DNA from: Kiritimatiellia bacterium
GTDB lineage: Bacteria > Verrucomicrobiota > Kiritimatiellia > RFP12 > UBA3636
DNA: 64,000 bases
Direction of reading: 5' to 3'
Assembly (NCBI GenBank): GCA_045589455.1
Contig: JAZNPC010000010.1
Span: 149-64,148 of the forward strand
Positions within the stretch are counted from its first letter, which is position 1; each line of letters begins with the position of its first letter. A program made the position numbers and the translations under genes. Below the pieces are notes generated by a model. It did not search any database and was not told the DNA's origin. It was given only the letters and a program-made list of their open reading frames with translations. This document shows positions 1-64,000 of the stretch, piece by piece.

Positions 1-98
1 GAAATCGCTAACGGAAATCATTTTTTGCTTGCAAAAATTACCGAAAAGGTGGAAAATTAAAGCATCTAAATTAAGTTATTTAAAAAAAGGATTTCAAA

Positions 99-1112
99 AT
101 GGCTGACATAGATTGGACAAAATTAGGCTTTGGTTATAGAGACACAAATTGTCATATTCGTTATACATGGAGAGACGGTAAGTGGGATAATGGCGAGCTT
201 GTGAAGGAGCCTTTTATCAATTTGCATATTGGTGCAGCATGCCTACACTACGGACAGGAAGCATTCGAGGGGATGAAGGCATTCCGTTGCAAGGACGGTA
301 AGGTGCGTATTTTTAGACCATTTGAAAATGCAAATCGTATGTTCCGTACAGCAAATCGTGCTTGCATGGCACCTGTTCCACCAGAGATGTTCGTTGATGC
401 AGTAAAGCGTGTAGTTCGAGCCAATGAAGAATTTGTTCCTCCATATGGTACAGGTGGCTCACTTTATATTCGCCCTCTATTGATTGGCTCTGGTATTCAG
501 ATTGGTGTTGCTCCTGCTAAGGAATACACATTTATCGTGATGGTAATGCCTGTTGGTGCATATTATAAGGGAGGTTTAAAGCCTGTCCGTGCAATTATTT
601 ATGATGAGTTCGATCGTGCAGCCCCTCTTGGAACTGGTGATATTAAGATTGGTGGCAACTATGCGGCAAGCCTTTATGCTCACGAAAAGGCAAAGGCAGC
701 TGGCTACCCAGTAGAGCTATACTTGGATTCAAAGAGCCATACATACGTAGAAGAGTTTGCTACATCAAACTTTTTGGGAATTAAGAAGGATGGAACTTAT
801 GTAACGCCAGATTCAACATCAGTATTGCCAAGTGTTACAAATCTAACACTAAAGCAGATTGCTGCCGACTCTGGGCGCAAGGTTGAGGTTCGCCCAATCC
901 CATTTACAGAGCTAGAAGATTTTGCTGAGATAGCAGCTTGTGGTACAGCTGTTGTTGTAACTCCAGTTTATGAGATAACACGCGGAGACAAGGTTATTAC
1001 ATTAGGTGATAGTGATTCTTGTGGTCCTGTTGTTCAGGAGTTATACGAAAAGGTACAAGCAATCCAGTATGGCGAAGCACCTGATATTTACGGTTGGTGC
1101 GAAGAAATTTAA
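99..1112 (+). CDS. ilvE: Branched-chain amino acid aminotransferase (class IV PLP-dependent aminotransferase)
   Basis: 337-aa ORF with BCAT-type sequence throughout (EGMKAF, YIRPLLIGSG, GTGDIKIGGNYAAS motifs). An AAAGGA RBS lies upstream of the ATG at 99. Confidence 0.93.
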   Translation: MADIDWTKLGFGYRDTNCHIRYTWRDGKWDNGELVKEPFINLHIGAACLHYGQEAFEGMKAFRCKDGKVRIFRPFENANRMFRTANRACMAPVPPEMFVDAVKRVVRANEEFVPPYGTGGSLYIRPLLIGSGIQIGVAPAKEYTFIVMVMPVGAYYKGGLKPVRAIIYDEFDRAAPLGTGDIKIGGNYAASLYAHEKAKAAGYPVELYLDSKSHTYVEEFATSNFLGIKKDGTYVTPDSTSVLPSVTNLTLKQIAADSGRKVEVRPIPFTELEDFAEIAACGTAVVVTPVYEITRGDKVITLGDSDSCGPVVQELYEKVQAIQYGEAPDIYGWCEEI

Positions 1113-1194
1113 GTGCCAAGCTTTAACCTAAGATAATATATTTATTTCTTTACCCAGGAGGGTAGCGAAGCCACTCGGTGTTTCTAGGGAGAGA

Positions 1195-2160
1195 GACGCG
1201 AGACAATTAGACAGTGAAAAGCTAATTGTTGTTAGTCGCGTTGCTTATTGCTTTCGCCTAACACGGACACACATAGTGTGATTTTTACGGAGGACAATGG
1301 AGAATTGTACTAGCTTCCAATACTCCAAGAATCCCTCCGTGCCTCCTTACCTCTTTTTTCTCCGCGTTTCGCCGAAGGCTATAGCGAGAGCGCTTAAATA
1401 GTTGCACTTATTGCTTTCGCCTAACACGGAGGCTGGGGAGAACGGAGGCACGGAGAGGTTTGGGAAGATATTGGAGAAAGGGACTACAGCCCTTTGTGTG
1501 CTGACAGTATGACAGTTTGACAGAGCAGATGAGGGTGGCTTTGCCGCCCTAGACTCCCAACTGTCAAACTTTCCAACTCGCCCACTCGCAAACTGTCAAA
1601 CTTTCCAACACCTAAACAGTTCCATTTTTTTTGTATAGTTTGACAGTATGACAGTTTGATAGAGAAGATGAAGGTGGCTTTGCCGCCCTAGACCCCCAAC
1701 TGTCAAACTTTCCAACTCGCCCACTCGCAAACTGTCAAACTTTCCAAGCCTCAACACCTAAAAAGTTCCATTTTTTTATAGTTTGACAGTATGATAGTAT
1801 GACAGTTTGAGAGAGAAGATGAAGGTGGCTTTGCAGCCTCTCGCTTTCTCCCAAAACCCCATCACCCCTCCGTGCCTCCGTTCTCTTTATCCTCCGCGTT
1901 TCGCCGAAGGCTCAAGCGAGAGCGTTTAAATCGTTTCACTCATTGCTTTCGCCTAACACGGAGTACGGAGGTAAGGAGGAAAACTGCAAACAATAAAAAC
2001 CCCAGCAACTCTCCGTGTCTCCGTTCTCATGAAAATCACACTACGTGTGCTCCGCGTTTCGCCGAAGGCTATAGCGTCAGCTTGAAATCTGTCTTGTCGT
2101 CTAGCGTCTAACGTCACGATAGTCTTATCGTCTAATTGTCCTTGCGATAGTGCTTTAACA
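1195..2160. repeat. Mosaic intergenic repeat array 1, built from at least four recurring modules. R1 is a ~70 bp unit (ctccgcgtttcgccgaaggct…gcgtttaaatcgtt…ttgctttcgcctaacacgga), R2 is cacggacacacatagtgtgatttttacggagg, R3 is a ~135 bp unit rich in gacagtttgacag / ctgtcaaactttcc inverted repeats and present here in 2.5 tandem copies, and R4 is gaggctggggagaacggag…ggagaaaggg
   Basis: Read directly: the R1 copies lie at roughly 1364-1432, 1888-1960 and 2048-2080. The R3 tandem copies lie at roughly 1500-1629, 1630-1769 and 1770-1850. The same modules recur in the 6.6-7.9 kb array. Confidence 0.85.
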
Positions 2161-2277
2161 CCACGATTTAACATATTGCTTTTTCCCCCATGAGGGGGGC
2201 GACAATGACTCCGACTCTATAATGCTCTGTATTCTAGTTGCTTATCCAAGCACTTGTATGTGTTTAAGTGAAATTTC

Positions 2278-2308
2278 TTGACAAATATATGGTTGCTTAT
2301 GGTATTAT
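2278..2308 (+). promoter_or_regulatory. Candidate sigma70-like promoter for the large surface-protein gene, with a perfect TTGACA at 2278-2283 and a TATTAT-like -10 at 2303-2308
   Basis: The hexamers were read from the sequence. The spacing of about 19 bp is suboptimal. No experimental support. Confidence 0.2.
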
Positions 2309-2359
2309 TCAATCATAGTGAAATTTACTTTCTATATGATTATACTTGTGAGGTTAAAT

Positions 2360-5300
2360 ATGAAATTGTTAGAAAAATTTTTACTAGTTATACTTTGTTC
2401 CGTTAGTGTAATAACTCTTGCAGATACTACATATCGTGCTGGCTTACTCCAGAGTAAATTAAATCTTCAAAATAATGCAACTGGGGCTTTACCAACAGTA
2501 GACCTTGAACGCGTGCCTGGAACAGTAATGGCAAATATTTATGTCCCTAATGATAATGATGCTCCCAATGTTGGCTATTATAATGAATGGACTGGTAATA
2601 CAACATACTACAATACTCAAAATACGACCTTCGGTTATGCTGGACAAATGTGGTTTGTCAAAGATATCGAATATGTTTTTGGTAAGTATTTTGATGATTT
2701 CGGCTATGTGAAAATAGGTGATTCGGTAATCATTAACAACTCAAATTGGGAAGCTTTTGCTGTAGGTAATTTTACTCCAACTAGAACAGGATGGTATGAT
2801 GTAGAGTTTCGTGTTGGTGATGGAAATGGTGGTAAGGGCCCTAATGGTGGTGATTGGGGGCGCGATTTGGGTCTTGCTTGGAATACTAATGGTGTTACAA
2901 CTATGTCACCAAAGGATTCTTGGAATAAGATTGAAGACGATGGCTCAATGACATTTCTTCGCTGTATCACAGATGAAACCTTTGGAACACTAACTGATCT
3001 TAAACTAACAGATACAGGAGTTGATTTTTATATAACTGCTCCTGAAGTTTCAGATGTTTCTGCTACAATTTATTTTGGCTCAACAACGGGCATATTAGGC
3101 GATCCTTCCTCTTGGCAAAATGCATCCCAAACAGTAAATATTCCTGCTGGGGAAACGGGTGTCGTTGCCATTGAATGTACTGAAGGAGATTACCCTTTGT
3201 TTACAATATGTTGTTGTGGCGAATACAACGGAAATTTTGAACAATGGACTCCTGTTGTTTCCTCAGGAACATCTGCAACAGCTATTATTTCTGTAGCAGA
3301 TGTTCAATACACAAATGCAACTTGTGTGGTTACAATTGATAGCCTAGGAACTGGAGCAGAAATAGCAGATTTGTCTATAGAAATTAGTGAAACACCAGAT
3401 TTTGCTGGTGCTATACAATCAATTCCTTATGGTTCACAAATTTCAGATATTGGTCAATATTCTGTTGGGATTCCGAGCCTTTCAACTAATTGTATGTATT
3501 GGGCTCGTGCAGTTGTCGTAAATAATTTAGGTTCAACATTTCGTAGCAATCCAATCGATTTCAAGACTTTGTTGCCTGGTACACCTGTGTGTGGAATAGA
3601 GGCTCTTTCTAGAAGCTTTACTTCATTTACATTTGATCTGTCTGTCTCTGAATTTGGTGTAGGTGGAGAAAATGCAACAATTTCATTAGAGGTGTCAGAG
3701 ACAGAGGATTTCTCAGAAAAACTTACCTTTGGTGAAGCCTTTGTAACTAGTGCTCCTATAAAGAAATCAATTACGGCTACTAATTTGGACCCAGCTAAAA
3801 CCTATTATGTTCGAGGTAAGATTGTAAATTTCTGGGGAGTTGAGAATTTTTCTTTGACAGAAATTTTTTCCACAACAGATACTCCTGTAAAAATGTCTCA
3901 AATTTCATCAGTGTCTGGAGAAAATAATTCGGTTGTGCTCTCAATTAGTTCTATTGAGATGACTCCAGGCACAACCTATAATGTTGCATTCTATGTTGAC
4001 GGAAGGGTGATTGAAACTTTTGAGAATATGACTACACTTTCCTCTTTTTCTACAGAGTGGAGTGGTGCAAAAGGGTCTGAACATGAGTTAAAGATTGTTG
4101 TTGATTGCCTTTGGGGTGAAGAACAGTATTCTAATGAGTATTTGACAACCTTTATTGTTGGCTCATCAGTTGTCGGACTTGACTCAATCTCAAGCCTATC
4201 TACACAGGTATTGTTTGTTGGAGATAAAATAATGCTTCCAGAAGCAATAGGCACAGAGTTCTATAGCTGGAATACAAATTCAGTAATTAATGTTAATGGT
4301 AATGTTGTAAGTACATTAGAACCAGGCTGCAACATATTCAGACTTATAGCAAATGACAGTATAACAGGAGAAAGAACAGTAAAGGAAACTGGTATACTAA
4401 TTGTTGCTCCTGCACGAGAAACAATTAAAGGAGGTTTGTTCGTCCGTAGTGCTGATGGTAATTTTGATTGGAATAAGGCAGAGTCATGGGAGAGAATTTT
4501 AGGTACCAGCGACTATCCAAATAATCCAGACGATGTCGTTATGATTTATGGAGAGTTCTCTGGAGATAGAACAATCAATTTGAAGGAGGACATAACGATT
4601 GGATATTTGGGGGTAGGCGATTTGTCTACAAACAATAGAAAAGTAACACTTGGATCCTCTGGGTCACTAACGTTTAAAACCTCTGATGGAACAGCCTCGT
4701 GGATACGTTTGCCAGGAAAAATTAGTAATCCATGGATAGCATTTAATCGACCTGTTTCAATGGAGAATGATTTAGTTATTGATGGAATGTGTGGAGAAAG
4801 AATGCTTATTGATTTCTCGTCAACACTGACGGTTAATGAGTATCGTCTTTCCGCTACTCGTGTTGAGTGGTATGGTGGTGGGGCAGAATTTACTGATGGA
4901 CAATTTAGGCTTTATGGAGATGTTATTGGCTCTGGAATTATAGAAATTTATGCTAATACATTGATGACGCATAGAAATGTAAATACCAAATCATTCACAG
5001 GTATATGGAAAATTATGAATGGCCCTCATGATGGAAATTATGGTGGTGCAGGTCTATTTTTAGGTGGCACATATCTTTATAATGCAAAAGAATTGATAAT
5101 CGGCGGTGCATGGATGTCAAACAAAGAACGCCGTCTGGGTGCAAATGTTCAAACGGGTTGGCATAATGGATATCAATACGGAGCAATGACAAATGAGTGG
5201 AAAAATGTATTCCCTTCTCATGTTGTCATAGATGGAGGTAGGTTGCAGCTACTAAACGAAGGTCCTTTGGGCGGTGCTTCTTATAATGCGTATGTTGCAA

Positions 5301-6415
5301 CAGGTATTAGAGAGGATTATTTGGAAACAGATACATTGGAAATATCAAGTGGTCCAATGGGTAGCCTAGTCTCGAAGGTTGCAAAGCATCATCCTGGTAC
5401 ATATCCAAATGTAACTTCCACGATAACAAATCTTGTAGTAAGGAAGGGTGGTTCTGTTGCATTTGATATAAATACTATAGATAATGCTGGCTCTGCATAC
5501 CCTTTACTTACAAATTCAATGTATGTGGTTAATTCGCCAGAAGGTGTTTGGACTTCTCCCGATGGCTCCTATCAGGTGCTCCAATTCTTTAGCAAGAATA
5601 TTGAAGCAGAGACACATTATATTGCAATAAGAGATACTGCTACAGGAAAGATTAGCTTAACCAACTCCGTTACAACGAGGGGCTCATCGGGTAATTTCCG
5701 CGTTATTGATAAGTGGGACAATCCTAAAGAGGAAAGCTTCCCTGATGGGACAGAGTTTGTTTCCCTTTCTCTTTATCAAGAACGCAAGGTTGTTTTCTCT
5801 GAGCCAAATGCAACCATTAAGATTCTTTCTGGGTATTTGACAATGCCACATAATTCAGAATTTGGTAAATTGGATGATCCAAATACAGAAAGTGGAACTC
5901 TTGATTTTGGTGAAATAACTGGATATGTTTATTCAAGCTTCCAAAATAATTCTCCAGCAAAAATCGGGTGCAGAATTGTGGGCTCAAATGGATTGGTAAA
6001 ATCTGCTGGTGGAAAACTTGAATTATACCAACCATTGGATCAATTGTCTGGCGGTGTTTATGTAAATTGTGGTAGCCTAATTATGAAGAATGCCGCGACC
6101 TTTGGTGAAAATGATGTATATGTTTACGCAGGAGGAAAGGTAAGTATTTCTGGACAAAATCCGTTTAACACTAGAGCTACGCTTTATCTTGAAGAGCGTG
6201 ATTGGCTTCCTTGTTATAGTAAGCTTGATTTAGCAACAAGCGAGGAGGTAAAGGTTGGCAAGCTAATGGTAAATGGAACTTCTGTTCCTCGTGGTACTTA
6301 TGGTTCATCGCTCTCAAATGCAGAATTTGTAGATGACAATTTGTTTGAGGGTACAGGTGTAATAAAAGTATTAAGTGATGATTGCTTGCAACCAACTATT
6401 ATATTGATGAAGTAA
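2360..6415 (+). CDS. Very large secreted repetitive surface protein, a putative adhesin or beta-rich cell-surface protein of about 1350 aa
   Basis: The long ORF runs 2318..6415. The likely start is the ATG at 2360, which has a GAGG RBS and a signal-peptide-like N-terminus (MKLLEKFLLVILCSVSVITLA). The protein is Thr/Ser/Gly/Asn-rich with internal repeats (ISETPDFAG…, VSETEDFSE…). It contains no LRRs. Confidence 0.85.
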   Translation: MKLLEKFLLVILCSVSVITLADTTYRAGLLQSKLNLQNNATGALPTVDLERVPGTVMANIYVPNDNDAPNVGYYNEWTGNTTYYNTQNTTFGYAGQMWFVKDIEYVFGKYFDDFGYVKIGDSVIINNSNWEAFAVGNFTPTRTGWYDVEFRVGDGNGGKGPNGGDWGRDLGLAWNTNGVTTMSPKDSWNKIEDDGSMTFLRCITDETFGTLTDLKLTDTGVDFYITAPEVSDVSATIYFGSTTGILGDPSSWQNASQTVNIPAGETGVVAIECTEGDYPLFTICCCGEYNGNFEQWTPVVSSGTSATAIISVADVQYTNATCVVTIDSLGTGAEIADLSIEISETPDFAGAIQSIPYGSQISDIGQYSVGIPSLSTNCMYWARAVVVNNLGSTFRSNPIDFKTLLPGTPVCGIEALSRSFTSFTFDLSVSEFGVGGENATISLEVSETEDFSEKLTFGEAFVTSAPIKKSITATNLDPAKTYYVRGKIVNFWGVENFSLTEIFSTTDTPVKMSQISSVSGENNSVVLSISSIEMTPGTTYNVAFYVDGRVIETFENMTTLSSFSTEWSGAKGSEHELKIVVDCLWGEEQYSNEYLTTFIVGSSVVGLDSISSLSTQVLFVGDKIMLPEAIGTEFYSWNTNSVINVNGNVVSTLEPGCNIFRLIANDSITGERTVKETGILIVAPARETIKGGLFVRSADGNFDWNKAESWERILGTSDYPNNPDDVVMIYGEFSGDRTINLKEDITIGYLGVGDLSTNNRKVTLGSSGSLTFKTSDGTASWIRLPGKISNPWIAFNRPVSMENDLVIDGMCGERMLIDFSSTLTVNEYRLSATRVEWYGGGAEFTDGQFRLYGDVIGSGIIEIYANTLMTHRNVNTKSFTGIWKIMNGPHDGNYGGAGLFLGGTYLYNAKELIIGGAWMSNKERRLGANVQTGWHNGYQYGAMTNEWKNVFPSHVVIDGGRLQLLNEGPLGGASYNAYVATGIREDYLETDTLEISSGPMGSLVSKVAKHHPGTYPNVTSTITNLVVRKGGSVAFDINTIDNAGSAYPLLTNSMYVVNSPEGVWTSPDGSYQVLQFFSKNIEAETHYIAIRDTATGKISLTNSVTTRGSSGNFRVIDKWDNPKEESFPDGTEFVSLSLYQERKVVFSEPNATIKILSGYLTMPHNSEFGKLDDPNTESGTLDFGEITGYVYSSFQNNSPAKIGCRIVGSNGLVKSAGGKLELYQPLDQLSGGVYVNCGSLIMKNAATFGENDVYVYAGGKVSISGQNPFNTRATLYLEERDWLPCYSKLDLATSEEVKVGKLMVNGTSVPRGTYGSSLSNAEFVDDNLFEGTGVIKVLSDDCLQPTIILMK

Positions 6416-6515
6416 TAATCATATTATCCGTTTACAGCAAGCTAGTGCTATCGCACCAGAGCCGTAAACTAAACAGTGCTCTGCTTTTGCTATTGCAACT
6501 AGAGTGCCTCTCAAG

Positions 6516-6554
6516 GAGCCAATTCATTGACTGTGTCAGTTAATGAATTGGCTC
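6516..6554 (+). terminator. Putative terminator hairpin downstream of the large surface-protein gene. The stem is a perfect 13 bp (gagccaattcatt / aatgaattggctc) with a 13-nt loop
   Basis: The inverted repeat was read from the sequence. The downstream T-tract is weak (ttctcgttcc). Confidence 0.4.
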
Positions 6555-6604
6555 TTCTCGTTCCATGGGTGTCGGGTGATTGTCCTTGTGCTAGTGCTTT
6601 GTTG

Positions 6605-7885
6605 TGATGCGAGACTTTAGACGTTGAACGGACGCGAGACAATCAAACGTTGAAAGCTAATTGTCGTTAGTCGCGTTGCTTGTTGCTTTCGCCTAACACG
6701 GACACACATAGTGTGATTTTTACGGAGGACAAGGGAGCATTGTGCCAACAATCATTCCAGTACCCCAATCACCCCTCCGTGTCTCCGTTCCTCCAGAAAA
6801 CCACACTACGTGTGCTCCGTGTTTCGCCGATGGCTCAAGCGAGAGCGTTTAAATCGTTACACTTGTTGCTTACGCTCAACACGGAGTACGGAGGTAAATG
6901 GAGTACTATACTAACAATCATTATAATAACCCCAGCACCTCTCCGTGTCTCCGTTCTCTTAATCCTCCGCGTTTCGCCGAAGGCCACAGCGGGAGCGTTT
7001 AAATCGTTGCACTCGTTGCTTTCGCCTAACACGGAGACGCGGAGGCGCGGACAAAAGTGCTAGCAATCATTAACAACAACCCCATAACTCCCTCCGTGCC
7101 TCTGAGCCTCTTAATCCTCCGCGTTTCGCCGAAGGCTAGAGCGGGAGCGTTTAAATCGTTTCACTCATTGCTTACGCCTAACACGGAGGCTGGGGAGAAC
7201 GGAGACGCGGAGAGGTTTGGGAAGATATTGGAGAAAGGGGCTACAGCCCTTTGCGTGCTGACAGTATGACAGTTGGAGAGTGAAGATGAGGGTGGCTTGC
7301 CGCCCTAGACCCCCAACTGTCAAACTTTCCAACTCGCCCACTCGCAAACTGTCAAACTTTCCAACACCTAAACAGTTCCATTTTTTTATAGTTTGACAGT
7401 TTGACAGTATGATAGTATGACAGTTAGATAGTTGGAGAGAGAAGATGAAGGTGGCTTTGCCTCCTCTCGCTTTCTCCCCAAACCCCAGCACCTCTCCGTG
7501 TCTCCGTTCCTCCAGAAAACCACACTACGTGTGCTCCGCGTTTCGCCGAAGGCTAGAGCGCCAGCGACAAATCACTCAGCTGCGTACCCATCATCCGTGC
7601 AAATTTGTGCAAATTCGTGTTCGCGCCGCAGGCCTGAGCGTCAGCGTTTAAATCGTTGCACTCGTTGCTTTCGCTCAACACGGAGTACGGAGAAAAGGGC
7701 GCATTGTGCTAATCGTTTCACTCGTTGCTTTCGCTTAACACGGACACACATAGTGTGATTTTTACGGAGGTAAGGAGAATTGTGCTAGCAATCATTCCAA
7801 TACCCCAGAATATTCTCCGTGCCTCTGAGCCTCTTAATCCTCCGCGTTTCGCCGAAGGCTCAAGCGAGAGCGTTTAAATCAATCC
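6605..7885. repeat. Mosaic intergenic repeat array 2. It uses the same R1, R2, R3 and R4 modules as the 1.2-2.2 kb array, with about seven R1-type copies and 1.5 R3 copies
   Basis: Read directly: the R1-like copies lie at roughly 6813-6885, 6962-7033, 7112-7190, 7535-7560, 7640-7690 and 7838-7880. R2 lies at 6698-6730 and 7739-7771. R3 lies at 7257-7388 and 7389-7460. Confidence 0.85.
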
Positions 7886-7924
7886 TATCTGTGTTTCTGC
7901 GGGAGATAATATTGCGAAGCTCAT

Positions 7925-7954
7925 TGTTATACAGAGTTGTTGACATACTATAAT
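7925..7954 (+). promoter_or_regulatory. Candidate promoter for the BspA-like gene, with a perfect TATAAT at 7949-7954 and a TTGTTA-like -35 near 7925
   Basis: The hexamers were read from the sequence. The spacing is ambiguous. Confidence 0.2.
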
Positions 7955-8012
7955 TTAAAGTGGTAACATATTGCCATATTCAATGTTAGATAGTTTTTTA
8001 AGGAAAGAAATT

Positions 8013-10397
8013 ATGAAAAAATTTATATTCTTGATTCTACTTGCTGTGGCAACGTGTTCTTTTGGCGCTTGGAGATATGTTGAAGATCCAGGCAAATGGA
8101 ATAATGCTGGCGATAAATCATATACCGGTTATATCACCGACGATACTACTTGGACTATCTACGTTCTTCAGCTATCTGATGGTACATGGCAGCTAGGTGC
8201 AGGTACATTTGGTGTTGACTATGGCTCTGGAGGTGGTTCTTGTAATGCAGGCAGACCAAGTGGTTCTTTAGAATCAAACCAAAAAACAGACACTGGTATA
8301 GGTTCTGGAGTCTTGGACCTTTGTGAGGCTTTTGACGATTTGCCAGATATGCAATTTACAGCAATCGGTCCTAGATGCTTCTATAATCATAAGCAAATTA
8401 CAGGAATTGTTATTCCTGCAGAAATTAAGGTGCTTAAAACCAGCGCATTTCAAGGCAGTTCTTTGACAAGTATAACATTTGAGGCAGGTTCTCAATTAAC
8501 AACTATTCAGGATTCTGTATTTAGAAGCGCACAAAGCATAAAGATACTTAATCTAAAGGACACAAAATTGGAAAGCATTGGATCTGGTTGCTTTGATGCT
8601 GCATTAGGTTTTAGAGAAATCTCTTTACCAAGCACCTTAACAACTCTTTCAAGCAGTGCTTTCTCTTACATTACAGACTCTGATATGGTATATCATTTCG
8701 CTGGTTCTATTCCAACAAGTATTGGCAGCTCTGCATTTCGTCCTAGAAGCTTAAGTGAAAAAATCAAATGGGCTTTTTACGTTGATGTAAATACAAAAGG
8801 AACTTGGCCAATCAGAACTGATGTTGCATTTGCAGATGCAACTCTTCCTATGGTAGATGGCGTTACTTTTGCCGAAGAAGATTATCTTGGTTATTTGTAT
8901 TTGTCAGATTTGCCTGGCAATAATATTAACAGCCCACAAAAGGTTTGGATATTTAAAGAAGGCGTATTAAGTGCTATAGTTCCTCCTTCTATCTCTGCAA
9001 TTACTCAGACAGGAAGAAAAGATGTTTCCATCGATTTGGCATTGGATATGGGAACTGCAGATGTAGCATCAATGGAAGTAACTCTGAATGATACAACAAT
9101 CACAAAAGAAGGAACAGAAGACGGTACTTACGATTTTTATTTTGATGAACTTTCCCTTGAAACAACATATTCATGGGTTGCAATTCTTAAGGATGCAAAT
9201 GGTGATATTGTTCAACAAATTGTTGGTTCAGCAACAACTCTTCCTCCAGATATTTCTCTAGGTAAAACTTCATATACACAGCCAGCTGATGGTCTTTCAG
9301 CAACTGTATATGTTGAGATTGTTGAATTAAAAGGAGAGTCAGCTGAGATTGCTTTTACCTTTGATGGGAATGACGCCGTGACACAAACAGTTACATCGGC
9401 AGGAAAATATGGTTTTGATGTTACCAATTTGACTTTAGGTGAAAAATATAATTATTCATTTGTGGTTACATCTTCTCAAAATTCAGATGTCGCTTCTATT
9501 AATGGTGTGCTTGAAGCAGATTATTATCATTGGGTTTATACTGCTGCACCGGCAGGAAGTATCCGTAATGGTATGCCATATACAGGTGAACTAACTGATA
9601 GAAATTGGCGTTTATATATCTATTGCCCAGACCCAGAGAAGCCAGATGAGTTTTGGCTAGGCTGTGGTGGTGCAGGAACGTCTGCCACAGACGCAAATGG
9701 TAGAGGTGCTCTTGATCTTACTGCTGTCTATGCTGATACGTTAGCAGCGGGCACACCTGTAAAGATTATAGATGTCAATAGCTTTGCATTTGTAAGTAAT
9801 CAAAATCTTGAGAAGCTTGTCTTGCCTCGATTCACTCAGAATATTAGATCATATACTTTTTATGGATGTAGATCGCTAACAAGTGTTGATTTGTCTAAGA
9901 CACAAATTACTAATATTTCTGCTCGTGCTTTCCAAGATAACTATGGCTGTACAGAGTACTACTTGCCTAGAACATTGGTTAGTGTTGGAGCATGTGCATT
10001 TGCATGGGGTCCAGCCAAGCGTGCAATTCATTTCTTGGGAGATGTCCCAACTGTTGAAATTACAACACAGGCTACAGGTACTGGTAATGTAGGTGGCGAT
10101 CAGTCTTTCTATTCTGGTAATAATAATAATCAATGGGCTTATTGTGTTGATGCAAAGACATATCCACGTTGGAAGACAGATGCGTCCACAATTCTTTATA
10201 CTGATGAGAATCCTTTCCCTGCTGCTAGTGAGCAGACATGGATCCCTGAGAGTGTTCAATATGGCAAAGTGGATGGTTATGCAAAGCCATTTGGTAATTC
10301 TACACTTGGGCGTGGTTGGGATTCCTCTGCATTTGGTCGTGCATATTTGATTCAAGAGAATTACTATAATCCAGCAACAGTATTGATGATATTTTAA
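8013..10397 (+). CDS. BspA-type leucine-rich-repeat (LRR_5) cell-surface protein
   Basis: The ORF runs 7971..10397. The probable start is the ATG at 8013, which has an AAGGA RBS and a signal peptide (MKKFIFLILLAVATCSFG). BspA-like LRR units occur repeatedly (…LxxIxxxAFxxCxxLTSIxLPxxL…), for example IIDVNSFAFVSNQNLEKLVLPRF…FYGCRSLTSVDLS. Confidence 0.85.
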   Translation: MKKFIFLILLAVATCSFGAWRYVEDPGKWNNAGDKSYTGYITDDTTWTIYVLQLSDGTWQLGAGTFGVDYGSGGGSCNAGRPSGSLESNQKTDTGIGSGVLDLCEAFDDLPDMQFTAIGPRCFYNHKQITGIVIPAEIKVLKTSAFQGSSLTSITFEAGSQLTTIQDSVFRSAQSIKILNLKDTKLESIGSGCFDAALGFREISLPSTLTTLSSSAFSYITDSDMVYHFAGSIPTSIGSSAFRPRSLSEKIKWAFYVDVNTKGTWPIRTDVAFADATLPMVDGVTFAEEDYLGYLYLSDLPGNNINSPQKVWIFKEGVLSAIVPPSISAITQTGRKDVSIDLALDMGTADVASMEVTLNDTTITKEGTEDGTYDFYFDELSLETTYSWVAILKDANGDIVQQIVGSATTLPPDISLGKTSYTQPADGLSATVYVEIVELKGESAEIAFTFDGNDAVTQTVTSAGKYGFDVTNLTLGEKYNYSFVVTSSQNSDVASINGVLEADYYHWVYTAAPAGSIRNGMPYTGELTDRNWRLYIYCPDPEKPDEFWLGCGGAGTSATDANGRGALDLTAVYADTLAAGTPVKIIDVNSFAFVSNQNLEKLVLPRFTQNIRSYTFYGCRSLTSVDLSKTQITNISARAFQDNYGCTEYYLPRTLVSVGACAFAWGPAKRAIHFLGDVPTVEITTQATGTGNVGGDQSFYSGNNNNQWAYCVDAKTYPRWKTDASTILYTDENPFPAASEQTWIPESVQYGKVDGYAKPFGNSTLGRGWDSSAFGRAYLIQENYYNPATVLMIF

Positions 10398-10906
10398 GCT
10401 AAGTGCGTATAATAAGTAATTAACGTTATGCTTCTACCTTATGCTTAATATGCGGGCATTCGTGGAGCATACGTTGATTTGCGTGAACTTTTTCGGAGTG
10501 TTGGGGATTCAGCCCCAAACACTCCGTATTGCTTTATATACACCTACATACGCTATTGTGTCACCAGCACCACAATATAATCCACACAGGGCATTGCATT
10601 CTCTTAACACAGAGATGGTTGTAATTGCATTTGTGTAATTAAGTTATCCGTGTAAGTCATTCGTGTATGCACATTAGTGCAGTAAAACAGGATTAACAGG
10701 ATTGCTTGCGTTATAGCTTGAAGTGCGAGATTTTGTAATGTTTGGGGTTAGTCAGTGCTATCGCTTCAGGACTGAGCTATTCCGCTATATATTCCCTTAG
10801 TCTTTTAGAAAAATCGGTTGACTGCGGGGTGAGGGTATGGTAGAATCAAATGTGTTTTTTGCTAGTGTAAAGCAAAATGCTAATTTTTTCTAAAAAAGGA
10901 TTATAT

Positions 10907-12232
10907 ATGAAAACAAAGCTTGTAAAATTTATGTTTCTAATTAGTTGTTGTTGTCTAATGCCTACTCTATATGCAGCATGGACCCAGGATGGCTCCACTG
11001 CAACGGATGGAAATTGGATTTTAAGAATTGATACTAGTGATGGTGTTGTTAAAATTTTAGGGCCAAATGCTGGCTCAGGTGTTCTTGATATATCAACTAT
11101 CGCGAATGACTTGGGTTGCACTGGCGTGATTGTTGGAAATGAAGCTTTTATTGATAATAAAAATGTTACTGGATTGGTTCTCCCAGAAGACCTCATAGAG
11201 CTTTGTGATGGTGCATTTGAACGTTGCACAAATTTAGCTGGCGAGATCAGTACTACAGCAGCCTTCAAAATGTCTGGATATAATGCGTTTGATCGAACAG
11301 CAATTACCTCAGCTATCTTCCCGAATATGACAGGCTCTGTTGGTGCATGGGCATTTTATGAGTGTAAGCAACTAAAAACCGTTGTTCTTGGAGATGGGAT
11401 AACTTCTTTTGGAGAAAAAGCATTTTTCAGTTGTTCTGCACTTGAGTCTGTTTTGCCTAATACTTTGCAAAATGTTACTTTTATTGCTAACGAAGTATTC
11501 AAATATTGTTATGCATTAAAAAGTAGTATGTTTCTACCTAATGTTCGAGAAGTTAAATCTTTAGCATTTGAGGGTGTTGCTTGTGAAGAGATTTCTATGC
11601 CTTCTTGTACAAATATGGTGGGTGGTTGCTTTTATGGATCAAAGATTAAGAAAATTACTCATTCTCCTGATGTGCAGCTTAATGGAGATGTGTTCATTGG
11701 TTGTACTGAGTTAGAGGAGCTAGTTCCTGGAAAATTTAGGAATTTAAGTGTTATTCTAGATGGTACCTTTAAAAATTGCAATTCGCTAAAGAGTTTAGAT
11801 TTTACTGGTTGTACATTTACTTCTGTAAATATTAATTCAGCGCAGTATATGTATGAGATGAAGTATCTTGTGTTGCCAGAAACACTTACAGATATGGGAA
11901 ATTGGTCATTTGAGCGTATAAAGAATAGCGATGTTCTTTTCCGTGGCCCTAAACCAACAATTGGTGGCGGTAATGTTTTTGCTCATAATGGGAATAACCA
12001 AAAATTACGTAATAATATAATTTCTCTTGAAGAACATATTGCTTCATGGACAAATGCTAATTCTGGAGTAACTTTTACACCTCTAGCAAATGTCAGTGAT
12101 AATCAGAAGACAGATGACTATAAATATCCAACTACTAATATAGGGCGAGTTATTGGAACGGTTAACTTTGGTGCATCAACTCATTGGTTGTCTATTTTCA
12201 ATGAAATAGGCACAATTATATTTATAAGATAA
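10907..12232 (+). CDS. BspA-type leucine-rich-repeat surface protein, the smaller paralogue
   Basis: The ORF runs 10877..12232. The ATG at 10907 follows an AAGGA RBS and encodes a signal peptide (MKTKLVKFMFLISCCCLMPTLYA). It carries the same Cys-containing LRR_5-like repeats (GNEAFIDNKNVTGLVLPEDLIELCDGAFERCTNL…). Confidence 0.8.
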   Translation: MKTKLVKFMFLISCCCLMPTLYAAWTQDGSTATDGNWILRIDTSDGVVKILGPNAGSGVLDISTIANDLGCTGVIVGNEAFIDNKNVTGLVLPEDLIELCDGAFERCTNLAGEISTTAAFKMSGYNAFDRTAITSAIFPNMTGSVGAWAFYECKQLKTVVLGDGITSFGEKAFFSCSALESVLPNTLQNVTFIANEVFKYCYALKSSMFLPNVREVKSLAFEGVACEEISMPSCTNMVGGCFYGSKIKKITHSPDVQLNGDVFIGCTELEELVPGKFRNLSVILDGTFKNCNSLKSLDFTGCTFTSVNINSAQYMYEMKYLVLPETLTDMGNWSFERIKNSDVLFRGPKPTIGGGNVFAHNGNNQKLRNNIISLEEHIASWTNANSGVTFTPLANVSDNQKTDDYKYPTTNIGRVIGTVNFGASTHWLSIFNEIGTIIFIR

Positions 12233-12242
12233 TAATAAAAAA

Positions 12243-12288
12243 AAGGGGCTGTTGCAAAACTCAAAAGATTTGCAACAGCCCCTTTTTT
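12243..12288. terminator. Bidirectional rho-independent terminator between convergent genes, with stem ggggctgttgcaaa…tttgcaacagcccc and A/T tracts on both sides
   Basis: A perfect 14-bp inverted repeat with a ~10 nt loop. It is flanked by aaaaaaa on the plus side and tttttt on the minus side. Confidence 0.8.
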
Positions 12289-14593
12289 AGTCAGAGAAAA
12301 TCGCATCGGTAAATTCATCGATGCGGTTTTCTATGTCGGTAACAAGTGACATAGATAGCAAATCATTTGCATATTCTTCACATTGTTTAATTGTGAAGCG
12401 TGAAATTAATTCGCGAGCGCGTGGAATTTGAATTGCCTCTATACTGAAGTAGCGTAGGCCAATACCAATAAAGAATGGTATGTAGCGAGGGTCTCGACCC
12501 ATCTCACCACAAACAGATACATGCACTCCCTTGTCCTTTGCAACATCTGCAATTCTCTTTAAGCTCTTTAAAATTGCTGGATGATGTGGAAGATAGTAGG
12601 ATGCCACACTGTCATTTGTGCGGTCAACACCTAGTGTATATTGAATTAAATCGTTTGTTCCAATTGAGAAGAAGTCTGATTCCTCTGCAATTGTTTCTAG
12701 AACTGCGAGAATTGCCGGAATCTCAACCATTGTGCCAATGTTTGGAATGATAAGCTCTTTATCTCCTAGCTCAGCCTGAATGCTGTCTGCGCAGTCCCAT
12801 AGACGTTCTTTAGCCGCAATCATTTCCTCTACAGAAGAAATCATAGGGAACATAATGGAAGCGTTTTTACATTCTGTATATTGAATAGCACGTAGGATTG
12901 CGCGTAGCTGCTGATCCATTATATTTGTATAGCGTAGGGTAAAGCGCATTGAGCGTAAGCCCATCGCTGGATTCTCTTCCTTTGTCTTGTAAAGATATGG
13001 AAGAACCTTGTCGCCACCCGCATCAAGTGTTCTAAATGTAATAGGTTTACCATCTGCCTCTTGGATTAGGCGAGTGTAAATGTTTATCTGCTCAGCCTCT
13101 GTAGGGAGAGATTGGCGCATAATAAATGGAAATTCTGTTCTATATAAGCCAATGCCGTCAAAGTTTGCTTTGCGAGCATTCTGCACATCAGCAATTAGGT
13201 TGATGTTTGCCATTAGCATAATGCGTTCACCATCTAGGGTTACGGTTTCATTTGCATTGGCTAATTTATTTGTTGAAGCATTTAATTCATCAAGCTTTTG
13301 AGCCTGACTGCGGAGCTCAAAGTTGTAGCGACGCTCCTCGCTCGGGTTTACGTAAAGATAATCATTTGCACAATCAATAATTATTTGCTGACCCTTAGGA
13401 ATTCGGAGAAGGTCTAGCTCTTTAACAATGATTGTTGGAATGTCTAGTGAGCGAACAAGCAATGAAACATGTGCTGTAGCACCACCAGCGATTAAAGCAA
13501 TACCCTTAACATTGCCCTGAGCAATGCGTAGAATATCTGATGGAAGTAGCTTGTCGGCAATGATTATGTGTGGGCGAGTTAAAATACTATACTCTGGAGT
13601 TTCTTCAGAAACAGCTTCTAGAACTTGAAGAGTTAAATCCTCAACATCACGTGCCTTCTCCTGCATATACTCGTCATCACTTGACTCAAATAGCTTAATA
13701 AATTCGTTTCCTACCTCAACAATAGCTTGTGGGATAGAGTAGCCCTTTTCTGCAACAAGTGCCTTGATTTTCCCAAGGAAATTATCGTCGCGCATAATCA
13801 TTGCGCTAGATTCAAAAATCAAGGATGCTGCCTCTGGAAGGCGCTCATTTAGTGCTTCTGTGGATTCCTTAAGCTTTTTCTCAACAAGCTCAATTGCTTC
13901 ATCTATAGAGCGAACAGTTTCTGTTGGAAGCTGATTAGGATTTAAACGAGAATATTTTCGTGCAAATATGTGCGCCACGCCAATGCCCCAACCATGGGAT
14001 ACTGATGAACCACGATAGGATAGCTCCCCAGTAATCTCTAGAGGGCGCATACCACGCTCAATATCGCGCTTTGCAGATTCAATAGAAATCAATGCACTTG
14101 CATTCTGAATTGCGGAAACAACGTCGTTTGCATTCTCGCGGATGGAGCTAATTTCTTCTGCTAGGAATGGCTCACCAGTAGGACGAAGCAAAAGTATTGC
14201 ACCTACACGCTCCTTTCCCTGCAATAGAGGCACTGCTAGGTAGGTCTGGGTGTCATCATCTGGGAAATTGTGATGGCGAATATAGCCACGCATTGAAGAG
14301 GCACTTTCGGTATAGATTGTGCGACGTTCAGCAAGTGCTCTACCAATTAACCCCTCGCCAATCTTCAAAATGATTCGTGCTTTAGGGAACATTGGGAAGC
14401 CACATGCTGCCTTTTGCGTAAATTCACGGGTTACATTATCGTAGATAAAGATTGAGCCCTTAACAGCGCTATAGGTGTTTACAAAGTACTCTAACACATT
14501 TTGCAAAAATGCCTGAGTGCCATTGCTCTGGGAAATAATTTCCTTGAGCAATGGTTGGGCATTCTTTTGTTTTGTTAAAGTAAAATCAAACAT
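12287..14593 (-). CDS. ptsP: GAF-domain phosphoenolpyruvate-protein phosphotransferase (enzyme I-Ntr type)
   Basis: 768 aa with an N-terminal GAF-like region. Enzyme I signatures are present: GGATAHVSLLVRSLDIPTIIV (phospho-His region), LYRTEFPFIM, and CGEMGRDP. Confidence 0.85.
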   Translation of the reverse strand: MFDFTLTKQKNAQPLLKEIISQSNGTQAFLQNVLEYFVNTYSAVKGSIFIYDNVTREFTQKAACGFPMFPKARIILKIGEGLIGRALAERRTIYTESASSMRGYIRHHNFPDDDTQTYLAVPLLQGKERVGAILLLRPTGEPFLAEEISSIRENANDVVSAIQNASALISIESAKRDIERGMRPLEITGELSYRGSSVSHGWGIGVAHIFARKYSRLNPNQLPTETVRSIDEAIELVEKKLKESTEALNERLPEAASLIFESSAMIMRDDNFLGKIKALVAEKGYSIPQAIVEVGNEFIKLFESSDDEYMQEKARDVEDLTLQVLEAVSEETPEYSILTRPHIIIADKLLPSDILRIAQGNVKGIALIAGGATAHVSLLVRSLDIPTIIVKELDLLRIPKGQQIIIDCANDYLYVNPSEERRYNFELRSQAQKLDELNASTNKLANANETVTLDGERIMLMANINLIADVQNARKANFDGIGLYRTEFPFIMRQSLPTEAEQINIYTRLIQEADGKPITFRTLDAGGDKVLPYLYKTKEENPAMGLRSMRFTLRYTNIMDQQLRAILRAIQYTECKNASIMFPMISSVEEMIAAKERLWDCADSIQAELGDKELIIPNIGTMVEIPAILAVLETIAEESDFFSIGTNDLIQYTLGVDRTNDSVASYYLPHHPAILKSLKRIADVAKDKGVHVSVCGEMGRDPRYIPFFIGIGLRYFSIEAIQIPRARELISRFTIKQCEEYANDLLSMSLVTDIENRIDEFTDAIFSD

Positions 14594-14633
14594 CTTTACA
14601 ATTTAAACGATATAACGACTATAAAATAATTAA

Positions 14634-15620
14634 TTATTTCTCAGATACAACAACCTCTTTGATGTTGTAAATTGGCTTGTTCTGTGATTCGTGGTATGTA
14701 CGAGTTGTTAACTCTGCAAGCAAACCAAGAACGATAAATTGTAAGCAGAAGCCTAGGAACATCAAAGGAGTGATAATCCAGAATGGGCGCTTTACCAAAA
14801 TTGCTCCACCAAACCAAGGAGCCTTAAATAGACCACAAGCTCCTCCTAGTGCTTCTACGCCAACAACACCAAGAAGAATCATTGCAAAAGCACCAAAGTA
14901 TAGACCAATTTTGCCGAATACTTGGATAGGACGTGTGCTATAGCTTAGTAAGAACTTAACGGTTAGAAGGTCTAGTACAACGCGAAGTGTGCGAGAAATT
15001 CCATATTTAGTTTTACCAAATTGGCGAGCATGGTGCTTAACTGGCATTTCTGTTACCTTGCCACCAACCCAGCTTGCATGAGCTGGAATAAAGCGGTGCA
15101 TCTCACCATAAAGATTTACTTGGCTAATAATCTCGCGGCGATAAGCCTTAAGAGAGCAGCCATTATCATGAATCTTTACGCCTGTCATTTTAGCGATTAG
15201 GCGATTTGCTATCATTGATGGTAGCTTGCGGTTTACAAAGGTGTCCTTGCGATATTTGCGCCAGCCACAAACAACATCATATCCTTCATCAAGCTTATCA
15301 AGCATAGCAGGAATATCTTCTGGATCATTTTGTAGGTCAGCATCAAGAGTAATTACTATTTCACCAGATGATTCCTTAATGCCTGCGCTCATAGCAGCTG
15401 TCTGACCAAAGTTTTTGCGGAACTTGATAAGCTTTAGGCATGGATACTTCTTTGCTTGCTCTAGTAATACATTCCAAGAGGAGTCTGTACTGCCATCGTC
15501 AACAAGAACAATCTCATAGGTCTTATTGAGCTTTGACAAAACATTGTGCAATTTTTCACAAAGAAATGGGATGCTTTCCTCTTCGTTATGAATTGGTGCT
15601 GTTACGCTAATGTCAATCAT
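14634..15620 (-). CDS. Family 2 glycosyltransferase, of the polyprenyl-phosphate sugar transferase type with C-terminal TM helices
   Basis: Carries the VLVDDGSTD and DADLQNDPEDIP motifs typical of GT2 (DPM1, ArnC or GtrB-like), plus a hydrophobic C-terminal region. Confidence 0.85.
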   Translation of the reverse strand: MIDISVTAPIHNEEESIPFLCEKLHNVLSKLNKTYEIVLVDDGSTDSSWNVLLEQAKKYPCLKLIKFRKNFGQTAAMSAGIKESSGEIVITLDADLQNDPEDIPAMLDKLDEGYDVVCGWRKYRKDTFVNRKLPSMIANRLIAKMTGVKIHDNGCSLKAYRREIISQVNLYGEMHRFIPAHASWVGGKVTEMPVKHHARQFGKTKYGISRTLRVVLDLLTVKFLLSYSTRPIQVFGKIGLYFGAFAMILLGVVGVEALGGACGLFKAPWFGGAILVKRPFWIITPLMFLGFCLQFIVLGLLAELTTRTYHESQNKPIYNIKEVVVSEK

Positions 15621-15666
15621 ATATTCCTCCTCTTGGAGTATTATAGGTGGTAGATATTAAATAAGC

Positions 15667-17277
15667 TTACTTGTTTGCTTTACGATAGCGCTCGATTAGA
15701 GCGTTTGTAGAAGAATCATGTGCAAGTGGTGAATCAGAAGCTAGCTCAGGAGCAATCTTTGCTGCGAGTAGCTTACCTAGCTGTACACCCCACTGATCAA
15801 ATGAGTAGATGTTCCATAGAACGCCTTGTGTGAATACCTTGTGCTCGTATAGAGCAACAAGAGCACCAAAGGTCTCAGGAGTTAGCTCGTCTGCTAGAAT
15901 TGTTGAAGTAGGGCGATTGCCATCAAATACCTTGTGAGGAACTAGCTCCTCGCTTGCACCCTCTGCGCGAACCTCGTCAGCTGTCTTACCAAAAGCAAGA
16001 GCCTCTGTCTGAGCGAAGAAGTTTGCCATTAGGTTGTCGTGGTGAGGAGGAATTGCATTGTGAGAGCGGCAGAAGCCGATGAAATCAGCAGGAATTAGCT
16101 TTGTGCCCTGGTGAATTAGCTGATAGAAAGCATGCTGTCCATTTGTACCTGGCTCACCCCAGATGATTGGACCAGTCTGGTAGCTTACGCGGTTGCCCTG
16201 CTTATCAACATACTTACCATTGCTCTCCATATCTAGCTGCTGCAAATATGCTGGGAAGCGGGCTAGGTATTGATCGTATGGAAGAACAGCGTGGCTCTGT
16301 GCATTGTGGATGTTATTGTAAACAATGCCGATTAGAGCCATGATTACAGGTAGATTCTGCTCATATGGAGCCTCAGCAAAGTGCTTGTCCATTGCATGGT
16401 AGCCATCTAGCATGCGATAGAAGTTTTCTGGACCAATTGAAAGCATTAGTGGTAGGCCAATTGCAGAAGGAAGAGAGTAGCGACCGCCAACCCAGTTCCA
16501 GAAGCCAAACATATTAGCTGTATCGATACCAAACTTTGATACCTCTTCTGCATTTGTGGAAACAGCAACAAAGTGCTTTGCAACTGCTTCGTCTGCCTTT
16601 AAAGCGTCTAGTAGCCATGCGCGTGCTGTATGAGCATTTGTCATTGTCTCAAGAGTTGTAAAGGTCTTAGATGCAACGATGAATAGAGTTTCCTCTGGAT
16701 CCTTGCCATAAACTGCCTCAGCGAAGTGTGTTGCATCAATGTTTGATACAAACTCAAATACTAGGTCGCGCTGAGCATATGGCTTTAGTGCCATAGTTGC
16801 CATTGCTGGGCCAAGATCAGAGCCACCGATACCGATATTGATGATGTTCTTAATCTTCTTGCCTGTGTAGCCCTTCCACTCACCAGAGCGAACGCGGTCA
16901 GCAAAGCCAGCCATCTTCTCTAGAACCTCATTTACGTCTGGCATTACATCCTTACCATCAACATAAATAGGTGTGTTGGAGCGATTACGTAAAGCGATGT
17001 GTAGTACTGGGCGACCCTCTGTTACGTTGATTTTCTCGCCGGAGTACATTGCCTTGATAGCCTCATCAAGCTTGCATGTGCGAGCCATAGCAAATAGCTC
17101 CTGCATCATCTTGCGAGAAACAAGGTTCTTTGAATAGTCAAGTGTTAGGCCTGCGCCTTCAACTGTCATGTCCTGTGCGCGTGCAGCATCCTCAGCAAAT
17201 AGCTGACGTAGGGTAGTAGACTTTAGCTGCTCAGCCTCTGCGCATACATTCTTCCACTCTGGTAAATCCTGAAACAT
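15667..17277 (-). CDS. pgi: Glucose-6-phosphate isomerase
   Basis: 536 aa with classical PGI sequence throughout ([39 protein letters not shown]). Confidence 0.95.
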
Positions 17278-17491
17278 GGTTTATAACCTTTCTATATCCT
17301 TATAATATATTACTCCGAATATGTTTTGGGGGCTATATATCTAGATTTGTGTAATTTAAATATTATTGTTTTTGTTTGTTTCTTTAAAATCGAAAAAAGG
17401 ACGCGTATTAAACCATTTTTCTGCCAAAAAAGCAAGATTAAACGAGTGTTTAAATTGAAAAGTTGGCAGAAAAATGATTTTTGCCTGTTTT

Positions 17492-18721
17492 TTAGGCTTC
17501 CATTGCGTCTGCAAGAGCTTGACCGAACTCACTGCACTTTAGCTCTGTAGCGCCATCCATTAGACGAGCAAAGTCATAGGTTACCTTCTTCTCAGAAATT
17601 ACCTTATCCATTGCCTTAATGATTAAATCAGCAGCCTCTGTCCAGCCCATATAGCGAAGCATCATCTCACCAGATAGGATTAGAGAGCCAGGATTTACCT
17701 TGTCTAGGTTTGCGTACTTTGGAGCAGTACCATGAGTTGCCTCAAATACAGCAGTACCTGTTGTGTAGTTGATGTTACCACCAGGAGCAATACCAATACC
17801 ACCTACGCATGCAGCAAGAGCATCAGATGCATAGTCACCATTTAGATTTAGAGTTGCGATCACGCTATACTCTGCAGGGCGAGTAAGAATCTGCTGCAAG
17901 AATGCATCGCAGATGCAATCCTTGATAACAATCTCTTTACCTGTCTTAGGATTCTTGAAGCTGCACCATGGACCATCACCGATTATCTCTGCACCAAACT
18001 CCTCACGAGCTAAAGCATAACCCCAATCACGGAAGCCACCCTCAGTGAACTTCATGATGTTGCCCTTGTGAACTAGAGTAACATTTGGTCTATCGTTCTC
18101 AATAGCGTAGTTGATAGCTGCGCGGATTAGACGCTCTGAGCCTTCCTTAGAAACTGGCTTAATACCAATAGAAGAAGTCTCTGGGAAGCGAATCTTCTTT
18201 ACGCCCATCTCGTTCTGTAGGAAATCGATTACCTTTTGTGCATTCTCTGTGCCCTGCATCCACTCAATACCAGCATAGATATCCTCTGTGTTTTCACGGA
18301 AGATAACCATGTCTGTTAGCTCTGGGTGCTTAACAGGAGAAGGAACACCTTGGAACCAGCGTACAGGACGCAAGCATACATACAAATCAAGCTCCTGTCG
18401 TAGAGCAACATTTAGAGAGCGGATACCGCCACCAACAGGAGTAGTTAGAGGACCCTTGATGCCAACTAGATACTTGCGAAATGCTTCAAGTGTCTCAGGT
18501 GGTAGCCAAATATCCTTGCCAGCTAGCTTGTTTGCTTTCTCGCCAGCATAAACCTCTAGCCAATCAATTTTACGCTTGCCGCCATATGCCTTCTCAACAG
18601 CTGCATTCCATACAACCATTGCTGCACGTGTGATGTCTGGACCAGTTCCGTCACCCTCAATAAATGGGATTGTTGGATTATCTGGTACATTTAATTTGCC
18701 GTCACAAATTGTAATTTGCAT
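17492..18721 (-). CDS. icd: NADP-dependent isocitrate dehydrogenase
   Basis: The ORF extends to 18802. The likely start is the internal ATG at 18721 ([10 protein letters not shown]…), preceded by an AAGGG RBS. IDH/IMDH family motifs are present ([33 protein letters not shown]). Confidence 0.9.
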
Positions 18722-18802
18722 TATGAACCCTTTGTTTTTTACTTTATTTTTGTTGCTGCGATGCTTCGATGGAAGCATCGTAGCGTTATTAAAATTAATC
18801 AA

Positions 18803-20692
18803 TTATAGATCGTTTGCAACAACCTTATCGAACTCATCAGTGATTTCCTTGCTTGGTGCCTTTGTTAGCAAGCTAATAACAACAATTGTGATGAGTGATA
18901 GAACAAAGCCAGGAACGATTTCGTATAGCTTGAAGATAGTTACATCAGGGAAGTTAGCTGCGAATACAAACTTCCAAACAATCGCTGTTACTGCACCAAC
19001 AACCATACCGGCTGCAGCACCAAAAATGTTTGTGCGCTTCCAGAATAGAGCAAGTAGAATTACAGGACCAAATGCAGCACCAAAGCCAGCCCATGCAAAT
19101 GAAACAATATCCATAACTTTGCTTAGGAATGTATTTGGTGTGTTTGAGCTAATCTCTTCTTTACCTTCATTTTTTAGCCCTTCTAGAATTTCTTTAGAAA
19201 CATTGATACTGGAAGCATTAGAATCTCTATATTTTGTACCGTTCCCTAGAGCAACAAACTCAATCACGTATTCTTTGTTTTCTATATCGAAGCAAACAGT
19301 AGAAAGAGATAAATTATCTTGATTTTCCACTTTTATTATTTTTTCTTCAATTGTTTGACGAATTTGCTTGCCGTTTTGTTGAGCTAGTTCGAATGTAGAT
19401 ATTTTATATTCTTTTACAACATTAGGATCAACCATCCAGTTCAAGGAAATTGAATTGTCCTCCATAAATTTACCATTGACTTTAGGTGCTTCATGCTTAC
19501 GTAAATCTTGGACTGTCATTGCTGCAGCAACTACTGCGATAACAGCAACAGACAAGCGGCTAACAAGAACAAGCTCCTTGTTGCTTGCGCCCTTGTGAAT
19601 CCACTTCTTGTAGATATCATTTGAGAAAGCAGAAGCAGATACAAGTAGCTGAGAGTCTGCTGTACTCATGATAGCAGCCAAAATTGCTGACATCATTACA
19701 CCAACGATTGCTGGGTGGAATAGCTGCTTAATCATATGCATAAAGATGTTCTCTGCATCTTTAACCTCAACACCGTGCTGGCTAGCAAAGATGTGACCTA
19801 GAACACCAACTGCGATTGCTGCAACTAGAGAAATAACAACCCATGTCATAGCGATGCGACGAGATTCTGTAATCTGGCGTGGGCTCTTGATAGCCATAAA
19901 GCGAACAAGAATGTGTGGCATACCAAAATAGCCAAGTCCCCAACCGATGTTAGAAATAATATCTGTTAGGAAGGAAACAGATTTGCCATTTTCTGCATTA
20001 GTAAATAGGTTCAAGTAGTAAGGATTTGCTGTGTTTAGATTATCAACAGTTGAAGCCCAACCACCAGCCTGGTAGATAACAAGAGCAGGAACAACAACAA
20101 TTGCAAAGAACATTAGAGTTCCCTGAATTAGGTCTGTCCAACAAACAGCCATGAAGCCACCTAGTAGTGTGTAGGAAACAATCACAATTGCACCAATAAT
20201 TAGAGCAACCATTGGAGAAATTCCAAAGGTTGTTGTGAATAGCTTTGTGCAAGCAACGAATCCAGATACTGTGTAGAATAGGAAGAATGTAAGAATGATT
20301 AGCGCTGCAACACCGCGTAGAACGCCTGAATTATCGTGGAAACGATTTGAGAAGAACTCAGGAATTGTCACAGAGTCATTACATGCGTGGGAATATGTGC
20401 GTAGGCGCTTTGCAACTATTTTCCAGTTAAGGTATGTGCCGATAACTAGACCAACACCGATCCAGGAAGCGCTTAGACCAGAGGCGTAGACTGCACCAGG
20501 AAGACCCATTAAAAGCCAACCACTCATATCTGATGCCTGAGCAGATAGAGCAACTACCCACTTATTCATTTTGCGGTCACCTAGATAGTAATCTCCAAGT
20601 GTTGATGATTTTTTACTGAATAGGAAACCAATTCCTAGCATGATGATTAGATAAACGACGAATGCGCCAATAATGTAATATTGATATTGCAT
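18803..20692 (-). CDS. Sodium:solute symporter family transporter (PutP or OpuE-like) with a ~140-aa hydrophilic insertion
   Basis: 629 aa with an SSF-like N-terminus (MQYQYYIIGAFVVYLIIMLGIGF…GDRKMNKWVVALSAQASDMSGWLLMGLPG) and multiple TM helices. A long polar insertion (…RKHEAPKVNGKFMED…GLKNEGKEEISSNT…) precedes the last helices. The stop abuts the icd start, so the two are probably co-transcribed. Confidence 0.8.
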   Translation of the reverse strand: MQYQYYIIGAFVVYLIIMLGIGFLFSKKSSTLGDYYLGDRKMNKWVVALSAQASDMSGWLLMGLPGAVYASGLSASWIGVGLVIGTYLNWKIVAKRLRTYSHACNDSVTIPEFFSNRFHDNSGVLRGVAALIILTFFLFYTVSGFVACTKLFTTTFGISPMVALIIGAIVIVSYTLLGGFMAVCWTDLIQGTLMFFAIVVVPALVIYQAGGWASTVDNLNTANPYYLNLFTNAENGKSVSFLTDIISNIGWGLGYFGMPHILVRFMAIKSPRQITESRRIAMTWVVISLVAAIAVGVLGHIFASQHGVEVKDAENIFMHMIKQLFHPAIVGVMMSAILAAIMSTADSQLLVSASAFSNDIYKKWIHKGASNKELVLVSRLSVAVIAVVAAAMTVQDLRKHEAPKVNGKFMEDNSISLNWMVDPNVVKEYKISTFELAQQNGKQIRQTIEEKIIKVENQDNLSLSTVCFDIENKEYVIEFVALGNGTKYRDSNASSINVSKEILEGLKNEGKEEISSNTPNTFLSKVMDIVSFAWAGFGAAFGPVILLALFWKRTNIFGAAAGMVVGAVTAIVWKFVFAANFPDVTIFKLYEIVPGFVLSLITIVVISLLTKAPSKEITDEFDKVVANDL

Positions 20693-21067
20693 TTCTTTTC
20701 TTTTCTTTCCCTATAAGTTATAATTTTTTATTTATTAAAAAAATGTGCGATTGAAAATACTATACCATTTATTATAGGGGTTATGCAAGGATTTTAGAAG
20801 GAAGCCACATGCAAAGCTCGTAAATGCGGGGAATGAACTAGAATCATAGAAGTAGAACTAAAAGGAAAATAAAAGCGCCCATATGGAGCGCTAGTGCTCG
20901 CTCTGCGCATCTCTATCTTCGGGAGAATCTCTCGTACTTCTAGCCATCCCACCCTCCCAAACTCCCAATATTCTTCAGACGAGAGCCAGCGTAGGATTAG
21001 CCGCCACGTGCATCACATCAGTAGAATTAGTACCTAATTACTGAATTCAATACAGATAGGGTGAATA

Positions 21068-21095
21068 ACACAAATGCGCCAAAACACATTTGTGT
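21068..21095. promoter_or_regulatory. Perfect 9-bp inverted repeat (acacaaatg-N10-catttgtgt) upstream of the efflux operon, a candidate operator
   Basis: Read from the sequence. It lies about 15 bp upstream of a TTGACA hexamer at 21109-21114. Confidence 0.3.
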
Positions 21096-21108
21096 ACGAG
21101 TATTCTGA

Positions 21109-21138
21109 TTGACAAAAGTGCTTCACAAAGGTTAGAAT
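21109..21138 (+). promoter_or_regulatory. Candidate promoter of the HlyD-ABC operon, with TTGACA at 21109-21114 and a TAGAAT-like -10 about 18 bp downstream
   Basis: The hexamers were read from the sequence. Confidence 0.25.
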
Positions 21139-21190
21139 TATAGGAAAAATCCACATATAGGTGGCAATTAATAGTGATATCGGGGTAGAT

Positions 21191-22912
21191 ATGAAGAAAA
21201 AGGTAATTTTTGTTGCTTTGGTGATTGCAATTGCTGCAATTGGATTTGTTTTTTGGGGAAGAGAAAAAGCAAATCCACTTGAAAACGAGATTTTATATAC
21301 GGTTACTAATGGTCCGTTAGTTATTAATGTGACTGAAGCTGGTACAATTAAACCGCAAGAACAAATAATTTTAAAGAGTGCGGTTGAAGGCCGTAGGTCT
21401 ATTATTTATCTTATTCCAGAAGGTTCTTTTGTTAAAAAAGGTGATTTGCTTGTAGAGCTAGATGTTTCTGAGTTAGAAACAAAACGCGCAGACCAAGAAA
21501 TTATCGTTCAAAATGCTGAGACTGAGAAATTAATTAAGGCAGATGATCTAATTGTGGCTCAAAATCAAGCGAAGGCAGATATTGAGCTTGCAGAGCTAAA
21601 GGTACGCTTTGCTAGAGAAGATTTGCTTAAATATATTGAAGGTGAATATCCTAAAAACCTTTCAGAGGCAGAAGGAAGCATAAAGCTTGCTGAAGAAGAA
21701 TTAGAGCGTGCAAGAGATAAGATGGAATGGTCAAAAAGACTTTATGAAGAAAAATACCTTTCTGAAACAGAAATGCGTAGTGATGAGCTTTCTTGGAAGC
21801 GTGCAGAGCTAAATTTAAGAACAGCAAGAGGAAATTTAGATCTTTTACAGAATTACACCTATAAGCGTCAGGTTGCTCAGCTTGAGAGTGACCTTTCTCA
21901 AGCAGAAATGTCATTAGAGCGCACAAAGCGCAAAGCAAATGCAAGCGTAAGCTCTGCAGAAGCTACGCTTCGTGCAAAGGAGCTAGAGTATTCTCGCCAA
22001 CTTGAGCGATTAAAATATTATGAGAGACAAGTAGCTAATGCAAAAATTTATGCACCAATGGATGGTCTTGTAATATATGCTACAAGTGCAAATAATCGTT
22101 GGGGAAATAGAGAACCTTTATCCGAGGGTATTGAAGTCCACGAACGTAATGAGCTTATATATTTGCCAACAACAGCATCTTTTCAGGCAGAGATAGAGGT
22201 TCATGAAAGTAATTTAAGAAAGATAGTTCCTGGATTGCCTGTGCGAGTTCGTGTTGATGCAGTTGATAGAGCCTTTAATGGTGTTGTTTCTCAAGTATCT
22301 CCATTACCTGATGCCCAGAAGATGTGGCAAAATCCAGACCTCAAGGTTTATAAAACAATCATTAAGCTAGATGGAGGCGGGGATTTATTAAGATCTGGTA
22401 TGAATTGCGTTGCTGAAATCATTATTGAGCAATTTGTTGAAACACTTTATATTCCAATACAATGTGTTGTAATGGTAAATGGTGAAAGTGTTGTTTATGT
22501 TGTTGATTCTGAAGGAAATCTTGAGCAGAGAAAGGTTGAGCTTGGGCTAGATAATGGTCGTTTTGTTCAAGTAATTTCTGGACTTTCCGAGGGAGAAAGG
22601 GTTATGGAAAATCCTCCATTAGATGGTTCAGAGTCTGAAACAAGTAAAACCTTGGCCCATGAAGGAACTACACCTGTGAATGCTCCTAATGCTCCAATAG
22701 TGCCTGCATCTACAGCTATTCAAACACCTCCATCTCAAGCCACGCCTCAGCAAGAAGCAGCGGCACCAAATGCGAAGCCTACAGAACAAGCAAAGGCAGT
22801 AGAGGAGGCTGTTGAACAGCCTAGTGCTGCTTTAGATCAACCTATTGTGGAAGCACCTACAAATACAACTATTGAGGCAACTACTGTAGTAGCGACAGAT
22901 GTACAAGAATAG
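21191..22912 (+). CDS. HlyD/MacA-type periplasmic adaptor (membrane fusion protein) with a Pro/Ala/Thr/Gln-rich C-terminal tail
   Basis: Has an N-terminal TM anchor (MKKKVIFVALVIAIAAIGFVFW), a coiled-coil hairpin region, and beta-barrel/MP-domain-like sequence. The last ~100 aa are low-complexity. An alternative GTG start lies at 21161. Confidence 0.8.
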   Translation: MKKKVIFVALVIAIAAIGFVFWGREKANPLENEILYTVTNGPLVINVTEAGTIKPQEQIILKSAVEGRRSIIYLIPEGSFVKKGDLLVELDVSELETKRADQEIIVQNAETEKLIKADDLIVAQNQAKADIELAELKVRFAREDLLKYIEGEYPKNLSEAEGSIKLAEEELERARDKMEWSKRLYEEKYLSETEMRSDELSWKRAELNLRTARGNLDLLQNYTYKRQVAQLESDLSQAEMSLERTKRKANASVSSAEATLRAKELEYSRQLERLKYYERQVANAKIYAPMDGLVIYATSANNRWGNREPLSEGIEVHERNELIYLPTTASFQAEIEVHESNLRKIVPGLPVRVRVDAVDRAFNGVVSQVSPLPDAQKMWQNPDLKVYKTIIKLDGGGDLLRSGMNCVAEIIIEQFVETLYIPIQCVVMVNGESVVYVVDSEGNLEQRKVELGLDNGRFVQVISGLSEGERVMENPPLDGSESETSKTLAHEGTTPVNAPNAPIVPASTAIQTPPSQATPQQEAAAPNAKPTEQAKAVEEAVEQPSAALDQPIVEAPTNTTIEATTVVATDVQE

Positions 22913-22915
22913 GCA

Positions 22916-23629
22916 ATGGAACAATCTACCATGATGAAAATAGATCCTTCGCGTACTTATGCTGTAAAGTTTGAAAATCTATCCAAGCATTATGATTTTG
23001 GTGGTCAGATTGTTCGCGCACTAGATGGAGTAACCGCTTGTTTTGAAAAGGGAAGCTTTTGGGCTATTATGGGTGCTAGCGGTTCTGGCAAAAGTACAAT
23101 GTTGAATATTCTAGGTTGCTTAGATAGACCTACAACAGGACAGTATTTCCTTGATGGGAAGGATGTTTCTAGATTAAATGATGATGATTTAAGTGATATT
23201 CGCTTAAATTACCTTGGATTTGTTTTTCAGAGTTTTAATTTGATTCCTCAATTGACTGTTGCAGAAAACATTGCTCTTCCTTTGTATTACAGGGGAGTTT
23301 CAGAGGAAGGGTGTTTAATTAAGGCAAAGGAAATGGCGGAGGTCGTGGGGCTCTCAAATCGATTAGAGCATAGACCAATGCAGCTTTCTGGTGGCCAACA
23401 GCAGCGTGTAGCAATTGCCCGAGCATTATCAACAGATCCAGTTGTTTTGCTTGCTGACGAGCCAACAGGCAACCTAGACTCTACCACAAGTGTAGAAATT
23501 ATGAAGCTTTTGGACGAAATGAACCGCTATGGTAAAACAGTAATTATGGTTACTCATGAGCCTGATATTGCTGAATTTGCACAGCATCGATTGATTATGA
23601 AGGATGGCAAAATAGATAGGATTAGTTAA
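22916..23629 (+). CDS. ABC transporter ATP-binding protein of MacB or LolD type
   Basis: Walker A (GASGSGKST), ABC signature ([15 protein letters not shown]), Walker B ([11 protein letters not shown]) and H-loop (VTHE) are all present. Confidence 0.92.
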
Positions 23630-23630
23630 G

Positions 23631-24908
23631 ATGATTAATTTAAGCTATACTTCATTTAAGCGAAATGTTCGCCTAGGAATAAAGAATCTACTATTGCATA
23701 AGCTTCGCTCAATGCTGACGATGCTTGGCCTTGTTTTTGGTGTTGGTAGTGTTATTGCCATGTTAGCAATTGGTGAAGGAGCAAGTGAGGAGGCTCTAGA
23801 ACAAATCCGTATGCTAGGAAGTAAAAATATTATTATTACTTCAGTTAAGCCTGTAGAAGAAAATGCAAAACAAAATAATAATATCCGGCTCAGTGTTTAT
23901 GGATTGTTGTATAATGATTTTTATGCGATTAGTGAAACAATACCAACGGTTTCTTGTGTGGTGCCTGTAAAGGCCATGGAAAAGGTCGCAAGATATGAAG
24001 ATTCCTCAAGTAATTTAAGAATTGTTGGCACAACAAAGGATTGGTTTAAACTGGTTGATAGAGAAAAACTAATTGGCCGAGTTTTAACAGAGAATGATGT
24101 GGTAGAAAGCCGTTCTGTTGCTGTGTTAACGGAATCAGGAGTTCGTAAGCTATTGGCCAACGAAAATGCTGTAGGTGAATTTCTTCGAATTGGCGGAAAT
24201 TCGTATGAAATTGTTGGTGTTATTAAAACAGAAAAGCTAGCAGACTCTGGAATGCAAATGCCTGATAGAGAGGCAGATGTATATATACCAATATCAACAG
24301 TTCGACTACACTATGGAGATAGATATACTCAAAATAAGGAAGGCACTAGAATTAGTGAATTGGTTCAACTACACCAAATTATTGTTGAGGTAAGTGAAGA
24401 GAGTAAAGTAGAAGCAACTGCAAAAACTATAGAACGTTTGTTATCTATTTCACATTCTAAGAAGGATTATGAATTAAGTGTGCCATTGTCTTTGTTGCGC
24501 CAAGTAGAAGCCACTAAACGAACCTTTTCTATTGTATTGGGAGCCATTGCCGGAATTAGCCTTCTTGTAGGTGGTATTGGTATTATGAACATTATGCTTG
24601 CTACAGTTACAGAGCGCACTCGTGAAATCGGCATTCGAAGGGCAATTGGTGCAAAACGCAATCAAATTGTTATGCAATTTTTGATAGAAACACTTGTATT
24701 GTCAATTACTGGAGGTGTTATAGGTGTTTGTTTCGGTATTTTTATACCATATATGGTAACAATTTTTGCTGGCATGCCAACAGTTATAACAGTTTGGAAT
24801 TTAGTGCTATCGCTAGGAATAAGTACATTGACTGGTATTGTTTTTGGCCTTTATCCAGCAATTAGAGCCGCAAAGCTAGATCCAATTATCGCTTTGCGTC
24901 ATGAGTAG
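23631..24908 (+). CDS. ABC transporter permease of FtsX/MacB family
   Basis: 425 aa with an N-terminal TM segment, a large periplasmic domain, and a C-terminal FtsX-like four-helix region (GIGIMNIMLATVTERTREIGIRRAIGA). Confidence 0.9.
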   Translation: MINLSYTSFKRNVRLGIKNLLLHKLRSMLTMLGLVFGVGSVIAMLAIGEGASEEALEQIRMLGSKNIIITSVKPVEENAKQNNNIRLSVYGLLYNDFYAISETIPTVSCVVPVKAMEKVARYEDSSSNLRIVGTTKDWFKLVDREKLIGRVLTENDVVESRSVAVLTESGVRKLLANENAVGEFLRIGGNSYEIVGVIKTEKLADSGMQMPDREADVYIPISTVRLHYGDRYTQNKEGTRISELVQLHQIIVEVSEESKVEATAKTIERLLSISHSKKDYELSVPLSLLRQVEATKRTFSIVLGAIAGISLLVGGIGIMNIMLATVTERTREIGIRRAIGAKRNQIVMQFLIETLVLSITGGVIGVCFGIFIPYMVTIFAGMPTVITVWNLVLSLGISTLTGIVFGLYPAIRAAKLDPIIALRHE

Positions 24909-24989
24909 CTTGGATAGCTATAAATTAGATAATTAGATTTTATATTTCTATCGGGGTGGCGTATGTGATGGCTAGGGCGACGGCTAATC

Positions 24990-25330
24990 CTACGCTGGCT
25001 CACGCGGAGACGCAGAGACGCAGAGCTAGCGTGATGCACGTGACGCCGAAGGGACGCAGAGACGCTGAGGGCGCGGAGGACGCGGGGCTGGTGTGATGGG
25101 TGTGGTGTTGGGGCGCGAATGCGCACATTACCGCTTGTTGTTGCCTTGTCTTATTGCGAAATCTAACGAAGCAATAAGGCAACTGCCAAGCGCTAATGTG
25201 TACGACCCACCAAGGCTTTTAAGACGAGGAGCGTGATGCACGTGATGGTGTTTTGGATGCACCAAGCTTGGTTGTGCGCTGCGCCGCGTGCGGCGCAGAG
25301 AACGCGCTTGTGTGATGGCTAGAAGTGCTA
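24990..25330. repeat. GC-rich ~260 bp intergenic repeat element, copy A. It contains a gacgcagag heptamer/nonamer tandem, gtgatgcacgtgacgccgaagggacgc, the hairpin cttattgcgaaatctaacgaagcaataag, and the GC hairpin ctgcgccgcgtgcggcgcag
   Basis: About 93% identical to 50247-50510 by direct reading. It is placed immediately 3' of the ABC permease gene. Confidence 0.85.
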
Positions 25331-25487
25331 GTTTCAGCGGGTGAACTACTCAGATGTATCTTTACTTAATATATTTAAAACCTATTGTTGAAAATAGGGG
25401 CGTTTTTTGCTAAAATTTATAGAAATAAATTTTTTATTTTTGTGTGAGTTTAAAGAATACTATAGATAAGAGATAAAGGATTAAAAG

Positions 25488-25880
25488 ATGAAGAAAATTC
25501 TAATGATTTGTTCTGTAGCCATGTCAGTCATGTTAATGGTAGTAATGTTGTCCGGGTGTGAATCTGCAGATGGTTATTCTATTGAGGTAAATGCTTCCTC
25601 ATATTCTGTAGGAAATGGTGGCACTGTCTATCTTTCGGCTTCTGGTTGGGATGATTATACTTGGTCGCTAAGTGATAACTCATTAGGTTATTTAAATAAG
25701 CTTAATGGTTCAAGTGTGATTTACACCTCACGTGCAGCATCTGGCACACAAAAGATAACTATTGTTGCACGTGGTTCTGGTGCCGTTGCAGAAACTCCAA
25801 CAGATAATAATTCAAGTAATAAGACACAAAAAGTCACCTCATCTCCTTTGGTTAGAACAATTGAGATTACACATAAATAA
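25488..25880 (+). CDS. Small lipoprotein of unknown function
   Basis: Signal peptide with lipobox (…MLSGC↓ES). About 130 aa and Ser/Thr/Gly-rich. There is an RBS-like AAAGGA upstream. Confidence 0.6.
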   Translation: MKKILMICSVAMSVMLMVVMLSGCESADGYSIEVNASSYSVGNGGTVYLSASGWDDYTWSLSDNSLGYLNKLNGSSVIYTSRAASGTQKITIVARGSGAVAETPTDNNSSNKTQKVTSSPLVRTIEITHK

Positions 25881-25911
25881 TTTTGATAATTAAGATTAAG
25901 GATTTTTAAAT

Positions 25912-27933
25912 ATGGATAAAAGAAGAATTGTGGTAACCTCTGCGTTACCTTATGCAAATGGTGATATACATTTGGGCCATTTGGTAGAGTATCTACAGAC
26001 AGATTTTTGGGTTCGTTATCAGAAGCTTCGAGGCAATGAGTGCACATATGTTTGCGCTGATGATACACACGGCACACCAATTATGATTCGTGCAAAGAAG
26101 GATGGTATCACACCTGAAGAGCTAATTGCAGAGAGCTACAAGCGCCACACTGCAGATTTCTCTGAGTTTCAGATTAAATTTGATAATTTTTACTCTACAA
26201 ATTCTCCAGAGAACCTTGAGTTTTGTAAGCAGATTTATGCAAAGCTAAAGGAAAATAATGCGCTAGATTTCCGTAGTATTCCTCAGCTTTATTGCCCAAC
26301 AGATAAGATGTTCCTCCCAGATCGTTTTGTACGCGGCACTTGCCCTAAGTGCGGTGCAGAGGATCAGTATGGTGATTCCTGCGAGAAGTGTGGTGCAACT
26401 TATAACCCAACAGATTTGAAGGATGTTCACTGTTCTGTTTGTGGTGAGCGTAAGCTAGAAACTCGTGAGAGCGAGCACATCTTTTTCAATCTTGAGCAGT
26501 TTAAGGAATACCTACGCTCATGGTTAAAGGACCATACAGCAGAGGATGTTGCTAACAAGCTTTATGAGTGGTTTGATGAAGGTACAACTCTAATGCCATG
26601 GGATATTTCTCGTGATGCTCCATACTTTGGCTTTGAGATTCCTGATCATCCTGGCAAGTATTTCTATGTATGGCTAGATGCACCAGTAGGCTACATGGCT
26701 TCATTAAAGAATTGGTGTACCAAGAATAATGAGGATTTTGATGCTTGGTGGAATAATCCAGATGCAGAGCTTTATCATTTCATTGGTAAGGATATTGTCC
26801 GTTTCCACTGCTTGTTCTGGCCAGCAATGCTTCATGCAGCAGATTTTAAGGGCCCATCACAGGTATTTGTACATGGCTTCTTAACAGTTAACGGCAAGAA
26901 GATGAGTAAGTCACGCGGTACATTTATTAGTGCTCGTACATACTTGGATTGCCTAGACCCAGCATTCTTGCGTTACTACTATGCTTGCAAGCTAAATAAC
27001 ACAACTGATGACGTAGATTTAAATCTTGAGGATTTTGTACAGCGCGTAAATAGCGATCTTGTTGGTAAAATCACCAACCTCGCTTCACGTGGTGTTCAGA
27101 TGCTTAATAAGCGCCTAGACGATGGTATGGGTGTAATGGACGAAGAGGGCTTGAAGCTACGTGAGGAATTCTTGTCCCGTGCAGAGACTATAGCCGCTCA
27201 CTATGAAGCTCGCCGTTTCTCACAGGTTCCTGTTGAGGTATGTCGTCTAGCAGATTTGGCTAATGAATACTTTGATGCAAAGCAGCCATGGGCAACAATT
27301 AAGACAGACCCAGAGGCAACTCGCATTACATTGACCAACATCTTAAATCTCTTCCGCATAATGGCAATTTACCTCTCACCAATTCTTCCTGTTTATGCAG
27401 AGAAGGCAGCAGCGCTATTTGGTGAGCAGCCATATACATGGGATGATATCAATAAGAAGCTAGAAAATCAGAAGGTTGCTAAGTATGAATATTTGGCTTC
27501 TCGCGTACCACCTGAGAAGGTTGAAGAGATGGTAGAGAAGTCAAAGGTTCAGGCTGAAGCAGCAGCTGAGGCTCCTGCAGTACCTGCAATTCCTCTTAAG
27601 GCTGAGGTTGAATTCCCAGAATTTGATAAGGTAGATATGCGTGTGGCGCTAGTTGAGTCTGCAAGCTTTGTAGAAGGCTCAACAAAGCTACTTCAATTCA
27701 CCTTGGACCTTGGTCCTTTAGGTAAGCGCAATATCTTCTCTGGTATTCGTGCATACTATCCTGACCCACAGGTGTTGGTTGGCAAGAAGCTAATAGTTGC
27801 GGCTAATCTAAAGGCTCGTAAGATGCGCTTTGGCGTTTCTGAGGGTATGATTCTTTCTGCAGGCTCAGAGGAGAAGGGCTTCTCTGTTCTTACAGTTATG
27901 GATGATGCACAACCAGGTGATTTAGTTTCCTAA
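25912..27933 (+). CDS. metG: Methionyl-tRNA synthetase with a C-terminal tRNA-binding (EMAP/Trbp111-like) domain
   Basis: Carries the HLGH motif, a Zn-knuckle (CPKCGAEDQYGDSCEKCG), KMSKS, and a C-terminal domain (…VDMRVALV…GKKLIVAANLKARKMRFGVSEGMIL). Confidence 0.95.
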   Translation: MDKRRIVVTSALPYANGDIHLGHLVEYLQTDFWVRYQKLRGNECTYVCADDTHGTPIMIRAKKDGITPEELIAESYKRHTADFSEFQIKFDNFYSTNSPENLEFCKQIYAKLKENNALDFRSIPQLYCPTDKMFLPDRFVRGTCPKCGAEDQYGDSCEKCGATYNPTDLKDVHCSVCGERKLETRESEHIFFNLEQFKEYLRSWLKDHTAEDVANKLYEWFDEGTTLMPWDISRDAPYFGFEIPDHPGKYFYVWLDAPVGYMASLKNWCTKNNEDFDAWWNNPDAELYHFIGKDIVRFHCLFWPAMLHAADFKGPSQVFVHGFLTVNGKKMSKSRGTFISARTYLDCLDPAFLRYYYACKLNNTTDDVDLNLEDFVQRVNSDLVGKITNLASRGVQMLNKRLDDGMGVMDEEGLKLREEFLSRAETIAAHYEARRFSQVPVEVCRLADLANEYFDAKQPWATIKTDPEATRITLTNILNLFRIMAIYLSPILPVYAEKAAALFGEQPYTWDDINKKLENQKVAKYEYLASRVPPEKVEEMVEKSKVQAEAAAEAPAVPAIPLKAEVEFPEFDKVDMRVALVESASFVEGSTKLLQFTLDLGPLGKRNIFSGIRAYYPDPQVLVGKKLIVAANLKARKMRFGVSEGMILSAGSEEKGFSVLTVMDDAQPGDLVS

Positions 27934-27955
27934 CAACTAATAGCCTAATAGCCAA

Positions 27956-28726
27956 ATGAAGCCTTATCCGCCACTTATTTTTGCACAATGGAAGCAGTCC
28001 TTATCGTTGCTACGAGAGGCACAGCAAAGCATTGGCACAGAGGGGCAGGATAAGGCTGTTTTGCGTGCGGCAGCATATATGCAGGCCTCAGCAGATGAGC
28101 ATTTACGGAGGCTTGCTGAGCTCTTGCATGTAGGGATGACTGGTGCCGAATTTCTTTGTGTGCTTGTGCCTGTGGAGCGTGTGGCTTCTCGAGACCATGT
28201 CACCGATGCTACTATGCTTGCAGAGGTAACGACAGACGATGCTGAGCAACCTTTAGCTCAGACTCTTCCTCTAATCGTTATTCTTGATAATTTACGCTCA
28301 GCTATCAATTTAGGCGGAATATTTCGTACCTCAGAATTTTTTGGTGTTTCAGAAATTTGGCTTTGTGGCTACACTGCCACACCAGAGCATGAGCATGTGG
28401 CAAAGTCAGCAATGGGAACAGACAAATTGGTCGCATGGCGCTATTTCGAAAATACATCAGAAGCAATTCTTGAAGCAAAGAAGCAGGGCTATCATTGCTA
28501 TGCTTTAGAAACCTCTCCAAATGCCAAAAATATAAATGAATTTAAATTTTCCTTCCCATGTGTGTTAGTTTTGGGTAATGAGAGATTTGGTGTCTCACAG
28601 GATGCATTAGCTTGCTGTGATGAGTTATTGGCAATACCGGGATTTGGTCGAAAGAATTCAATTAATGTAGCCAGTGCTTTTGCAATTGCAGCAAATCAAA
28701 TTAGTCATGCTTTTCGTAGTAGGTAG
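27956..28726 (+). CDS. TrmH/SpoU-family RNA 2'-O-methyltransferase
   Basis: SpoU methylase motifs are present (ILDNLRSAINLGGIFRTSEFFGV; LVLGNERFGVS; SINVASAFAIA). Confidence 0.8.
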   Translation: MKPYPPLIFAQWKQSLSLLREAQQSIGTEGQDKAVLRAAAYMQASADEHLRRLAELLHVGMTGAEFLCVLVPVERVASRDHVTDATMLAEVTTDDAEQPLAQTLPLIVILDNLRSAINLGGIFRTSEFFGVSEIWLCGYTATPEHEHVAKSAMGTDKLVAWRYFENTSEAILEAKKQGYHCYALETSPNAKNINEFKFSFPCVLVLGNERFGVSQDALACCDELLAIPGFGRKNSINVASAFAIAANQISHAFRSR

Positions 28727-28731
28727 AATTT

Positions 28732-29352
28732 ATGGAACTCGGAGCAATTAAAAATCTAGCCTATGAGCTAATTGGCAATAAGGAAGAAGTTCCTCACGGA
28801 GTGGGATACCGCCTTGCTCATGGTTATAGAGTTGGTGCAATTGCAGAATGGATTGCACATGAGCTAGGAGAGAGCGATGAGCTACTTTTTGTTGCTGGCA
28901 TACTTCATGACATTGGTAAGGATAAGGCAGGACATCCAGAGGATGATGGAATAATGCATGGTCCGCGCGGAGCCGAGATTATTCGCAAGCAATTTATTCA
29001 TTTTATGAGCATAAATGAGCTTCAAAGAGTTGCTACAATGGTTGAAAATCATAATGCTCGCCCCAAAAGTAAGTGGTTTATCGATAAAGAGAAGCCACAG
29101 CATTCAACTGAGGTCTTAATACTTCAGGATGCAGATTTGCTAGATCATTTTGGTGAAGAAGGCATAAATATTACACTTAATTGGGGACGTTTTTTCAAAA
29201 AAACTCGCGAACAAATCCTTAAGGAATGGAAATATGGTGAGAGAGTAGCTCGAATGCATGAAGAGGTGCGCCGCTCTCTTAATTTTGATGTGTCAGTTCG
29301 TGAGTTTGATCGACGCCTAAAAATCATGCAGGATTACTTTTTAAAATTTTGA
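28732..29352 (+). CDS. HD-domain phosphohydrolase
   Basis: Has the HD motif (GILHDIGKD) and downstream His/Asp residues (LQDADLLDHFGEEG). Confidence 0.8.
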   Translation: MELGAIKNLAYELIGNKEEVPHGVGYRLAHGYRVGAIAEWIAHELGESDELLFVAGILHDIGKDKAGHPEDDGIMHGPRGAEIIRKQFIHFMSINELQRVATMVENHNARPKSKWFIDKEKPQHSTEVLILQDADLLDHFGEEGINITLNWGRFFKKTREQILKEWKYGERVARMHEEVRRSLNFDVSVREFDRRLKIMQDYFLKF

Positions 29353-29475
29353 TTTGTCAGTTTTAGGGTTTTAATTACGTATTAATACTATAGCAGGATT
29401 GTTTTGCTAAATTTTGATTTGTCAGTTTTGGGGTTTTAATTACGTATTAATACTATAGCAGGATTGTTTTGCTAA
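29344..29475. repeat. Two tandem copies of a ~64 bp direct repeat (attttgatttgtcagtttt[a/g]gggttttaattacgtattaatactatagcaggattgttttgctaa), followed by a truncated third start
   Basis: Read directly. The first copy overlaps the stop codon of the HD-domain gene. Confidence 0.85.
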
Positions 29476-29570
29476 ATTTTGATGCTGTGTTTTAACGAAT
29501 AATAAGCACATACATATAGGCGATTTAGTAGTTTTGTTTTTTTGTTTTAAAAAAAGAAAGGGATATAATA

Positions 29571-30422
29571 ATGTTTACAATAGCATGTGGCAAATGTGGT
29601 CAGAATTATGAGGTTGATCAAGAGTATTGCGGTGCTTCATTTGAATGTGTTAGTTGTGGCGAGACAATAGTTGTGCCAATGCTGGAACAAGACAATAGCA
29701 AGGTATTTGTTCAACCTCAACCTCAACCTCGACCTCAGCAGCAGCCGTCACGGTTGAATTCTCAGCCGGTAGGAAATAGTTCTAAGTTAGTAATAAATAA
29801 AACAAGACCCCAAAGCCCTTCTAGAGTGTCTTCTACTTATTCTTCACCTTCCTCCTTCAAAAATCCATATTTATCCCAACGACCTAATCGTTCTAGCAAC
29901 ACATGGTTTAAACTAATATTTTTTATTATTGTTCTAGGATTAATAGGTGGTGGAGTTTACTTTTTTGTAAACGATTCAAAGAAGGATACTTCTACAAATG
30001 TTAGTGATAACAATGCTTCTGGGAAAAATAATGGAGGAGAAAGTAGAGATGATTCAACAATAGATATAAACGACTATAATGCACGTAAAAAATACGAGTC
30101 TAAGGATGCATCAAATGTTCCATTTAGAATTATGCAAGTGTTAAAAAGCGATGTAGAATCCGGCTTTACTTTTGTCTTGTGTGTACTACAGGAGCCAACA
30201 TCTGGAGGCAGATTTATGGATACAGAGGTCGTATTTGGTTTAATGTTTGACGGGAGTGACGTTTCGTCTATAAACTTTTCAAAAACATGGGTGGACGATC
30301 TGTATTGGGCGGGGTACTACACATATACAACTGTTGAAAATAAAGAAAACACGATTAAAATATTTACCGTTGATTTAGATCTATCGGTGGGGGCTTTGAA
30401 GGCACAAGGACTTCTTGATTAG
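29571..30422 (+). CDS. Zinc-ribbon domain membrane protein of unknown function
   Basis: The N-terminus carries CxxC…CxxC (MFTIACGKCG…CVSCG). A Pro/Gln/Ser-rich linker and a single TM (WFKLIFFIIVLGLIGGGVYFFV) follow, then a C-terminal domain. An AAGGGA RBS lies upstream. Confidence 0.6.
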   Translation: MFTIACGKCGQNYEVDQEYCGASFECVSCGETIVVPMLEQDNSKVFVQPQPQPRPQQQPSRLNSQPVGNSSKLVINKTRPQSPSRVSSTYSSPSSFKNPYLSQRPNRSSNTWFKLIFFIIVLGLIGGGVYFFVNDSKKDTSTNVSDNNASGKNNGGESRDDSTIDINDYNARKKYESKDASNVPFRIMQVLKSDVESGFTFVLCVLQEPTSGGRFMDTEVVFGLMFDGSDVSSINFSKTWVDDLYWAGYYTYTTVENKENTIKIFTVDLDLSVGALKAQGLLD

Positions 30423-30589
30423 TTATGTAATCACAAGACATATTGTAATCTATTTTAGAAATTCATTCTATTTTTTCTGGGGGAGGCAAAATGTATTTGG
30501 TTGTATTTGACTTATTTACCCATTAATACCCTGCATTTCTAACAATTAACCGTATTACGCTCCTCATCTCAAAAATCTTGTGTGCGTAC

Positions 30590-30900
30590 ACACTGGCGCT
30601 TGGCAGTTGCCTTATTACTTCGAAGATTTCGTAATAGCAAGGCAATAACAAGCGCCAGTGTTTTTGTCGTTGTATCCACCACGAGAGCTCTGCGCCCCAG
30701 CGTCTTCCCCGACCACCATCCTGTCCACCGTCCTGTCCACCATCCTGTCCACCGTAGTTTTAACGTAGGTGGAAGTTTTAACGTAGGTGGAAGCCTTGGC
30801 GTAGGTGGTTGCGTCCTTTGGGCCCACGTAAGCCATCATTATAGCATTGCATCGAATTTAGGCCGATACTGCCCAATTAGCATTGAAACAGTAGTAAATC
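30590..30900. repeat. Degenerate, inverted copy of the ~260 bp repeat element, plus local tandem repeats: a 12-mer (catcctgtccac) in about 3.5 copies and an 18-mer (gttttaacgtaggtggaa) in 2 copies
   Basis: cttggcagttgccttatt…gcaataacaagcgc matches the reverse complement of the 25.14-25.19 kb segment. The tandem repeats were read directly at about 30711-30830. Confidence 0.7.
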
Positions 30901-30968
30901 TATGGTAAAATAAAATTTCAAATTATGTAATAGAATTTCGTTAAAAATACAGTATTAAGGATAATAAA

Positions 30969-32210
30969 ATGGAAACAACAAAAAAGAATGTTGGTTTTAA
31001 TGGTAAGCAAATGATTATTTGGCTTGCTGCTCTAGTAATTGGTATCGTTGTAGGATTATGCTTTGCTTCAGATGGTGCAGTTATAAAGTTTTGTGACTTT
31101 ATAGCAGGTATCTATACTCGTTTATTTAAGTTTGTTGCTGTACCAACAATTGCACTTGTTATCACAACAACATTGGCTTCCCTAGGTGGTCAGAAGAATA
31201 CAGGTAAAATCTTTGGTTTTACAATTATGTATACAATTTTAACAACACTTGTTGCTTCAATTTTGGGAGCTGTTCTTTATGAGGTGATTGCTCCAAGATC
31301 AATCCCTCCGAAAATGATCGCTAGCAGTGCAGAGAAGGTTGCTAAGTATGAGGGTGATGTTTCTGGTGTGTATGAGCATATCCTAAATATTGTTCCAGAC
31401 AATGTAATCAATCCTTTTAGCAGTGGCAGTGTATTAAGCATCCTAATCATTGCTGCAGCTGTTGGTCTATCTCTAGCATTCATTAAGCGCACAGAAAATA
31501 CAGAGGCATTACTAAAGGGAATCAATGGTCTTCAGGAGGTTTTCTTTGCAATCATTCGTGCACTAGTATGGGCATTGCCACTAGGTATTATCGCGTTTGC
31601 TGCTCAGCTAGCAGTTCAGATGTCTGGCGAGATGGCTGTTGATTCAATTGGTAAGTATGTTGCTGTTGTTCTAGGTGGAAACCTAATTCAGTTCTTCATC
31701 ATTCTCCCATTGTTCCTACTAATCTCAGGTATCAATCCTCTACGCGTATTCAAGAATATGCTTCCAGCTGTATTGATGGCATTCTTTACAAAGAGCTCAA
31801 CAGCAACTCTTCCTGTAACAGTGGCTTCTGCAGAGAATAACATGAAGGCAAAGCCAGAGGTTGCTCGCTTTGTTCTACCTATGTGCTGCACAATCAATAT
31901 GAATGGCTGCGCTGCATTTATTCTTGTTACATCTCTATTTGTAATGCAGAATGGCGGCATTGAGTTGTCTATTGCAACAATAGCTATTTGGGTGTTGATT
32001 TCTGTTATTTCAGCAATTGGTAATGCTGGTGTGCCAATGGGTTGCTTCTTCCTAACACTATCCTTGATGTCAAGTGTTGAAGGAGCTCCTCTAGGTGTGC
32101 TAGGTGTAATTCTACCAATCTATGCAATTATTGATATGGTTGAGACAGGCGTTAACGTATGGTCTGACTCCTGCGTTTGCGCTATGGTAAATAAAAAGCT
32201 AGATAAATAA
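30969..32210 (+). CDS. Dicarboxylate/amino acid:cation symporter (DAACS family; GltP or SstT-like)
   Basis: 413 aa and polytopic, with DAACS-like motifs (FFTKSSTATLPVT, hairpin-loop-like NMNGCAAF, GVPMGCFFLTLSLM). Confidence 0.8.
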   Translation: METTKKNVGFNGKQMIIWLAALVIGIVVGLCFASDGAVIKFCDFIAGIYTRLFKFVAVPTIALVITTTLASLGGQKNTGKIFGFTIMYTILTTLVASILGAVLYEVIAPRSIPPKMIASSAEKVAKYEGDVSGVYEHILNIVPDNVINPFSSGSVLSILIIAAAVGLSLAFIKRTENTEALLKGINGLQEVFFAIIRALVWALPLGIIAFAAQLAVQMSGEMAVDSIGKYVAVVLGGNLIQFFIILPLFLLISGINPLRVFKNMLPAVLMAFFTKSSTATLPVTVASAENNMKAKPEVARFVLPMCCTINMNGCAAFILVTSLFVMQNGGIELSIATIAIWVLISVISAIGNAGVPMGCFFLTLSLMSSVEGAPLGVLGVILPIYAIIDMVETGVNVWSDSCVCAMVNKKLDK

Positions 32211-32235
32211 CTAAATTTCTATAGGGGAGGTATCT

Positions 32236-32697
32236 ATGATTAAAGACAAAATTTCAAATTCAGCACTTTATTTAAATGCACATCCTTTATTTGCAAAGGC
32301 ATTTGAATGGCTTAAAGAATTTGGGGCAACAGCACCAGATGGTAAGGTCTTTATCGAGGGCGAGGATTTAATTGCTATCCCTCAGCATTATACCTCTCAT
32401 CCATATACTGATGATAAGTATGAAACCCACAAGCGCTACATCGATATTCAGGTAGTGCTAGAGGGTGAGGAGCTTGTTTATTTAGGTAATCCAGATCAGA
32501 TGCCAGTAAATATACCATTCGATGTAGAGAAGGATATTGATTTTCGTACTGGCTTTGGAGAGCCTACAACCCTAAGTGCTGGTGAGTTTATGGTTATCTA
32601 TCCACATGAGGCACATGAGCCTGGTGTTTCAACTGCAGCTGGAGATAAGCTTGTTCACAAGATTATCTTCAAGGTTGCTGTTAGTCGCCTAAAGTAA
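32236..32697 (+). CDS. YhcH/YjgK/YiaL (DUF386) family protein
   Basis: 153 aa with overall similarity to the family (…FIEGEDLIAI…YETHKRYIDIQVVLEGEE…). Confidence 0.65.
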   Translation: MIKDKISNSALYLNAHPLFAKAFEWLKEFGATAPDGKVFIEGEDLIAIPQHYTSHPYTDDKYETHKRYIDIQVVLEGEELVYLGNPDQMPVNIPFDVEKDIDFRTGFGEPTTLSAGEFMVIYPHEAHEPGVSTAAGDKLVHKIIFKVAVSRLK

Positions 32698-32706
32698 AGC
32701 GCAACT

Positions 32707-33597
32707 ATGGAAGGCTGTTGTAATTGTAATCACAGCCATGTGCATACACATGGCACAAATGATTCGCATACTAGCGCAATAAGTAAAATTGCTGTGCAGG
32801 ATTGTGCAGTTTGTGTCCGTGATGTATGCTTTTCATATCAAGGACCTGAAGTGCTGCACAATGTGTCTTTTGAGATTCCAAAGAAATCGCTAGTAGCAGT
32901 AATTGGTCCTAACGGAGGAGGTAAGACAACCTTGCTTCGCCTTTTACTTGGCGATTTAAAGCCTCGCTACGGAAGGATTGAGATATTTGGAAAAGAGCCT
33001 AGCTCCCAACGCACACGCATAGGACTTGTTCCTCAACAAATTAATTTTGATAATCAATTTCCTATTTCTGTTCTTGAAGCAGTAATGACAGGCTGCATTG
33101 GTTCAAAAGTTTTCGGTGGCTTCTCTAATGCTGATAAAAAAGCTGCTCTTGGTGCAATCAAGAAGGTAGGACTAGAGGGCTTTGAAAAGAAGCGCTTTTC
33201 AGAGCTATCCGGAGGTCAACGTCAGCGTGTCATAATAGCACGAGCGCTTTCAAATAATCCTGATTTATTATTCCTTGATGAGCCTACAGCAAATGTAGAC
33301 TCTGCCACAGAGCTCGAGTTGTTTAAATTGTTTCAGGAGCTCGCAAAGGAAAAAACGCTTATAATGGTTTCCCATAATGTACGCGTTGTTATTTCCCACG
33401 CTACACATTTGCTATGTGTAAACCATACTGCACATCTACACGATTTGGTTGAGGGAATTAATGTTGATACAGAGCTGATACCTCTAAATAAAATTGGAGA
33501 TTTAAAGAGCTTTGTTCATGAGCATACCCCATCTCATGTTCAGCATTTGATGGAGGCTTTATATAAGCCACATAATGCTGAAAAGCAGAGTGATTAG
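32707..33597 (+). CDS. Metal-type ABC transporter ATP-binding protein (ZnuC or MntB-like), with no cognate permease or substrate-binding protein adjacent
   Basis: Walker A (GPNGGGKTT), signature (LSGGQRQRVIIARAL), Walker B (LFLDEPTANVD) and a His-rich N-terminus (CNCNHSHVHTHG). The neighbours are a YhcH-family gene and glgB. Confidence 0.8.
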   Translation: MEGCCNCNHSHVHTHGTNDSHTSAISKIAVQDCAVCVRDVCFSYQGPEVLHNVSFEIPKKSLVAVIGPNGGGKTTLLRLLLGDLKPRYGRIEIFGKEPSSQRTRIGLVPQQINFDNQFPISVLEAVMTGCIGSKVFGGFSNADKKAALGAIKKVGLEGFEKKRFSELSGGQRQRVIIARALSNNPDLLFLDEPTANVDSATELELFKLFQELAKEKTLIMVSHNVRVVISHATHLLCVNHTAHLHDLVEGINVDTELIPLNKIGDLKSFVHEHTPSHVQHLMEALYKPHNAEKQSD

Positions 33598-33618
33598 ATT
33601 TTGTTTTAAGGAGCTTTT

Positions 33619-35622
33619 ATGCAGCTAGCACAGCTAAAGGATGATATGGCATTACAACCTTATATGCCAAAATTAAAGGAACGTAAGCAGCGCCTTGCAG
33701 CATTAAAGAAGAAGCTTGCCCCAAAAGGGAAGCTTGCAAGCTTTGCTTGCGGTCATGAATATTATGGTTTACACCATTTGAAGGGCGGAGGCTGGTGCTT
33801 TCGAGAGCTTGCCCCTAATGCGACAGGTATGTGGTTAGTGGGTGATTTTTCCAATTGGGAGCGTCAGCCTACCTATGAAGTAAAGCGCATTAATGATGAA
33901 GGTGTTTGGGAGTTAAATCTTCCTGAGGAGGCCATTCACCATGGACAGCACTATCAGCTTCAGCTTACTTGGAATGGCGGAGAAGGACAGCGCTTGCCAA
34001 GCTATGTAAGGCGCGTGGTACAAGACGTTGCCACAAACATTTTTTCTGCTCAAGTTTGGGCTCCAGAGCAGCAATATATTTGGAAAAATCCAAAATTTAA
34101 AATTACCTTTAAAACACCATTAATCTATGAGAGCCATATTGGCATGGCTCAGGAGGAGATGCGTGTTGGCACATACAATGAATTTAGAGAGCACACCCTG
34201 CCACGAATAGCAAAGGCGGGCTATAATACCGTTCAGCTGATGGCTATTATGGAGCACCCGTACTATGGCTCCTTTGGTTATCAGGTGGCTAATTTCTTTG
34301 CTTGCTCTTCACGTTTTGGAACTCCAGAAGAATTGAAGCAGCTTATTGATGAAGCACATAGCATGGGAATTGCCGTGATTATGGATATTATCCATTCTCA
34401 CTCTGTGCGCAATGAAAATGATGGCTTGGCACGCTTCGATGGCACAGATTACCTCTATTTCCATGGAGGAGAGCGTGGTCATCACCCAGTGTGGGACTCA
34501 TCATGCTTTGATTATGGCAGACTATCAACACTTCATTTACTTCTATCAAATTGCCGCTATTGGCTAGATGAATTCCATTTTGATGGCTTCCGCTTTGATG
34601 GTGTTACAAGTATGCTTTATTTGCACCATGGCTTAGGTGTAGATTTTGTTAGCTATGACCAATACTTTGATAGCCAAGTAGACGAAGATGCTTATACTTA
34701 TCTTGGTCTAGCAAATCAGGTGATTCATGAGGTTCGCCCTGATGCAATAACAATTGCTGAGGATGTTAGTGGAATGCCAGGGCTTGGTGCTCCTCAAAAG
34801 GATGGTGGTGCAGGGTTTGATTATCGCCTTGCAATGGGTATTACAGAGGCATGGGGTAAGCTAGCACGTGAGGTTAAGGATGAGGATTGGTACATCCCAT
34901 GGCTATGGCATGAGCTAACAAATCGTCGTGCTGATGAAAAGACGATTAGTTACGTGGAGTGTCACGATCAGGCTCTTGTTGGTGGTAAAACACTTTTCTT
35001 TGAAATGACAGGTCCAGCAATCTATGATTCAATGCATAAGCGCTCCGGCAATCTAACGATTGAGCGCGCAGTTGCATTGCATAAGCTTGCACGCCTAGCC
35101 ACGCTTGCTACTGCGGGTCATGGCTATCTCAATTTTATGGGCAACGAATTTGGTCATCCAGAGTGGATTGATTTTCCTCGTGAAGGAAATAATTTCTCAT
35201 ACAAGCATGCTCGTCGTCAGTGGAGTATCCGTGATAATCCATTGCTTCAGTTCTCTGTACTCGCAGACTTTGATGAGGCAATGCTAAAGCTATTTAATGA
35301 AAATAGCGAGGCGCTTACAGAGATTCCACGTCAGCTTTATGCTAGCGGGGAAGAGAAGCTACTTGCATTTTCACGCGGAGAGCTATTCTTTATCTTTAAT
35401 TTCCACCCAACGCAATCCTACACCGATTGGAAGCTTATGGTTCCTCCAGGAGATTATAAGCTAATGCTTACAACTGATTCAGTAAGATTTGGTGGACATG
35501 AAAGAGTATCTCTTCCGCAGACATATTTTACAATGCCATCACTTTGGGGTAATGAACAGGTGCTTCATATAAGCATGTATGTTCCATCTCGCTGTGCATT
35601 GGTATTAAAGCGCAATGATTAA
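33619..35622 (+). CDS. glgB: 1,4-alpha-glucan branching enzyme (GH13)
   Basis: 667 aa with GH13 catalytic regions (GFRFDGVTSMLY, IAEDVSGMPG, YVECHDQALVG) and an N-terminal CBM48-like region. Confidence 0.9.
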   Translation: MQLAQLKDDMALQPYMPKLKERKQRLAALKKKLAPKGKLASFACGHEYYGLHHLKGGGWCFRELAPNATGMWLVGDFSNWERQPTYEVKRINDEGVWELNLPEEAIHHGQHYQLQLTWNGGEGQRLPSYVRRVVQDVATNIFSAQVWAPEQQYIWKNPKFKITFKTPLIYESHIGMAQEEMRVGTYNEFREHTLPRIAKAGYNTVQLMAIMEHPYYGSFGYQVANFFACSSRFGTPEELKQLIDEAHSMGIAVIMDIIHSHSVRNENDGLARFDGTDYLYFHGGERGHHPVWDSSCFDYGRLSTLHLLLSNCRYWLDEFHFDGFRFDGVTSMLYLHHGLGVDFVSYDQYFDSQVDEDAYTYLGLANQVIHEVRPDAITIAEDVSGMPGLGAPQKDGGAGFDYRLAMGITEAWGKLAREVKDEDWYIPWLWHELTNRRADEKTISYVECHDQALVGGKTLFFEMTGPAIYDSMHKRSGNLTIERAVALHKLARLATLATAGHGYLNFMGNEFGHPEWIDFPREGNNFSYKHARRQWSIRDNPLLQFSVLADFDEAMLKLFNENSEALTEIPRQLYASGEEKLLAFSRGELFFIFNFHPTQSYTDWKLMVPPGDYKLMLTTDSVRFGGHERVSLPQTYFTMPSLWGNEQVLHISMYVPSRCALVLKRND

Positions 35623-36387
35623 GTGATGACAAAGCTAATAATTTTTGATTTAGATGGCACCGTGTATCTAGGTGAAAAAGAGGTGCCTGGTGCAGCAGCG
35701 TATATTAAGGATTGCCATGCCAAGGGGATTCGCACGATGTTTGTAACAAATCGTTCTAATCGTGTGCCGGAGCTTGTTCTGGAGCAACTACAGGGTTATG
35801 GTATACCATGTGAACTTTCCGATGTAATGACTACAGCACTTGCATCTGCCGCTTATATAAAAGAGCCATCTAAGGTCTATATTATCGGTGAGGCAGGCTT
35901 ACGCATTGCTTTAGAAAATGCTGGTCACACAGTGGTAGAGGATGAGCAACCAGACTACGTTGTAGTAAGTATAGATCGCGAATTTACTTATGCAAAGCTT
36001 GCTAAGGCTGCAGATTATATTCTTAAGGGCGCAAAATTTATTGCAACAAATCCAGACCATCGCTTGCACCTAAATGGGCGCGTATGCCCAGGCTCAGGTA
36101 CAATCGTTGCAGCAGTCGAGACAGCAACAGATGTTAAACCAATTATGCTTGGCAAACCAGAGCGTGCTTTAATTGATGCAGCACTTGAGGCTGCTGGAGT
36201 TTCTTCAGATGAGGCGATTGCAATTGGAGACAATTTAGAGACAGATATTCCAGCTGCTGCCACTGCCGGTGTGCGTAGTGTGCTTATTCTAACAGGCTAT
36301 TCGAAGCGCGAGGACTGTGCCACAGCAAGGTTTAAGCCAGATTACATTGTGGAGGATTATTCAGAGCTATCACAGCTAGCATTATAA
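35623..36387 (+). CDS. HAD-IIA family hydrolase (NagD-like sugar phosphatase)
   Basis: Carries DLDGTVY motif I and a C-terminal GDNLETDI motif. The ORF runs directly on from the glgB stop. Confidence 0.8.
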   Translation: MMTKLIIFDLDGTVYLGEKEVPGAAAYIKDCHAKGIRTMFVTNRSNRVPELVLEQLQGYGIPCELSDVMTTALASAAYIKEPSKVYIIGEAGLRIALENAGHTVVEDEQPDYVVVSIDREFTYAKLAKAADYILKGAKFIATNPDHRLHLNGRVCPGSGTIVAAVETATDVKPIMLGKPERALIDAALEAAGVSSDEAIAIGDNLETDIPAAATAGVRSVLILTGYSKREDCATARFKPDYIVEDYSELSQLAL

Positions 36388-36426
36388 GGTCTATCACAGC
36401 TTAGCGCGTAAGAAATAGAGGTGAAT

Positions 36427-37134
36427 ATGTTTGATTTTAAGGATAAGGTAGTTGTAATTACTGGTGGAGCAAGAGGTATTGGAAAACAAATTCGTAAGTC
36501 CTTTGAAGAAGCCGGTGCTAAGGTTTGTATTGTTGACCTTTTAGAAAACGACTATTTTGTTGGTGATATATCAGATAAGGCAACCCTAGAGCGCTTTGCA
36601 GAAAAGGTAATTGCTGATTATGGTAAGGTTGATTTCTTAATCAACAATGCAGCGCCTAAAATGTGTGGCATTACAGAGGGAAGCTACGAGGATTTTGAGA
36701 ATGCTTTGAGTGTAGGTGTAGTTGCACCATTTTACCTTTCAAAGCTATTTGCTCCACATTTTGTTGAAGGTGCAAGTATAGTTAATATATCCTCTTCCCG
36801 TGATCGTATGAGTCAGCCAGAAACAGAGAGCTACACTGCTGCAAAAGGCGGAATACATGCATTAACTCATGCGCTTGCTGTAAGCTTGGCAGGTAAGGTG
36901 CGTGTAAATTCAATTTCTCCTGGCTGGATTGATACTAATTTTGTTACATATGAAGGCCCAGATGCTGTTCAACAGCCAGCGGGAAGGGTAGGTAATCCAA
37001 ATGATATAGCCAATATGGTGTTGTATCTCTGCTCTGATATGTCTGGCTTTATTACAGGTGAAAACATTTGCATTGATGGTGGAATGACCAAGCAAATGAT
37101 TTACCACGGCGATTATGGTTGGACACTGAAATAG
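36427..37134 (+). CDS. Short-chain dehydrogenase/reductase (SDR)
   Basis: TGGARGIGK Rossmann motif, NNAA, and a catalytic YTAAK. The track start is a GTG at 36421. The ATG at 36427 follows an AGAGGTG RBS. Confidence 0.85.
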   Translation: MFDFKDKVVVITGGARGIGKQIRKSFEEAGAKVCIVDLLENDYFVGDISDKATLERFAEKVIADYGKVDFLINNAAPKMCGITEGSYEDFENALSVGVVAPFYLSKLFAPHFVEGASIVNISSSRDRMSQPETESYTAAKGGIHALTHALAVSLAGKVRVNSISPGWIDTNFVTYEGPDAVQQPAGRVGNPNDIANMVLYLCSDMSGFITGENICIDGGMTKQMIYHGDYGWTLK

Positions 37135-37379
37135 GTGCGATTTTTTCGACAGAATTCTCTAGATTTCTGCGGATGCTGTGCCGTGCGTGATGGCTAATCC
37201 TACGCTGGCTCCCGCCTAAGGGAAGATTGGGAGCTTGCCTCATGCTAACCATCATAAGGTTTTGGTGAACAATTCAAATGTTTTTCACTTCCTAAATTTA
37301 GAAAAAAGTGTGGTAATATCTTGGTTTTTTTTGTATAATCTTTACTTATTTTGTTACAACCTTATATGAAAGAATTTAT

Positions 37380-38390
37380 ATGAAACTAAATCCAGCATTG
37401 AAAAAGCGCTCCCTAATGTCTCTAAATGACTTTTCTGATGCAGAAATGCTTGAGCTTATTGATTTAGCAATTGCTCTTAAAGAGCGTCGTGACAACGGTA
37501 TACGTGGAGAATTGTTGAAGCGAAAGAATTTTGCATTAATATTTGAAAAAAGCTCAACGCGTACTCGTTGTTCAGCAACAATTGCTGCTCAGGATGAAGG
37601 TGGCTATGCTACCTACCTAAATGGGAATGATATCCATCTTGGTGCAAAGGAATCTGTGAAGGATACAGCTCGCGTTCTTGGCCGCATGTTTGATGGTATT
37701 ATGTTCCGTGGTTTTGCTCAGGATACAGTTGAGCAGCTACGCGAATTTTCTGGCATTCCTGTATGGAATGGCTTGACAGATGATTACCATCCGACACAGA
37801 TTCTTGCTGATTTAATGACAATGAAGCAGTGCTTTGGCTCAGTAAAGGGTAAGAAGCTTGTTTACATTGGCGATGGTAGAAATAATGTTGCAAACTCTCT
37901 AATGCTTGGTTGTGCTAAGGCTGGTGTTAACTATGTTAACTGTACACCACCTGAGCTAAATCCACTTCCTGAGTTAGTTGAACACGCTCGCGAAATTGCT
38001 GCTAGAAATGGCTCAACAGTTGAGGTGATGCATGACCCAGAGGAGGCTGTTGTTGGTGCAAATGCTCTTTATACAGACGTTTGGGTGTCTATGGGTGAGG
38101 AAGCAAAGAAGGCAGAGCGCCTAAAGCTACTTGCTCCATACCAAATTACTATGGATTTGATGAAAAAGACGGGTAATGCAGATGGAGAACTAATATTCCT
38201 ACATTGCTTGCCAGCATTCCATGATAATCAAACAACTGCGTCAAAGGATACTGGTGCTCTTGAAGTGACTGATGAGGTTTTTGAATCAAAATACTCAAAG
38301 GTATTTGATGAGGCAGAAAATCGCATGCATACAATCAAGGCATTGTTTGTTTCCTCATTAACATCAGCAGACGAATTTGAGACTAAGTAA
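37380..38390 (+). CDS. argF: Ornithine carbamoyltransferase
   Basis: Carries STRTRCS (carbamoyl-phosphate binding), HPTQ, DVWVSMGEE (the OTC-specific DxxxSMG) and HCLP. An alternative start lies at Met13 (37416). Confidence 0.85.
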   Translation: MKLNPALKKRSLMSLNDFSDAEMLELIDLAIALKERRDNGIRGELLKRKNFALIFEKSSTRTRCSATIAAQDEGGYATYLNGNDIHLGAKESVKDTARVLGRMFDGIMFRGFAQDTVEQLREFSGIPVWNGLTDDYHPTQILADLMTMKQCFGSVKGKKLVYIGDGRNNVANSLMLGCAKAGVNYVNCTPPELNPLPELVEHAREIAARNGSTVEVMHDPEEAVVGANALYTDVWVSMGEEAKKAERLKLLAPYQITMDLMKKTGNADGELIFLHCLPAFHDNQTTASKDTGALEVTDEVFESKYSKVFDEAENRMHTIKALFVSSLTSADEFETK

Positions 38391-38414
38391 GCATTTGGAA
38401 GGGACTAAATTATT

Positions 38415-39485
38415 ATGAATTTAACAGATTATACATGGGAAGAATTTAGTCAACTACCAATGCCTACTAAGGTTGAATGCTTTAAAAGAGAGGATGGGTT
38501 TCCTGCCCATACTCTTTTTGCGCAGCAATTTGACCGTGAGACATTGGATAGACTTTGTGATTTAGCAACAAAAATCCGTAAGATTGCAAAGAAGCGCGAC
38601 GGAATGCTTTTCCTAAATAGCCTTTTGGCTCATAAACGCGCAATGCTATATTTCTCTCAGCCTAGTTCACGTACATTCTTGTCCTTCTATTCTGCTTGCC
38701 AGATTATGGGCTTAAAGGTTGCTGAAGTGCGTGATGCAGCAACATCATCAGAATTTAAGGGTGAATCAAAGGAGGATTCAATTCGTACCTTTAGTTCATA
38801 CTTTGATTTGATTATTATGCGTACACAGGAGAAGGGACTTGCAGAGCATATGGCATGGACGTTATCCAATTCAGAGCGTCCTTTACCAATCATTAATGCG
38901 GGCTCTGGAAAGGATCAGCACCCAACTCAAGCACTTCTTGATATCTACACTCTAAAGCGTAGCTTTGAGGATAATGGAGGTCTGAAGAATCGCGCTATTA
39001 TGTATGTAGGTGATTTGCTACGTGGTCGTACAGTTCGCTCGCTTTCCAATTTACTTATGAATTACGAAGGTATTGAGCATATATTTGTTGCTCCAAAAGA
39101 GCTACAAATTAAGCAAGATATTCTAGATATGCTAGAAGCAAAAGGTTCGAAGTATTCTGTGCTTACAGATATGCGTGAGCGCCTTGCTGATGTTGATGCT
39201 GTCTATATGACACGTATTCAGGATGAGTGGGATAAAACAAAGGGAGAGAGCGCAAGCATTGATATTTCTGCATATAAGATTGGTAAGGCAGAAATGGACA
39301 TGATGAAGCCAACCTCTGTACTTCTACACCCATTGCCACGCCGCGATGAAATTTCTACTGATTGCGATCATGATCCTCGTGCCATGTACTGGCGTCAGAT
39401 GCGCAATGGTATGTGGATACGTGCTGCTCTCATTGCTGCAACCTTTGGTTTAACAAAAACAATTCTAGCTTATGATGCTGAATAG
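38415..39485 (+). CDS. pyrB: Aspartate carbamoyltransferase catalytic-chain homologue with an atypical carbamoyl-phosphate motif (SSRTF instead of STRTR)
   Basis: Aligns by eye with E. coli PyrB across its length (QHPTQALLDIYT, VGDLLRGRTVRSL, VYMTRIQDE, LHPLPRRDEIS). No pyrI follows. Confidence 0.75.
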   Translation: MNLTDYTWEEFSQLPMPTKVECFKREDGFPAHTLFAQQFDRETLDRLCDLATKIRKIAKKRDGMLFLNSLLAHKRAMLYFSQPSSRTFLSFYSACQIMGLKVAEVRDAATSSEFKGESKEDSIRTFSSYFDLIIMRTQEKGLAEHMAWTLSNSERPLPIINAGSGKDQHPTQALLDIYTLKRSFEDNGGLKNRAIMYVGDLLRGRTVRSLSNLLMNYEGIEHIFVAPKELQIKQDILDMLEAKGSKYSVLTDMRERLADVDAVYMTRIQDEWDKTKGESASIDISAYKIGKAEMDMMKPTSVLLHPLPRRDEISTDCDHDPRAMYWRQMRNGMWIRAALIAATFGLTKTILAYDAE

Positions 39486-39554
39486 GTATCAGCAAGCATA
39501 GTGGTATTGCATTAGTATAATTTAATTAAAAATTCAGTTTTAGAGAAATAATAA

Positions 39555-40379
39555 ATGGAAACTTTTTTTTGTGGATTACCAGTTGTTGATGCATTTATGA
39601 CATCAGATTGGATGGGAAAATTTATCGTTATATTATTAATAATTTTCTCTAGCTATAGCTTTGTGAAGATAGTTGTTCGTTACTCAATTTATAAAGCTAC
39701 AGATGCAGAACATCAAAGGCTAATGTCAATTTATAGACAGTATAAGCATCCAGCCGGAATAATTTATGAAGGCTTAGTTAAGGGTATTTGTAATGTTGAA
39801 ATCTATAGAACTGTGATGCTTGAGCTTGTTCCAAAGCTAGAGCAACATGGGATATCTTCTGAGCAGCTTCGTCGCTGGAAGGGTGACACGCCATTGCCAA
39901 GCCTATCCATTCAAGAATTGTCAAAAATTAAGGTTATTGCTGAGAGTGAATTGGCTAAACAGCTTCGTTACCTTGAAAATGATTTAAGCACAATTGGAAC
40001 AATTTCTGTGATTGCTCCATCATTAGGCTTGTTTGGCACTGTTTGGGGTGTGCTACTTTCCTTTATGAGCATGGCTGATGGTTCTGGTGCTGCTATCATT
40101 ACAAACGTTGCACCTGGTATCGGTGGTGCATTGTTGACAACAGTGGCAGGCTTGGTTGTGTCTATCCCAACAACTCTTGTATATAATATTCTTTGTACTA
40201 AGCTACGCATATATACAGGTCAGGCAGAGAGCTTTGTTGATAGATTGATTGCAGACATATATTTATATCATTCACCAAAGGAGAATTTGGTTCAGATTGC
40301 CCAGTTATCAGCAATTCCACAGCAGCCTCAATATACAGCAGCAGAAAATTATGAAGTAGGAGGCAAGTATAATGCCTAG
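39555..40379 (+). CDS. exbB: MotA/TolQ/ExbB-family proton-channel protein
   Basis: Three TM segments with a conserved C-terminal helix region (GLFGTVWGVLLSF…APGIGGALLTTVAGL). It overlaps the downstream ExbD gene. Confidence 0.8.
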   Translation: METFFCGLPVVDAFMTSDWMGKFIVILLIIFSSYSFVKIVVRYSIYKATDAEHQRLMSIYRQYKHPAGIIYEGLVKGICNVEIYRTVMLELVPKLEQHGISSEQLRRWKGDTPLPSLSIQELSKIKVIAESELAKQLRYLENDLSTIGTISVIAPSLGLFGTVWGVLLSFMSMADGSGAAIITNVAPGIGGALLTTVAGLVVSIPTTLVYNILCTKLRIYTGQAESFVDRLIADIYLYHSPKENLVQIAQLSAIPQQPQYTAAENYEVGGKYNA

Positions 40380-40773
40380 ACGCCATAAGGCTGGCTATAA
40401 GCCAGTAGCGGAAATGAATCTCACCCCGCTTATGGATTTGACCTTCATTCTGCTAATAACATTTATCATTACGTTCCCTTTAATAGAAAACGGGATACCT
40501 ATCAAATTACCTCAAGGGAAGTCTAAGCCAATTGATGTGTCTCAAAAATCAGTTTCTATTACGGTTGATAAGGAAGGGCGTTATTTTATCGGAGATGAGA
40601 TTGTTTCGATTGATGAACTAAGAGCAAATTTGCAAAATCAAAAAGCAGAGAGTCCAGATTTACGTGTTATAATTCGCGGAGATGTTAAGGCTGAGTATGG
40701 TTCAATTGCTGAGATTGCAAAGCTATTAAGTGAAATGGGAATTAAAAATACATCTCTTGCTTTACAGGAGTAG
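40372..40773 (+). CDS. exbD: ExbD/TolR biopolymer transport protein
   Basis: 133 aa with a single TM (LTPLMDLTFILLITFIITFPL) and an ExbD-like periplasmic domain. Confidence 0.8.
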   Translation: MPRRHKAGYKPVAEMNLTPLMDLTFILLITFIITFPLIENGIPIKLPQGKSKPIDVSQKSVSITVDKEGRYFIGDEIVSIDELRANLQNQKAESPDLRVIIRGDVKAEYGSIAEIAKLLSEMGIKNTSLALQE

Positions 40774-40779
40774 ATATAA

Positions 40780-41559
40780 ATGAATATTAAGCAGGTAGAA
40801 AAAAAAGCCTACATAATTTCATTTATTGTACATGCAGTACTAATAGTGGGGCTTGTTGTGGCTTCGATAATTAACGAGTTTTCTTGTACTCAAGAGCCCG
40901 TTGATGATGCCATGCCAATAGAGTTCACTGTTGACGTATCTTCTTTTGAGCAACAAGACGAACCAGTGGGAGATTTAATTGATGATTTAGAGCCCGAACC
41001 AGAACCCGAGCCAGAGCCAGAGCCAGAACCCGAGCCAGAGCCTGAGCCAGAGCCAGACCCTGATGCAGTGTCTGAGCCAGAGCCAGAGCCTCAACCTGAA
41101 AGACCTAGGCGCAAGCCTATTCAGACTTCTGATAAGGTTGTTATGATTAACCAGCCAAATATTCAACCACCTCCTTCTACACCTTCTCCAAGGGAAAGAA
41201 GTGATGATCTTACAGAAGAAGAGGTTAAGAAGCTTCTTGAAATTGGAGCAACAGCATCGGATCATACTTCGGTCCCTGGCGAACGTGAGCGTTGCCTTGC
41301 ATTGGTGTATAAGAAATTCTATGAAGCATGGCGTCGTCCAAGTCTCGCACCAACAGATGTTGCACGTGGTGCTGAGTTGACAATTTGGTTGGGCGATAAT
41401 GGTAGTATAAAAAAATATGAGCTTACTCGTTCTTCCGGTAATCGTCAGCTTGATGCTTCTGTTAAAGATGCTGCTCGTGTTGTTCGCCGTATACCAGGAT
41501 TAACATCAGGATTTATTAGAGATAATAGGACTTTAACAATCGAATTTAACCTCGAATAA
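40780..41559 (+). CDS. tonB: TonB-like energy transducer with a (Pro-Glu)n rigid spacer
   Basis: N-terminal TM (IISFIVHAVLIVGLVVASII), a long EPEPEPEP… tract and a Pro-rich segment, then a C-terminal TonB-like domain (…GSIKKYELTRSSGNRQLDASVKDAA…). Confidence 0.7.
   Translation: MNIKQVEKKAYIISFIVHAVLIVGLVVASIINEFSCTQEPVDDAMPIEFTVDVSSFEQQDEPVGDLIDDLEPEPEPEPEPEPEPEPEPEPEPDPDAVSEPEPEPQPERPRRKPIQTSDKVVMINQPNIQPPPSTPSPRERSDDLTEEEVKKLLEIGATASDHTSVPGERERCLALVYKKFYEAWRRPSLAPTDVARGAELTIWLGDNGSIKKYELTRSSGNRQLDASVKDAARVVRRIPGLTSGFIRDNRTLTIEFNLE
40981..41055 (+). repeat. Hexanucleotide tandem repeat (gagcc[a/n] ×~12) encoding the TonB (PE)n spacer
   Basis: Read directly: gagcccgaaccagaacccgagccagagccagagccagaacccgagccagagcctgagccagagccagac. 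Confidence 0.8.
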
Positions 41560-41573
41560 GGATAAGATGATTT

Positions 41574-42380
41574 ATGAAATCGAGCTATATAAAATTTACA
41601 ATTGCTTTAATTGCATTTACATCTTCATTGCTATTTTCATATGCCAAGCAGCCTCCAGCAAATATTTCTTCTGATGCAGCTACTTATGAGGAAAATCTCT
41701 TAACAAACGAGCAGCGTGACACTCTACAGGTCGAAATGATAAGCCTTCAGCGTGATATTATTGCTGCAAATAGAGCTATAGATGAGATTCCTGAAGTTAA
41801 AGCAGCAAAGGAAGAAATGTATCGTTTAACAAAGGAAAAGGCTCCAAAATCTGAGATTGTTGCAGCAAGAGCAAGATATAATGAGCTAAGGTTTGCAGAG
41901 CAAAAAAAAGATCCAATACTTGTGAAAAAACTTGAGCGTTATGAATATATCGCGTCATTGCTTGAATATGACAAGCTTAGAAATAAGGTTGCAAGAGCGC
42001 GTATGCCAGCAGAGGATGTGGCGGCAGAGAGACCTGTTGTTCAGATGGCTCGACCAGCATACGAGGTTCAAGTGGCACGCGAGTTGGAGGAACAAAAGCA
42101 AGGTGCAGAAGAGGCTTTAGACGAAGATATAACAACTTCAGAAAATGAGTTGCCACATAATGTTGTAAAATTATTTGAGAATAATGAGGTGCATATAGCA
42201 GGCAAAATTGTCCAATGGGATGAATTGGCAGTTGCATTTGAAGAATTATATAAGCAAGAGCCTGAGCTTGAACTCCAAATGGATGGTGAGGTAGAGACAC
42301 CTGTTTCAAAGCTAATGGAAATGATGAGGCTTGCACGAGAAGCAGGCTTTAAGGATGTATCTATTCGGAGACTATTTTAA
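41574..42380 (+). CDS. Secreted coiled-coil protein of unknown function
   Basis: 268 aa with a signal peptide (MKSSYIKFTIALIAFTSSLLFSYA) and charged, helix-prone sequence. It is positioned after exbB-exbD-tonB. Confidence 0.55.
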   Translation: MKSSYIKFTIALIAFTSSLLFSYAKQPPANISSDAATYEENLLTNEQRDTLQVEMISLQRDIIAANRAIDEIPEVKAAKEEMYRLTKEKAPKSEIVAARARYNELRFAEQKKDPILVKKLERYEYIASLLEYDKLRNKVARARMPAEDVAAERPVVQMARPAYEVQVARELEEQKQGAEEALDEDITTSENELPHNVVKLFENNEVHIAGKIVQWDELAVAFEELYKQEPELELQMDGEVETPVSKLMEMMRLAREAGFKDVSIRRLF

Positions 42381-42397
42381 TTGTAGGAAGGGATAAA

Positions 42398-42790
42398 ATG
42401 TTTCAGAGTAAATTATCTATAGAGCAACAGGAGTTTCGCTTTAAGGAAGCTTTAAAAGCAATACCTGTAAAGAATACTCAAGCTCGTATTGTGGAAAAGG
42501 ACGAGGTTACAGGAGAACTTCATATAAAGGTTGTTCTTGTTTATAAAGGAACAATCATGAACTTCCTTCGTAGAATTTTAAAAGCAAATACTGAGAAAAC
42601 CTATGTTTTAGACTCAATAGGTACTCAGGTTTATGAAATGATAGACAATAAGAGTACATTTGAGCAATTAATTGACAAATTCTGTGAAAAGGAAAAGCTA
42701 ACCTTTTTAGAGGCTAGAGCATTGCTAGGACAATATTTCCAAACTCTTACCCGTCGAGGTATAATTGTTCCTATGGTTCCTAAAAAATAG
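42398..42790 (+). CDS. Hypothetical protein of 130 aa
   Basis: The ORF has a reasonable RBS (AGGAAGGG). I recognise no motifs. Confidence 0.5.
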   Translation: MFQSKLSIEQQEFRFKEALKAIPVKNTQARIVEKDEVTGELHIKVVLVYKGTIMNFLRRILKANTEKTYVLDSIGTQVYEMIDNKSTFEQLIDKFCEKEKLTFLEARALLGQYFQTLTRRGIIVPMVPKK

Positions 42791-42816
42791 CTAGAGCAAT
42801 TTAAGTTTTATATAGA

Positions 42817-43746
42817 ATGATAGAAGAGAAATATCTTGTTGAGCCTTTTGAAGGTAAATCTCCTAGAGCGGATGCTTGGCTAGCTAAGACAAGTGAACAC
42901 TCACGTTCTCGCATTCAAAAGCTTTTTGAGCAAGGAAATATATTGTGTAATGGTGTTCCTTTGGATACATTGTCACATAGATTACAATTTGGCGAATGCT
43001 ATACAATAACTATTCCAGATGCAGCACCTACAGGAATTCAGCCAGAAAATATACCTTTAGACATCTTGTATGAGGATGATGCAATTGTTGTTGTGAATAA
43101 GCCACCTCAGCTTGTTGTTCACCCAGCACCAGGTCATGAGAGTGGAACGCTTGTTAATGCATTGCTTTATCATTATCCAGGAATCTTTTCTATAGGAGGA
43201 GAGGATCGTCCAGGAATTGTGCATCGCCTAGATCAGGACACCTCTGGAGCTTTAATTGTTGTCAAGACGGATAAAGCAATTGTAGCTCTTCAAGAGGCTT
43301 TCCAAAAAAATGAAGTAAAAAAGACTTATAAAGCCTTGGTTCATGGAGTGCCTTATCCAATAGCAGGTCGCATAGAGACCAATATAGGGCGCAACCCACA
43401 GGATCGAAAAAAGATGTGTGTATTGCAGGAGCATGGTAGAAATGCTATTACTGAGTACACAACTGAGCGCGACTTTGGTAATGCTTCTCTTGTAAGCGTA
43501 AATATTGAGACGGGACGCACGCATCAGATCCGTGTGCACATGAACTATTTGGGCAATCCGGTAATAGGCGATCAGACCTATGGTAGCTTCCGTAGGGATA
43601 TGCGTATGCCAATAAAGCTAAAGCGTCAGATGCTTCATGCAGCTAAGCTAGAGTTTATGCATCCTGTGCGCAAGCGAGAGCGAGTAGTGGTAGAGGCCCC
43701 GCTTCCAGCAGATATGCTTGAGCTAATCGAAGCATTAAAGGCGTAG
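42817..43746 (+). CDS. rluD: RluA/RluD-family 23S rRNA pseudouridine synthase
   Basis: S4-like N-terminus, the catalytic HRLDQDTSGALIV motif, and GRTHQIRVH. Confidence 0.9.
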   Translation: MIEEKYLVEPFEGKSPRADAWLAKTSEHSRSRIQKLFEQGNILCNGVPLDTLSHRLQFGECYTITIPDAAPTGIQPENIPLDILYEDDAIVVVNKPPQLVVHPAPGHESGTLVNALLYHYPGIFSIGGEDRPGIVHRLDQDTSGALIVVKTDKAIVALQEAFQKNEVKKTYKALVHGVPYPIAGRIETNIGRNPQDRKKMCVLQEHGRNAITEYTTERDFGNASLVSVNIETGRTHQIRVHMNYLGNPVIGDQTYGSFRRDMRMPIKLKRQMLHAAKLEFMHPVRKRERVVVEAPLPADMLELIEALKA

Positions 43747-43821
43747 TGTGGCGCACGTGACGCTAAAGGGACGCCTTGCACACCAAGTGCGCACTCATTT
43801 TAAGAAATCCTATGCTTTTTG

Positions 43822-45228
43822 TTATTCCTGCGAGTTATCGTCAATTGGATTTCCACCAAAGGCGGTGAATATTTCTACTGCATATGCTGAAAGTGCTTGA
43901 TTGTGTAAAATAATTGCTTTTTCTGCGTTTAAATAGTTGCGCTGATGAGTTAGTACGGTAACAAAATCACATTCTCCTTGCTCATAAAGTAGCTGTGATG
44001 CAGTAACACATTCTTCATAATATTTTAGTGCTTCCTCAAGCTTTTCCTCACGCTCATATTCGTGCCGGTAATTACTTAGAGCAGTCTCTGCCTCAGTTAC
44101 AGCATTAATAACAGTCTCCTCATATCTAAGTAGAGCTTCATTTGCTTTTTCCTCTGCTGCCTCTTGTGCTGCCTTTAGTTTTCCTCCTTCAAACAAAGGT
44201 ATACTAATGCGCGGGCCAAATCCTGCTGTACGTAGTCCATCAGACCAGCTAGACAACGAATCTGCAGCTGCACCTATGCTTGCACTAATAGAAATCTGAG
44301 GGAAACGATTTGCCTTTGCCACACCAATTCGTGCTGTTGCAGCATTAAGCGCTTCCTCCGCTTGGCGAATGTCTGGCCTACGTTCAAGTAGTGCTGCAGG
44401 AGTGGAAGCTGGGAATAAGCCATTTCGAGGAATTGGTGCCTTCTCTTCCAATAGCTCTGTATATTCACCAGGATATTTCCCAAGCAGCTGCTCAATCAAG
44501 TATTGCTGTGCATTAAGCTTTGCTCTCATATTAGGTAGCTCGGCTTCTGCTGTGCGAACCTGAGCTTCTGCGGCAATAACATCAATTCCTGTTGTAAAAC
44601 CAGCCTCACCCTTAGCCCTAGAAATTTCTAAAGACTGCTTTTGAAGCTCAAGGTTTTTTTCTGCAATTTCATATTGAGCTTGTAGTGAACGATAGCTGAA
44701 ATAGGCTTGAGCAACCTCAGCGCATAGAATTAGCTTTGCATCTCTTACAGAATAACCAGCTGCATTTAGCTCTGCTGTTGCTGCTTCAATAGAGCGACGA
44801 TTTGCTCCAAAGAAATCTAGTACCCATGAAGCAGAAACACCAACAGAGTAGTTCCCTCCAGAGGAATCTGGATTCCAACGCTTCTCTTCAGAGCCACTTC
44901 CAGTTGCAGAAATAGAAGGGTAGAGCGATGCCCCAGTTTGTTGAAGTGTTAGCTCTGCTTGCTTAAAGCGTGAAACAGCTTGCTGCAATGATAAATTGCT
45001 ATCAATTGCTTCCTTCATCAGCTGCACAAGAATCGGATCATTAAAGCTTTCCCAAAAATTGATAGAAAGTAGAACGTTTTCATCCTCCTCGTTAGTAGGA
45101 TTGAGAGAAAGGTTTTCATAATTTTCTGGATGATTTTTTAGTGTCGGTCTTACAGCATTTGGTCCAAGAAGACAACCAGAGGTAAGTAATGCAGGTAAAA
45201 CGATTGCAAATAATGATAACTTTTTCAT
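43822..45228 (-). CDS. TolC/NodT-family outer-membrane efflux lipoprotein
   Basis: The ORF extends to 45267. The likely start is Met14 (MKKLSLFAIVLPALLTSGC, with lipobox). It has two repeated alpha/beta halves typical of outer-membrane factors. Confidence 0.85.
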   Translation of the reverse strand: MKKLSLFAIVLPALLTSGCLLGPNAVRPTLKNHPENYENLSLNPTNEEDENVLLSINFWESFNDPILVQLMKEAIDSNLSLQQAVSRFKQAELTLQQTGASLYPSISATGSGSEEKRWNPDSSGGNYSVGVSASWVLDFFGANRRSIEAATAELNAAGYSVRDAKLILCAEVAQAYFSYRSLQAQYEIAEKNLELQKQSLEISRAKGEAGFTTGIDVIAAEAQVRTAEAELPNMRAKLNAQQYLIEQLLGKYPGEYTELLEEKAPIPRNGLFPASTPAALLERRPDIRQAEEALNAATARIGVAKANRFPQISISASIGAAADSLSSWSDGLRTAGFGPRISIPLFEGGKLKAAQEAAEEKANEALLRYEETVINAVTEAETALSNYRHEYEREEKLEEALKYYEECVTASQLLYEQGECDFVTVLTHQRNYLNAEKAIILHNQALSAYAVEIFTAFGGNPIDDNSQE

Positions 45229-45244
45229 AATAAATCTCCTTTCC

Positions 45245-46603
45245 TTATTCATAGCGAAGTGCATCAATTGGATTTAGACGCGCTGCACGCCATGCTGGGT
45301 AAAAACCAAAGCATACACCGATAGTGGCAGACACTGCCACAGCCATTGCTATTGCGCCAATAGATGGAGCAACTGGCCAGCCATTCATGCTTGAAACAAT
45401 TGTAGAACAAAGTCTTCCACCCAAAATTCCTAGCAAACCTCCAAGTAAGCAAAGTATCAATGATTCTACAAGAAATTGTATTAGAATATCCTTGCCCTTT
45501 GCTCCAACTGCCATTCTTAATCCAATTTCACGTGTGCGTTCAGTAACAGAAACAAGCATAATATTCATGATACCAACGCCACCCACAATTAGAGAAATAA
45601 GTGCAACAATTAACAATAGACTTGTCATTAACTCTGAGGTTTGAGTAAATGTGTTAAGAAGCTCAGTCATATCGCGAATTTCAAAGTCATTAGGCTCATC
45701 ATCAGCAAGCTTGTGACGTCTCCGCAATAGCTCTGTTATTTCATCAACAGCGCTTTGAATTGAGCTGGCATCTGTTGCAGCAACCATAATTTGATTGATG
45801 TTATTAAAGCGAATAGGCATTAGGTAGTTTTTGGATTGGGTAGCATCGCGAGTAGGATACAATTGTACAGCTTTTGTTGGGTAGCGATCTCCTCGAGAAT
45901 AACTACTAGAGCTTGATGAAGCTGTTGCTGCCATTCCTCCACCACGAGAAAGTCTGTTTCGCATAGTGGTCCATGGGATGACGATTAAATCATTTTGGTC
46001 CATGCCCATGAGATTAGCGCCTTTAGGAGCTAGTGTGCCACGTACGGTAAATATTACATTGTTCAAGCGGATGGTTTGTCCAATAGGTGAATCTTCTCCA
46101 AATAACTCTTTAACTACAGTTTGACCTAGCATACAAACACAGGCTGCTGTATTAACATCTAGTGCTGTGAAAAATTCTCCCTCAGCAAGCTCCCATTCAT
46201 TAACATCAAAATATTGCTCATTACCAGATGCAATCTGTCCTGGAGTCCAGTTTTTATTTCCATAAACTGCTTGAACCGTTGCTCCACGTACAACAGGTGT
46301 TGCTGCTTTAACAGATGGACACTCACGAATGATTGCATCGCAGTCTGCACTAGTAAGTGTAATGCCAGTGCCTGAACCAGTACTAACACCTCCAGTACGT
46401 ATCGATGTAGGGGAAATCATGAGCATATTTGAACCCATATTTGAAATTGAGGTTTCAATTTGCCCTTTAACACCAGAGCCGATTTCCATCATCGTAATTA
46501 CGGCTGCAATACCAATTACAATGCCTAACATTGTAAGGATAGATCTTGTTATATTTCTACGCAATGCCTTGATTGCTGTTATAAAGGGTTGTGTAATATT
46601 CAT
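45245..46603 (-). CDS. MacB/FtsX-family ABC permease
   Basis: 452 aa with the same architecture as the 23631..24908 product (GGVGIMNIMLVSVTERTREIGLRMAVGA). Confidence 0.9.
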   Translation of the reverse strand: MNITQPFITAIKALRRNITRSILTMLGIVIGIAAVITMMEIGSGVKGQIETSISNMGSNMLMISPTSIRTGGVSTGSGTGITLTSADCDAIIRECPSVKAATPVVRGATVQAVYGNKNWTPGQIASGNEQYFDVNEWELAEGEFFTALDVNTAACVCMLGQTVVKELFGEDSPIGQTIRLNNVIFTVRGTLAPKGANLMGMDQNDLIVIPWTTMRNRLSRGGGMAATASSSSSSYSRGDRYPTKAVQLYPTRDATQSKNYLMPIRFNNINQIMVAATDASSIQSAVDEITELLRRRHKLADDEPNDFEIRDMTELLNTFTQTSELMTSLLLIVALISLIVGGVGIMNIMLVSVTERTREIGLRMAVGAKGKDILIQFLVESLILCLLGGLLGILGGRLCSTIVSSMNGWPVAPSIGAIAMAVAVSATIGVCFGFYPAWRAARLNPIDALRYE

Positions 46604-46604
46604 T

Positions 46605-47306
46605 TTACACCTCCTTTATTAAATCGCTATTAGCGATAAGTCCATCCTTGATATGAATTGTGGTTTTTGTATAATCACAAACCTCAGCATCATGTGTTAC
46701 AAGAATAATTGTAATATTATCCTCTTTATTGAGCTGCTGAAACATTCTTAAAATTTCATCGGTTGTAACAGAATCAAGATTTCCAGTTGGCTCATCAGCA
46801 AAAAGAATTTTTGGTCGATTAATCAGTGCTCGGGCTATTGCAACACGCTGCTGCTGTCCACCGGAAAGCTGAGCAGGGTGATGGTGCATTCGTTCCTTTA
46901 GACCAAGCCTTATTAATAGCTCTTCTGCCCATTCTTTGTTTTCCTTCTTGCTTGCTCTTGTTTTGCTATATTCGAGTGGCATTAGCACATTTTGGAGCGC
47001 AGATGTACGAGAAAGCAAATTGAAGTTTTGAAATACAAAACCAATTCTGCCAGAACGAAGCTCAGCACGCTCATTTGCGGAAATGTTAGCCACATTTTTA
47101 CCATCTAACCAATATTCGCCAGAGGTTGGGTTGTCAAGAAAACCAAGAATATTCATAAGAGTTGATTTTCCAGATCCAGAGGCACCCATAAGAGCAACTA
47201 GATCGCCCTGTGCAATGCTAAGGGAAATTCCTTTTAGAACAGGAACTTCTAGCCCACCATTAAGCTTATAGGTTTTTGTAAGGTTTTTTAACTCAATTAA
47301 ACTCAT
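46605..47306 (-). CDS. ABC transporter ATP-binding protein (MacB-type)
   Basis: Walker A (GASGSGKST), signature ([15 protein letters not shown]), Walker B ([11 protein letters not shown]). Confidence 0.92.
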
Positions 47307-47373
47307 ATTTTCCTCCTTTCCAAATTAATGCAAAGGCTTATTAATGATAGTAGTGTATATACTATTACTATTG

Positions 47374-48654
47374 TTAGCGGCGAGGAGAACTACCTGAGCC
47401 TCTCTTAGGCTTTGGCATATTTGGCATAAATGGATTCTTTGTTTCAGATTTACTATCATCTTCAGATATTACTTTTGATGATGTAATGATTTCCATTCCT
47501 TCAACAAGCTCAGGCGATTCAATCGCTGCCATTGTGCCATTATTGAGTATTACATTAACCTTAATTGGGCGGATGTTGCCATTTGCTTCTTTAATATGAA
47601 CAATTGCTTCATTTGGGGCTATATCTGGTAAAGGAGCTCCAGCAGGTCTCCATCTAATAGCTCTAGCAGGGATGATTAGAGCATCTTCTGCCTTTTCAAT
47701 TTCAAAAAGAACATTAGCTGTTAGATAAGGTATTAGTTCCATATTTGCATTGTCCACATCAATCTCAACGATGTAGGTAACAACATTGGAGGTTATTGTT
47801 GCATTGTAGCGTATACGTTTAACTGTTCCCTCATATACTTTTCCTGGGAATGAGTCAACAGAGAAAGAAACAGACATGCCTTCTTTTATGCTACCTACAT
47901 CTGCCTCATTTACAGCAGCCCAAATTTGCATTTTATCTAATTCTTTTGCTACTAAAAACATTGATGATACAGACATACTAGAGACAACGGTTTGTCCTAG
48001 GTTTACTCTACGATCAATAACAACACCATCAACGGGAGATGATATTGTGCAATAAGCAAGATTTCTTTCTGCCTTTTCTACATTTGCCCTAGCTTGCACC
48101 ACCTGAGCTTCAGCTTGAAGAATTTTGGCTTCAGCTGAAATTTTGTCAGCAACAGCAATTTTATAGCTTGCTTCATATGCATCATATGAGCTTTGTGAAA
48201 GAGCAGGGCCAACACCAATCTTTTGTGCTCTATTCCAATCCTTTTCTGCTTGCCATAAACGAGCCTCTGCTTGTTGAACAGCAGCCTGTGCAGCTGTAAC
48301 ATTTGCTAGTGCATTACTATATGAAGCTTGAGCAACTTCAAAATCTGCTAGATATGTCACATCATCAAGTTTGGCAAGAATCATTCCATTTGTAACAGTA
48401 GAACGATAATCTATTGTGTTGCCATTTGTATCCGTACCAAATGATATAATTTGTCCAGAAACTTGAGCACCCACGTCAATTAGTTCCTCTGGTTCTAGAG
48501 TGCCAGATGCAGAGATAGTTGTCGCTATTGTACCGCGAGATAGCTTCTCTGTTGTATAAACTGTTACTTCTTCGTTACCTTTGAGTAGTACAGGTAGCGT
48601 AATTGCTCCTATTATAGCAATCCCTAATATTATAAATATAACCTTCTTTTTCAT
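47374..48654 (-). CDS. HlyD/MacA-type periplasmic adaptor
   Basis: N-terminal TM anchor and a coiled-coil region (AAQAAVQQAEARLWQAEKDWNRAQ). It is the first gene of a four-gene minus-strand efflux operon that ends with the TolC-like gene. Confidence 0.85.
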   Translation of the reverse strand: MKKKVIFIILGIAIIGAITLPVLLKGNEEVTVYTTEKLSRGTIATTISASGTLEPEELIDVGAQVSGQIISFGTDTNGNTIDYRSTVTNGMILAKLDDVTYLADFEVAQASYSNALANVTAAQAAVQQAEARLWQAEKDWNRAQKIGVGPALSQSSYDAYEASYKIAVADKISAEAKILQAEAQVVQARANVEKAERNLAYCTISSPVDGVVIDRRVNLGQTVVSSMSVSSMFLVAKELDKMQIWAAVNEADVGSIKEGMSVSFSVDSFPGKVYEGTVKRIRYNATITSNVVTYIVEIDVDNANMELIPYLTANVLFEIEKAEDALIIPARAIRWRPAGAPLPDIAPNEAIVHIKEANGNIRPIKVNVILNNGTMAAIESPELVEGMEIITSSKVISEDDSKSETKNPFMPNMPKPKRGSGSSPRR

Positions 48655-48916
48655 ATTGCTTCTCCTCGTTTATTTGAATTTGCATTCATAATAGTGAATT
48701 TATATTCATTTGTCAAGTGGCTTTTTTTATTTTTTTTCTATGTTTTGTTAAGCATCAAAGTTGTTTGCCATTTAAACCTAGCACTTTTAGCCACCACGTG
48801 CCATGGTATTGATTGCGAGGTTTAGATGTATTCTGTTGATAATTGAGAGCCCCATAAGTATGTTGATAGTAAATTGATAATTTGATAAAATGATTCTAAT
48901 AAATAGGGGAATAAAT

Positions 48917-50239
48917 ATGAAAAAGTTTTTACTCTTTGTTGTTTTATTAGCACTTTCAGTGAATGTATTTGCTGAAAATAAATTTAGTCCTGAAACAGTA
49001 GCCGCGCAAGAGGCTTTTATAAATGATGGTTTTGGTATTTTTATTCATTGGGGTATTTATGCAATTCATGGGAAGGGCGAGTGGTGGCTTAATAAATCAA
49101 AAATGCCTTTAGAGGAATATGAGGCTGTAGCATCTCAATTTAATCCAACAAATTTTGATGCAAATGCTTGGGCTGAAGCTTTTGCTGATGCTGGTGCACG
49201 CTATGTAACAATTACCTCACGCCACCATGATGGCTTTTCTATGTTCGCTACCACAAATACAACCTACGATATTGTGGATGCAACACCATATAAGCGCGAT
49301 CCGATGGCTGAGCTTGCTACAGCATGTAAGAAGCATAACTTGAAGCTAGGCTTCTATTATTCTCTCCTTGATTGGCGCCGAGAGGATTTTCCTCATTATA
49401 AAGGCCGCGGAGATTATGATTCATATTATGCCTTTATGAAGGGGCAGCTGGGAGAGCTCTTAACTAATTATGGACCAATTAATTGCATATGGTTTGATGG
49501 GCAATGGGCGCGCACTGACGCTGGCTTTGATTGGCGCTTGCCTGAGCTATTTGATTATGTTCGCTCAATTCAACCATCCTGCTTAGTTGGTAATAATTCA
49601 CATGTATCACTTCAGCCTGGTGAGGATTTCCAAATTTGGGAAATTAATTATCCAGGAGGTCACACAGGTCACATGAATGATAAGCAAACCATTGCAACAA
49701 ATGTACCTTTGGAATGCTGCTGGTCAATGACCTCTGATGCATGGGGATATCAGCCTAATGATTTGATGGAAAAGAATCCATCAAAGGAGCTCATTCGAAA
49801 GCTAGTGCGCACTCGTTTTCTTGGCGCAAATCTTCTACTAAATGTTGCTCCTGCTCCAGATGGATCCATTCCTGAACCCGCATTAGAGCGTCTCAAGGAT
49901 ATTGGAGAGTGGATGGATAAGTATGGCGATACCATTATAGATGCAAAGCCTGGTCATATTTATTTGGGAGGTCACAAGGAGTTCTCTAATGTAATTTCTA
50001 CTATCTCTGAGGATGGTAAAACAATACATTTGCATATTTTAACAGATGGCAAGAAGGATTTTGGATTATGGATCCCATTCCCAGATACAATTGTAGCAAT
50101 CACCAATCGCATGACAGGTGCTGAGCTACCATTTGTGCAGAAAATGCATCATTCAAAGCGCTACTTATCTCTACACCTAGATTTAGAGGCTGATGTGCCA
50201 GACACAATTCTCGACATCACTATCGACCCTTCAAACTAA
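48917..50239 (+). CDS. Alpha-L-fucosidase (GH29)
   Basis: Signal peptide (MKKFLLFVVLLALSVNVFA). GH29 core motifs are present (FGIFIHWGIYAI, ITSRHHDGFSMF, WFDGQW). The ATG at 48917 follows an AGGGGA RBS. Confidence 0.85.
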   Translation: MKKFLLFVVLLALSVNVFAENKFSPETVAAQEAFINDGFGIFIHWGIYAIHGKGEWWLNKSKMPLEEYEAVASQFNPTNFDANAWAEAFADAGARYVTITSRHHDGFSMFATTNTTYDIVDATPYKRDPMAELATACKKHNLKLGFYYSLLDWRREDFPHYKGRGDYDSYYAFMKGQLGELLTNYGPINCIWFDGQWARTDAGFDWRLPELFDYVRSIQPSCLVGNNSHVSLQPGEDFQIWEINYPGGHTGHMNDKQTIATNVPLECCWSMTSDAWGYQPNDLMEKNPSKELIRKLVRTRFLGANLLLNVAPAPDGSIPEPALERLKDIGEWMDKYGDTIIDAKPGHIYLGGHKEFSNVISTISEDGKTIHLHILTDGKKDFGLWIPFPDTIVAITNRMTGAELPFVQKMHHSKRYLSLHLDLEADVPDTILDITIDPSN

Positions 50240-50246
50240 TCTCTAG

Positions 50247-50510
50247 CAGCTAGCGTGATGCACGTGACGCCGAAGGGACGCAGAGACGCAGAGACGCAGA
50301 GCTAGCGTGATGCACGTGACGCCGAAGGGACGCAGAGACGCAGAGGGCGCGGAGGACGCGGGGCTGGTGTGATGGGTGTGGTGTGGGGCGCGAATGCGCA
50401 CATTCCCGCTTGTTGTTGCCTGGGTTTATTGCGAAATCTAACGAAGCAATAAGGCAACTGCCAAGCGCTAATGTGTATGACCCACCAAGGCTTTTGAGGT
50501 TGGGGGCGTG
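50247..50510. repeat. GC-rich ~260 bp intergenic repeat element, copy B. It has an internal duplication of the agctagcgtgatgcacgtgacgccgaagggacgcagagacgcagag segment
   Basis: Near-identical to 24990-25230. It lies immediately 3' of the fucosidase gene, at the transition to the AT-rich island. Confidence 0.85.
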
Positions 50511-51192
50511 AAAAACAATCAACAATCAACAGTCTACTGCCAACAATGGAGTCTTAACGTCTAATGTCGTTCAATTGTCTATCGTCTAATTGTCACATAG
50601 GAACACCCGTTTGGTGAAGGCAACCCGCCTACTAGCTCAGGAGAAATATAGTCTATCTCCACATCTTCCTTAGGCGTGAGCCATCGCAGACGCCATCTCC
50701 GCTCGAGATGTAAAATCTATAATTGATAATTCTTGAATTATCATTTTATAAGTGATAATATATCGCTACAAAATGTTAAAAGATTGATTTTATACGCTTA
50801 GCGTAATTCGTCTTCGTGAAAATCGCCAAATTTAAACGAGTATGGACGGACAAGCGCGTGCAAGGTGTATTGTACCATTTGCGCGTCTCTATGTTTGCTC
50901 ATACAAGGTGTTTGGCGATACCTCACGGAGGCAAATTTTAGGGACGCGTTTTTTTATTCTCTAAAATAGGCTTCCATGCTAAGAAATAAAAATTATATCT
51001 ATTGGCATAAGTTTTTTATTACTAAATAGGAATAAATATAGAAATCGGTATCTGTTTGTAGAGTTAAACATAGGAGAAAATTATGCGTGACGATATAAAT
51101 TTTGATGAAGAAAAGCTAAAAAAGAGCAGTCCAAGTATGCCCCAAAGGATGAGAATGAGATTAAAGAGAAGGTTTTAAATAAAGAAGAAAAG

Positions 51193-51504
51193 TTGAATAG
51201 CAAGTTTTCTACAATAGAAAAGTTAAAGCCTTATTGGGACGATTTTAAAACAATTTTCTCTATGATTAAGGATTGCGTTACTGGAAAGTATAAAGAAACA
51301 CCATTTACAACAATTGCTAGCTTAGCTGGTGTATTAATTTATGTTCTTTCTCCAATTGATTTAATGGCTGATTTCATTCCACTTCTAGGATATGTGGATG
51401 ATGCTGCAATCTTGGGTCTTGCCATTAAACTAGCTGCTGCAGATATTGAAAAATATCGTCAGTGGAAAAAGACAATAGATGTAGAAGAAAAGCAGGTCAA
51501 CTAA
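51193..51504 (+). CDS. YkvA/DUF1232-family small membrane-associated protein. The frame is disrupted relative to an upstream ATG
   Basis: Carries the SPIDLMADFIPLLGYVDDAAILG motif characteristic of DUF1232. The annotated frame begins with TTG. A strong AGGAG RBS plus ATG at 51083 lies in the +1 frame, and the two frames would join if the A6 run at 51118-51123 were A7. Confidence 0.6.
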   Translation: MNSKFSTIEKLKPYWDDFKTIFSMIKDCVTGKYKETPFTTIASLAGVLIYVLSPIDLMADFIPLLGYVDDAAILGLAIKLAAADIEKYRQWKKTIDVEEKQVN

Positions 51505-51584
51505 TTTTCCCCAAAGAGCAAATCTAGCCTAGATTTCTTAGCTAGATTTGCTTTCCCCATAAATATATTCAAGAAATTGTAATT

Positions 51585-52172
51585 ATGAATAACATAGATA
51601 CTGGCCACGGAGCTGAAATTGCAGTAGGCTTAAGGAGTTGCTCTTCGATTATCCTTGTCCCTATTATTGCAATATGCTCAGGCATTATCATTGGTAAAGA
51701 GTACGGAACAGTTGTTGGTATTCTTGGTGGTATTGTTTGTAGCTCTATCTTTTTTAAGCTTTACCATAGGTTTATCGCTACGCAGATTAAAGGACTTACA
51801 GTACTAGACTGCTTGATTCCGTTTTTAGTTTCACTCGTTTCTGGTGTCATTTTTGCTCCAGTGTCACTTTTTTCAGCTAGTGTCTTTTCAATAGCCACAT
51901 GTATTTACTCTGGAGTACTATTGTCAGCAACACTATTCTTGTATAAGGCACAAAAAGTGTCTGTAGGATACCTTGTATTCCCATTTCTAGTCTTTATGTA
52001 TGAAATATTACCTATAGAGCTACCAACGGATCTAGATAACATATTTGCGCTTTCTGGTAATACAGTTCATCAGTTTATTGCATTAACTGCAGCTAAGATG
52101 AAAAAATCGCTCTCTAATGATTCTCCTACCTCAACAGATGACGAGACCATTATTGATGTCGACCCAGAGTAG
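51585..52172 (+). CDS. Polytopic membrane protein of unknown function
   Basis: 195 aa with 4-5 hydrophobic helices and an acidic C-terminal tail. It lies within the AT-rich island. Confidence 0.5.
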   Translation: MNNIDTGHGAEIAVGLRSCSSIILVPIIAICSGIIIGKEYGTVVGILGGIVCSSIFFKLYHRFIATQIKGLTVLDCLIPFLVSLVSGVIFAPVSLFSASVFSIATCIYSGVLLSATLFLYKAQKVSVGYLVFPFLVFMYEILPIELPTDLDNIFALSGNTVHQFIALTAAKMKKSLSNDSPTSTDDETIIDVDPE

Positions 52173-52248
52173 AAGCATATTTGGTAAATATATTTTATTT
52201 TGCATAGTATCATTTCTATGATGTAATAAAGAAATAAAGAAAGTTTTT

Positions 52249-53868
52249 ATGTGTTTATGGATTGTTGTTGGTTCTATTTTAGCATTTATTATAACAATAT
52301 GTATTATGTATTGGAATGTTGTTAAAATTTTATTAATTATAGTTGCTATAATTTATGTGCTATCTTTATTAGTCAGCTTAATTAAAAAAGTAATTAAAAA
52401 GGTTGAGCATGAAAATGAGTTGAAATTATTTGCTATAAATGAAGAGAATAAAACCGAAGAAAAAAAACAAAACATAAATTTCAAAAAGTTGTCAAATATA
52501 CTTTTTGTATCAACAATAGATTTAAGAGAGCATCCATTAAAAAACGAAAAGTATAAAAAACGTAAACAATATTTTGAAGTATTAATGTTTCTAATTAATA
52601 ATTCAGTGATTTCAGAAAAATTGAAAGATTTTACTGAAGGTCGTTTATCTATGTATTTTGATTGTTTGTTGCCTGAATTGATGTCTGAAAAGAGTGAAAT
52701 ATTAAATCAAAAAATAGAAGAAAAGGTTTTTATAAAAAAATTAATGCCTTTGTTTTATTTTGCTAATGTAAAGTATTCATATATATTTCTGTCAGATTTG
52801 TGTTTGTTTCTTCAAGAAGAATCGCTAATTTCATATGCAATAGTTGTATTAAAACGATATCTACCCAAATTTATGTGGGCAAAAATAGATAAAAAATATT
52901 ATAGAATTAAAAATTTATCAGTAATATCTGAAAAATATAAGCAGATTGCTGTTTTAATAGAGCAATATAAAACCAATATTGAATTTTTTGCTAGAAAGGA
53001 AAAAAGGGTAATTGTTACAGCTCTTGTTAGTGCAGGAAAATCAACACTAATTAATTCTTTAATTGGAGAAAGATTAACTAGAACAAAATCGGAAATTTGT
53101 ACAAGTAATTTGGCATACATATATAATAAAGCCTATAATGATGGGACCCTTCATTTTTATCAAAATGATAATAAAAAATCTTCTATAAACCAATGTGTGT
53201 GCTTTAATGCAAGTGAAGATGACATAAATACTTATGATATAAATGAAAAAATAAATGTTTCTGCATCGTTTTTAGGTGTTTACTCAAATTGGTCTAGAAT
53301 TTGTTTAATAGATACACCAGGGGTTGATGCTGCTATTAATGTGGAACATGGGGAGTGTACAAAAAAAGCTCTTTTAAATGAGTGTTATGATATGATTCTT
53401 TATGTGGTAAGTCCAAATCAAATAAGTACGGATTCACAAAAAGAATATTTAAAATGGATATTAAATAATCTTCCTAAAAAAAAGATAGTTTTCGTTATTA
53501 ATAAATTAGATACATTAAAACCTAAAGAAGATAGTATAGCTGATACAATATTTAATTTTTATAAAGATTTATGTGATATCGGTTTTAAGAATCCTACTAT
53601 TTGTCCAATATCTTCTTATTTTTCTTTCTTATTAAAGCAAAAAATATCAGGAAAAGACTTTTCCGAAGATGAAATTGACGATTTTAGGTTTTATAGTAGT
53701 AGGTTTTCTAAACCATTTTATAATTTATCAGGATATTATAACGAAGAATTAGAAGATATTAATCTTGAAATAAATGATTTATTGCAATTAAGCAAACGTT
53801 GTGGTTTATATGGTATTGAAAAAATAATAAATGAGGAAATAAATGAAAAAAATATTTATAAAATATAA
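52249..53868 (+). CDS. Bacterial dynamin-like GTPase 1, N-terminally membrane-anchored
   Basis: Two N-terminal TM helices. The dynamin-type G domain has G1 (ALVSAGKSTLINSLIG), G3 (LIDTPGVD) and G4 (FVINKLD) motifs. The 3' end overlaps the next gene. Confidence 0.8.
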   Translation: MCLWIVVGSILAFIITICIMYWNVVKILLIIVAIIYVLSLLVSLIKKVIKKVEHENELKLFAINEENKTEEKKQNINFKKLSNILFVSTIDLREHPLKNEKYKKRKQYFEVLMFLINNSVISEKLKDFTEGRLSMYFDCLLPELMSEKSEILNQKIEEKVFIKKLMPLFYFANVKYSYIFLSDLCLFLQEESLISYAIVVLKRYLPKFMWAKIDKKYYRIKNLSVISEKYKQIAVLIEQYKTNIEFFARKEKRVIVTALVSAGKSTLINSLIGERLTRTKSEICTSNLAYIYNKAYNDGTLHFYQNDNKKSSINQCVCFNASEDDINTYDINEKINVSASFLGVYSNWSRICLIDTPGVDAAINVEHGECTKKALLNECYDMILYVVSPNQISTDSQKEYLKWILNNLPKKKIVFVINKLDTLKPKEDSIADTIFNFYKDLCDIGFKNPTICPISSYFSFLLKQKISGKDFSEDEIDDFRFYSSRFSKPFYNLSGYYNEELEDINLEINDLLQLSKRCGLYGIEKIINEEINEKNIYKI

Positions 53869-56134
53869 CCCTTATTATTTGGAAACAAAATTTACTATAG
53901 ATGGTAAATCTCTTCCTACAAATAGTGAAATTAATGCACGTATTAATCAACCTGATGTGCGTCTACAAGAGTGGATAGAAGATTTACCTCAGCTTTTGAT
54001 TGATGAATGTAACGATAAGAAGTTTGACATTCAATTTCATGGTACTATATTAGATTACGAAGATGTTAAAGAGGTGTTTGAATGTGCTTCTAATGAAGAA
54101 AAGTTAGAGGTGAAGCTAGATAGAATACCTGCAAAAGAAACATCTGAAAAGGAATCTTTAATTGAAGATGTATTTAAAGAAATACAAAATGGACCTATTG
54201 ATGAACTACGTGATGAGAAAATAATTAATGCATTTAATAATGCAAAAAATAGTGAGTTTGAAATTTGTGTTGTAGCTACAATGAGTGCAGGTAAGTCTAC
54301 ATTGATAAATTCAATGCTTGGAGACAAAATGATGCCTTCAAGTCAAGAGGCTTGCACGGCCATTATTACTAGAATTAAAGATGTTGATTCAAATGTTAAT
54401 TGGCATGCTAAAGTATTTGGAAAAGATAACGAACTATTAGAATCAGTTGAAAGTCTTACATATGAAGAGATGGATAGATTTAATAGAGATTCTAAAGTAT
54501 CTTTAATACAAGCCGAAGGTAATATTCCTTTTGTAACCTCACAAAAAACTTCACTAGTTTTAATTGATACTCCTGGTCCAAATAATTCTAGAGATAAAGA
54601 ACATGAAAAAGTTCAAAGTAGATTTTTAGGTAAGTCGTCTAAAGCACTTGTCCTTTATATTATGGAAGGGACATATGGAAATAATGACGACAATGAATTG
54701 CTTCGTAAGGTTGCAGAGAGTATGAAGTCAGGCGGAAAGCAATCTAAAGACCGTTTCCTTTTTGTTATAAATAAGGTTGATGATCGTAAGCAAGAAGATA
54801 GTAAAATGGAGGATATGCTTTTAAGAATTAAGGACTATTTACAAATACATGGAGTTAAAAATCCAAATTTATATCCTGCAGCAGCTTTACCCGCACTTAA
54901 CATAAGATTAATGCAATCACATAATGACATTCTTGATGAAGACATTCTTGATGAAACAGAATTTAAAGTTAAAAAGTTAAATAGAAATGTTGATTTGCAT
55001 TTAGAAAAGTATTCTTCATTACCATTAAGCCTTAGAAGAAAAATTGATTCTGATTTAGAAATTGCTAAAAATAATGGAGATGTGTTTACACAGGCCTTAA
55101 TTCATACAGGAATAGTTTCTGTTGAGACGGCGATTCGTCAATATGTTGAAAAATATGCAAAAACAGCGAAAATTAAAAATATTGTAGATACTTTTAAAGG
55201 AAAATTAGAGGCTGTTTCTTATGAACAAGAAATGAAGAAAGAGATTGCTAAAAATGAAGAAGAGTGTGAAAAGATTACTGCACAAATAAGTTCGATAGAG
55301 AGTCAAATTAAAGACGGAAAAAATGCTCAAGTATTTAAAAAAGAAGTTTCAAAAGCATTGAAAAAAGTTAAAAAAGAAATAGAGGAAAAGATTAATCAAA
55401 ATGTAGAAGAGTTTCAAAATGAATTATTGGAAATAATTAACACATATGGGAATGATGATATTCCCGTTGAAAAAATCTCTTCAATTTTGTCTCAGGTAAG
55501 TAAAAAGGTAAAGTCAATCGAAGCAAATTTTCAAGTTGCTTTAGAGGGATCAATCAATACTGGATTAATATCAACAAGTAAATATCTTTTAGAAGAGTAT
55601 AAAACAAAACTATCATCGTTAACAAAAGATATAGATTTGAAAAACCTTTCAGGAGTTTTTATTGACCCATTGAAGTTAATGTCAGGTAGTGTTCCAAGTA
55701 TAGATAGCTTAAATATTGATGTAGAAGAAAAAGAAGAGGTAGTAGGTGAAGAATGGATTGAAAATACAAACAAAAAATGGTGGAAGTTTTGGACTTGGTT
55801 TGATGATCCTGGTCATTATATAACAAAGTATAAAACTGTAAAATATGTTTTAGGTAGCGAATTAGCTCAAGAAATGCTCGCACCTATAGAGGATACATTA
55901 ATTCAAAACGGAGAATCTGCATTAAAACAAGCGTTATATCAATCTCAAAGAATAGCGGAAAAATATGAGAAAGAGTTTGTTCGTTTAGATGATGTATTGA
56001 CAAAAAAATTGCGTGAGTTAAAACAAATTACTTCTGATAAAACAAACAAAGAGAAGTTGATTAACGATGCACAAGGAAAATTAAATTGGTTAGATAATAT
56101 TAAGAAAAGAGTTGATTCGATTCTTGAAATATAA
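53843..56134 (+). CDS. Bacterial dynamin-like GTPase 2 with a long helical stalk
   Basis: G1 (VATMSAGKSTLINSMLG), G3 (LIDTPGPN) and G4 (FVINKVDD). There is about 440 aa of charged, coiled-coil-like C-terminal sequence. The start overlaps the preceding DLP gene by 26 nt. Confidence 0.85.
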   Translation: MKKIFIKYNPYYLETKFTIDGKSLPTNSEINARINQPDVRLQEWIEDLPQLLIDECNDKKFDIQFHGTILDYEDVKEVFECASNEEKLEVKLDRIPAKETSEKESLIEDVFKEIQNGPIDELRDEKIINAFNNAKNSEFEICVVATMSAGKSTLINSMLGDKMMPSSQEACTAIITRIKDVDSNVNWHAKVFGKDNELLESVESLTYEEMDRFNRDSKVSLIQAEGNIPFVTSQKTSLVLIDTPGPNNSRDKEHEKVQSRFLGKSSKALVLYIMEGTYGNNDDNELLRKVAESMKSGGKQSKDRFLFVINKVDDRKQEDSKMEDMLLRIKDYLQIHGVKNPNLYPAAALPALNIRLMQSHNDILDEDILDETEFKVKKLNRNVDLHLEKYSSLPLSLRRKIDSDLEIAKNNGDVFTQALIHTGIVSVETAIRQYVEKYAKTAKIKNIVDTFKGKLEAVSYEQEMKKEIAKNEEECEKITAQISSIESQIKDGKNAQVFKKEVSKALKKVKKEIEEKINQNVEEFQNELLEIINTYGNDDIPVEKISSILSQVSKKVKSIEANFQVALEGSINTGLISTSKYLLEEYKTKLSSLTKDIDLKNLSGVFIDPLKLMSGSVPSIDSLNIDVEEKEEVVGEEWIENTNKKWWKFWTWFDDPGHYITKYKTVKYVLGSELAQEMLAPIEDTLIQNGESALKQALYQSQRIAEKYEKEFVRLDDVLTKKLRELKQITSDKTNKEKLINDAQGKLNWLDNIKKRVDSILEI

Positions 56135-56145
56135 AGGAGTATATT

Positions 56146-56664
56146 ATGCCTTTAACTAAAGCATTTTATGAAGCAATAAGAACAAAAAATGTTCGTCGAG
56201 TTAGAATAATGTTAAAAAATAGCCTTGTTGTTGATCCATCCTTTTCTGAATATAAATCAATGATTGATATTGCATCTAATTTAGAAGGATTGTTTGATGA
56301 GCATGATGGAAAGATTTTTAATAATGAAAAAAGTTTTTGGAACGATGAATATGTAAGTAAAGAAATGGCAAGACTTATTTCTAATTTTTCTAAGGAAAGA
56401 ATTGATCATTTAAAGGATGTTATTCGTTTCTTGAATCCGATGAATACTAATCAACAAAAGCATTATGGTAAATCCAAAAGGTTTTCACATCAAAAGAGAA
56501 AAATAATTACAGGAGCAGTTGTTGGTGCTACAATTGGTGCATTGTTAGGTAATGTAATAAATGACGAGAATGGAATTGTGTCAGTATTATTCGGAGTTGC
56601 AGGAGCTATAGCTGGTAGTGTTGTTGTGAATTGTATCTCTAATGAGGATAAAGGAAATGAGTGA
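56146..56664 (+). CDS. Small protein with a C-terminal glycine-zipper membrane segment
   Basis: 172 aa. The N-terminal ~120 aa form a soluble domain, followed by ITGAVVGATIGALLGNV…VLFGVAGAIAGSVVV (GxxxG repeats). There is an AGGAG RBS. Confidence 0.6.
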   Translation: MPLTKAFYEAIRTKNVRRVRIMLKNSLVVDPSFSEYKSMIDIASNLEGLFDEHDGKIFNNEKSFWNDEYVSKEMARLISNFSKERIDHLKDVIRFLNPMNTNQQKHYGKSKRFSHQKRKIITGAVVGATIGALLGNVINDENGIVSVLFGVAGAIAGSVVVNCISNEDKGNE

Positions 56665-59600
56665 TAGAGTTGTTTTGGTCAAAGACCATAATTTGAACAA
56701 TTCAATTTTGACGGATGATAATCTTATTGGACAAGGAGAGGGTAAATTTCCTTCGATAACTAAATTGGAGTCAAATTTAAAAGAATCAAGTAAGCTTGTA
56801 CAAGATATTGTTTTGAAAAATTATTTACACAAGTTAAAAGATTTAGAAGTTGTTCCTTTGCCCAATGAATTCAAAGATATAAATAAGCTTCGAATTTTTG
56901 AAATAAACGAAATGGTTTATCAAAAGGATGAATATTCAACCTATAAATTTGCTTCTGTTTTTAGCTCTTTACAAAGCTTAGATTGTGGAGTGTTTATTAT
57001 TGTCAATAGCAATGGAGAAAAAACAGATTTTTATATGGGAGTTCGTTCTAAAGATAATAATCGTACTACTAAATCTTTAAAAGATACTTTGAAAAATGCT
57101 TTGATTGGGCATTTCCCTGGTGTTAAAGTGAAAGATATGTTAGACCCAGAAGTAGAGGATTTTTTATCTGAAATTTCAAAAAATAATGTATCTTCAGTAT
57201 CATGTATTGCTAATAATAAAGATGAAGATTTTAAGAATAATGATAATTTTATCCAAGGTCTTGAAAAATTGGCTTTAGCAATGCAAGGGAAAAAATATAC
57301 TGCTATAGTGCTAGCAAACTCTATTAATAATAGTCAAATTTCGGATGTTCGGAGTGCTTATGAAACCATTTACACTCAGATATCTCCTTTTGCTAATATG
57401 CAACTTTCATATGGGACGAATACTGCTTTAAGTATTTCTGATGCTTTGTCTAAAGGAGCTACAACAGGAAGTTCTTATTCTAAAAATATAGGTACTTCTA
57501 GAGGAACTTCAACATCAAGTGGGGATACATATTCCGAATCAGCTTCAAAGCCTGACATTTTATCTTCTGGATTAAAGATTGCGGGGGCTGCTATTTTAGG
57601 AGCCGCTGCTATAGCTACTGCTATTCCTACAGGAGGGGTTAGTTTAGCAGTAGCTGGAGCAGCTATAGTGAATTCAATTCCAATGGTAACCAAAACCAAA
57701 GGTCGTTCTCACTCAAAAAACAAATCTCAAAGTGTAACATCTAACGAAGGTGAAACATTTGGAGAAAATTCTAGTACTTCTGAAAATGCTACCCATACTA
57801 TAGGAGAAACCATTGGAAAAACAGAAAATATGCAGTTAACAATGCAAAATAAAACATTGTTAAATACATTGGAGAAAATAGATTGTCAGTTACAACGTCT
57901 TAATGAGTGTGAAAGTTTAGGGATGTGGGAATGTGCTGCGTATTTTATGTCAGATAGTTTAGAAACTGTTGAGATGGCCGCAGGAACATATAAGGCTTTA
58001 ATGAAAGGCTCTAAATCAGGTGTTGAAACATCCGCAATTAATACTTGGGGATGGTATGAAAAAAATAAAATTCCAATATTATGTGAATATATTACAAATT
58101 TTATACACCCAATATTTGCCTACCCTACAGATGGAGAATTTATCCCAGTGACTCCAGCATCAATGGTAAGTAGTAATGAGCTTGCAATTCAAATGGGGTT
58201 GCCTAGGAAATCTGTATGTGGTTTTCCTGTTGTTGAACATGCTGAATTTGGAAAAGAGGTTGTTTCTAACTTAGACATTAAATCCTCAAGAACTATTCCT
58301 ATTGGGAATATTTTTTCTATGGGTTCAGAAACAAAAACACCAGTTAAATTAAGTATAGATTCATTGACAATGCATACATTTGTGACTGGTTCAACAGGTT
58401 CAGGTAAGAGTAATACATTATATGAGATTTTGTATCAATTGCATAATTTCAATAATGTCCCTTTTCTAGTAATAGAACCAGCAAAAGGTGAGTATAAAAA
58501 CATTTTTGGAAATTCTCATAATGTGTCAGTATATGGAACGAATGCAAAGAAAACTGAGGTCTTAAAAATAAACCCTTTTAGTTTCCCAGATGATATTCAT
58601 GTATTAGAGCATTTGGATAGACTAGTAGAAATATTTAATGTATGTTGGCCAATGTATGCTGCGATGCCCGCAATTTTGAAGGAAGCAATTGAAAAGGCAT
58701 ATATTTCTGTTGGTTGGGATTTGATTGATTCAATAAATGTCAATGGAAATATATTCCCAAATTTCACTGATGTTTTAGAACAAATTGAGATTGTTATTAA
58801 TGAGTCTCAATATTCAAAAGATTGTAAAGGAGATTATTCTGGTGCTTTAACAACGAGAATTCGCTCTATGACAACAGGTTTAAATCGTCTTATTTTTACA
58901 CAAAATGAAATTTCTAATTCTGATTTATTTGATAAAAGTGTTATTGTTGATTTAAGTAGAGTTGGATCTACAGAAGAGAAAGCTTTAATTATGGGAGTTC
59001 TTGTAATGAAGCTGAATGAATATAGAATGACATCAGGGAAGATAAATAGCTCATTGTCTCACATAACAGTTTTGGAAGAAGCACATAATTTGTTGAAGCG
59101 TACATCAACAGAACAAAGCTCAGAGAGTTCAAACCTTCTTGGTAAATCAGTAGAAATGCTCTCAAATTCTATCGCAGAAATGCGTACATATGGAGAGGGA
59201 TTTATTATTGCTGATCAAGCACCAGGTTTGTTAGACATGTCTGTAATACGAAATACAAATACAAAAATTATACTTCGTTTGCCAGAGAAAAGTGATAGAG
59301 AATTAGTTGGTTATGCTGCTTGTTTAAAGGATAATCAGTTAGATGAAATCTCTAAGCTGCATAGAGGCGTTGCGGTAATATATCAAAATGATTGGATAGA
59401 GCCAGTTCTTGTACAGATTAGAAAATGCAATTTAGAAGAGAATTCTTATTCATACAACCCGCCATCAAAACAAACATCAAAACCGAATGTCTTGAAGCAA
59501 TTGATAAATTTTTTAATATGTAATAATGTTAGGGAAAAATTAGATTTCTCTATTGCAGATATAGAGCAAGGAATAGATTTTTTAGCTTTGTCTTCGTCAA

Positions 59601-59950
59601 ATTTAAATTTTATTAAAAAACTACTTGGAGAATATAAAAAGTTTAATTCATTAGAAATATGGAGTAACCATAAATATAATTCACTTGCTTTAAATATAGT
59701 GAATATTCTTAATCTTAGAAATAAAATTGAGCAATTAGTTTTAAATTCATCTAATAACTCATCGTTAACACATGATTTAAAAGAAATTGTTTTAGATATA
59801 TTCCCAAAATCTTCTGAATCATTTATTATGACTTTAATACATTTGTTTATGAAGGACTTTAGTTTAAGTCGAGAGGAAAATGAACAACGTACTAAAATAT
59901 ATTTAAATTGGTTAAGTTATATTACAAAATATGGAGTAAAAAATGATTAA
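56657..59950 (+). CDS. Large fusion protein with an N-terminal unknown domain, a Gly/Ser/Thr-rich glycine-zipper hydrophobic segment, and a C-terminal HerA/FtsK-superfamily (DUF87-like) ATPase
   Basis: The ORF runs from 56642. The ATG at 56657 has an AAAGGA RBS. The hydrophobic Gly-zipper segment is LKIAGAAILGAAAIATAIPTGGVSLAVAGAAIV. Walker A (VTGSTGSGKSNTLYEIL) is encoded at about 58384-58410, and Walker B (ITVLEEAHNL) at about 59059-59085. The 3' end overlaps the next ORF by 8 nt. Confidence 0.8.
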   Translation: MSDRVVLVKDHNLNNSILTDDNLIGQGEGKFPSITKLESNLKESSKLVQDIVLKNYLHKLKDLEVVPLPNEFKDINKLRIFEINEMVYQKDEYSTYKFASVFSSLQSLDCGVFIIVNSNGEKTDFYMGVRSKDNNRTTKSLKDTLKNALIGHFPGVKVKDMLDPEVEDFLSEISKNNVSSVSCIANNKDEDFKNNDNFIQGLEKLALAMQGKKYTAIVLANSINNSQISDVRSAYETIYTQISPFANMQLSYGTNTALSISDALSKGATTGSSYSKNIGTSRGTSTSSGDTYSESASKPDILSSGLKIAGAAILGAAAIATAIPTGGVSLAVAGAAIVNSIPMVTKTKGRSHSKNKSQSVTSNEGETFGENSSTSENATHTIGETIGKTENMQLTMQNKTLLNTLEKIDCQLQRLNECESLGMWECAAYFMSDSLETVEMAAGTYKALMKGSKSGVETSAINTWGWYEKNKIPILCEYITNFIHPIFAYPTDGEFIPVTPASMVSSNELAIQMGLPRKSVCGFPVVEHAEFGKEVVSNLDIKSSRTIPIGNIFSMGSETKTPVKLSIDSLTMHTFVTGSTGSGKSNTLYEILYQLHNFNNVPFLVIEPAKGEYKNIFGNSHNVSVYGTNAKKTEVLKINPFSFPDDIHVLEHLDRLVEIFNVCWPMYAAMPAILKEAIEKAYISVGWDLIDSINVNGNIFPNFTDVLEQIEIVINESQYSKDCKGDYSGALTTRIRSMTTGLNRLIFTQNEISNSDLFDKSVIVDLSRVGSTEEKALIMGVLVMKLNEYRMTSGKINSSLSHITVLEEAHNLLKRTSTEQSSESSNLLGKSVEMLSNSIAEMRTYGEGFIIADQAPGLLDMSVIRNTNTKIILRLPEKSDRELVGYAACLKDNQLDEISKLHRGVAVIYQNDWIEPVLVQIRKCNLEENSYSYNPPSKQTSKPNVLKQLINFLICNNVREKLDFSIADIEQGIDFLALSSSNLNFIKKLLGEYKKFNSLEIWSNHKYNSLALNIVNILNLRNKIEQLVLNSSNNSSLTHDLKEIVLDIFPKSSESFIMTLIHLFMKDFSLSREENEQRTKIYLNWLSYITKYGVKND

Positions 59951-60896
59951 TAATTTTGACATTAGTAATATCAATAAATTTAACAATGAACTAAAGGATT
60001 GTAATTTATATAAGCAGATTGAAGGAGAAGATAAAAAAAAATCAGGAATAGAAAAATCTCTGGATAATGTTTGTACTCAAGAAACAAATCCAAGTGTTGA
60101 TGAACAAGGACATGTATATAGAAAAGAGAATGGAGATTTGCTCCCTAATAATAATTTCGTGATGGGTGAAAATACATTTAAAACAGATGATAATGGCAAA
60201 ATCTACGCTATAGATGGAAAACTTGTTCCAGAAAATAAGTATGAATTAAATTGTGCTTCGTATGAAACAGACGAATTGGGACGTATTAGAAAAGTAGTTG
60301 CTCAAGACTTAAAGATAACACCAGAAAACTTAAGAGATTCCACAGCACAAACTTTAGTTGGCGGCAAAGATAGATTGCTAGGAGATAATGGCGGTCATTT
60401 GGTTGCTCGTATACATGGGGGCGATGCTGGTATTGGAAATCAAGTAGCTGTTCGCGACGTAATTAATAAAGGTGATTGGAAGATTGATGAGAATACAATA
60501 AGTGATTTAATAAAAAAAGGTAAAAATGTCAGGACGGAAGCGGAAATTTTTTATGATGGTAATTCTGAGCGACCATCTAAAATAGAGATTTCAATCTATT
60601 CTAATGGAGAAAAAATAAGCGAAGCTGTTTATGATAACAATATTGGATCGAAGGATTTATTAGGATTGGAAAAACTTAAAGATATATTAAGCCCTAGTGA
60701 TTATCAAAACCTTTGCGATGAAATTTCTCAATTAGAAAAAAATGGAGATAAGGTTAGTATTACTTCTGTAACATTTAAGTCAGGAGAAGATCCTTCAATA
60801 GCAGTGAGAAATGAAACAACGGAAAAAACTTGTTATTGGCCATGGAATACACGCAATGAAGGAAAAACATTGAGTGATGTATTTCACAATTCATAA
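59943..60896 (+). CDS. Putative effector protein translationally coupled to the HerA-like ATPase. It carries a His/Gly/Asp-rich patch compatible with a metal-dependent (His-Me-finger-like) nuclease or hydrolase
   Basis: 317 aa with a GGAG RBS. The conserved-looking segment is KDRLLGDNGGHLVARIHGGDAGIGNQVAVRD. The functional call is speculative. Confidence 0.55.
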   Translation: MINNFDISNINKFNNELKDCNLYKQIEGEDKKKSGIEKSLDNVCTQETNPSVDEQGHVYRKENGDLLPNNNFVMGENTFKTDDNGKIYAIDGKLVPENKYELNCASYETDELGRIRKVVAQDLKITPENLRDSTAQTLVGGKDRLLGDNGGHLVARIHGGDAGIGNQVAVRDVINKGDWKIDENTISDLIKKGKNVRTEAEIFYDGNSERPSKIEISIYSNGEKISEAVYDNNIGSKDLLGLEKLKDILSPSDYQNLCDEISQLEKNGDKVSITSVTFKSGEDPSIAVRNETTEKTCYWPWNTRNEGKTLSDVFHNS

Positions 60897-60916
60897 ACAA
60901 CAGGTAGGTGTAAATA

Positions 60917-61309
60917 ATGGAAATAACTATAACCTATGAAGAGGTTTCTAATATAATAAAAACCAAATCTAATGTAAATGCGACATTTACAATGATTGAC
61001 AGCGAATCAATAAGTGTTAAAGTTAAACCTGGATTGCTTATTCCTGCGGTTAATATAACCTTAAAATTAGAAAAAGATGCTAAAGAGTATAAAATTCGTT
61101 ATGGCTCTGGTGTTGTGTCTCTTCTAGTAACAAAAATAGTAAATTTGTTCGTAAATGATAAACTACCTGAATTTGTCAGATTAGATACATCGAATAATAC
61201 TTTATCTTTTGATTCTACAATTAAGCATAATGGGATTGTTGTAGATATTAAGGATATTACATTTTTAGAAGAAAAAATTTCAATATCTTTATTTTTAAAA
61301 GATTTGTAA
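60917..61309 (+). CDS. Small hypothetical protein of 130 aa immediately downstream of the putative effector, a possible partner or immunity-like protein
   Basis: ORF with an AGGTG RBS. No motifs recognised. Confidence 0.5.
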   Translation: MEITITYEEVSNIIKTKSNVNATFTMIDSESISVKVKPGLLIPAVNITLKLEKDAKEYKIRYGSGVVSLLVTKIVNLFVNDKLPEFVRLDTSNNTLSFDSTIKHNGIVVDIKDITFLEEKISISLFLKDL

Positions 61310-61734
61310 AATTATCAGTCATCTCATATTGCTCAACCTAAATTCGGTGTTGCGCATCTGAGTTATTCACCAGATTATTCTAATGTCAAAATCATCACTT
61401 AACAAAATCAATGACCGGCTTTAATTATGCTACAATGAAGGGTTAAAAAAAGCAACAATCAAAGCATTGTCTCCTAAGTATTATGTATTTGTAGAAGTTT
61501 GATAGGTTTTTGGAATAAAAATCATTGTCTATTTTATTAGAGTTAGTATTGTGATTTGTAAGCATTTGTAGTTGTATTTTTGTTCCACCTTCCATAAGAT
61601 TTATTCGTCAAATGAGGAATAAACAAATGTAGGCGGGATGTGCTGCTAGGGTTCCGTGAAATCGCCAAGGCCGTATTTCGGCAATATGATGAATGACCTA
61701 ACACCATTCCGCTTACTTCTTTTAAGGAGATTAT

Positions 61735-62451
61735 ATGAACGAAAACATTTTGCAAGCAAAACTAGATAAATTGTTTGATAATTGGAAGGCAGCAATAGAT
61801 GCTTGTCCAGAAATTCCTGCAGAAATTAAGGAATGCTTCGTGCGCGATGGCTTCTATCCAGGCTACCTAAACCAAAAGTGTAAGGTGCTGTTTGTGGCTC
61901 GCGAATCACTTAGTGTTGAAGGAGATTATATAAAAGAGGTTTTTGATGCATATAAAAGTAAACGTGTTGGTGGCAAAAATATCAATCAGTATCAATTCCA
62001 TGCGTTAATGATGTATATAGCATATGCTCTAAATAATAATTGCTTTGATTGGAATAGCATTCCTTGGGCAGAAAAGCTCTGCGAGACATTTGGTACGCCT
62101 GGCGGACTTAGCTTCGCTTTTATGAATTTGTCTAAATTCAGTAATTGGTCGAAATCTAGTTGGCAAAGTAATTGGAATTTGATAAATTCTTCTCTAAATG
62201 TTAGTGGCAACGATTCTTTCATCAAACAGGAAATTGAATTGCTAGACCCAGATGTAATTATTACTATGAATTTAGATGGTAATTTAAGTTACTTGGGTGA
62301 AATGCGCAAGATTGTTAATACCACCGATATCAATAAATATGCTTACAAGATCAATGGTAAGGAAATACCTCTCTACGATATGTGGCATTTTTCTGCCCCA
62401 AGTAAGTCGCCAAGAGGAAATTATTTGGAGCCACTTAGTAAATTAGTTTAA
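61735..62451 (+). CDS. Hypothetical protein of 238 aa
   Basis: Strong AAGGAG RBS and AT-rich codon usage consistent with the island. It has a weak resemblance to a nucleotide-binding-fold N-terminus (KVLFVARES) and a WHFSAPS segment. No confident assignment is possible. Confidence 0.55.
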   Translation: MNENILQAKLDKLFDNWKAAIDACPEIPAEIKECFVRDGFYPGYLNQKCKVLFVARESLSVEGDYIKEVFDAYKSKRVGGKNINQYQFHALMMYIAYALNNNCFDWNSIPWAEKLCETFGTPGGLSFAFMNLSKFSNWSKSSWQSNWNLINSSLNVSGNDSFIKQEIELLDPDVIITMNLDGNLSYLGEMRKIVNTTDINKYAYKINGKEIPLYDMWHFSAPSKSPRGNYLEPLSKLV

Positions 62452-62465
62452 AAGGGAGAAAAAAC

Positions 62466-62666
62466 ATGGCAAAGCAACGTGTTGATTTGACAGATAAGAA
62501 GTGTGCTACCTGTCGTTGGTGGCAAGGTGATCGTGAGGTGATATTTTGGTCTCGTAAGCCATTTAAAGTCGAGTGCGATGCACAAGGTATGTGTCCATCC
62601 TGCAAGCAAAATAAGACCTATAGCTTTAGCTGCAGAAATTGGGTTCCATGGGAAAAGCTTCCATAA
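62466..62666 (+). CDS. Small zinc-ribbon protein with CxxC…CxxC
   Basis: 66 aa with KKCATCRWW…GMCPSCKQNK. A GGGAG RBS precedes it, 14 nt after the preceding gene. Confidence 0.5.
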   Translation: MAKQRVDLTDKKCATCRWWQGDREVIFWSRKPFKVECDAQGMCPSCKQNKTYSFSCRNWVPWEKLP

Positions 62667-62749
62667 TGCTACGTTTGACAGTTAATTACTGAATTTAGAT
62701 TAAAAATATAAATGAGGTTTTATAACTTAAAGTAAGGAAAAAAGTAATA

Positions 62750-64000
62750 TGAGAAGTTGTCTAACTGTGTTTTTAGGAATCGTTATTATTGGTGCTATTC
62801 TTCTGATATATTTCTTTTGGGAAGCAATAATAGCGTTATTATTAGCGTTGTTACAAATAGTTTTGACATTTATTGCAATAGTGGTGGGAATTGTGGTAAT
62901 GATTGCTGTAGTAAGTTATTTTAGGAAAAGAAAAATAAAAGAATTAGCACGCTTAGAGCGGGAAAGAAATGCTACATTAGAAAATAGAATTCGAGAAGAA
63001 GTTTATATACCGGTTCCTGAATATGCAGTTACATCTAACAATTATTATGAATGCTTACACATTCTTGAAGAAGCTGCAGATTATAAAAGAAGGATTGAAA
63101 ATGCTTCATCAAAGCTTGAAAAGAGCCAATTAAAAAATGAGTTGTCTAATTTCAGGCTTAAATCATTCTATGTTATTTCTCTACGTCATGAAGTTGATGA
63201 AGAAAAATGGGCGTCTTATGAAACAAAGATTAATAATATTTTATCTAAAAATGGTGATTGGAATTTGCTAAGAATAGAAGATAATGAAAAATCATTAGTT
63301 ACTGGAAAATACGAAGCTAAAGTAAAAAATAATTTAGGTAATATAACATTGAGGCTTGAGGATAATAATATCGATGATGTCATTAAAAGAGTTGATTTGA
63401 TTAAAGATTTTGATACATCAGGTATTTTTACAACGCACAGTTTGACTAAGCTTAATGATAAAACAGAACAAATGACTAAATGTTATGATTCTATTGAGAA
63501 GAGGTATAAAGAGCTATCGGATGTGGGTGAAATAACTAATAAGATTTTGGTAGAAGCTCGTGGTGCTGCATATCGGAATATTTTCTTAGGTGTAGAACTT
63601 TTGAATTATATTAGAGATAATTCTGGAGGAACGGGGCTAAAGGTTCAACATGATTCGGTTGATATGCAAGAAATTAATCTTTCAACAGATATTCCATTAA
63701 GTAGTTTGAATATTGATTTTGGAGAAGTTTTGAAAGTGGGTTTGTTTAACAAAGAAGGCACTAAAGCTATTTCAAGAATTTTGAAAAATCCTAAGAGTAT
63801 TGGTTACAATAGTGCTTTAATTGGCATTTCTGTTGCAAAAGAACTTTTAAAAGCACGTAATAAAGCAATTCAGGCAAATATAAAACAACAAAAGGAACTG
63901 ATAAAATGTATTGACGATGCTTGTAAAAATTATACAAATACTCGTGCTCAAATGTTTAGAGCAATTGAAATAGTTAAAGCGATTGTTCATTCAAATGCAG
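62750..64000 (+). CDS. N-terminally membrane-anchored protein of unknown function (partial; it continues beyond the window)
   Basis: ATG at 62750 after an AAGGA RBS. Two N-terminal TM helices (LTVFLGIVIIGAILLIYFFWEAIIALLLALLQIVLTFIAIVVGIVVMIAVV), then more than 350 aa of charged sequence. There is no stop before the window end. Confidence 0.6.

Follow-up and report, generated by a model that had tools for sequence, protein, structure and literature searches.

A VirB4-like/HerA-clade ATPase in a conserved operon with two dynamin-like GTPases and a leader-tagged nuclease toxin: a possible defence system

The ATPase gene and its domains

The window analyzed here is a 64,000-nucleotide stretch of a contig from a Kiritimatiellia bacterium. 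It contains an uninterrupted open reading frame of 1102 aa at positions 56642-59950 on the + strand. In all 14 aligned homologues the second methionine (MSD...) is the start, and NCBI annotates a gene of 1097 aa on the source contig; because the homologues and the gene call agree, we place the true start at 56657, and the residue numbers below refer to the resulting protein of 1097 aa (56657..59950), which we call a VirB4-like/HerA-clade ATPase. In databases it is labelled only "ATP-binding protein" or "DUF87 domain-containing protein". The open reading frame at 56657-59950 and each of the motifs that the original prediction listed are present in the sequence, namely the Walker A motif GSTGSGKS (residues 578-585, 58388-58411), the Walker B motif VLEEAHNL (residues 805-812, 59069-59092), and the Gly/Ala hydrophobic stretch LKIAGAAILGAAAIATAIPTGGVSLAVAGAAIV (residues 306-338, 57572-57670). 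Apart from one buried strand, this stretch is the sole strongly hydrophobic segment of the ATPase (Kyte-Doolittle 19-residue mean 1.5-1.8), and the 50-residue blocks on either side of it hold 21 and 17 Ser/Thr. Mean column identity in the alignment of the ATPase is 74%.

Judged by its sequence, the C-terminal half belongs to the P-loop ATPases of the FtsK-HerA superfamily and has HerA as its closest relative, in agreement with the original prediction of a HerA/FtsK-type ATPase there. The core (58274..59461, + strand) matches the Pfam DUF87/HerA central domain at 55.8 bits (gathering score 23.2, E 9e-15), 14 PADLOC HerA-type models match residues 545-940 (best E 8e-20), and a PDB profile search finds the HerA chains 8wiv, 4d2i, 9x1l, 9c1m, and 8xau at E 1e-13 to 1e-9. 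In the PADLOC and PDB profile searches its nearest relatives are HerA proteins from anti-phage systems. The PADLOC models align only from model position ~140 on; the HAS-barrel expected ahead of the core is absent, and in the predicted structure a VirB4-type N-terminal domain takes its place. The NCBIfam HerA models score below their cut-offs (HerA_antiphage 60 of 800 bits, HerA_Thermprot 50 of 800, helicase_HerA 43 of 970). We also considered the NCBIfam family NF033849, "serine-rich protein" (ser_rich_anae_1), whose members, ~1160 residues long, carry a related ATPase behind a serine-rich region. Residues 410-928 match this family at 84 bits (cut-off 650), so membership was rejected and NF033849 is a distant relative only. 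The C-terminal domain (residues 940-1097, 59474..59947, + strand) has no family match, is helical in the full-length model with pLDDT 67-86 even though that model is shallow, and is the least conserved part of the ATPase (alignment A1).

In a confident model, residues 30-537 form an alpha/beta unit that matches the VirB4 N-terminal domain fold. The first half (residues 30-255, 56744..57421, + strand) and the second half (residues 387-537, 57815..58267, + strand, pLDDT >90) pack together (pTM 0.72), and in the monomer model the Ser/Thr tracts and the hydrophobic stretch make up a single insertion of low pLDDT (residues 256-386, 57422..57814, + strand) that separates two neighbouring strands of this domain. 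An unknown, separate N-terminal domain of ~280 aa fused to HerA had been proposed, and here the model leads to a different picture: the region is the first half of one VirB4-like fold that is split by the insertion and resumes past it. The Ser/Thr-rich segments described as low-complexity linkers do exist, but they are not plain low complexity, as a period-2 alternation of S/T/G/N is found in 88% of family members (83 diverse sequences). In the window's ATPase the lag-2 autocorrelation of the insertion is +0.45 (z 5.7), and the family mean is +0.32. Two Ser/Thr-rich arms flank the Gly/Ala tip; they are symmetric, and their lengths are correlated among family members (r 0.70, n 33). The two symmetric arms and the period-2 polar pattern suggest that the insertion is a long beta-hairpin with a hydrophobic tip, a tip that about half of the diverse sequences from the wider family lack.

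The operon around the ATPase

We consider the ATPase to be the motor of a six-to-seven-gene operon, and its neighbours hold most of the information. The gene order is dynamin-dynamin-small Gly-zipper protein-ATPase-toxin-immunity, with a WYL (HTH-WYL-WCX) regulator directly upstream in about 27 of 53 loci, and this order is shared by the ~80 genomes examined, which are species representatives, and by a relative with 38% identity. Of 81 loci, 67 have the second dynamin, 60 the Gly-zipper protein, and 56 the first dynamin; the partner genes are absent chiefly where contigs end. We found no description of such an operon in the literature.

The first dynamin-like GTPase (52249..53868, + strand; Pfam Dynamin_N E 8e-16) has 539 aa as the longest open reading frame, with homologues of ~435 aa, and carries the motifs AxxxxGKS, DTPG, and NKLD. 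PADLOC LeoA matches it at E 1e-13, a partial match to residues 347-427 only, and LeoBC models match the dynamins at E 1e-3 to 2e-6. Its final 26 nt overlap the gene for the second dynamin-like GTPase (53843..56134, + strand, 763 aa; Dynamin_N E 1e-16), whose counterparts in the other loci are 33-58% identical and lie directly upstream each time. A Trp-rich patch in the second dynamin, KKWWKFWTWF (55772-55801, + strand), may be a membrane paddle. The small protein between the second dynamin and the ATPase (56146..56664, + strand, 172 aa) has a helical N-terminal part and a C-terminal two-helix Gly-zipper hairpin (56503-56628, + strand), with sub-threshold matches to Glycine zipper 2TM, SLATT_1, and YiaD/TagQ Gly-zipper models, and its gene overlaps the start of the ATPase by 8 nt.

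Given the VirB4-like N-terminal domain, the operon might be a reduced apparatus for conjugation-like transfer or for DNA uptake or export, with the ATPase moving DNA across the membrane and the nuclease processing it. The small two-helix membrane partner recalls VirB3, the NCBIfam model for CedD, an archaeal DNA-translocating ATPase, gives a weak match (89 bits, cut-off 600), and in one locus a MobA/MobL gene lies a few kb from the operon. We nevertheless regard this explanation as highly improbable: VirB6, VirB8, a coupling protein, a relaxase, and a pilin are not conserved in the operon, VirB3 is likewise missing from it across the loci compared, and non-specific DNase/immunity pairs belong to no known DNA-transfer system. 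No full-length match to TraC or VirB4 was found either; identity to VirB4 is 8%, none of the VirB4/CagE/TraC Pfam families matches the ATPase at E <= 0.01, and the PDB profile search finds no VirB4 chain at E <= 10.

Hosts and genomic setting

The fusion had been described as unusual, but its architecture is not singular and defines a large family: at least 776 clusters at 50% identity, most of them from Bacillota, contain the N-terminal domain. The hosts are mainly monoderm Bacillota of dense gut communities, and hosts also include Veillonella, Megamonas, Treponema, E. coli, and Paenibacillus. The operon is found on conjugative plasmids and low-GC islands, with copies on dairy Lactococcus plasmids such as pF27B, where an Abi gene lies near one copy, and on one enterotoxigenic E. 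coli plasmid, pTW10590_133. The genome studied here is diderm and carries the operon intact in an island of GC 0.23-0.32 (against 0.40), with genes for an outer-membrane factor and MacAB 4-8 kb upstream. Flanking genes of defence type include SngB/SngC, AbiLi, MkoA, AriA, BrxHI, mad3/mad8, LmuB, DRT, and several PDC candidates, matched at E as low as 1e-221; this evidence is qualitative.

Toxin and immunity genes

The gene after the ATPase overlaps its stop by 8 nt and encodes a leader-tagged nuclease toxin of 317 aa (59943..60896, + strand) with a leader at residues ~1-35 and an Endonuclea_NS_2 domain at residues 99-220 (Pfam E 1e-20). Its leader aligns with leaders from 24 other loci. This ~35-aa leader is conserved and co-varies with the ATPase, and at least five toxin families stand behind it. 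The toxins are small (~190 aa), with the leader followed by a disordered, often acidic linker, and lack a signal peptide or known trafficking domain. In 61 non-redundant loci, the C-terminal domains are WHH/Colicin-DNase (29), Endonuclea_NS_2 (11), LHH (4), NERD (2), and SprT-like (2). Where an enzymatic effector was recognized, it is a WHH, LHH, Colicin-DNase, EndoNS, or NERD nuclease in 46 of 48 loci and a SprT-like protease in the other two; no RNase, deaminase, NADase, or lipid-targeting domain was detected among the effectors of the loci compared. The WHH toxin with a DUF6985-type partner stands behind three distinct leaders, each of which follows one ATPase subfamily. In metagenomes, 26 of the 27 assessable leader-bearing genes lie directly after an ATPase stop and the remaining one is a truncated remnant, and the two closest downstream genes in the loci sampled (109 proteins) contain no spare toxin/immunity cassettes.

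By its position, the next gene in the window (60917..61309, + strand, 130 aa) encodes a candidate immunity protein, a singleton with no family match. Elsewhere, the genes in this position encode DUF6985 (22), SUKH/SMI1-KNR4 (9), DUF7832 (6), and YezG-like (3) proteins, and their clusters co-vary with the toxin type.

Adjacent, co-varying genes for a toxin and its neutralizer on conjugative plasmids and low-GC islands could make up a plasmid or island addiction module, with nuclease and immunity protein as toxin and antitoxin and the large proteins as accessories. We consider this improbable, since addiction would not call for four large proteins that are strongly conserved and coupled to the toxin in translation, and it leaves the co-variation of the leader with the ATPase unexplained.

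The same toxin/immunity pair has the polymorphic layout, with the WHH/DUF6985-type pair behind three leaders, and this speaks for the main rival reading, in which the operon is a novel ATP-driven machine that exports or delivers polymorphic toxins in interbacterial competition; we consider it less likely than defence. A ring ATPase would read the leader, unfold the toxin off its immunity protein, and thread it through a channel of Ser/Thr beta-hairpins, Gly/Ala tips, and the small Gly-zipper protein, while the dynamins would shape or reseal the membrane and the immunity gene would shield sibling cells. Immunity proteins of secreted toxins include the SUKH and YezG families (PMC3113570, PMC7033585), and LeoABC dynamins have been tied to vesicle-mediated toxin release (PMC4159319). 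A leader and then a disordered acidic linker are what a threading translocase requires, the insertion is two-armed, symmetric, period-2, and hydrophobic-tipped, the N-terminal half matches VirB4 and EccE from secretion systems with FtsK-HerA-type ATPases, and dense gut communities of mostly monoderm hosts also fit export. Against this, the small toxins have no receptor-binding or entry domain, their repertoire is limited to DNA-directed enzymes, and neither orphan leader-toxins nor spare toxin/immunity arrays were seen in the loci sampled and in metagenomes. Moreover, the operon is intact in diderms, where passing one membrane leaves the toxin unreleased, the hydrophobic tip is missing from half of the family, and the WYL regulators and defence-island neighbours are a better fit to defence.

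It is conceivable, though on balance unlikely, that six Ser/Thr hairpins on the ATPase ring assemble into a beta-barrel stalk, a conduit with a Gly/Ala tip that threads the immunity-stripped DNase across the bilayer. The destination could be the cell exterior, which would make the operon a novel secretion system for polymorphic toxins, or a membrane compartment that shelters phage DNA and that the dynamins would locate or reshape. If true, this would amount to a protein translocon of a new kind, with a VirB4-like N-terminal domain, a HerA-like motor, and a pore-toxin-like stem joined in a single polypeptide.

A possible membrane-associated defence system

The reading that we prefer, with slightly less than even confidence, is that the operon is a self-contained, horizontally mobile, membrane-associated defence against phage or plasmid DNA with the ATPase as its motor. 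By analogy with its HerA and VirB4 relatives, the ATPase would form a ring, anchored at the cytoplasmic membrane by the hydrophobic-tipped Ser/Thr hairpins and the Gly-zipper hairpin of the small protein. The ~35-residue N-terminal leader of the DNase and its flexible, often acidic linker would dock it on the ATPase, and the cognate immunity protein would silence it. The two dynamin-like GTPases would sense or remodel membrane disturbed by the invader, and ATP hydrolysis would then extract the nuclease from the immunity complex, or supply it with DNA in the way that HerA serves NurA. The outcome would be cleavage of foreign DNA at the membrane, or of all DNA if the system is abortive. In loci that have the WYL regulator, it would hold expression low until infection-derived signals arrive.

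A related two-dynamin operon protects Bacillus from jumbo phages. The defence reading also has an experimental precedent: a two-gene dynamin operon has been shown to be a defence system that needs both P-loops (bioRxiv 10.1101/2022.05.11.491447). WYL-type repressors control numerous defence systems (PMC13622015). The reading also rests on the conserved operon order (81 loci and the 38%-identical relative), on the WYL regulator upstream in about half of the loci, on flanking genes typical of defence islands, on an ATPase core nearest to HerA of anti-phage systems, on the DNA-centred effector repertoire with one effector per machine (26 of 27 leader genes), and on the spread of the operon over differing envelope types, diderms included.

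Several observations weigh against the defence reading. A swappable leader-bearing toxin with an immunity gene of SUKH, YezG, or DUF6985 type is the signature of a secreted polymorphic toxin, known defence effectors do not have this leader-plus-immunity signature, and the N-terminal half resembles VirB4 and EccE, two parts of secretion machines. The insertion looks conduit-forming or membrane-inserting, and the matches of the dynamins to LeoA and LeoBC are weak and partial. WYL regulators also react to DNA damage, the classic inducer of bacteriocins.

Comparison with known systems

Sir2-HerA, DUF4297-HerA, and archaeal HerA-NurA share with the ATPase the HerA-clade core with the GSTGSGKS and hhhhEEAH motifs, a nuclease effector gene adjoining the ATPase, and defence-island surroundings. 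As originally predicted, the ATPase differs from the stand-alone defence HerA proteins of ~550 aa: it is twice as long, and a VirB4-type N-terminal domain with a 130-residue insertion replaces the HAS-barrel. Here, in addition, the effector is a small, swappable DNase that is leader-attached and immunity-paired, and the obligatory partners are two dynamins and a membrane protein. VirB4/TrwK shares the fold of the N-terminal domain, but it differs in sequence, its T4SS companions are absent here, and it has neither the Ser/Thr hairpin insertion nor the C-terminal helical domain.

Eleos (LeoA/LeoBC) likewise has a pair of adjacent dynamin-like GTPases in defence islands. However, its models match only the GTPase core and not the full length, and Eleos works with two genes alone, whereas here the dynamin pair is followed by four further coupled genes. 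Type VII secretion also has a membrane-anchored ATPase of the FtsK-HerA superfamily, with EccE-like similarity in the N-terminal domain here, and its toxins have a conserved N-terminal targeting part, variable nuclease ends, and SUKH/YezG immunity downstream. In contrast, there is one ATPase domain here and not three, there is no FHA domain and there are no Ess/Ecc membrane partners, no operon protein matches WXG100, WXG, or LXG, and the leader is a peptide of ~35 residues rather than the ~200-residue helical domain of Type VII LXG toxins. With polymorphic toxin systems in general, the operon shares a conserved N-terminus with variable C-terminal toxins and a co-varying downstream immunity gene.

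Bacterial dynamins, HerA-type motors with nuclease effectors, and polymorphic toxin/immunity cassettes have so far been studied separately, and this operon unites them, offering a concrete set of partners for asking what role bacterial dynamins play in immunity. The copies in E. coli and Lactococcus make the defence and export ideas directly testable. If the operon serves export, Gram-positive gut bacteria would have a new secretion route; if it serves defence, it would show that leader-tethered DNases gated by immunity proteins can act as defence effectors.

The ATPase defines a large family

The longest open reading frame of the ATPase, an FtsK-HerA-type protein, is 56642-59950 on the + strand. 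The second methionine (MSD...) is where all 14 full-length homologues start, and NCBI calls exactly this sequence as a gene of 1097 aa, so we place the gene at 56657-59950, as originally predicted, and give residue positions in the 1097-aa numbering. The Walker A motif GSTGSGKS (residues 578-585), the Walker B motif VLEEAHNL (residues 805-812) and the Gly/Ala-rich hydrophobic stretch (residues 306-338) are all present, and the assignment of the C-terminal part to HerA/FtsK-type ATPases agrees with Pfam DUF87 (HerA central domain), which scores above threshold, and with PADLOC HerA models, which span residues 545-940. The motifs and models are the wrong ones for an ABC or STAND ATPase, and a chance ORF is ruled out by more than 1,500 homologues.

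The original prediction also described the protein as an unusual fusion, but this fusion is not a one-off. Of the more than 1,500 homologues, the best 120 span the full length at 60-68% identity and belong to Oscillospiraceae, Lachnospiraceae, Clostridium, Turicibacter and Paenibacillus. When residues 1-270 alone were searched against 1.84 billion cluster representatives, they matched at least 776 clusters, 483 of them at E <= 1e-10, and among the matches listed the N-domain is N-terminal or nearly so in all full-length proteins of ~1000-1200 aa, the lone exception being a repeat-rich 1766-aa protein. The fusion thus defines a large family, whose members carry no database label more specific than 'ATP-binding protein' or 'DUF87 domain-containing protein'.

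Outside the window, we observed a subfamily (loci L070-L083, from Bacillus, Periweissella, Synergistaceae and Lachnospiraceae) in which the ATPase is ~40% identical and shorter (~1000 aa). These loci have a single dynamin of ~550 aa, no detected Gly-zipper protein, and larger effectors (280-550 aa) with a different and longer leader (..NFHKNYVSKI.P.DGKFGD..KFVAEM.PGV.EYNA).

A VirB4-like plan with a HerA-clade motor

A full-length AlphaFold model built from 15 close homologues reached a mean pLDDT of only 46 and was set aside as too poor, but modeling residues 1-540 with an alignment of 84 sequences gave a good model, with a pTM of 0.72 and pLDDT >90 at residues 30-255 and 387-537. In this model residues 256-386 are disordered and emerge between two adjacent strands. 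The top six PDB matches of the N-terminal model by Foldseek are TrwK/VirB4 chains. When the family profile was searched against PDB sequences, the ATPase half matched HerA proteins only (E 1e-13 to 1e-9) and did not match VirB4; the NCBIfam HerA, CedD and 'serine-rich protein' models match the ATPase far below their cut-offs. Together, the predicted fold and the profile matches indicate that the ATPase has a VirB4-like plan, an N-domain followed by an ATPase, with a HerA-clade motor and no HAS-barrel. Four BFVD entries (S5MSQ0, G3MBM2, G3MBM1 and U5Q0H6), which are proteins of Bacillus phages JL, G (gp155, gp156) and Slash, structurally resemble the N-terminal half (Foldseek E 3e-8 to 4e-4), so some phages carry relatives of the N-domain.

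The insertion in the N-domain does have the Ser/Thr-rich flanks noted earlier (21 and 17 Ser/Thr per 50-residue block), but these are not a featureless linker, since their S/T/G/N residues alternate with period 2. Across 83 diverse members the mean S/T/G/N autocorrelation at lags 1, 2, 3 and 4 is -0.28, +0.32, -0.27 and +0.33, and lag 2 exceeds shuffled sequences by z > 2 in 88% of members, with z = 5.7 for the window's ATPase. A hydrophobic Gly/Ala core is found in 33/83 members by the stricter criterion and in about half by hydropathy, and where present it occupies the middle of the insertion, between two arms that average 54 and 51 residues (range 20-89) and co-vary in length (r = 0.70). 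From this pattern we infer that the insertion forms a long beta-hairpin of two strands whose tip is hydrophobic and which may need the oligomer in order to fold.

Operon organization

The ATPase lies in a tightly coupled set of genes, all overlapping or separated by gaps of 11-20 nt. Dynamin 1 (52249-53868) overlaps dynamin 2 (53843-56134), which is followed after 11 nt by a 172-aa Gly-zipper protein (56146-56664) that overlaps the start of the ATPase by 8 nt. The ATPase stop in turn overlaps by 8 nt the start of an Endonuclea_NS_2 protein, the toxin (59943-60896), and after 20 nt a 130-aa ORF (60917-61309) ends the operon. Read as its longest ORF, dynamin 1 carries ~82 additional N-terminal residues (52249-52494) that include two hydrophobic helices. 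Its ~435-aa homologues do not have these residues and align from residue 83; either they are a membrane anchor specific to the window, or translation really starts farther in, at a non-ATG codon.

The operon order is kept in 80 loci from species-representative genomes, in metagenome contigs, around a 38%-identical relative without the hydrophobic tip, on dairy plasmids of Lactococcus cremoris, and on the E. coli ETEC plasmid pTW10590_133. Two of the complete copies are on conjugative plasmids. The one on L. cremoris pF27B (L119) includes a WYL gene, with an Abi gene and an Fst toxin nearby; the one on pTW10590_133 of E. coli TW10590 (L120) encodes an HNH/EndoVII nuclease together with an SMI1/KNR4 protein, and its dynamin 1 directly borders an IS66 element. 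The E. coli copy occurs in 1 of 5,426 complete E. coli genomes and no DNA-level relatives of it were found; a link to the LeoABC locus of ETEC H10407 was not supported.

Toxin, leader and immunity genes

The toxin gene after the ATPase opens with a conserved leader of ~35 residues (MIGNFKDVTE..NRFADSPLGK). Between this leader and the C-terminal domains, which differ from locus to locus, lies a variable linker that is often acidic. In 61 non-redundant loci the C-terminal domains are WHH/Colicin-DNase (29), Endonuclea_NS_2 (11), LHH (4), NERD (2) and SprT-like (2). The next gene encodes DUF6985 in 22 loci, SUKH/SMI1-KNR4 in 9, DUF7832 in 6 and a YezG-like immunity protein in 3, and its family co-varies with the toxin type. 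In the window's toxin-immunity region (59943-61309), the toxin has ~95 extra C-terminal residues relative to the 299-aa Endonuclea_NS_2 toxins of other loci. The downstream gene (130 aa), a singleton, bears no relation to the 92-aa partner of those toxins and may be a new type of immunity gene.

The leaders fall into three types that follow three ATPase subfamilies, whereas WHH toxins are found with every leader type, which argues that the leader contacts the machine. A guess at the site of this contact is the variable C-terminal helical domain of the ATPase. Scanning metagenomes for the motif R[FL]A[DE]SPLGK returned 30 loci, and the leader gene begins at the ATPase end in 26 of the 27 assessable ones. 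The exception is a truncated leader, KDVAETLRNRFAESPLGKQLEGMDFDNIDN, beside a ParB-like gene (L106, 4325-4414). With no start codon and no ATPase upstream, this fragment, on a plasmid-like contig, seems to be what a deletion left of the operon.

The anatomy of the operon proteins indicates a reading in which the operon is a protein translocon that exports polymorphic toxins: the toxin is leader-tagged and has a classical immunity partner, the ATPase folds are related to VirB4 and EccE, the insertion is a predicted hairpin with a membrane-seeking tip, and a Gly-zipper partner protein is encoded alongside. We consider this the main rival to a role in defense, and somewhat unlikely.

Comparison with known systems

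The operon shares a feature with each of HerA-effector systems, T4SS VirB4, Eleos and T7SS and belongs to none of them. We rejected a conjugative VirB4 for want of partner genes and of a sequence match, and a T7SS EssC because there is a single ATPase domain and no WXG/LXG protein. PADLOC 2023 has no dedicated system model for this ATPase family, which matches only its generic HerA and mad8/mad3 models, and a full-text literature search found no published description of the operon. In the Aravind-group papers on polymorphic toxins and SUKH, the only pumps mentioned are of the T7SS YueA type, and the 2020 conflict-systems paper mentions neither dynamin nor VirB4.

Genomic context and proposed role

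The window's operon sits in a low-GC island (GC 0.23-0.32 over 52000-64000 vs ~0.40 over 1-52000) that continues past the window end. The closest relatives of the ATPase (67%) are from Clostridia, suggesting recent cross-phylum transfer. A few kb upstream (43822-48654) lie genes for a NodT-family outer-membrane efflux factor and for proteins of the MacB and RND-adaptor types (MacAB), which identify the host as a diderm. Scans for tRNAs, Rfam families, promoters and terminators gave nothing usable for the borders of the island or operon. GC rises to 0.56 over ~300 bp (50200-50500) directly after a fucosidase-like gene; this patch matches no Rfam family or tRNA and contains a direct repeat of ~54 bp (agctagcgtgatgcacgtgacgccgaagggacgcagagacgcagag) as well as 8-bp GACGCAGA repeats (50247-50345). 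Downstream of the operon, 61735-64000 holds more low-GC genes on the same strand. They encode a protein of 238 aa, a Cys-rich one of 66 aa with CxxC motifs, and one that combines a membrane segment at the N-terminus with a long coiled-coil-like region and runs past the window end. Together they may constitute a further system of the island.

A WYL (HTH-WYL-WCX) regulator is directly upstream of the operon in about half of 53 loci. There is none upstream in the window; the two proteins encoded there instead (51193-52172) are a 103-aa DUF1232 protein and a multi-pass membrane protein of 195 aa that matches no family. At other loci the operon's neighbors include, at very low E-values, Shango, AbiL, Mokosh, PARIS, BREX-helicase, MADS, Lamassu, DRT and PADLOC candidate-system proteins.

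This context leads us to favor, tentatively and at just under even confidence, the reading that the operon is a defense system. We count for it WYL control (PMC13622015), the defense-island neighbors, the HerA-type motor, the DNA-centered effector repertoire with one effector per machine, and the spread of the operon across envelope types, as well as the dynamin pair, which is like that of a two-dynamin operon experimentally shown to act in defense (bioRxiv 10.1101/2022.05.11.491447). Beyond the gene content, folds, modularity and context observed here, we infer a mechanism for such a defense system in which the ATPase would be tethered to the membrane and would carry the immunity-silenced DNase via its leader; the dynamins would report membrane disturbance, upon which the ATPase would release the DNase or feed DNA to it.

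Follow-up and report, generated by a model that had tools for sequence, protein, structure and literature searches.

A dynamin- and HerA-containing gene cluster with a swappable effector cassette carries a predicted EsaD/NucA-type nuclease in a PVC-group bacterium

The stretch of DNA analyzed here in full (64 kb; hereafter, the window) comes from a diderm PVC-group bacterium with 40% GC content, and includes a 30%-GC island holding the genes of interest. The genes and features of this region are as follows.

51585..52172, + strand: 195-aa multi-pass membrane protein with several hydrophobic segments, the left-flank gene of a variable hotspot
52249..53868, + strand: dynamin-like GTPase 1 (DLP1), 539 aa, hydrophobic and predicted to span the membrane at its N-terminus (residues 1-50)
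53843..56134, + strand: dynamin-like GTPase 2 (DLP2), 763 aa
56146..56664, + strand: 172-aa protein, conserved in its N-terminal domain and with a glycine-zipper membrane hairpin at the C-terminus
56642..59950, + strand: predicted membrane-anchored HerA-clade ATPase, 1,102 aa
59943..60896, + strand: gene of a putative EsaD/NucA-type ββα-Me nuclease toxin, 317 aa, ATG start
residues 1-55 of the nuclease, + strand: leader, low-confidence
residues ~56-120 of the nuclease, + strand: beta-hairpin repeats (TDDNG, Y-x-T-D-x-x-G-R)
residues 99-224 of the nuclease, + strand: core
60384..60476, + strand: predicted catalytic ββα-Me motif (residues 148-178), with D148, G150-G151-H152, N166, R171, N175 and G177-D178
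60396-60398, + strand: codon of H152, putative general base, equivalent to EsaD H528
60465-60467, + strand: codon of N175, equivalent to the EsaD Mg2+ ligand N551
60615..60851, + strand: conserved, family-specific alpha+beta C-terminal domain of the nuclease (residues 225-303), outside the EsaD-aligned region
60883..60896, + strand: last 14 nt of the nuclease gene, TTCACAATTCATAA, left edge of a segment common to operon-less sister strains
60917..61309, + strand: 130-aa ORF, ATG start, a real gene of an uncharacterized small-protein family, starting 20 nt past the nuclease stop
61417..61550, + strand: 134-bp copy of a 135-bp repeat, made up of a leftover 3' end of a 230-aa gene and a further 46 nt

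The nuclease gene and the 130-aa ORF, both reported in a preliminary description of this DNA, are present in the sequence as claimed, and so is the layout taken there as a sign of translational coupling: the ATPase ORF ends at 59950 and shares 8 nt (ATGATTAA, 59943-59950) with the start of the nuclease gene. The earlier reading of the upstream gene as HerA-like is borne out by matches to DUF87 (Pfam, E=9e-15) and to the PADLOC HerA models (best E=8e-20), and by a profile search in which the closest solved chains are all HerA-type, members of anti-phage complexes among them; NCBIfam matches to CedD (E=2e-25) and HerA_antiphage (E=1e-16) both fall below cut-off. A conserved domain forms the ATPase N-terminus and is followed by a Ser/Thr-rich stretch around a Gly/Ala hydrophobic hairpin (residues ~306-350) and by the DUF87/HerA domain (residues ~540-935), with Walker A GSTGSGKS at 583-590 and a Walker B-like VLEEAH at 810-815. 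The preliminary description had overlooked the two dynamin-like GTPases and the glycine-zipper protein of the operon, as well as its swappable effector cassette. DLP1 matches Pfam Dynamin_N (E=8e-16, 58.9 bits) and PADLOC LeoA (E=1e-13) and LeoBC (E=1.7e-6), and DLP2 matches Dynamin_N (E=1.3e-16) and, weakly, LeoBC. The 172-aa protein gives weak Pfam matches to glycine-zipper and SLATT_1 families and has hydrophobic segments within residues 120-166. Whether the 195-aa protein belongs to the system is uncertain: it has no family match in Pfam, PADLOC or NCBIfam, its 86-96% identical counterparts in sister strains precede two other GTPase/dynamin cargos (L046, L048), and in L040 a 195-like C-terminus lies 5' of a 130-like ORF.

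Homology searches place the 317-aa protein in the Endonuclea_NS_2 family (PF13930, E=1e-20, 74.7 bits against a cut-off of 27), with EsaD/EssD as its closest solved relative (sequence match in the PDB, E=2e-18; 34% identity over 148 aligned columns). The AF2 model (pLDDT 82.9, pTM 0.81) has a fold resembling the EsaD nuclease; Foldseek retrieved 8gun at E=2e-13 (target TM-score 0.77, rmsd 1.3-1.9 A), followed by NucA, EndA, Sda1 and EndoG. In EsaD, H528 is catalytic and N551 is an Mg2+ ligand (PMC9616950), and pairwise sequence alignment with the EsaD chains 8guo and 8gun, the latter an H528A mutant, matches these to H152 and N175, respectively. The protein is thus predicted by sequence and model to be an Mg2+-dependent ββα-Me (His-Me finger) DNase of the Endonuclease_NS_2/Tox-NucA/EsaD class with its catalytic residues intact, H152 as probable general base, N175 as probable metal ligand and N166 and R171 in supporting roles. 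The tentative nuclease call of the preliminary description therefore stands as regards the His-Me-finger fold; its suggested DRGH-type or HNH class does not, the class being NucA/EsaD-like. The string it had quoted, DNGGHLVARIHGGDAGIGNQVAVRD, covers residues 148-172. Across 22 homologues (33-95% identity), D148, G150, G151, H152, L153, A155, G160, N166, V168 and R171 are invariant, and the motif is far above chance level. The first His of the proposed patch is the EsaD H528 equivalent, but neither the second (H158) nor the closing Asp (D172) is conserved, and both are therefore outside the nuclease core, while the anticipated metal-binding Asn exists as N175, just past the quoted string, where it is invariant together with G177 and D178.

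Related loci, more than 100 in number, share one core of two dynamin-like GTPases, one or more glycine-zipper proteins and a HerA-clade ATPase of ~1,100 aa that a Gly/Ala hairpin is predicted to hold in the membrane, often with a WYL regulator in front; the effector gene is coupled to the ATPase gene in the same manner. One or two of the core proteins have a shared N-terminal domain, one with the glycine-zipper membrane hairpin. The core order was found in 27 genome loci (Lachnospiraceae, Clostridium, Veillonella, Phascolarctobacterium, Peptostreptococcaceae, Tissierellia, Elusimicrobium and one Bacteroidota), encompassing monoderm and diderm lineages, and in 80 metagenome loci out of at least 564 matches, and gene order is kept around nuclease homologues of 41-45% identity. 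The window ATPase is 45-46% identical over its full length to those of L001, L004 and L007; DLP2, found in almost every related locus, shares 42-46% full-length identity with that of L001 and L004, to whose DLP1 the window DLP1 is orthologous at 30-33% identity, and orthologues of the 172-aa protein occur in one or two copies per locus. The ATPase-to-effector gene offset lies between -45 and +46 nt in most of 77 tabulated loci, so that tight coupling is general across the family. Neighbors include WYL regulators, Abi_2, AAA_21 and M78+DUF4411 genes, with conjugation genes beside some loci. The cluster is a horizontally mobile multi-gene system, and the window nuclease is its effector.

The slot directly 3' of the ATPase is a swappable two-gene cassette of nuclease toxin and cognate inhibitor. 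In the 77 loci it holds WHH + SUKH (17), WHH + DUF6985 (16) or PF13930 + a YezG/EsaG-like family here called sm115 (14), and more rarely PF13930 with other partners (7), LHH + SUKH_5 (2) or a putative PoNe + PoNi (2). These cassettes are polymorphic-toxin/immunity pairs, with Pfam matches on the toxin side to WHH (E=5e-14), Colicin-DNase (3.5e-13) and LHH (5e-27), and on the immunity side to SMI1_KNR4 (2e-13), PoNi (2.5e-13), SUKH_5 (6e-17) and YezG-like proteins (9e-10). The effectors are small, free-standing proteins of 170-360 aa, all identifiable ones are nucleases, and domain and hydropathy searches revealed neither an LXG domain nor a membrane segment or signal peptide in them. Across toxin classes, 19 of 70 effectors contain a leader motif, E-x-D-[KR]-P-[IL], compared with 14 of 636 control ORFs. 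Two full-length effector/immunity pairs are found at some loci, and none of the loci checked has arrays of orphan toxin tips or immunity genes.

This type of nuclease is usually paired with a divergent YezG/EsaG-like inhibitor: sm115 (92-144 aa) lies directly 3' of the nuclease in all 48 comparable loci elsewhere. The YezG assignment is a weak one, suggested by PF04634 matches in 4 of 16 members (one above cut-off, near full-length coverage) and by an hhalign match to a clear YezG-like member (E=1.8e-4); the sm115 profile gave no EsaG match in the PDB and no NCBIfam match. Imm36/DUF600 is a known primary partner of Tox-NucA (PMC3482391). The C-terminal domain of the nuclease, scored directly in 40 of the 48 loci, co-occurs with the YezG-like partner in 40/40. 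It has no Pfam match, is modeled at pLDDT 84-97, and retains D231, N232, S236, L239, G268, T274, S275 and E291 in all 22 homologues; we infer that it may be a docking or regulatory module.

The window departs from this arrangement. No frame of the 64 kb encodes sm115, and its lineage alone, among comparable loci, has an unrelated 130-aa ORF behind the nuclease. Homology with L009-L012 resumes exactly at 60883, and the 34 nt 5' of the 130-aa ORF are 100% identical to these strains. The 61417..61550 repeat is 97% identical to L009 positions 9834-9968; a second L009 copy occupies 10501-10633, and the two flank the 130-aa module in that strain as direct repeats. In the window copy the YezG-like gene is absent and the nuclease runs into the unrelated 130-aa gene of a separately exchanged module, which is present without the whole operon in ~40 sister-strain contigs, L009-L012 included. 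The 130-aa ORF (dN/dS of 0.41 against P0136) has no match in Pfam, NCBIfam, PADLOC, PHROG or the PDB. Exhaustive HMMER searches found 17 remote relatives (23-46% identity). As a homologue of sm115 it was rejected (hhalign probability 1%), and it is not the usual partner of this nuclease. The earlier proposal that it could act as a modulator or immunity protein is thus not supported as it stands, given the YezG-like partner in 48/48 loci elsewhere, the hhalign result and its occurrence without the operon.

A tentative case, short of even, can nonetheless be made for the 130-aa ORF as a non-homologous replacement inhibitor, the YezG-like immunity gene having been swapped and the copies in operon-less sisters being orphan immunity genes. 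The ORF is preceded by AGGTAGGTG, a good ribosome-binding site, at 20-nt spacing from the nuclease gene and with no terminator-like site between them; the nuclease is followed by this small ORF in all readable contexts of the lineage (window, P0001 contig, L044/L045); and the lone small ORF retains the last 14 nt of the nuclease gene, as expected of orphan immunity genes. The same nuclease domain occurs elsewhere with at least three partner families, the window nuclease is the most divergent member (~45% identity), and an intact toxin with no recognizable inhibitor calls for some explanation. Against this, the ORF resembles neither sm115 nor any immunity family, and in none of the six contexts of its remote relatives is there a nuclease, whereas three adjoin dynamin/GTPase clusters. 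The nuclease C-terminal domain otherwise always travels with sm115, and the AF2 model of the 130-aa protein (pLDDT 44.5) is unusable. The orphan nuclease+130 variant of L044 is moreover decaying: of its codon changes 18 are non-synonymous and 6 synonymous, and Cys stands in place of a conserved Arg/Lys. The repeated nuclease-130 linkage may therefore reflect one ancestral junction.

Overall, the explanation that we consider probable is that the EsaD/NucA-type DNase is the effector in the swappable cassette of a dynamin-HerA system whose ATPase would strip off the inhibitor. By analogy with EsaD-EsaG/EssC and HerA-effector complexes, the toxin-inhibitor complex would dock on the ATPase ring via the toxin N-terminal leader and/or C-terminal domain; ATP-driven remodeling would strip the inhibitor, much as EsaG is removed from EsaD, and free the DNase; and the dynamin pair and glycine-zipper protein may couple this release to a membrane event. 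If an inhibitor is essential, none is recognizable for the window copy; the model would then be incomplete, the 130-aa ORF would stand in for it, or its gene would lie beyond the window.

As to what such a system is for, we favor an intracellular anti-phage or anti-plasmid role of the abortive-infection type, in a balance that is close to even. The ATPase has its nearest solved relatives among HerA enzymes, some of them from anti-phage complexes; anti-phage activity has been validated for two-gene dynamin operons; WYL regulators, Abi_2, AAA_21 and M78+DUF4411 are neighbors, and alternative GTPase cargos occupy the same hotspot in sister strains; and the identified effectors, in monoderm and diderm hosts, are all nucleases devoid of signal peptide, membrane segment or LXG domain. 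Immunity proteins of the SUKH, PoNi and YezG types are characteristic of toxins against other bacteria, and the membrane-anchored ATPase, the shared leader and the two-pair loci fit an export machine at least as naturally.

Under such an alternative, the dynamin pair, the glycine-zipper protein and the membrane HerA ATPase would constitute a new polymorphic-toxin trafficking apparatus directed at competitors, in which the ATPase reads the N-terminal leader, displaces the immunity protein and either expels the DNase or packs it into dynamin-generated vesicles, the downstream gene protecting producer and kin. The cassettes are drawn from classic interbacterial families (WHH, LHH, colicin-DNase and NucA/EsaD with SUKH, PoNi and YezG), the leader is common to unrelated toxin domains, two full-length pairs occur at some loci, and membrane anchors are predicted for the ATPase, one GTPase and the glycine-zipper protein. 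Export of EsaD itself follows the removal of EsaG (PMC9616950), and LeoA-type dynamins have been linked to vesicle-mediated toxin release (PMC4159319). We nevertheless regard export as rather unlikely. The searches found no known trafficking domain or signal peptide, the identified effectors include no cell-wall, membrane or NAD-targeting toxins, and orphan toxin-tip or immunity-gene arrays are lacking; the ATPase is nearer HerA than FtsK/EssC, WYL regulators occur along with defence-island-like neighbors, and in diderm hosts (Veillonella, Phascolarctobacterium, Elusimicrobium, Bacteroidota and the PVC host) a machine seated in the inner membrane would stop short of the cell exterior.

For the window copy itself, it is improbable that we are looking at a crippled remnant, in which right-border recombination removed the immunity gene, leaving a silent, poorly expressed or decaying nuclease and a functionless local pair. 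The canonical partner is indeed missing, the nuclease ends in a lineage-specific, non-canonical tail of ~9 residues finishing in flank-derived sequence, the hypervariable hotspot is highly mosaic (at least four cargos and 135-bp repeats), the L044 variant is visibly decaying, and in the sampled population the nuclease is rarer (6 cluster members) than the small ORF (~40 contigs). All six operon ORFs are intact, however, with overlaps and couplings preserved, the nuclease retains every catalytic and structural invariant, and near-identical copies of 317-318 aa occur in several other samples. A DNA-processing machine, with a HerA/CedD-like ATPase translocating DNA for uptake, export or repair and the nuclease processing it, is very improbable despite the HerA-NurA precedent for an adjacent ATPase and nuclease, the conjugation genes beside some loci and CedD, a DNA-translocating ATPase, as best NCBIfam match (far below cut-off), since the cluster is strain-variable and island-borne and interchangeable toxins with dedicated immunity proteins make no sense for a housekeeping nuclease.

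The combination of dynamins, HerA and toxin cassette was not found described in the open-access literature, nor was any paper there joining "polymorphic toxin" with "dynamin-like"; the cluster is apparently undescribed, although a search restricted to open-access texts means that it may be described elsewhere. Its closest counterparts are partial. Polymorphic toxin systems (Zhang et al., 2012; PMC3482391) likewise use interchangeable WHH, LHH, NucA and colicin-DNase domains with matching SUKH, PoNi and DUF600-like immunity proteins, and place a short shared N-terminal region ahead of a variable toxin, but the toxins of the cluster are free-standing and devoid of the catalogued trafficking domains; dynamins plus membrane HerA machinery were not found in that paper, where "dynamin" has 0 occurrences.

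EsaD/EssD-EsaG of the S. aureus type VIIb system, with Tox-NucA + Imm36 of polymorphic toxin systems as broader kin, shares the nuclease fold with its catalytic His and Asn, a YezG-like gene immediately 3' (in the relatives of the window nuclease; EsaG is a DUF600/YezG-family immunity protein) and an FtsK-HerA superfamily ATPase encoded alongside. Unlike EsaD, the window nuclease has no LXG or other N-terminal type VII domain, no type VII genes nearby and no YezG-like gene beside it; it carries an extra conserved C-terminal domain, resides in a diderm PVC host, and has deleted the "finger loop" R552-K557, proposed as the trigger of EsaG-induced unfolding (PMC9616950). The cluster ATPase belongs to the HerA clade, has one ATPase domain and is not an EssC.

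Eleos, or "Dynamins" (LeoA + LeoBC), resembles the cluster in its two adjacent dynamin-like GTPase genes in variable islands; in B. subtilis its two genes confer protection against jumbo phages, for which the P-loops of both GTPases are required. Eleos has no nuclease, ATPase or immunity gene, whereas the window dynamins make up the first half of a cluster of 6-8 genes, and the matches are partial (LeoA, for instance, over residues 347-427 only). Finally, Sir2-HerA, DUF4297-HerA and archaeal HerA-NurA share a HerA-clade ATPase with a translationally coupled effector gene directly 3'. These are two-gene systems with a soluble HerA of ~500-700 aa; the 1,102-aa window ATPase has an extra N-terminal domain and membrane hairpin, members of its family always occur with two dynamins and a glycine-zipper protein, and each effector gene of the cluster is followed by a small partner ORF, which in the main cassettes belongs to an immunity family.

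The GC content of the window is ~30% from ~52 kb to its end, compared with ~40% upstream, a drop that marks this region as an island. The island carries an operon encoding two dynamin-like GTPases, a glycine-zipper protein, a HerA-clade ATPase and a nuclease, followed by a small ORF:

52249-53868: DLP1, dynamin-like GTPase
53843-56134: DLP2, dynamin-like GTPase
56146-56664: 172-aa glycine-zipper protein
56642-59950, forward strand: 1,102-aa HerA-clade ATPase
59943-60896, forward strand: 317-aa nuclease
60917-61309, forward strand: 130-aa ORF

The arrangement reported in the preliminary description was reproduced from the sequence: the nuclease ORF begins 8 nt before the ATPase stop, producing an 8-nt overlap at 59943-59950 (ATGATTAA), and the 130-aa ORF starts 20 nt past the nuclease stop, preceded by AGGTAGGTG. 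The overlap, together with the close spacing typical of related loci, also bears out the proposed coupling of the effector gene to the ATPase. A promoter and terminator scan, whose counts were at shuffle level and which is informative only for the interval between the nuclease and the 130-aa ORF, revealed no terminator-like site there.

Both GTPases scored above the cut-off for Dynamin_N, and the N-terminal region of DLP1 is hydrophobic and predicted to span the membrane. The 172-aa protein has a glycine-zipper hairpin at its C-terminal end. The C-terminal half of the ATPase constitutes a DUF87/HerA domain, with matches to DUF87 and PADLOC HerA profiles, and its closest solved relatives in a profile search of the PDB all belong to the HerA clade, members of anti-phage complexes among them. 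The N-terminal half comprises a conserved domain and, after it, a Ser/Thr-rich stretch that surrounds a hydrophobic Gly/Ala hairpin; this Ser/Thr/Gly-rich, low-complexity stretch (window 57400-57850, ATPase residues ~255-400) accounts for a partial match to the NCBIfam 'serine-rich protein' NF033849.

Homology search with the 317-aa product identified Pfam PF13930 (Endonuclea_NS_2) over residues 99-220 (E=1e-20, 74.7 bits against a gathering cut-off of 27 bits, profile positions 4-130 of 132) and, as the closest solved structure by sequence, the nuclease domain of the S. aureus type VII toxin EsaD/EssD (E=2e-18). The DNGGHLVAR segment of the nuclease aligns with DDGGHLIAR in EsaD, the His of which is replaced by Ala in PDB 8gun. 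In EsaD, H528 is catalytic and N551, located on helix αB, binds hydrated Mg2+ (PMC9616950); by position counting in the pairwise alignment, these residues correspond to H152 and N175 of the nuclease. Both are invariant across 22 homologues, as are D148, G150, G151, L153, A155, G160, N166, V168, R171, G177 and D178. The Gly-His...His...Asn/Asp core initially read from the sequence therefore holds for the His of the GGH motif (H152) and for N166, but not for H158 and D172, which vary among the homologues; likewise, of the DNGGH...H...N residues expected in relatives, D148, G150, G151, H152 and N166 are constant and H158 is not.

An AlphaFold2 model built from the 22 homologues (mean pLDDT 82.9, pTM 0.81) is mostly above 90 over residues 81-300; model confidence is low for the first 55 residues, which were also unmatched in family searches. 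The top PDB match of this model in Foldseek is EsaD (8gun; E=2e-13, target TM-score 0.77, rmsd 1.3-1.9 Å), followed by Anabaena NucA, EndA, Sda1, EndoG and EXOG, and the model contains a ββα-metal finger on a central beta-sheet. The predicted fold is hence that of an EsaD-type nuclease and not the non-catalytic fold that might have been encountered, and the tentative His-Me-finger assignment is confirmed by the PF13930 score and by the match to EsaD in both sequence and fold. Specific to this family are N-terminal β-hairpin repeats (TDDNG, Y-x-T-D-x-x-G-R), expanded in some homologues, and a well-predicted C-terminal α+β domain (residues 225-303) with invariant positions of its own and no match in Pfam. 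In two related loci (L015, 8993-9571; L016, 8973-9551), the interval between ATPase and nuclease contains an extra 192-aa ORF that resembles the N-terminal part of the nuclease and could have arisen by duplication of a leader or repeat module.

Relatives that share 41-45% identity with the nuclease lie in the same gene order as the window operon: WYL regulator, DLP (~430 aa), DLP (~760 aa), one or two small proteins, ATPase (~1,030-1,080 aa), nuclease and small ORF. This order is found in 27 genome loci from Lachnospiraceae, Clostridium, Veillonella, Phascolarctobacterium, Peptostreptococcaceae, Tissierellia, Elusimicrobium and one Bacteroidota, and cultured carriers include [Clostridium] aminophilum, Veillonella caviae and Kandleria vitulina. 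A scan of metagenome contigs with the ATPase alignment yielded at least 564 matches, 80 loci of which were kept and annotated with our own HMMs. The core of WYL regulator, DLP1, DLP2, glycine-zipper protein and ATPase is conserved across these metagenome loci, only about one-third of which contain the PF13930 nuclease. In a second architecture (L007, L023, L027-L034), a ~520-aa GTPase, a beta-helix protein and two ~335-aa proteins replace DLP1 and the glycine-zipper genes, and the part comprising DLP2, ATPase, nuclease and sm115 (the small family that usually follows the nuclease) is retained. Sequence comparison and structural modeling thus show the window nuclease as a predicted intact EsaD-class DNase occupying the effector position in a conserved cluster of dynamin and HerA genes; considered by itself, it adds one more, unremarkable member to a known toxin family.

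Downstream of the ATPase, nearly every locus has an ORF of 170-360 aa, with offsets mostly between -45 and +46 nt, and this is itself followed by an ORF of 90-150 aa. The pairs that these two ORFs form were defined by clustering and Pfam.

Effector and partner pairs in the slot following the ATPase
WHH / colicin-DNase with SUKH-1: 17 loci
WHH / colicin-DNase with DUF6985: 16 loci
PF13930 nuclease with sm115: 14 loci
PF13930 core only with membrane protein: 4 loci
Toxin without family assignment with DUF7832: 3 loci
PF13930 core only with clear YezG-like protein (39.3 bits): 2 loci
LHH with SUKH_5: 2 loci
Toxin without family assignment (putative PoNe) with PoNi: 2 loci

A HExxH protein also occurs in the effector slot, and three loci contain two full-length effector/partner pairs in tandem. 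These pairs show that the slot after the ATPase holds exchangeable toxin/immunity cassettes, of a kind normally found on type VI, type VII or contact-dependent systems. As a whole, the cluster family combines the variable toxins, shared N-terminal region and downstream cognate immunity gene of polymorphic toxins. The motif E-x-D-[KR]-P-[IL] is present in the leader of 19 of 70 effectors (27%), spanning toxin classes, and in 14 of 636 control ORFs. The idea that all effectors share a strongly conserved leader at the N-terminus was rejected, as their alignment gives short motifs only.

The usual partner of the nuclease is sm115, a family of 92-144 aa that follows it in 25 of the 27 genome loci, in each of the 15 metagenome loci whose nuclease includes the C-terminal domain, and in the related loci L001-L008. 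Four of 16 sm115 members match Pfam PF04634 ('Immunity protein YezG-like') with near full-length coverage, one at 22.9 bits against a cut-off of 21.7 and the other three at 16-19 bits, and hhalign comparison of sm115 with a clear YezG-like member returned a probability of 48% (E=1.8e-4). Given these matches, the recorded status of DUF600/Imm36 as primary partner of Tox-NucA (PMC3482391) and the inhibition of EsaD by EsaG (PMC9616950), sm115 is probably a YezG/EsaG-like immunity protein. This assignment, which draws on Pfam and a single hhalign result, is not secure, because searches with the sm115 profile gave no EsaG match in the PDB and no family match in NCBIfam.

No sm115 gene was detected in any frame of the 64-kb window, and no recognised immunity gene lies downstream of the window nuclease. 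The 130-aa ORF, proposed in the preliminary description as a modulator or immunity partner, does not sustain that role as a family norm, which belongs to sm115, and it matches neither sm115 nor any immunity family. Its history is also separate from that of the operon. Sister strains L009-L012, with flanks 93.5-98.4% identical to the window, and others like them carry the 130-aa ORF and the downstream 238-aa and 66-aa genes and lack the operon, window 51492-60882 being replaced by 821 bp with a 230-aa gene; ~40 sister-strain contigs encode a 99%-identical 130-aa protein. Homology with these strains restarts 14 nt before the nuclease stop, and the 34-nt leader (100%) and the 130-aa ORF (99.5%) exceed any flank in identity. 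Direct repeats of 135 bp (9834-9968 and 10501-10633), derived from the 3' end of a 230-aa gene, lie on either side of the 130-aa module in L009, and a single copy, the right-hand one, is left in the window (61417-61550); these repeats hint at how the module moves. The window lineage has thus lost the usual YezG-like partner, and its nuclease adjoins an unrelated, separately exchanged small gene.

The 130-aa ORF had no match in any family, defence, phage or PDB library searched, and an indexed search recovered only relatives at ≥92% identity. Exhaustive HMMER searches identified 17 remote relatives of ~130 aa (23-46% identity), which indicate a real but uncharacterised protein family; dN/dS against the protein P0136 is 0.41. 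Its AF2 model, built on a shallow alignment, has a pLDDT of 44.5, the family profile found nothing in the PDB or Pfam, and profile comparison with sm115 gave a probability of 1%. None of the six contexts of the remote relatives, some of them on contigs too short to read, contains a nuclease. In L040 (98-469), a 195-like and a 130-like gene precede a different triple-dynamin cluster, and in L132 (4591-5405) a 130-like gene, together with a neighbouring 132-aa ORF that may be a paralogue, is convergent with another dynamin cluster; the remaining 130-like genes lie behind a patatin-like gene or a metallophosphoesterase, or on very short contigs. The dynamin clusters in L040 and L132 are unrelated to that of the window, and the 130-aa family may be linked to dynamin islands and not to nucleases. 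That the 130-aa protein nonetheless inhibits the diverged window nuclease is possible, if rather doubtful: in other loci the PF13930 domain is found with no fewer than three other partner families, and an intact toxin with no recognisable inhibitor needs explanation. The comparison loci L044 and L045, where a mosaic nuclease precedes the 130-aa ORF with no ATPase upstream, were rejected as a functional pair; the neutral pattern of 6 synonymous and 18 non-synonymous codon changes in the nuclease, together with the loss of a conserved Arg/Lys, indicates that this gene is decaying.

Comparison with L009, L046 and L048 delimits window 51492-61440 as a hypervariable hotspot, flanked by a DUF1232 gene on one side and the 238-aa and 66-aa pair on the other. 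Its cargos number at least four (the present operon, the lone 230-aa gene, an AAA+/GTPase/dynamin cluster in L046 and a triple-dynamin cluster in L048), three of them GTPase- or dynamin-based. No notable flanking direct or inverted repeats, tRNA or Rfam match were found at the island borders. A dispersed repeat family (roughly 150-400 bp, 72-88% identity) occurs at window 1868-2096, 6735-7205 and 7711-7880, and near the hotspot in L009 (8088-8331 and 12862-13254). The right flank consists in all variants of the 238-aa gene (61735-62451), with a faint resemblance to family-4 uracil-DNA-glycosylases only (E=0.08), and the 66-aa Cys-rich gene (62466-62666). An ORF running off the window end (62749-64000) is low in GC, has no Pfam match and encodes a hydrophobic start and a long, probably helical Lys/Glu-rich region. 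The window MetRS is 62-71% identical to Kiritimatiellia and Lentisphaerae MAG sequences, a placement that identifies the host, on sequence grounds, as a diderm PVC-group bacterium and not the Firmicute that the taxonomy of the homologues had suggested; several RND/MacA-type periplasmic adaptor proteins are encoded in window 1-51000. Cross-phylum acquisition of the low-GC island from Firmicutes, where the cluster is common, is the most likely origin.

On the model of HerA-effector complexes, and of EsaD being freed of its inhibitor EsaG, the ATPase would dock the toxin-inhibitor complex and strip the inhibitor from it, and the dynamins and glycine-zipper protein could couple this stripping to a membrane event. 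We give about an even chance to an intracellular defence or abortive-infection role for the cluster. We lean towards defence because the ATPase is a HerA-clade enzyme, defence by dynamin operons has been validated, WYL regulators accompany the cluster, the neighbourhoods resemble defence islands and mobile elements, the identified effectors are all nucleases and lack export signals, and the hosts include monoderms as well as diderms. Export of the toxin against competitors is a serious rival, which we consider less likely; the immunity families in the cassette, the membrane anchoring of the machine, the leader common to effectors and the multi-effector loci would all fit it. With similarly low confidence, we envisage the dynamin pair, glycine-zipper protein and membrane HerA as an unrecognised polymorphic-toxin machine with free cassette exchange, operating through an export or vesicle route or through ATPase-uncorked immunity, for which the 130-aa protein would be a recruited new inhibitor family. 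In the immune variant, the ATPase would uncork toxin-immunity pairs upon a membrane-level infection signal.

The interest of the nuclease lies in this setting, with toxin/immunity cassettes attached to a conserved dynamin and HerA core that is abundant in gut and rumen Firmicutes and extends to other phyla. The role of bacterial dynamin-based islands such as Eleos, and the manner in which HerA ATPases control their effectors, both become testable, with the swappable slot providing an experimental handle through cassette exchange or mutation of the single catalytic His. An export role would amount to a new secretion mode; under a defence role, polymorphic-toxin/immunity pairs would serve as ATPase-gated suicide or restriction modules.

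In the open-access literature we found no description of the combination of dynamins, HerA and toxin cassette, nor any paper containing both "polymorphic toxin" and "dynamin-like", and we regard the system as a new variant in which known modules are combined. Type VII LXG/EsaD toxins have an N-terminal helical domain and type VII neighbours, both absent from this locus in a PVC-group host: family searches gave no LXG/WXG match in the nuclease, and no operon ORF matched a type VII component (EssC, EsxA, EsaE). The EsaD finger loop (R552-K557) falls within a 5-residue alignment gap of the nuclease, and the nuclease family therefore lacks this loop. Eleos (LeoA/LeoBC), a validated dynamin defence system, is a two-gene operon to which the window GTPases show partial PADLOC matches (LeoA, E=1e-13; LeoBC, E=1.7e-6 and 1.3e-3), with 38.7 bits for NCBIfam DLP_LeoA_gen against a cut-off of 325. 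With Sir2-HerA and DUF4297-HerA, the cluster shares a HerA-clade ATPase and an adjacent effector gene. Those systems, however, are self-contained pairs of genes in which the HerA is soluble and the effector is of the Sir2 or DUF4297 type, whereas the cluster spans 6-8 genes with conserved dynamins and glycine-zipper protein, its ATPase bears a membrane hairpin and an extra N-terminal half, and its effectors are NucA, WHH or LHH toxins accompanied by immunity genes.
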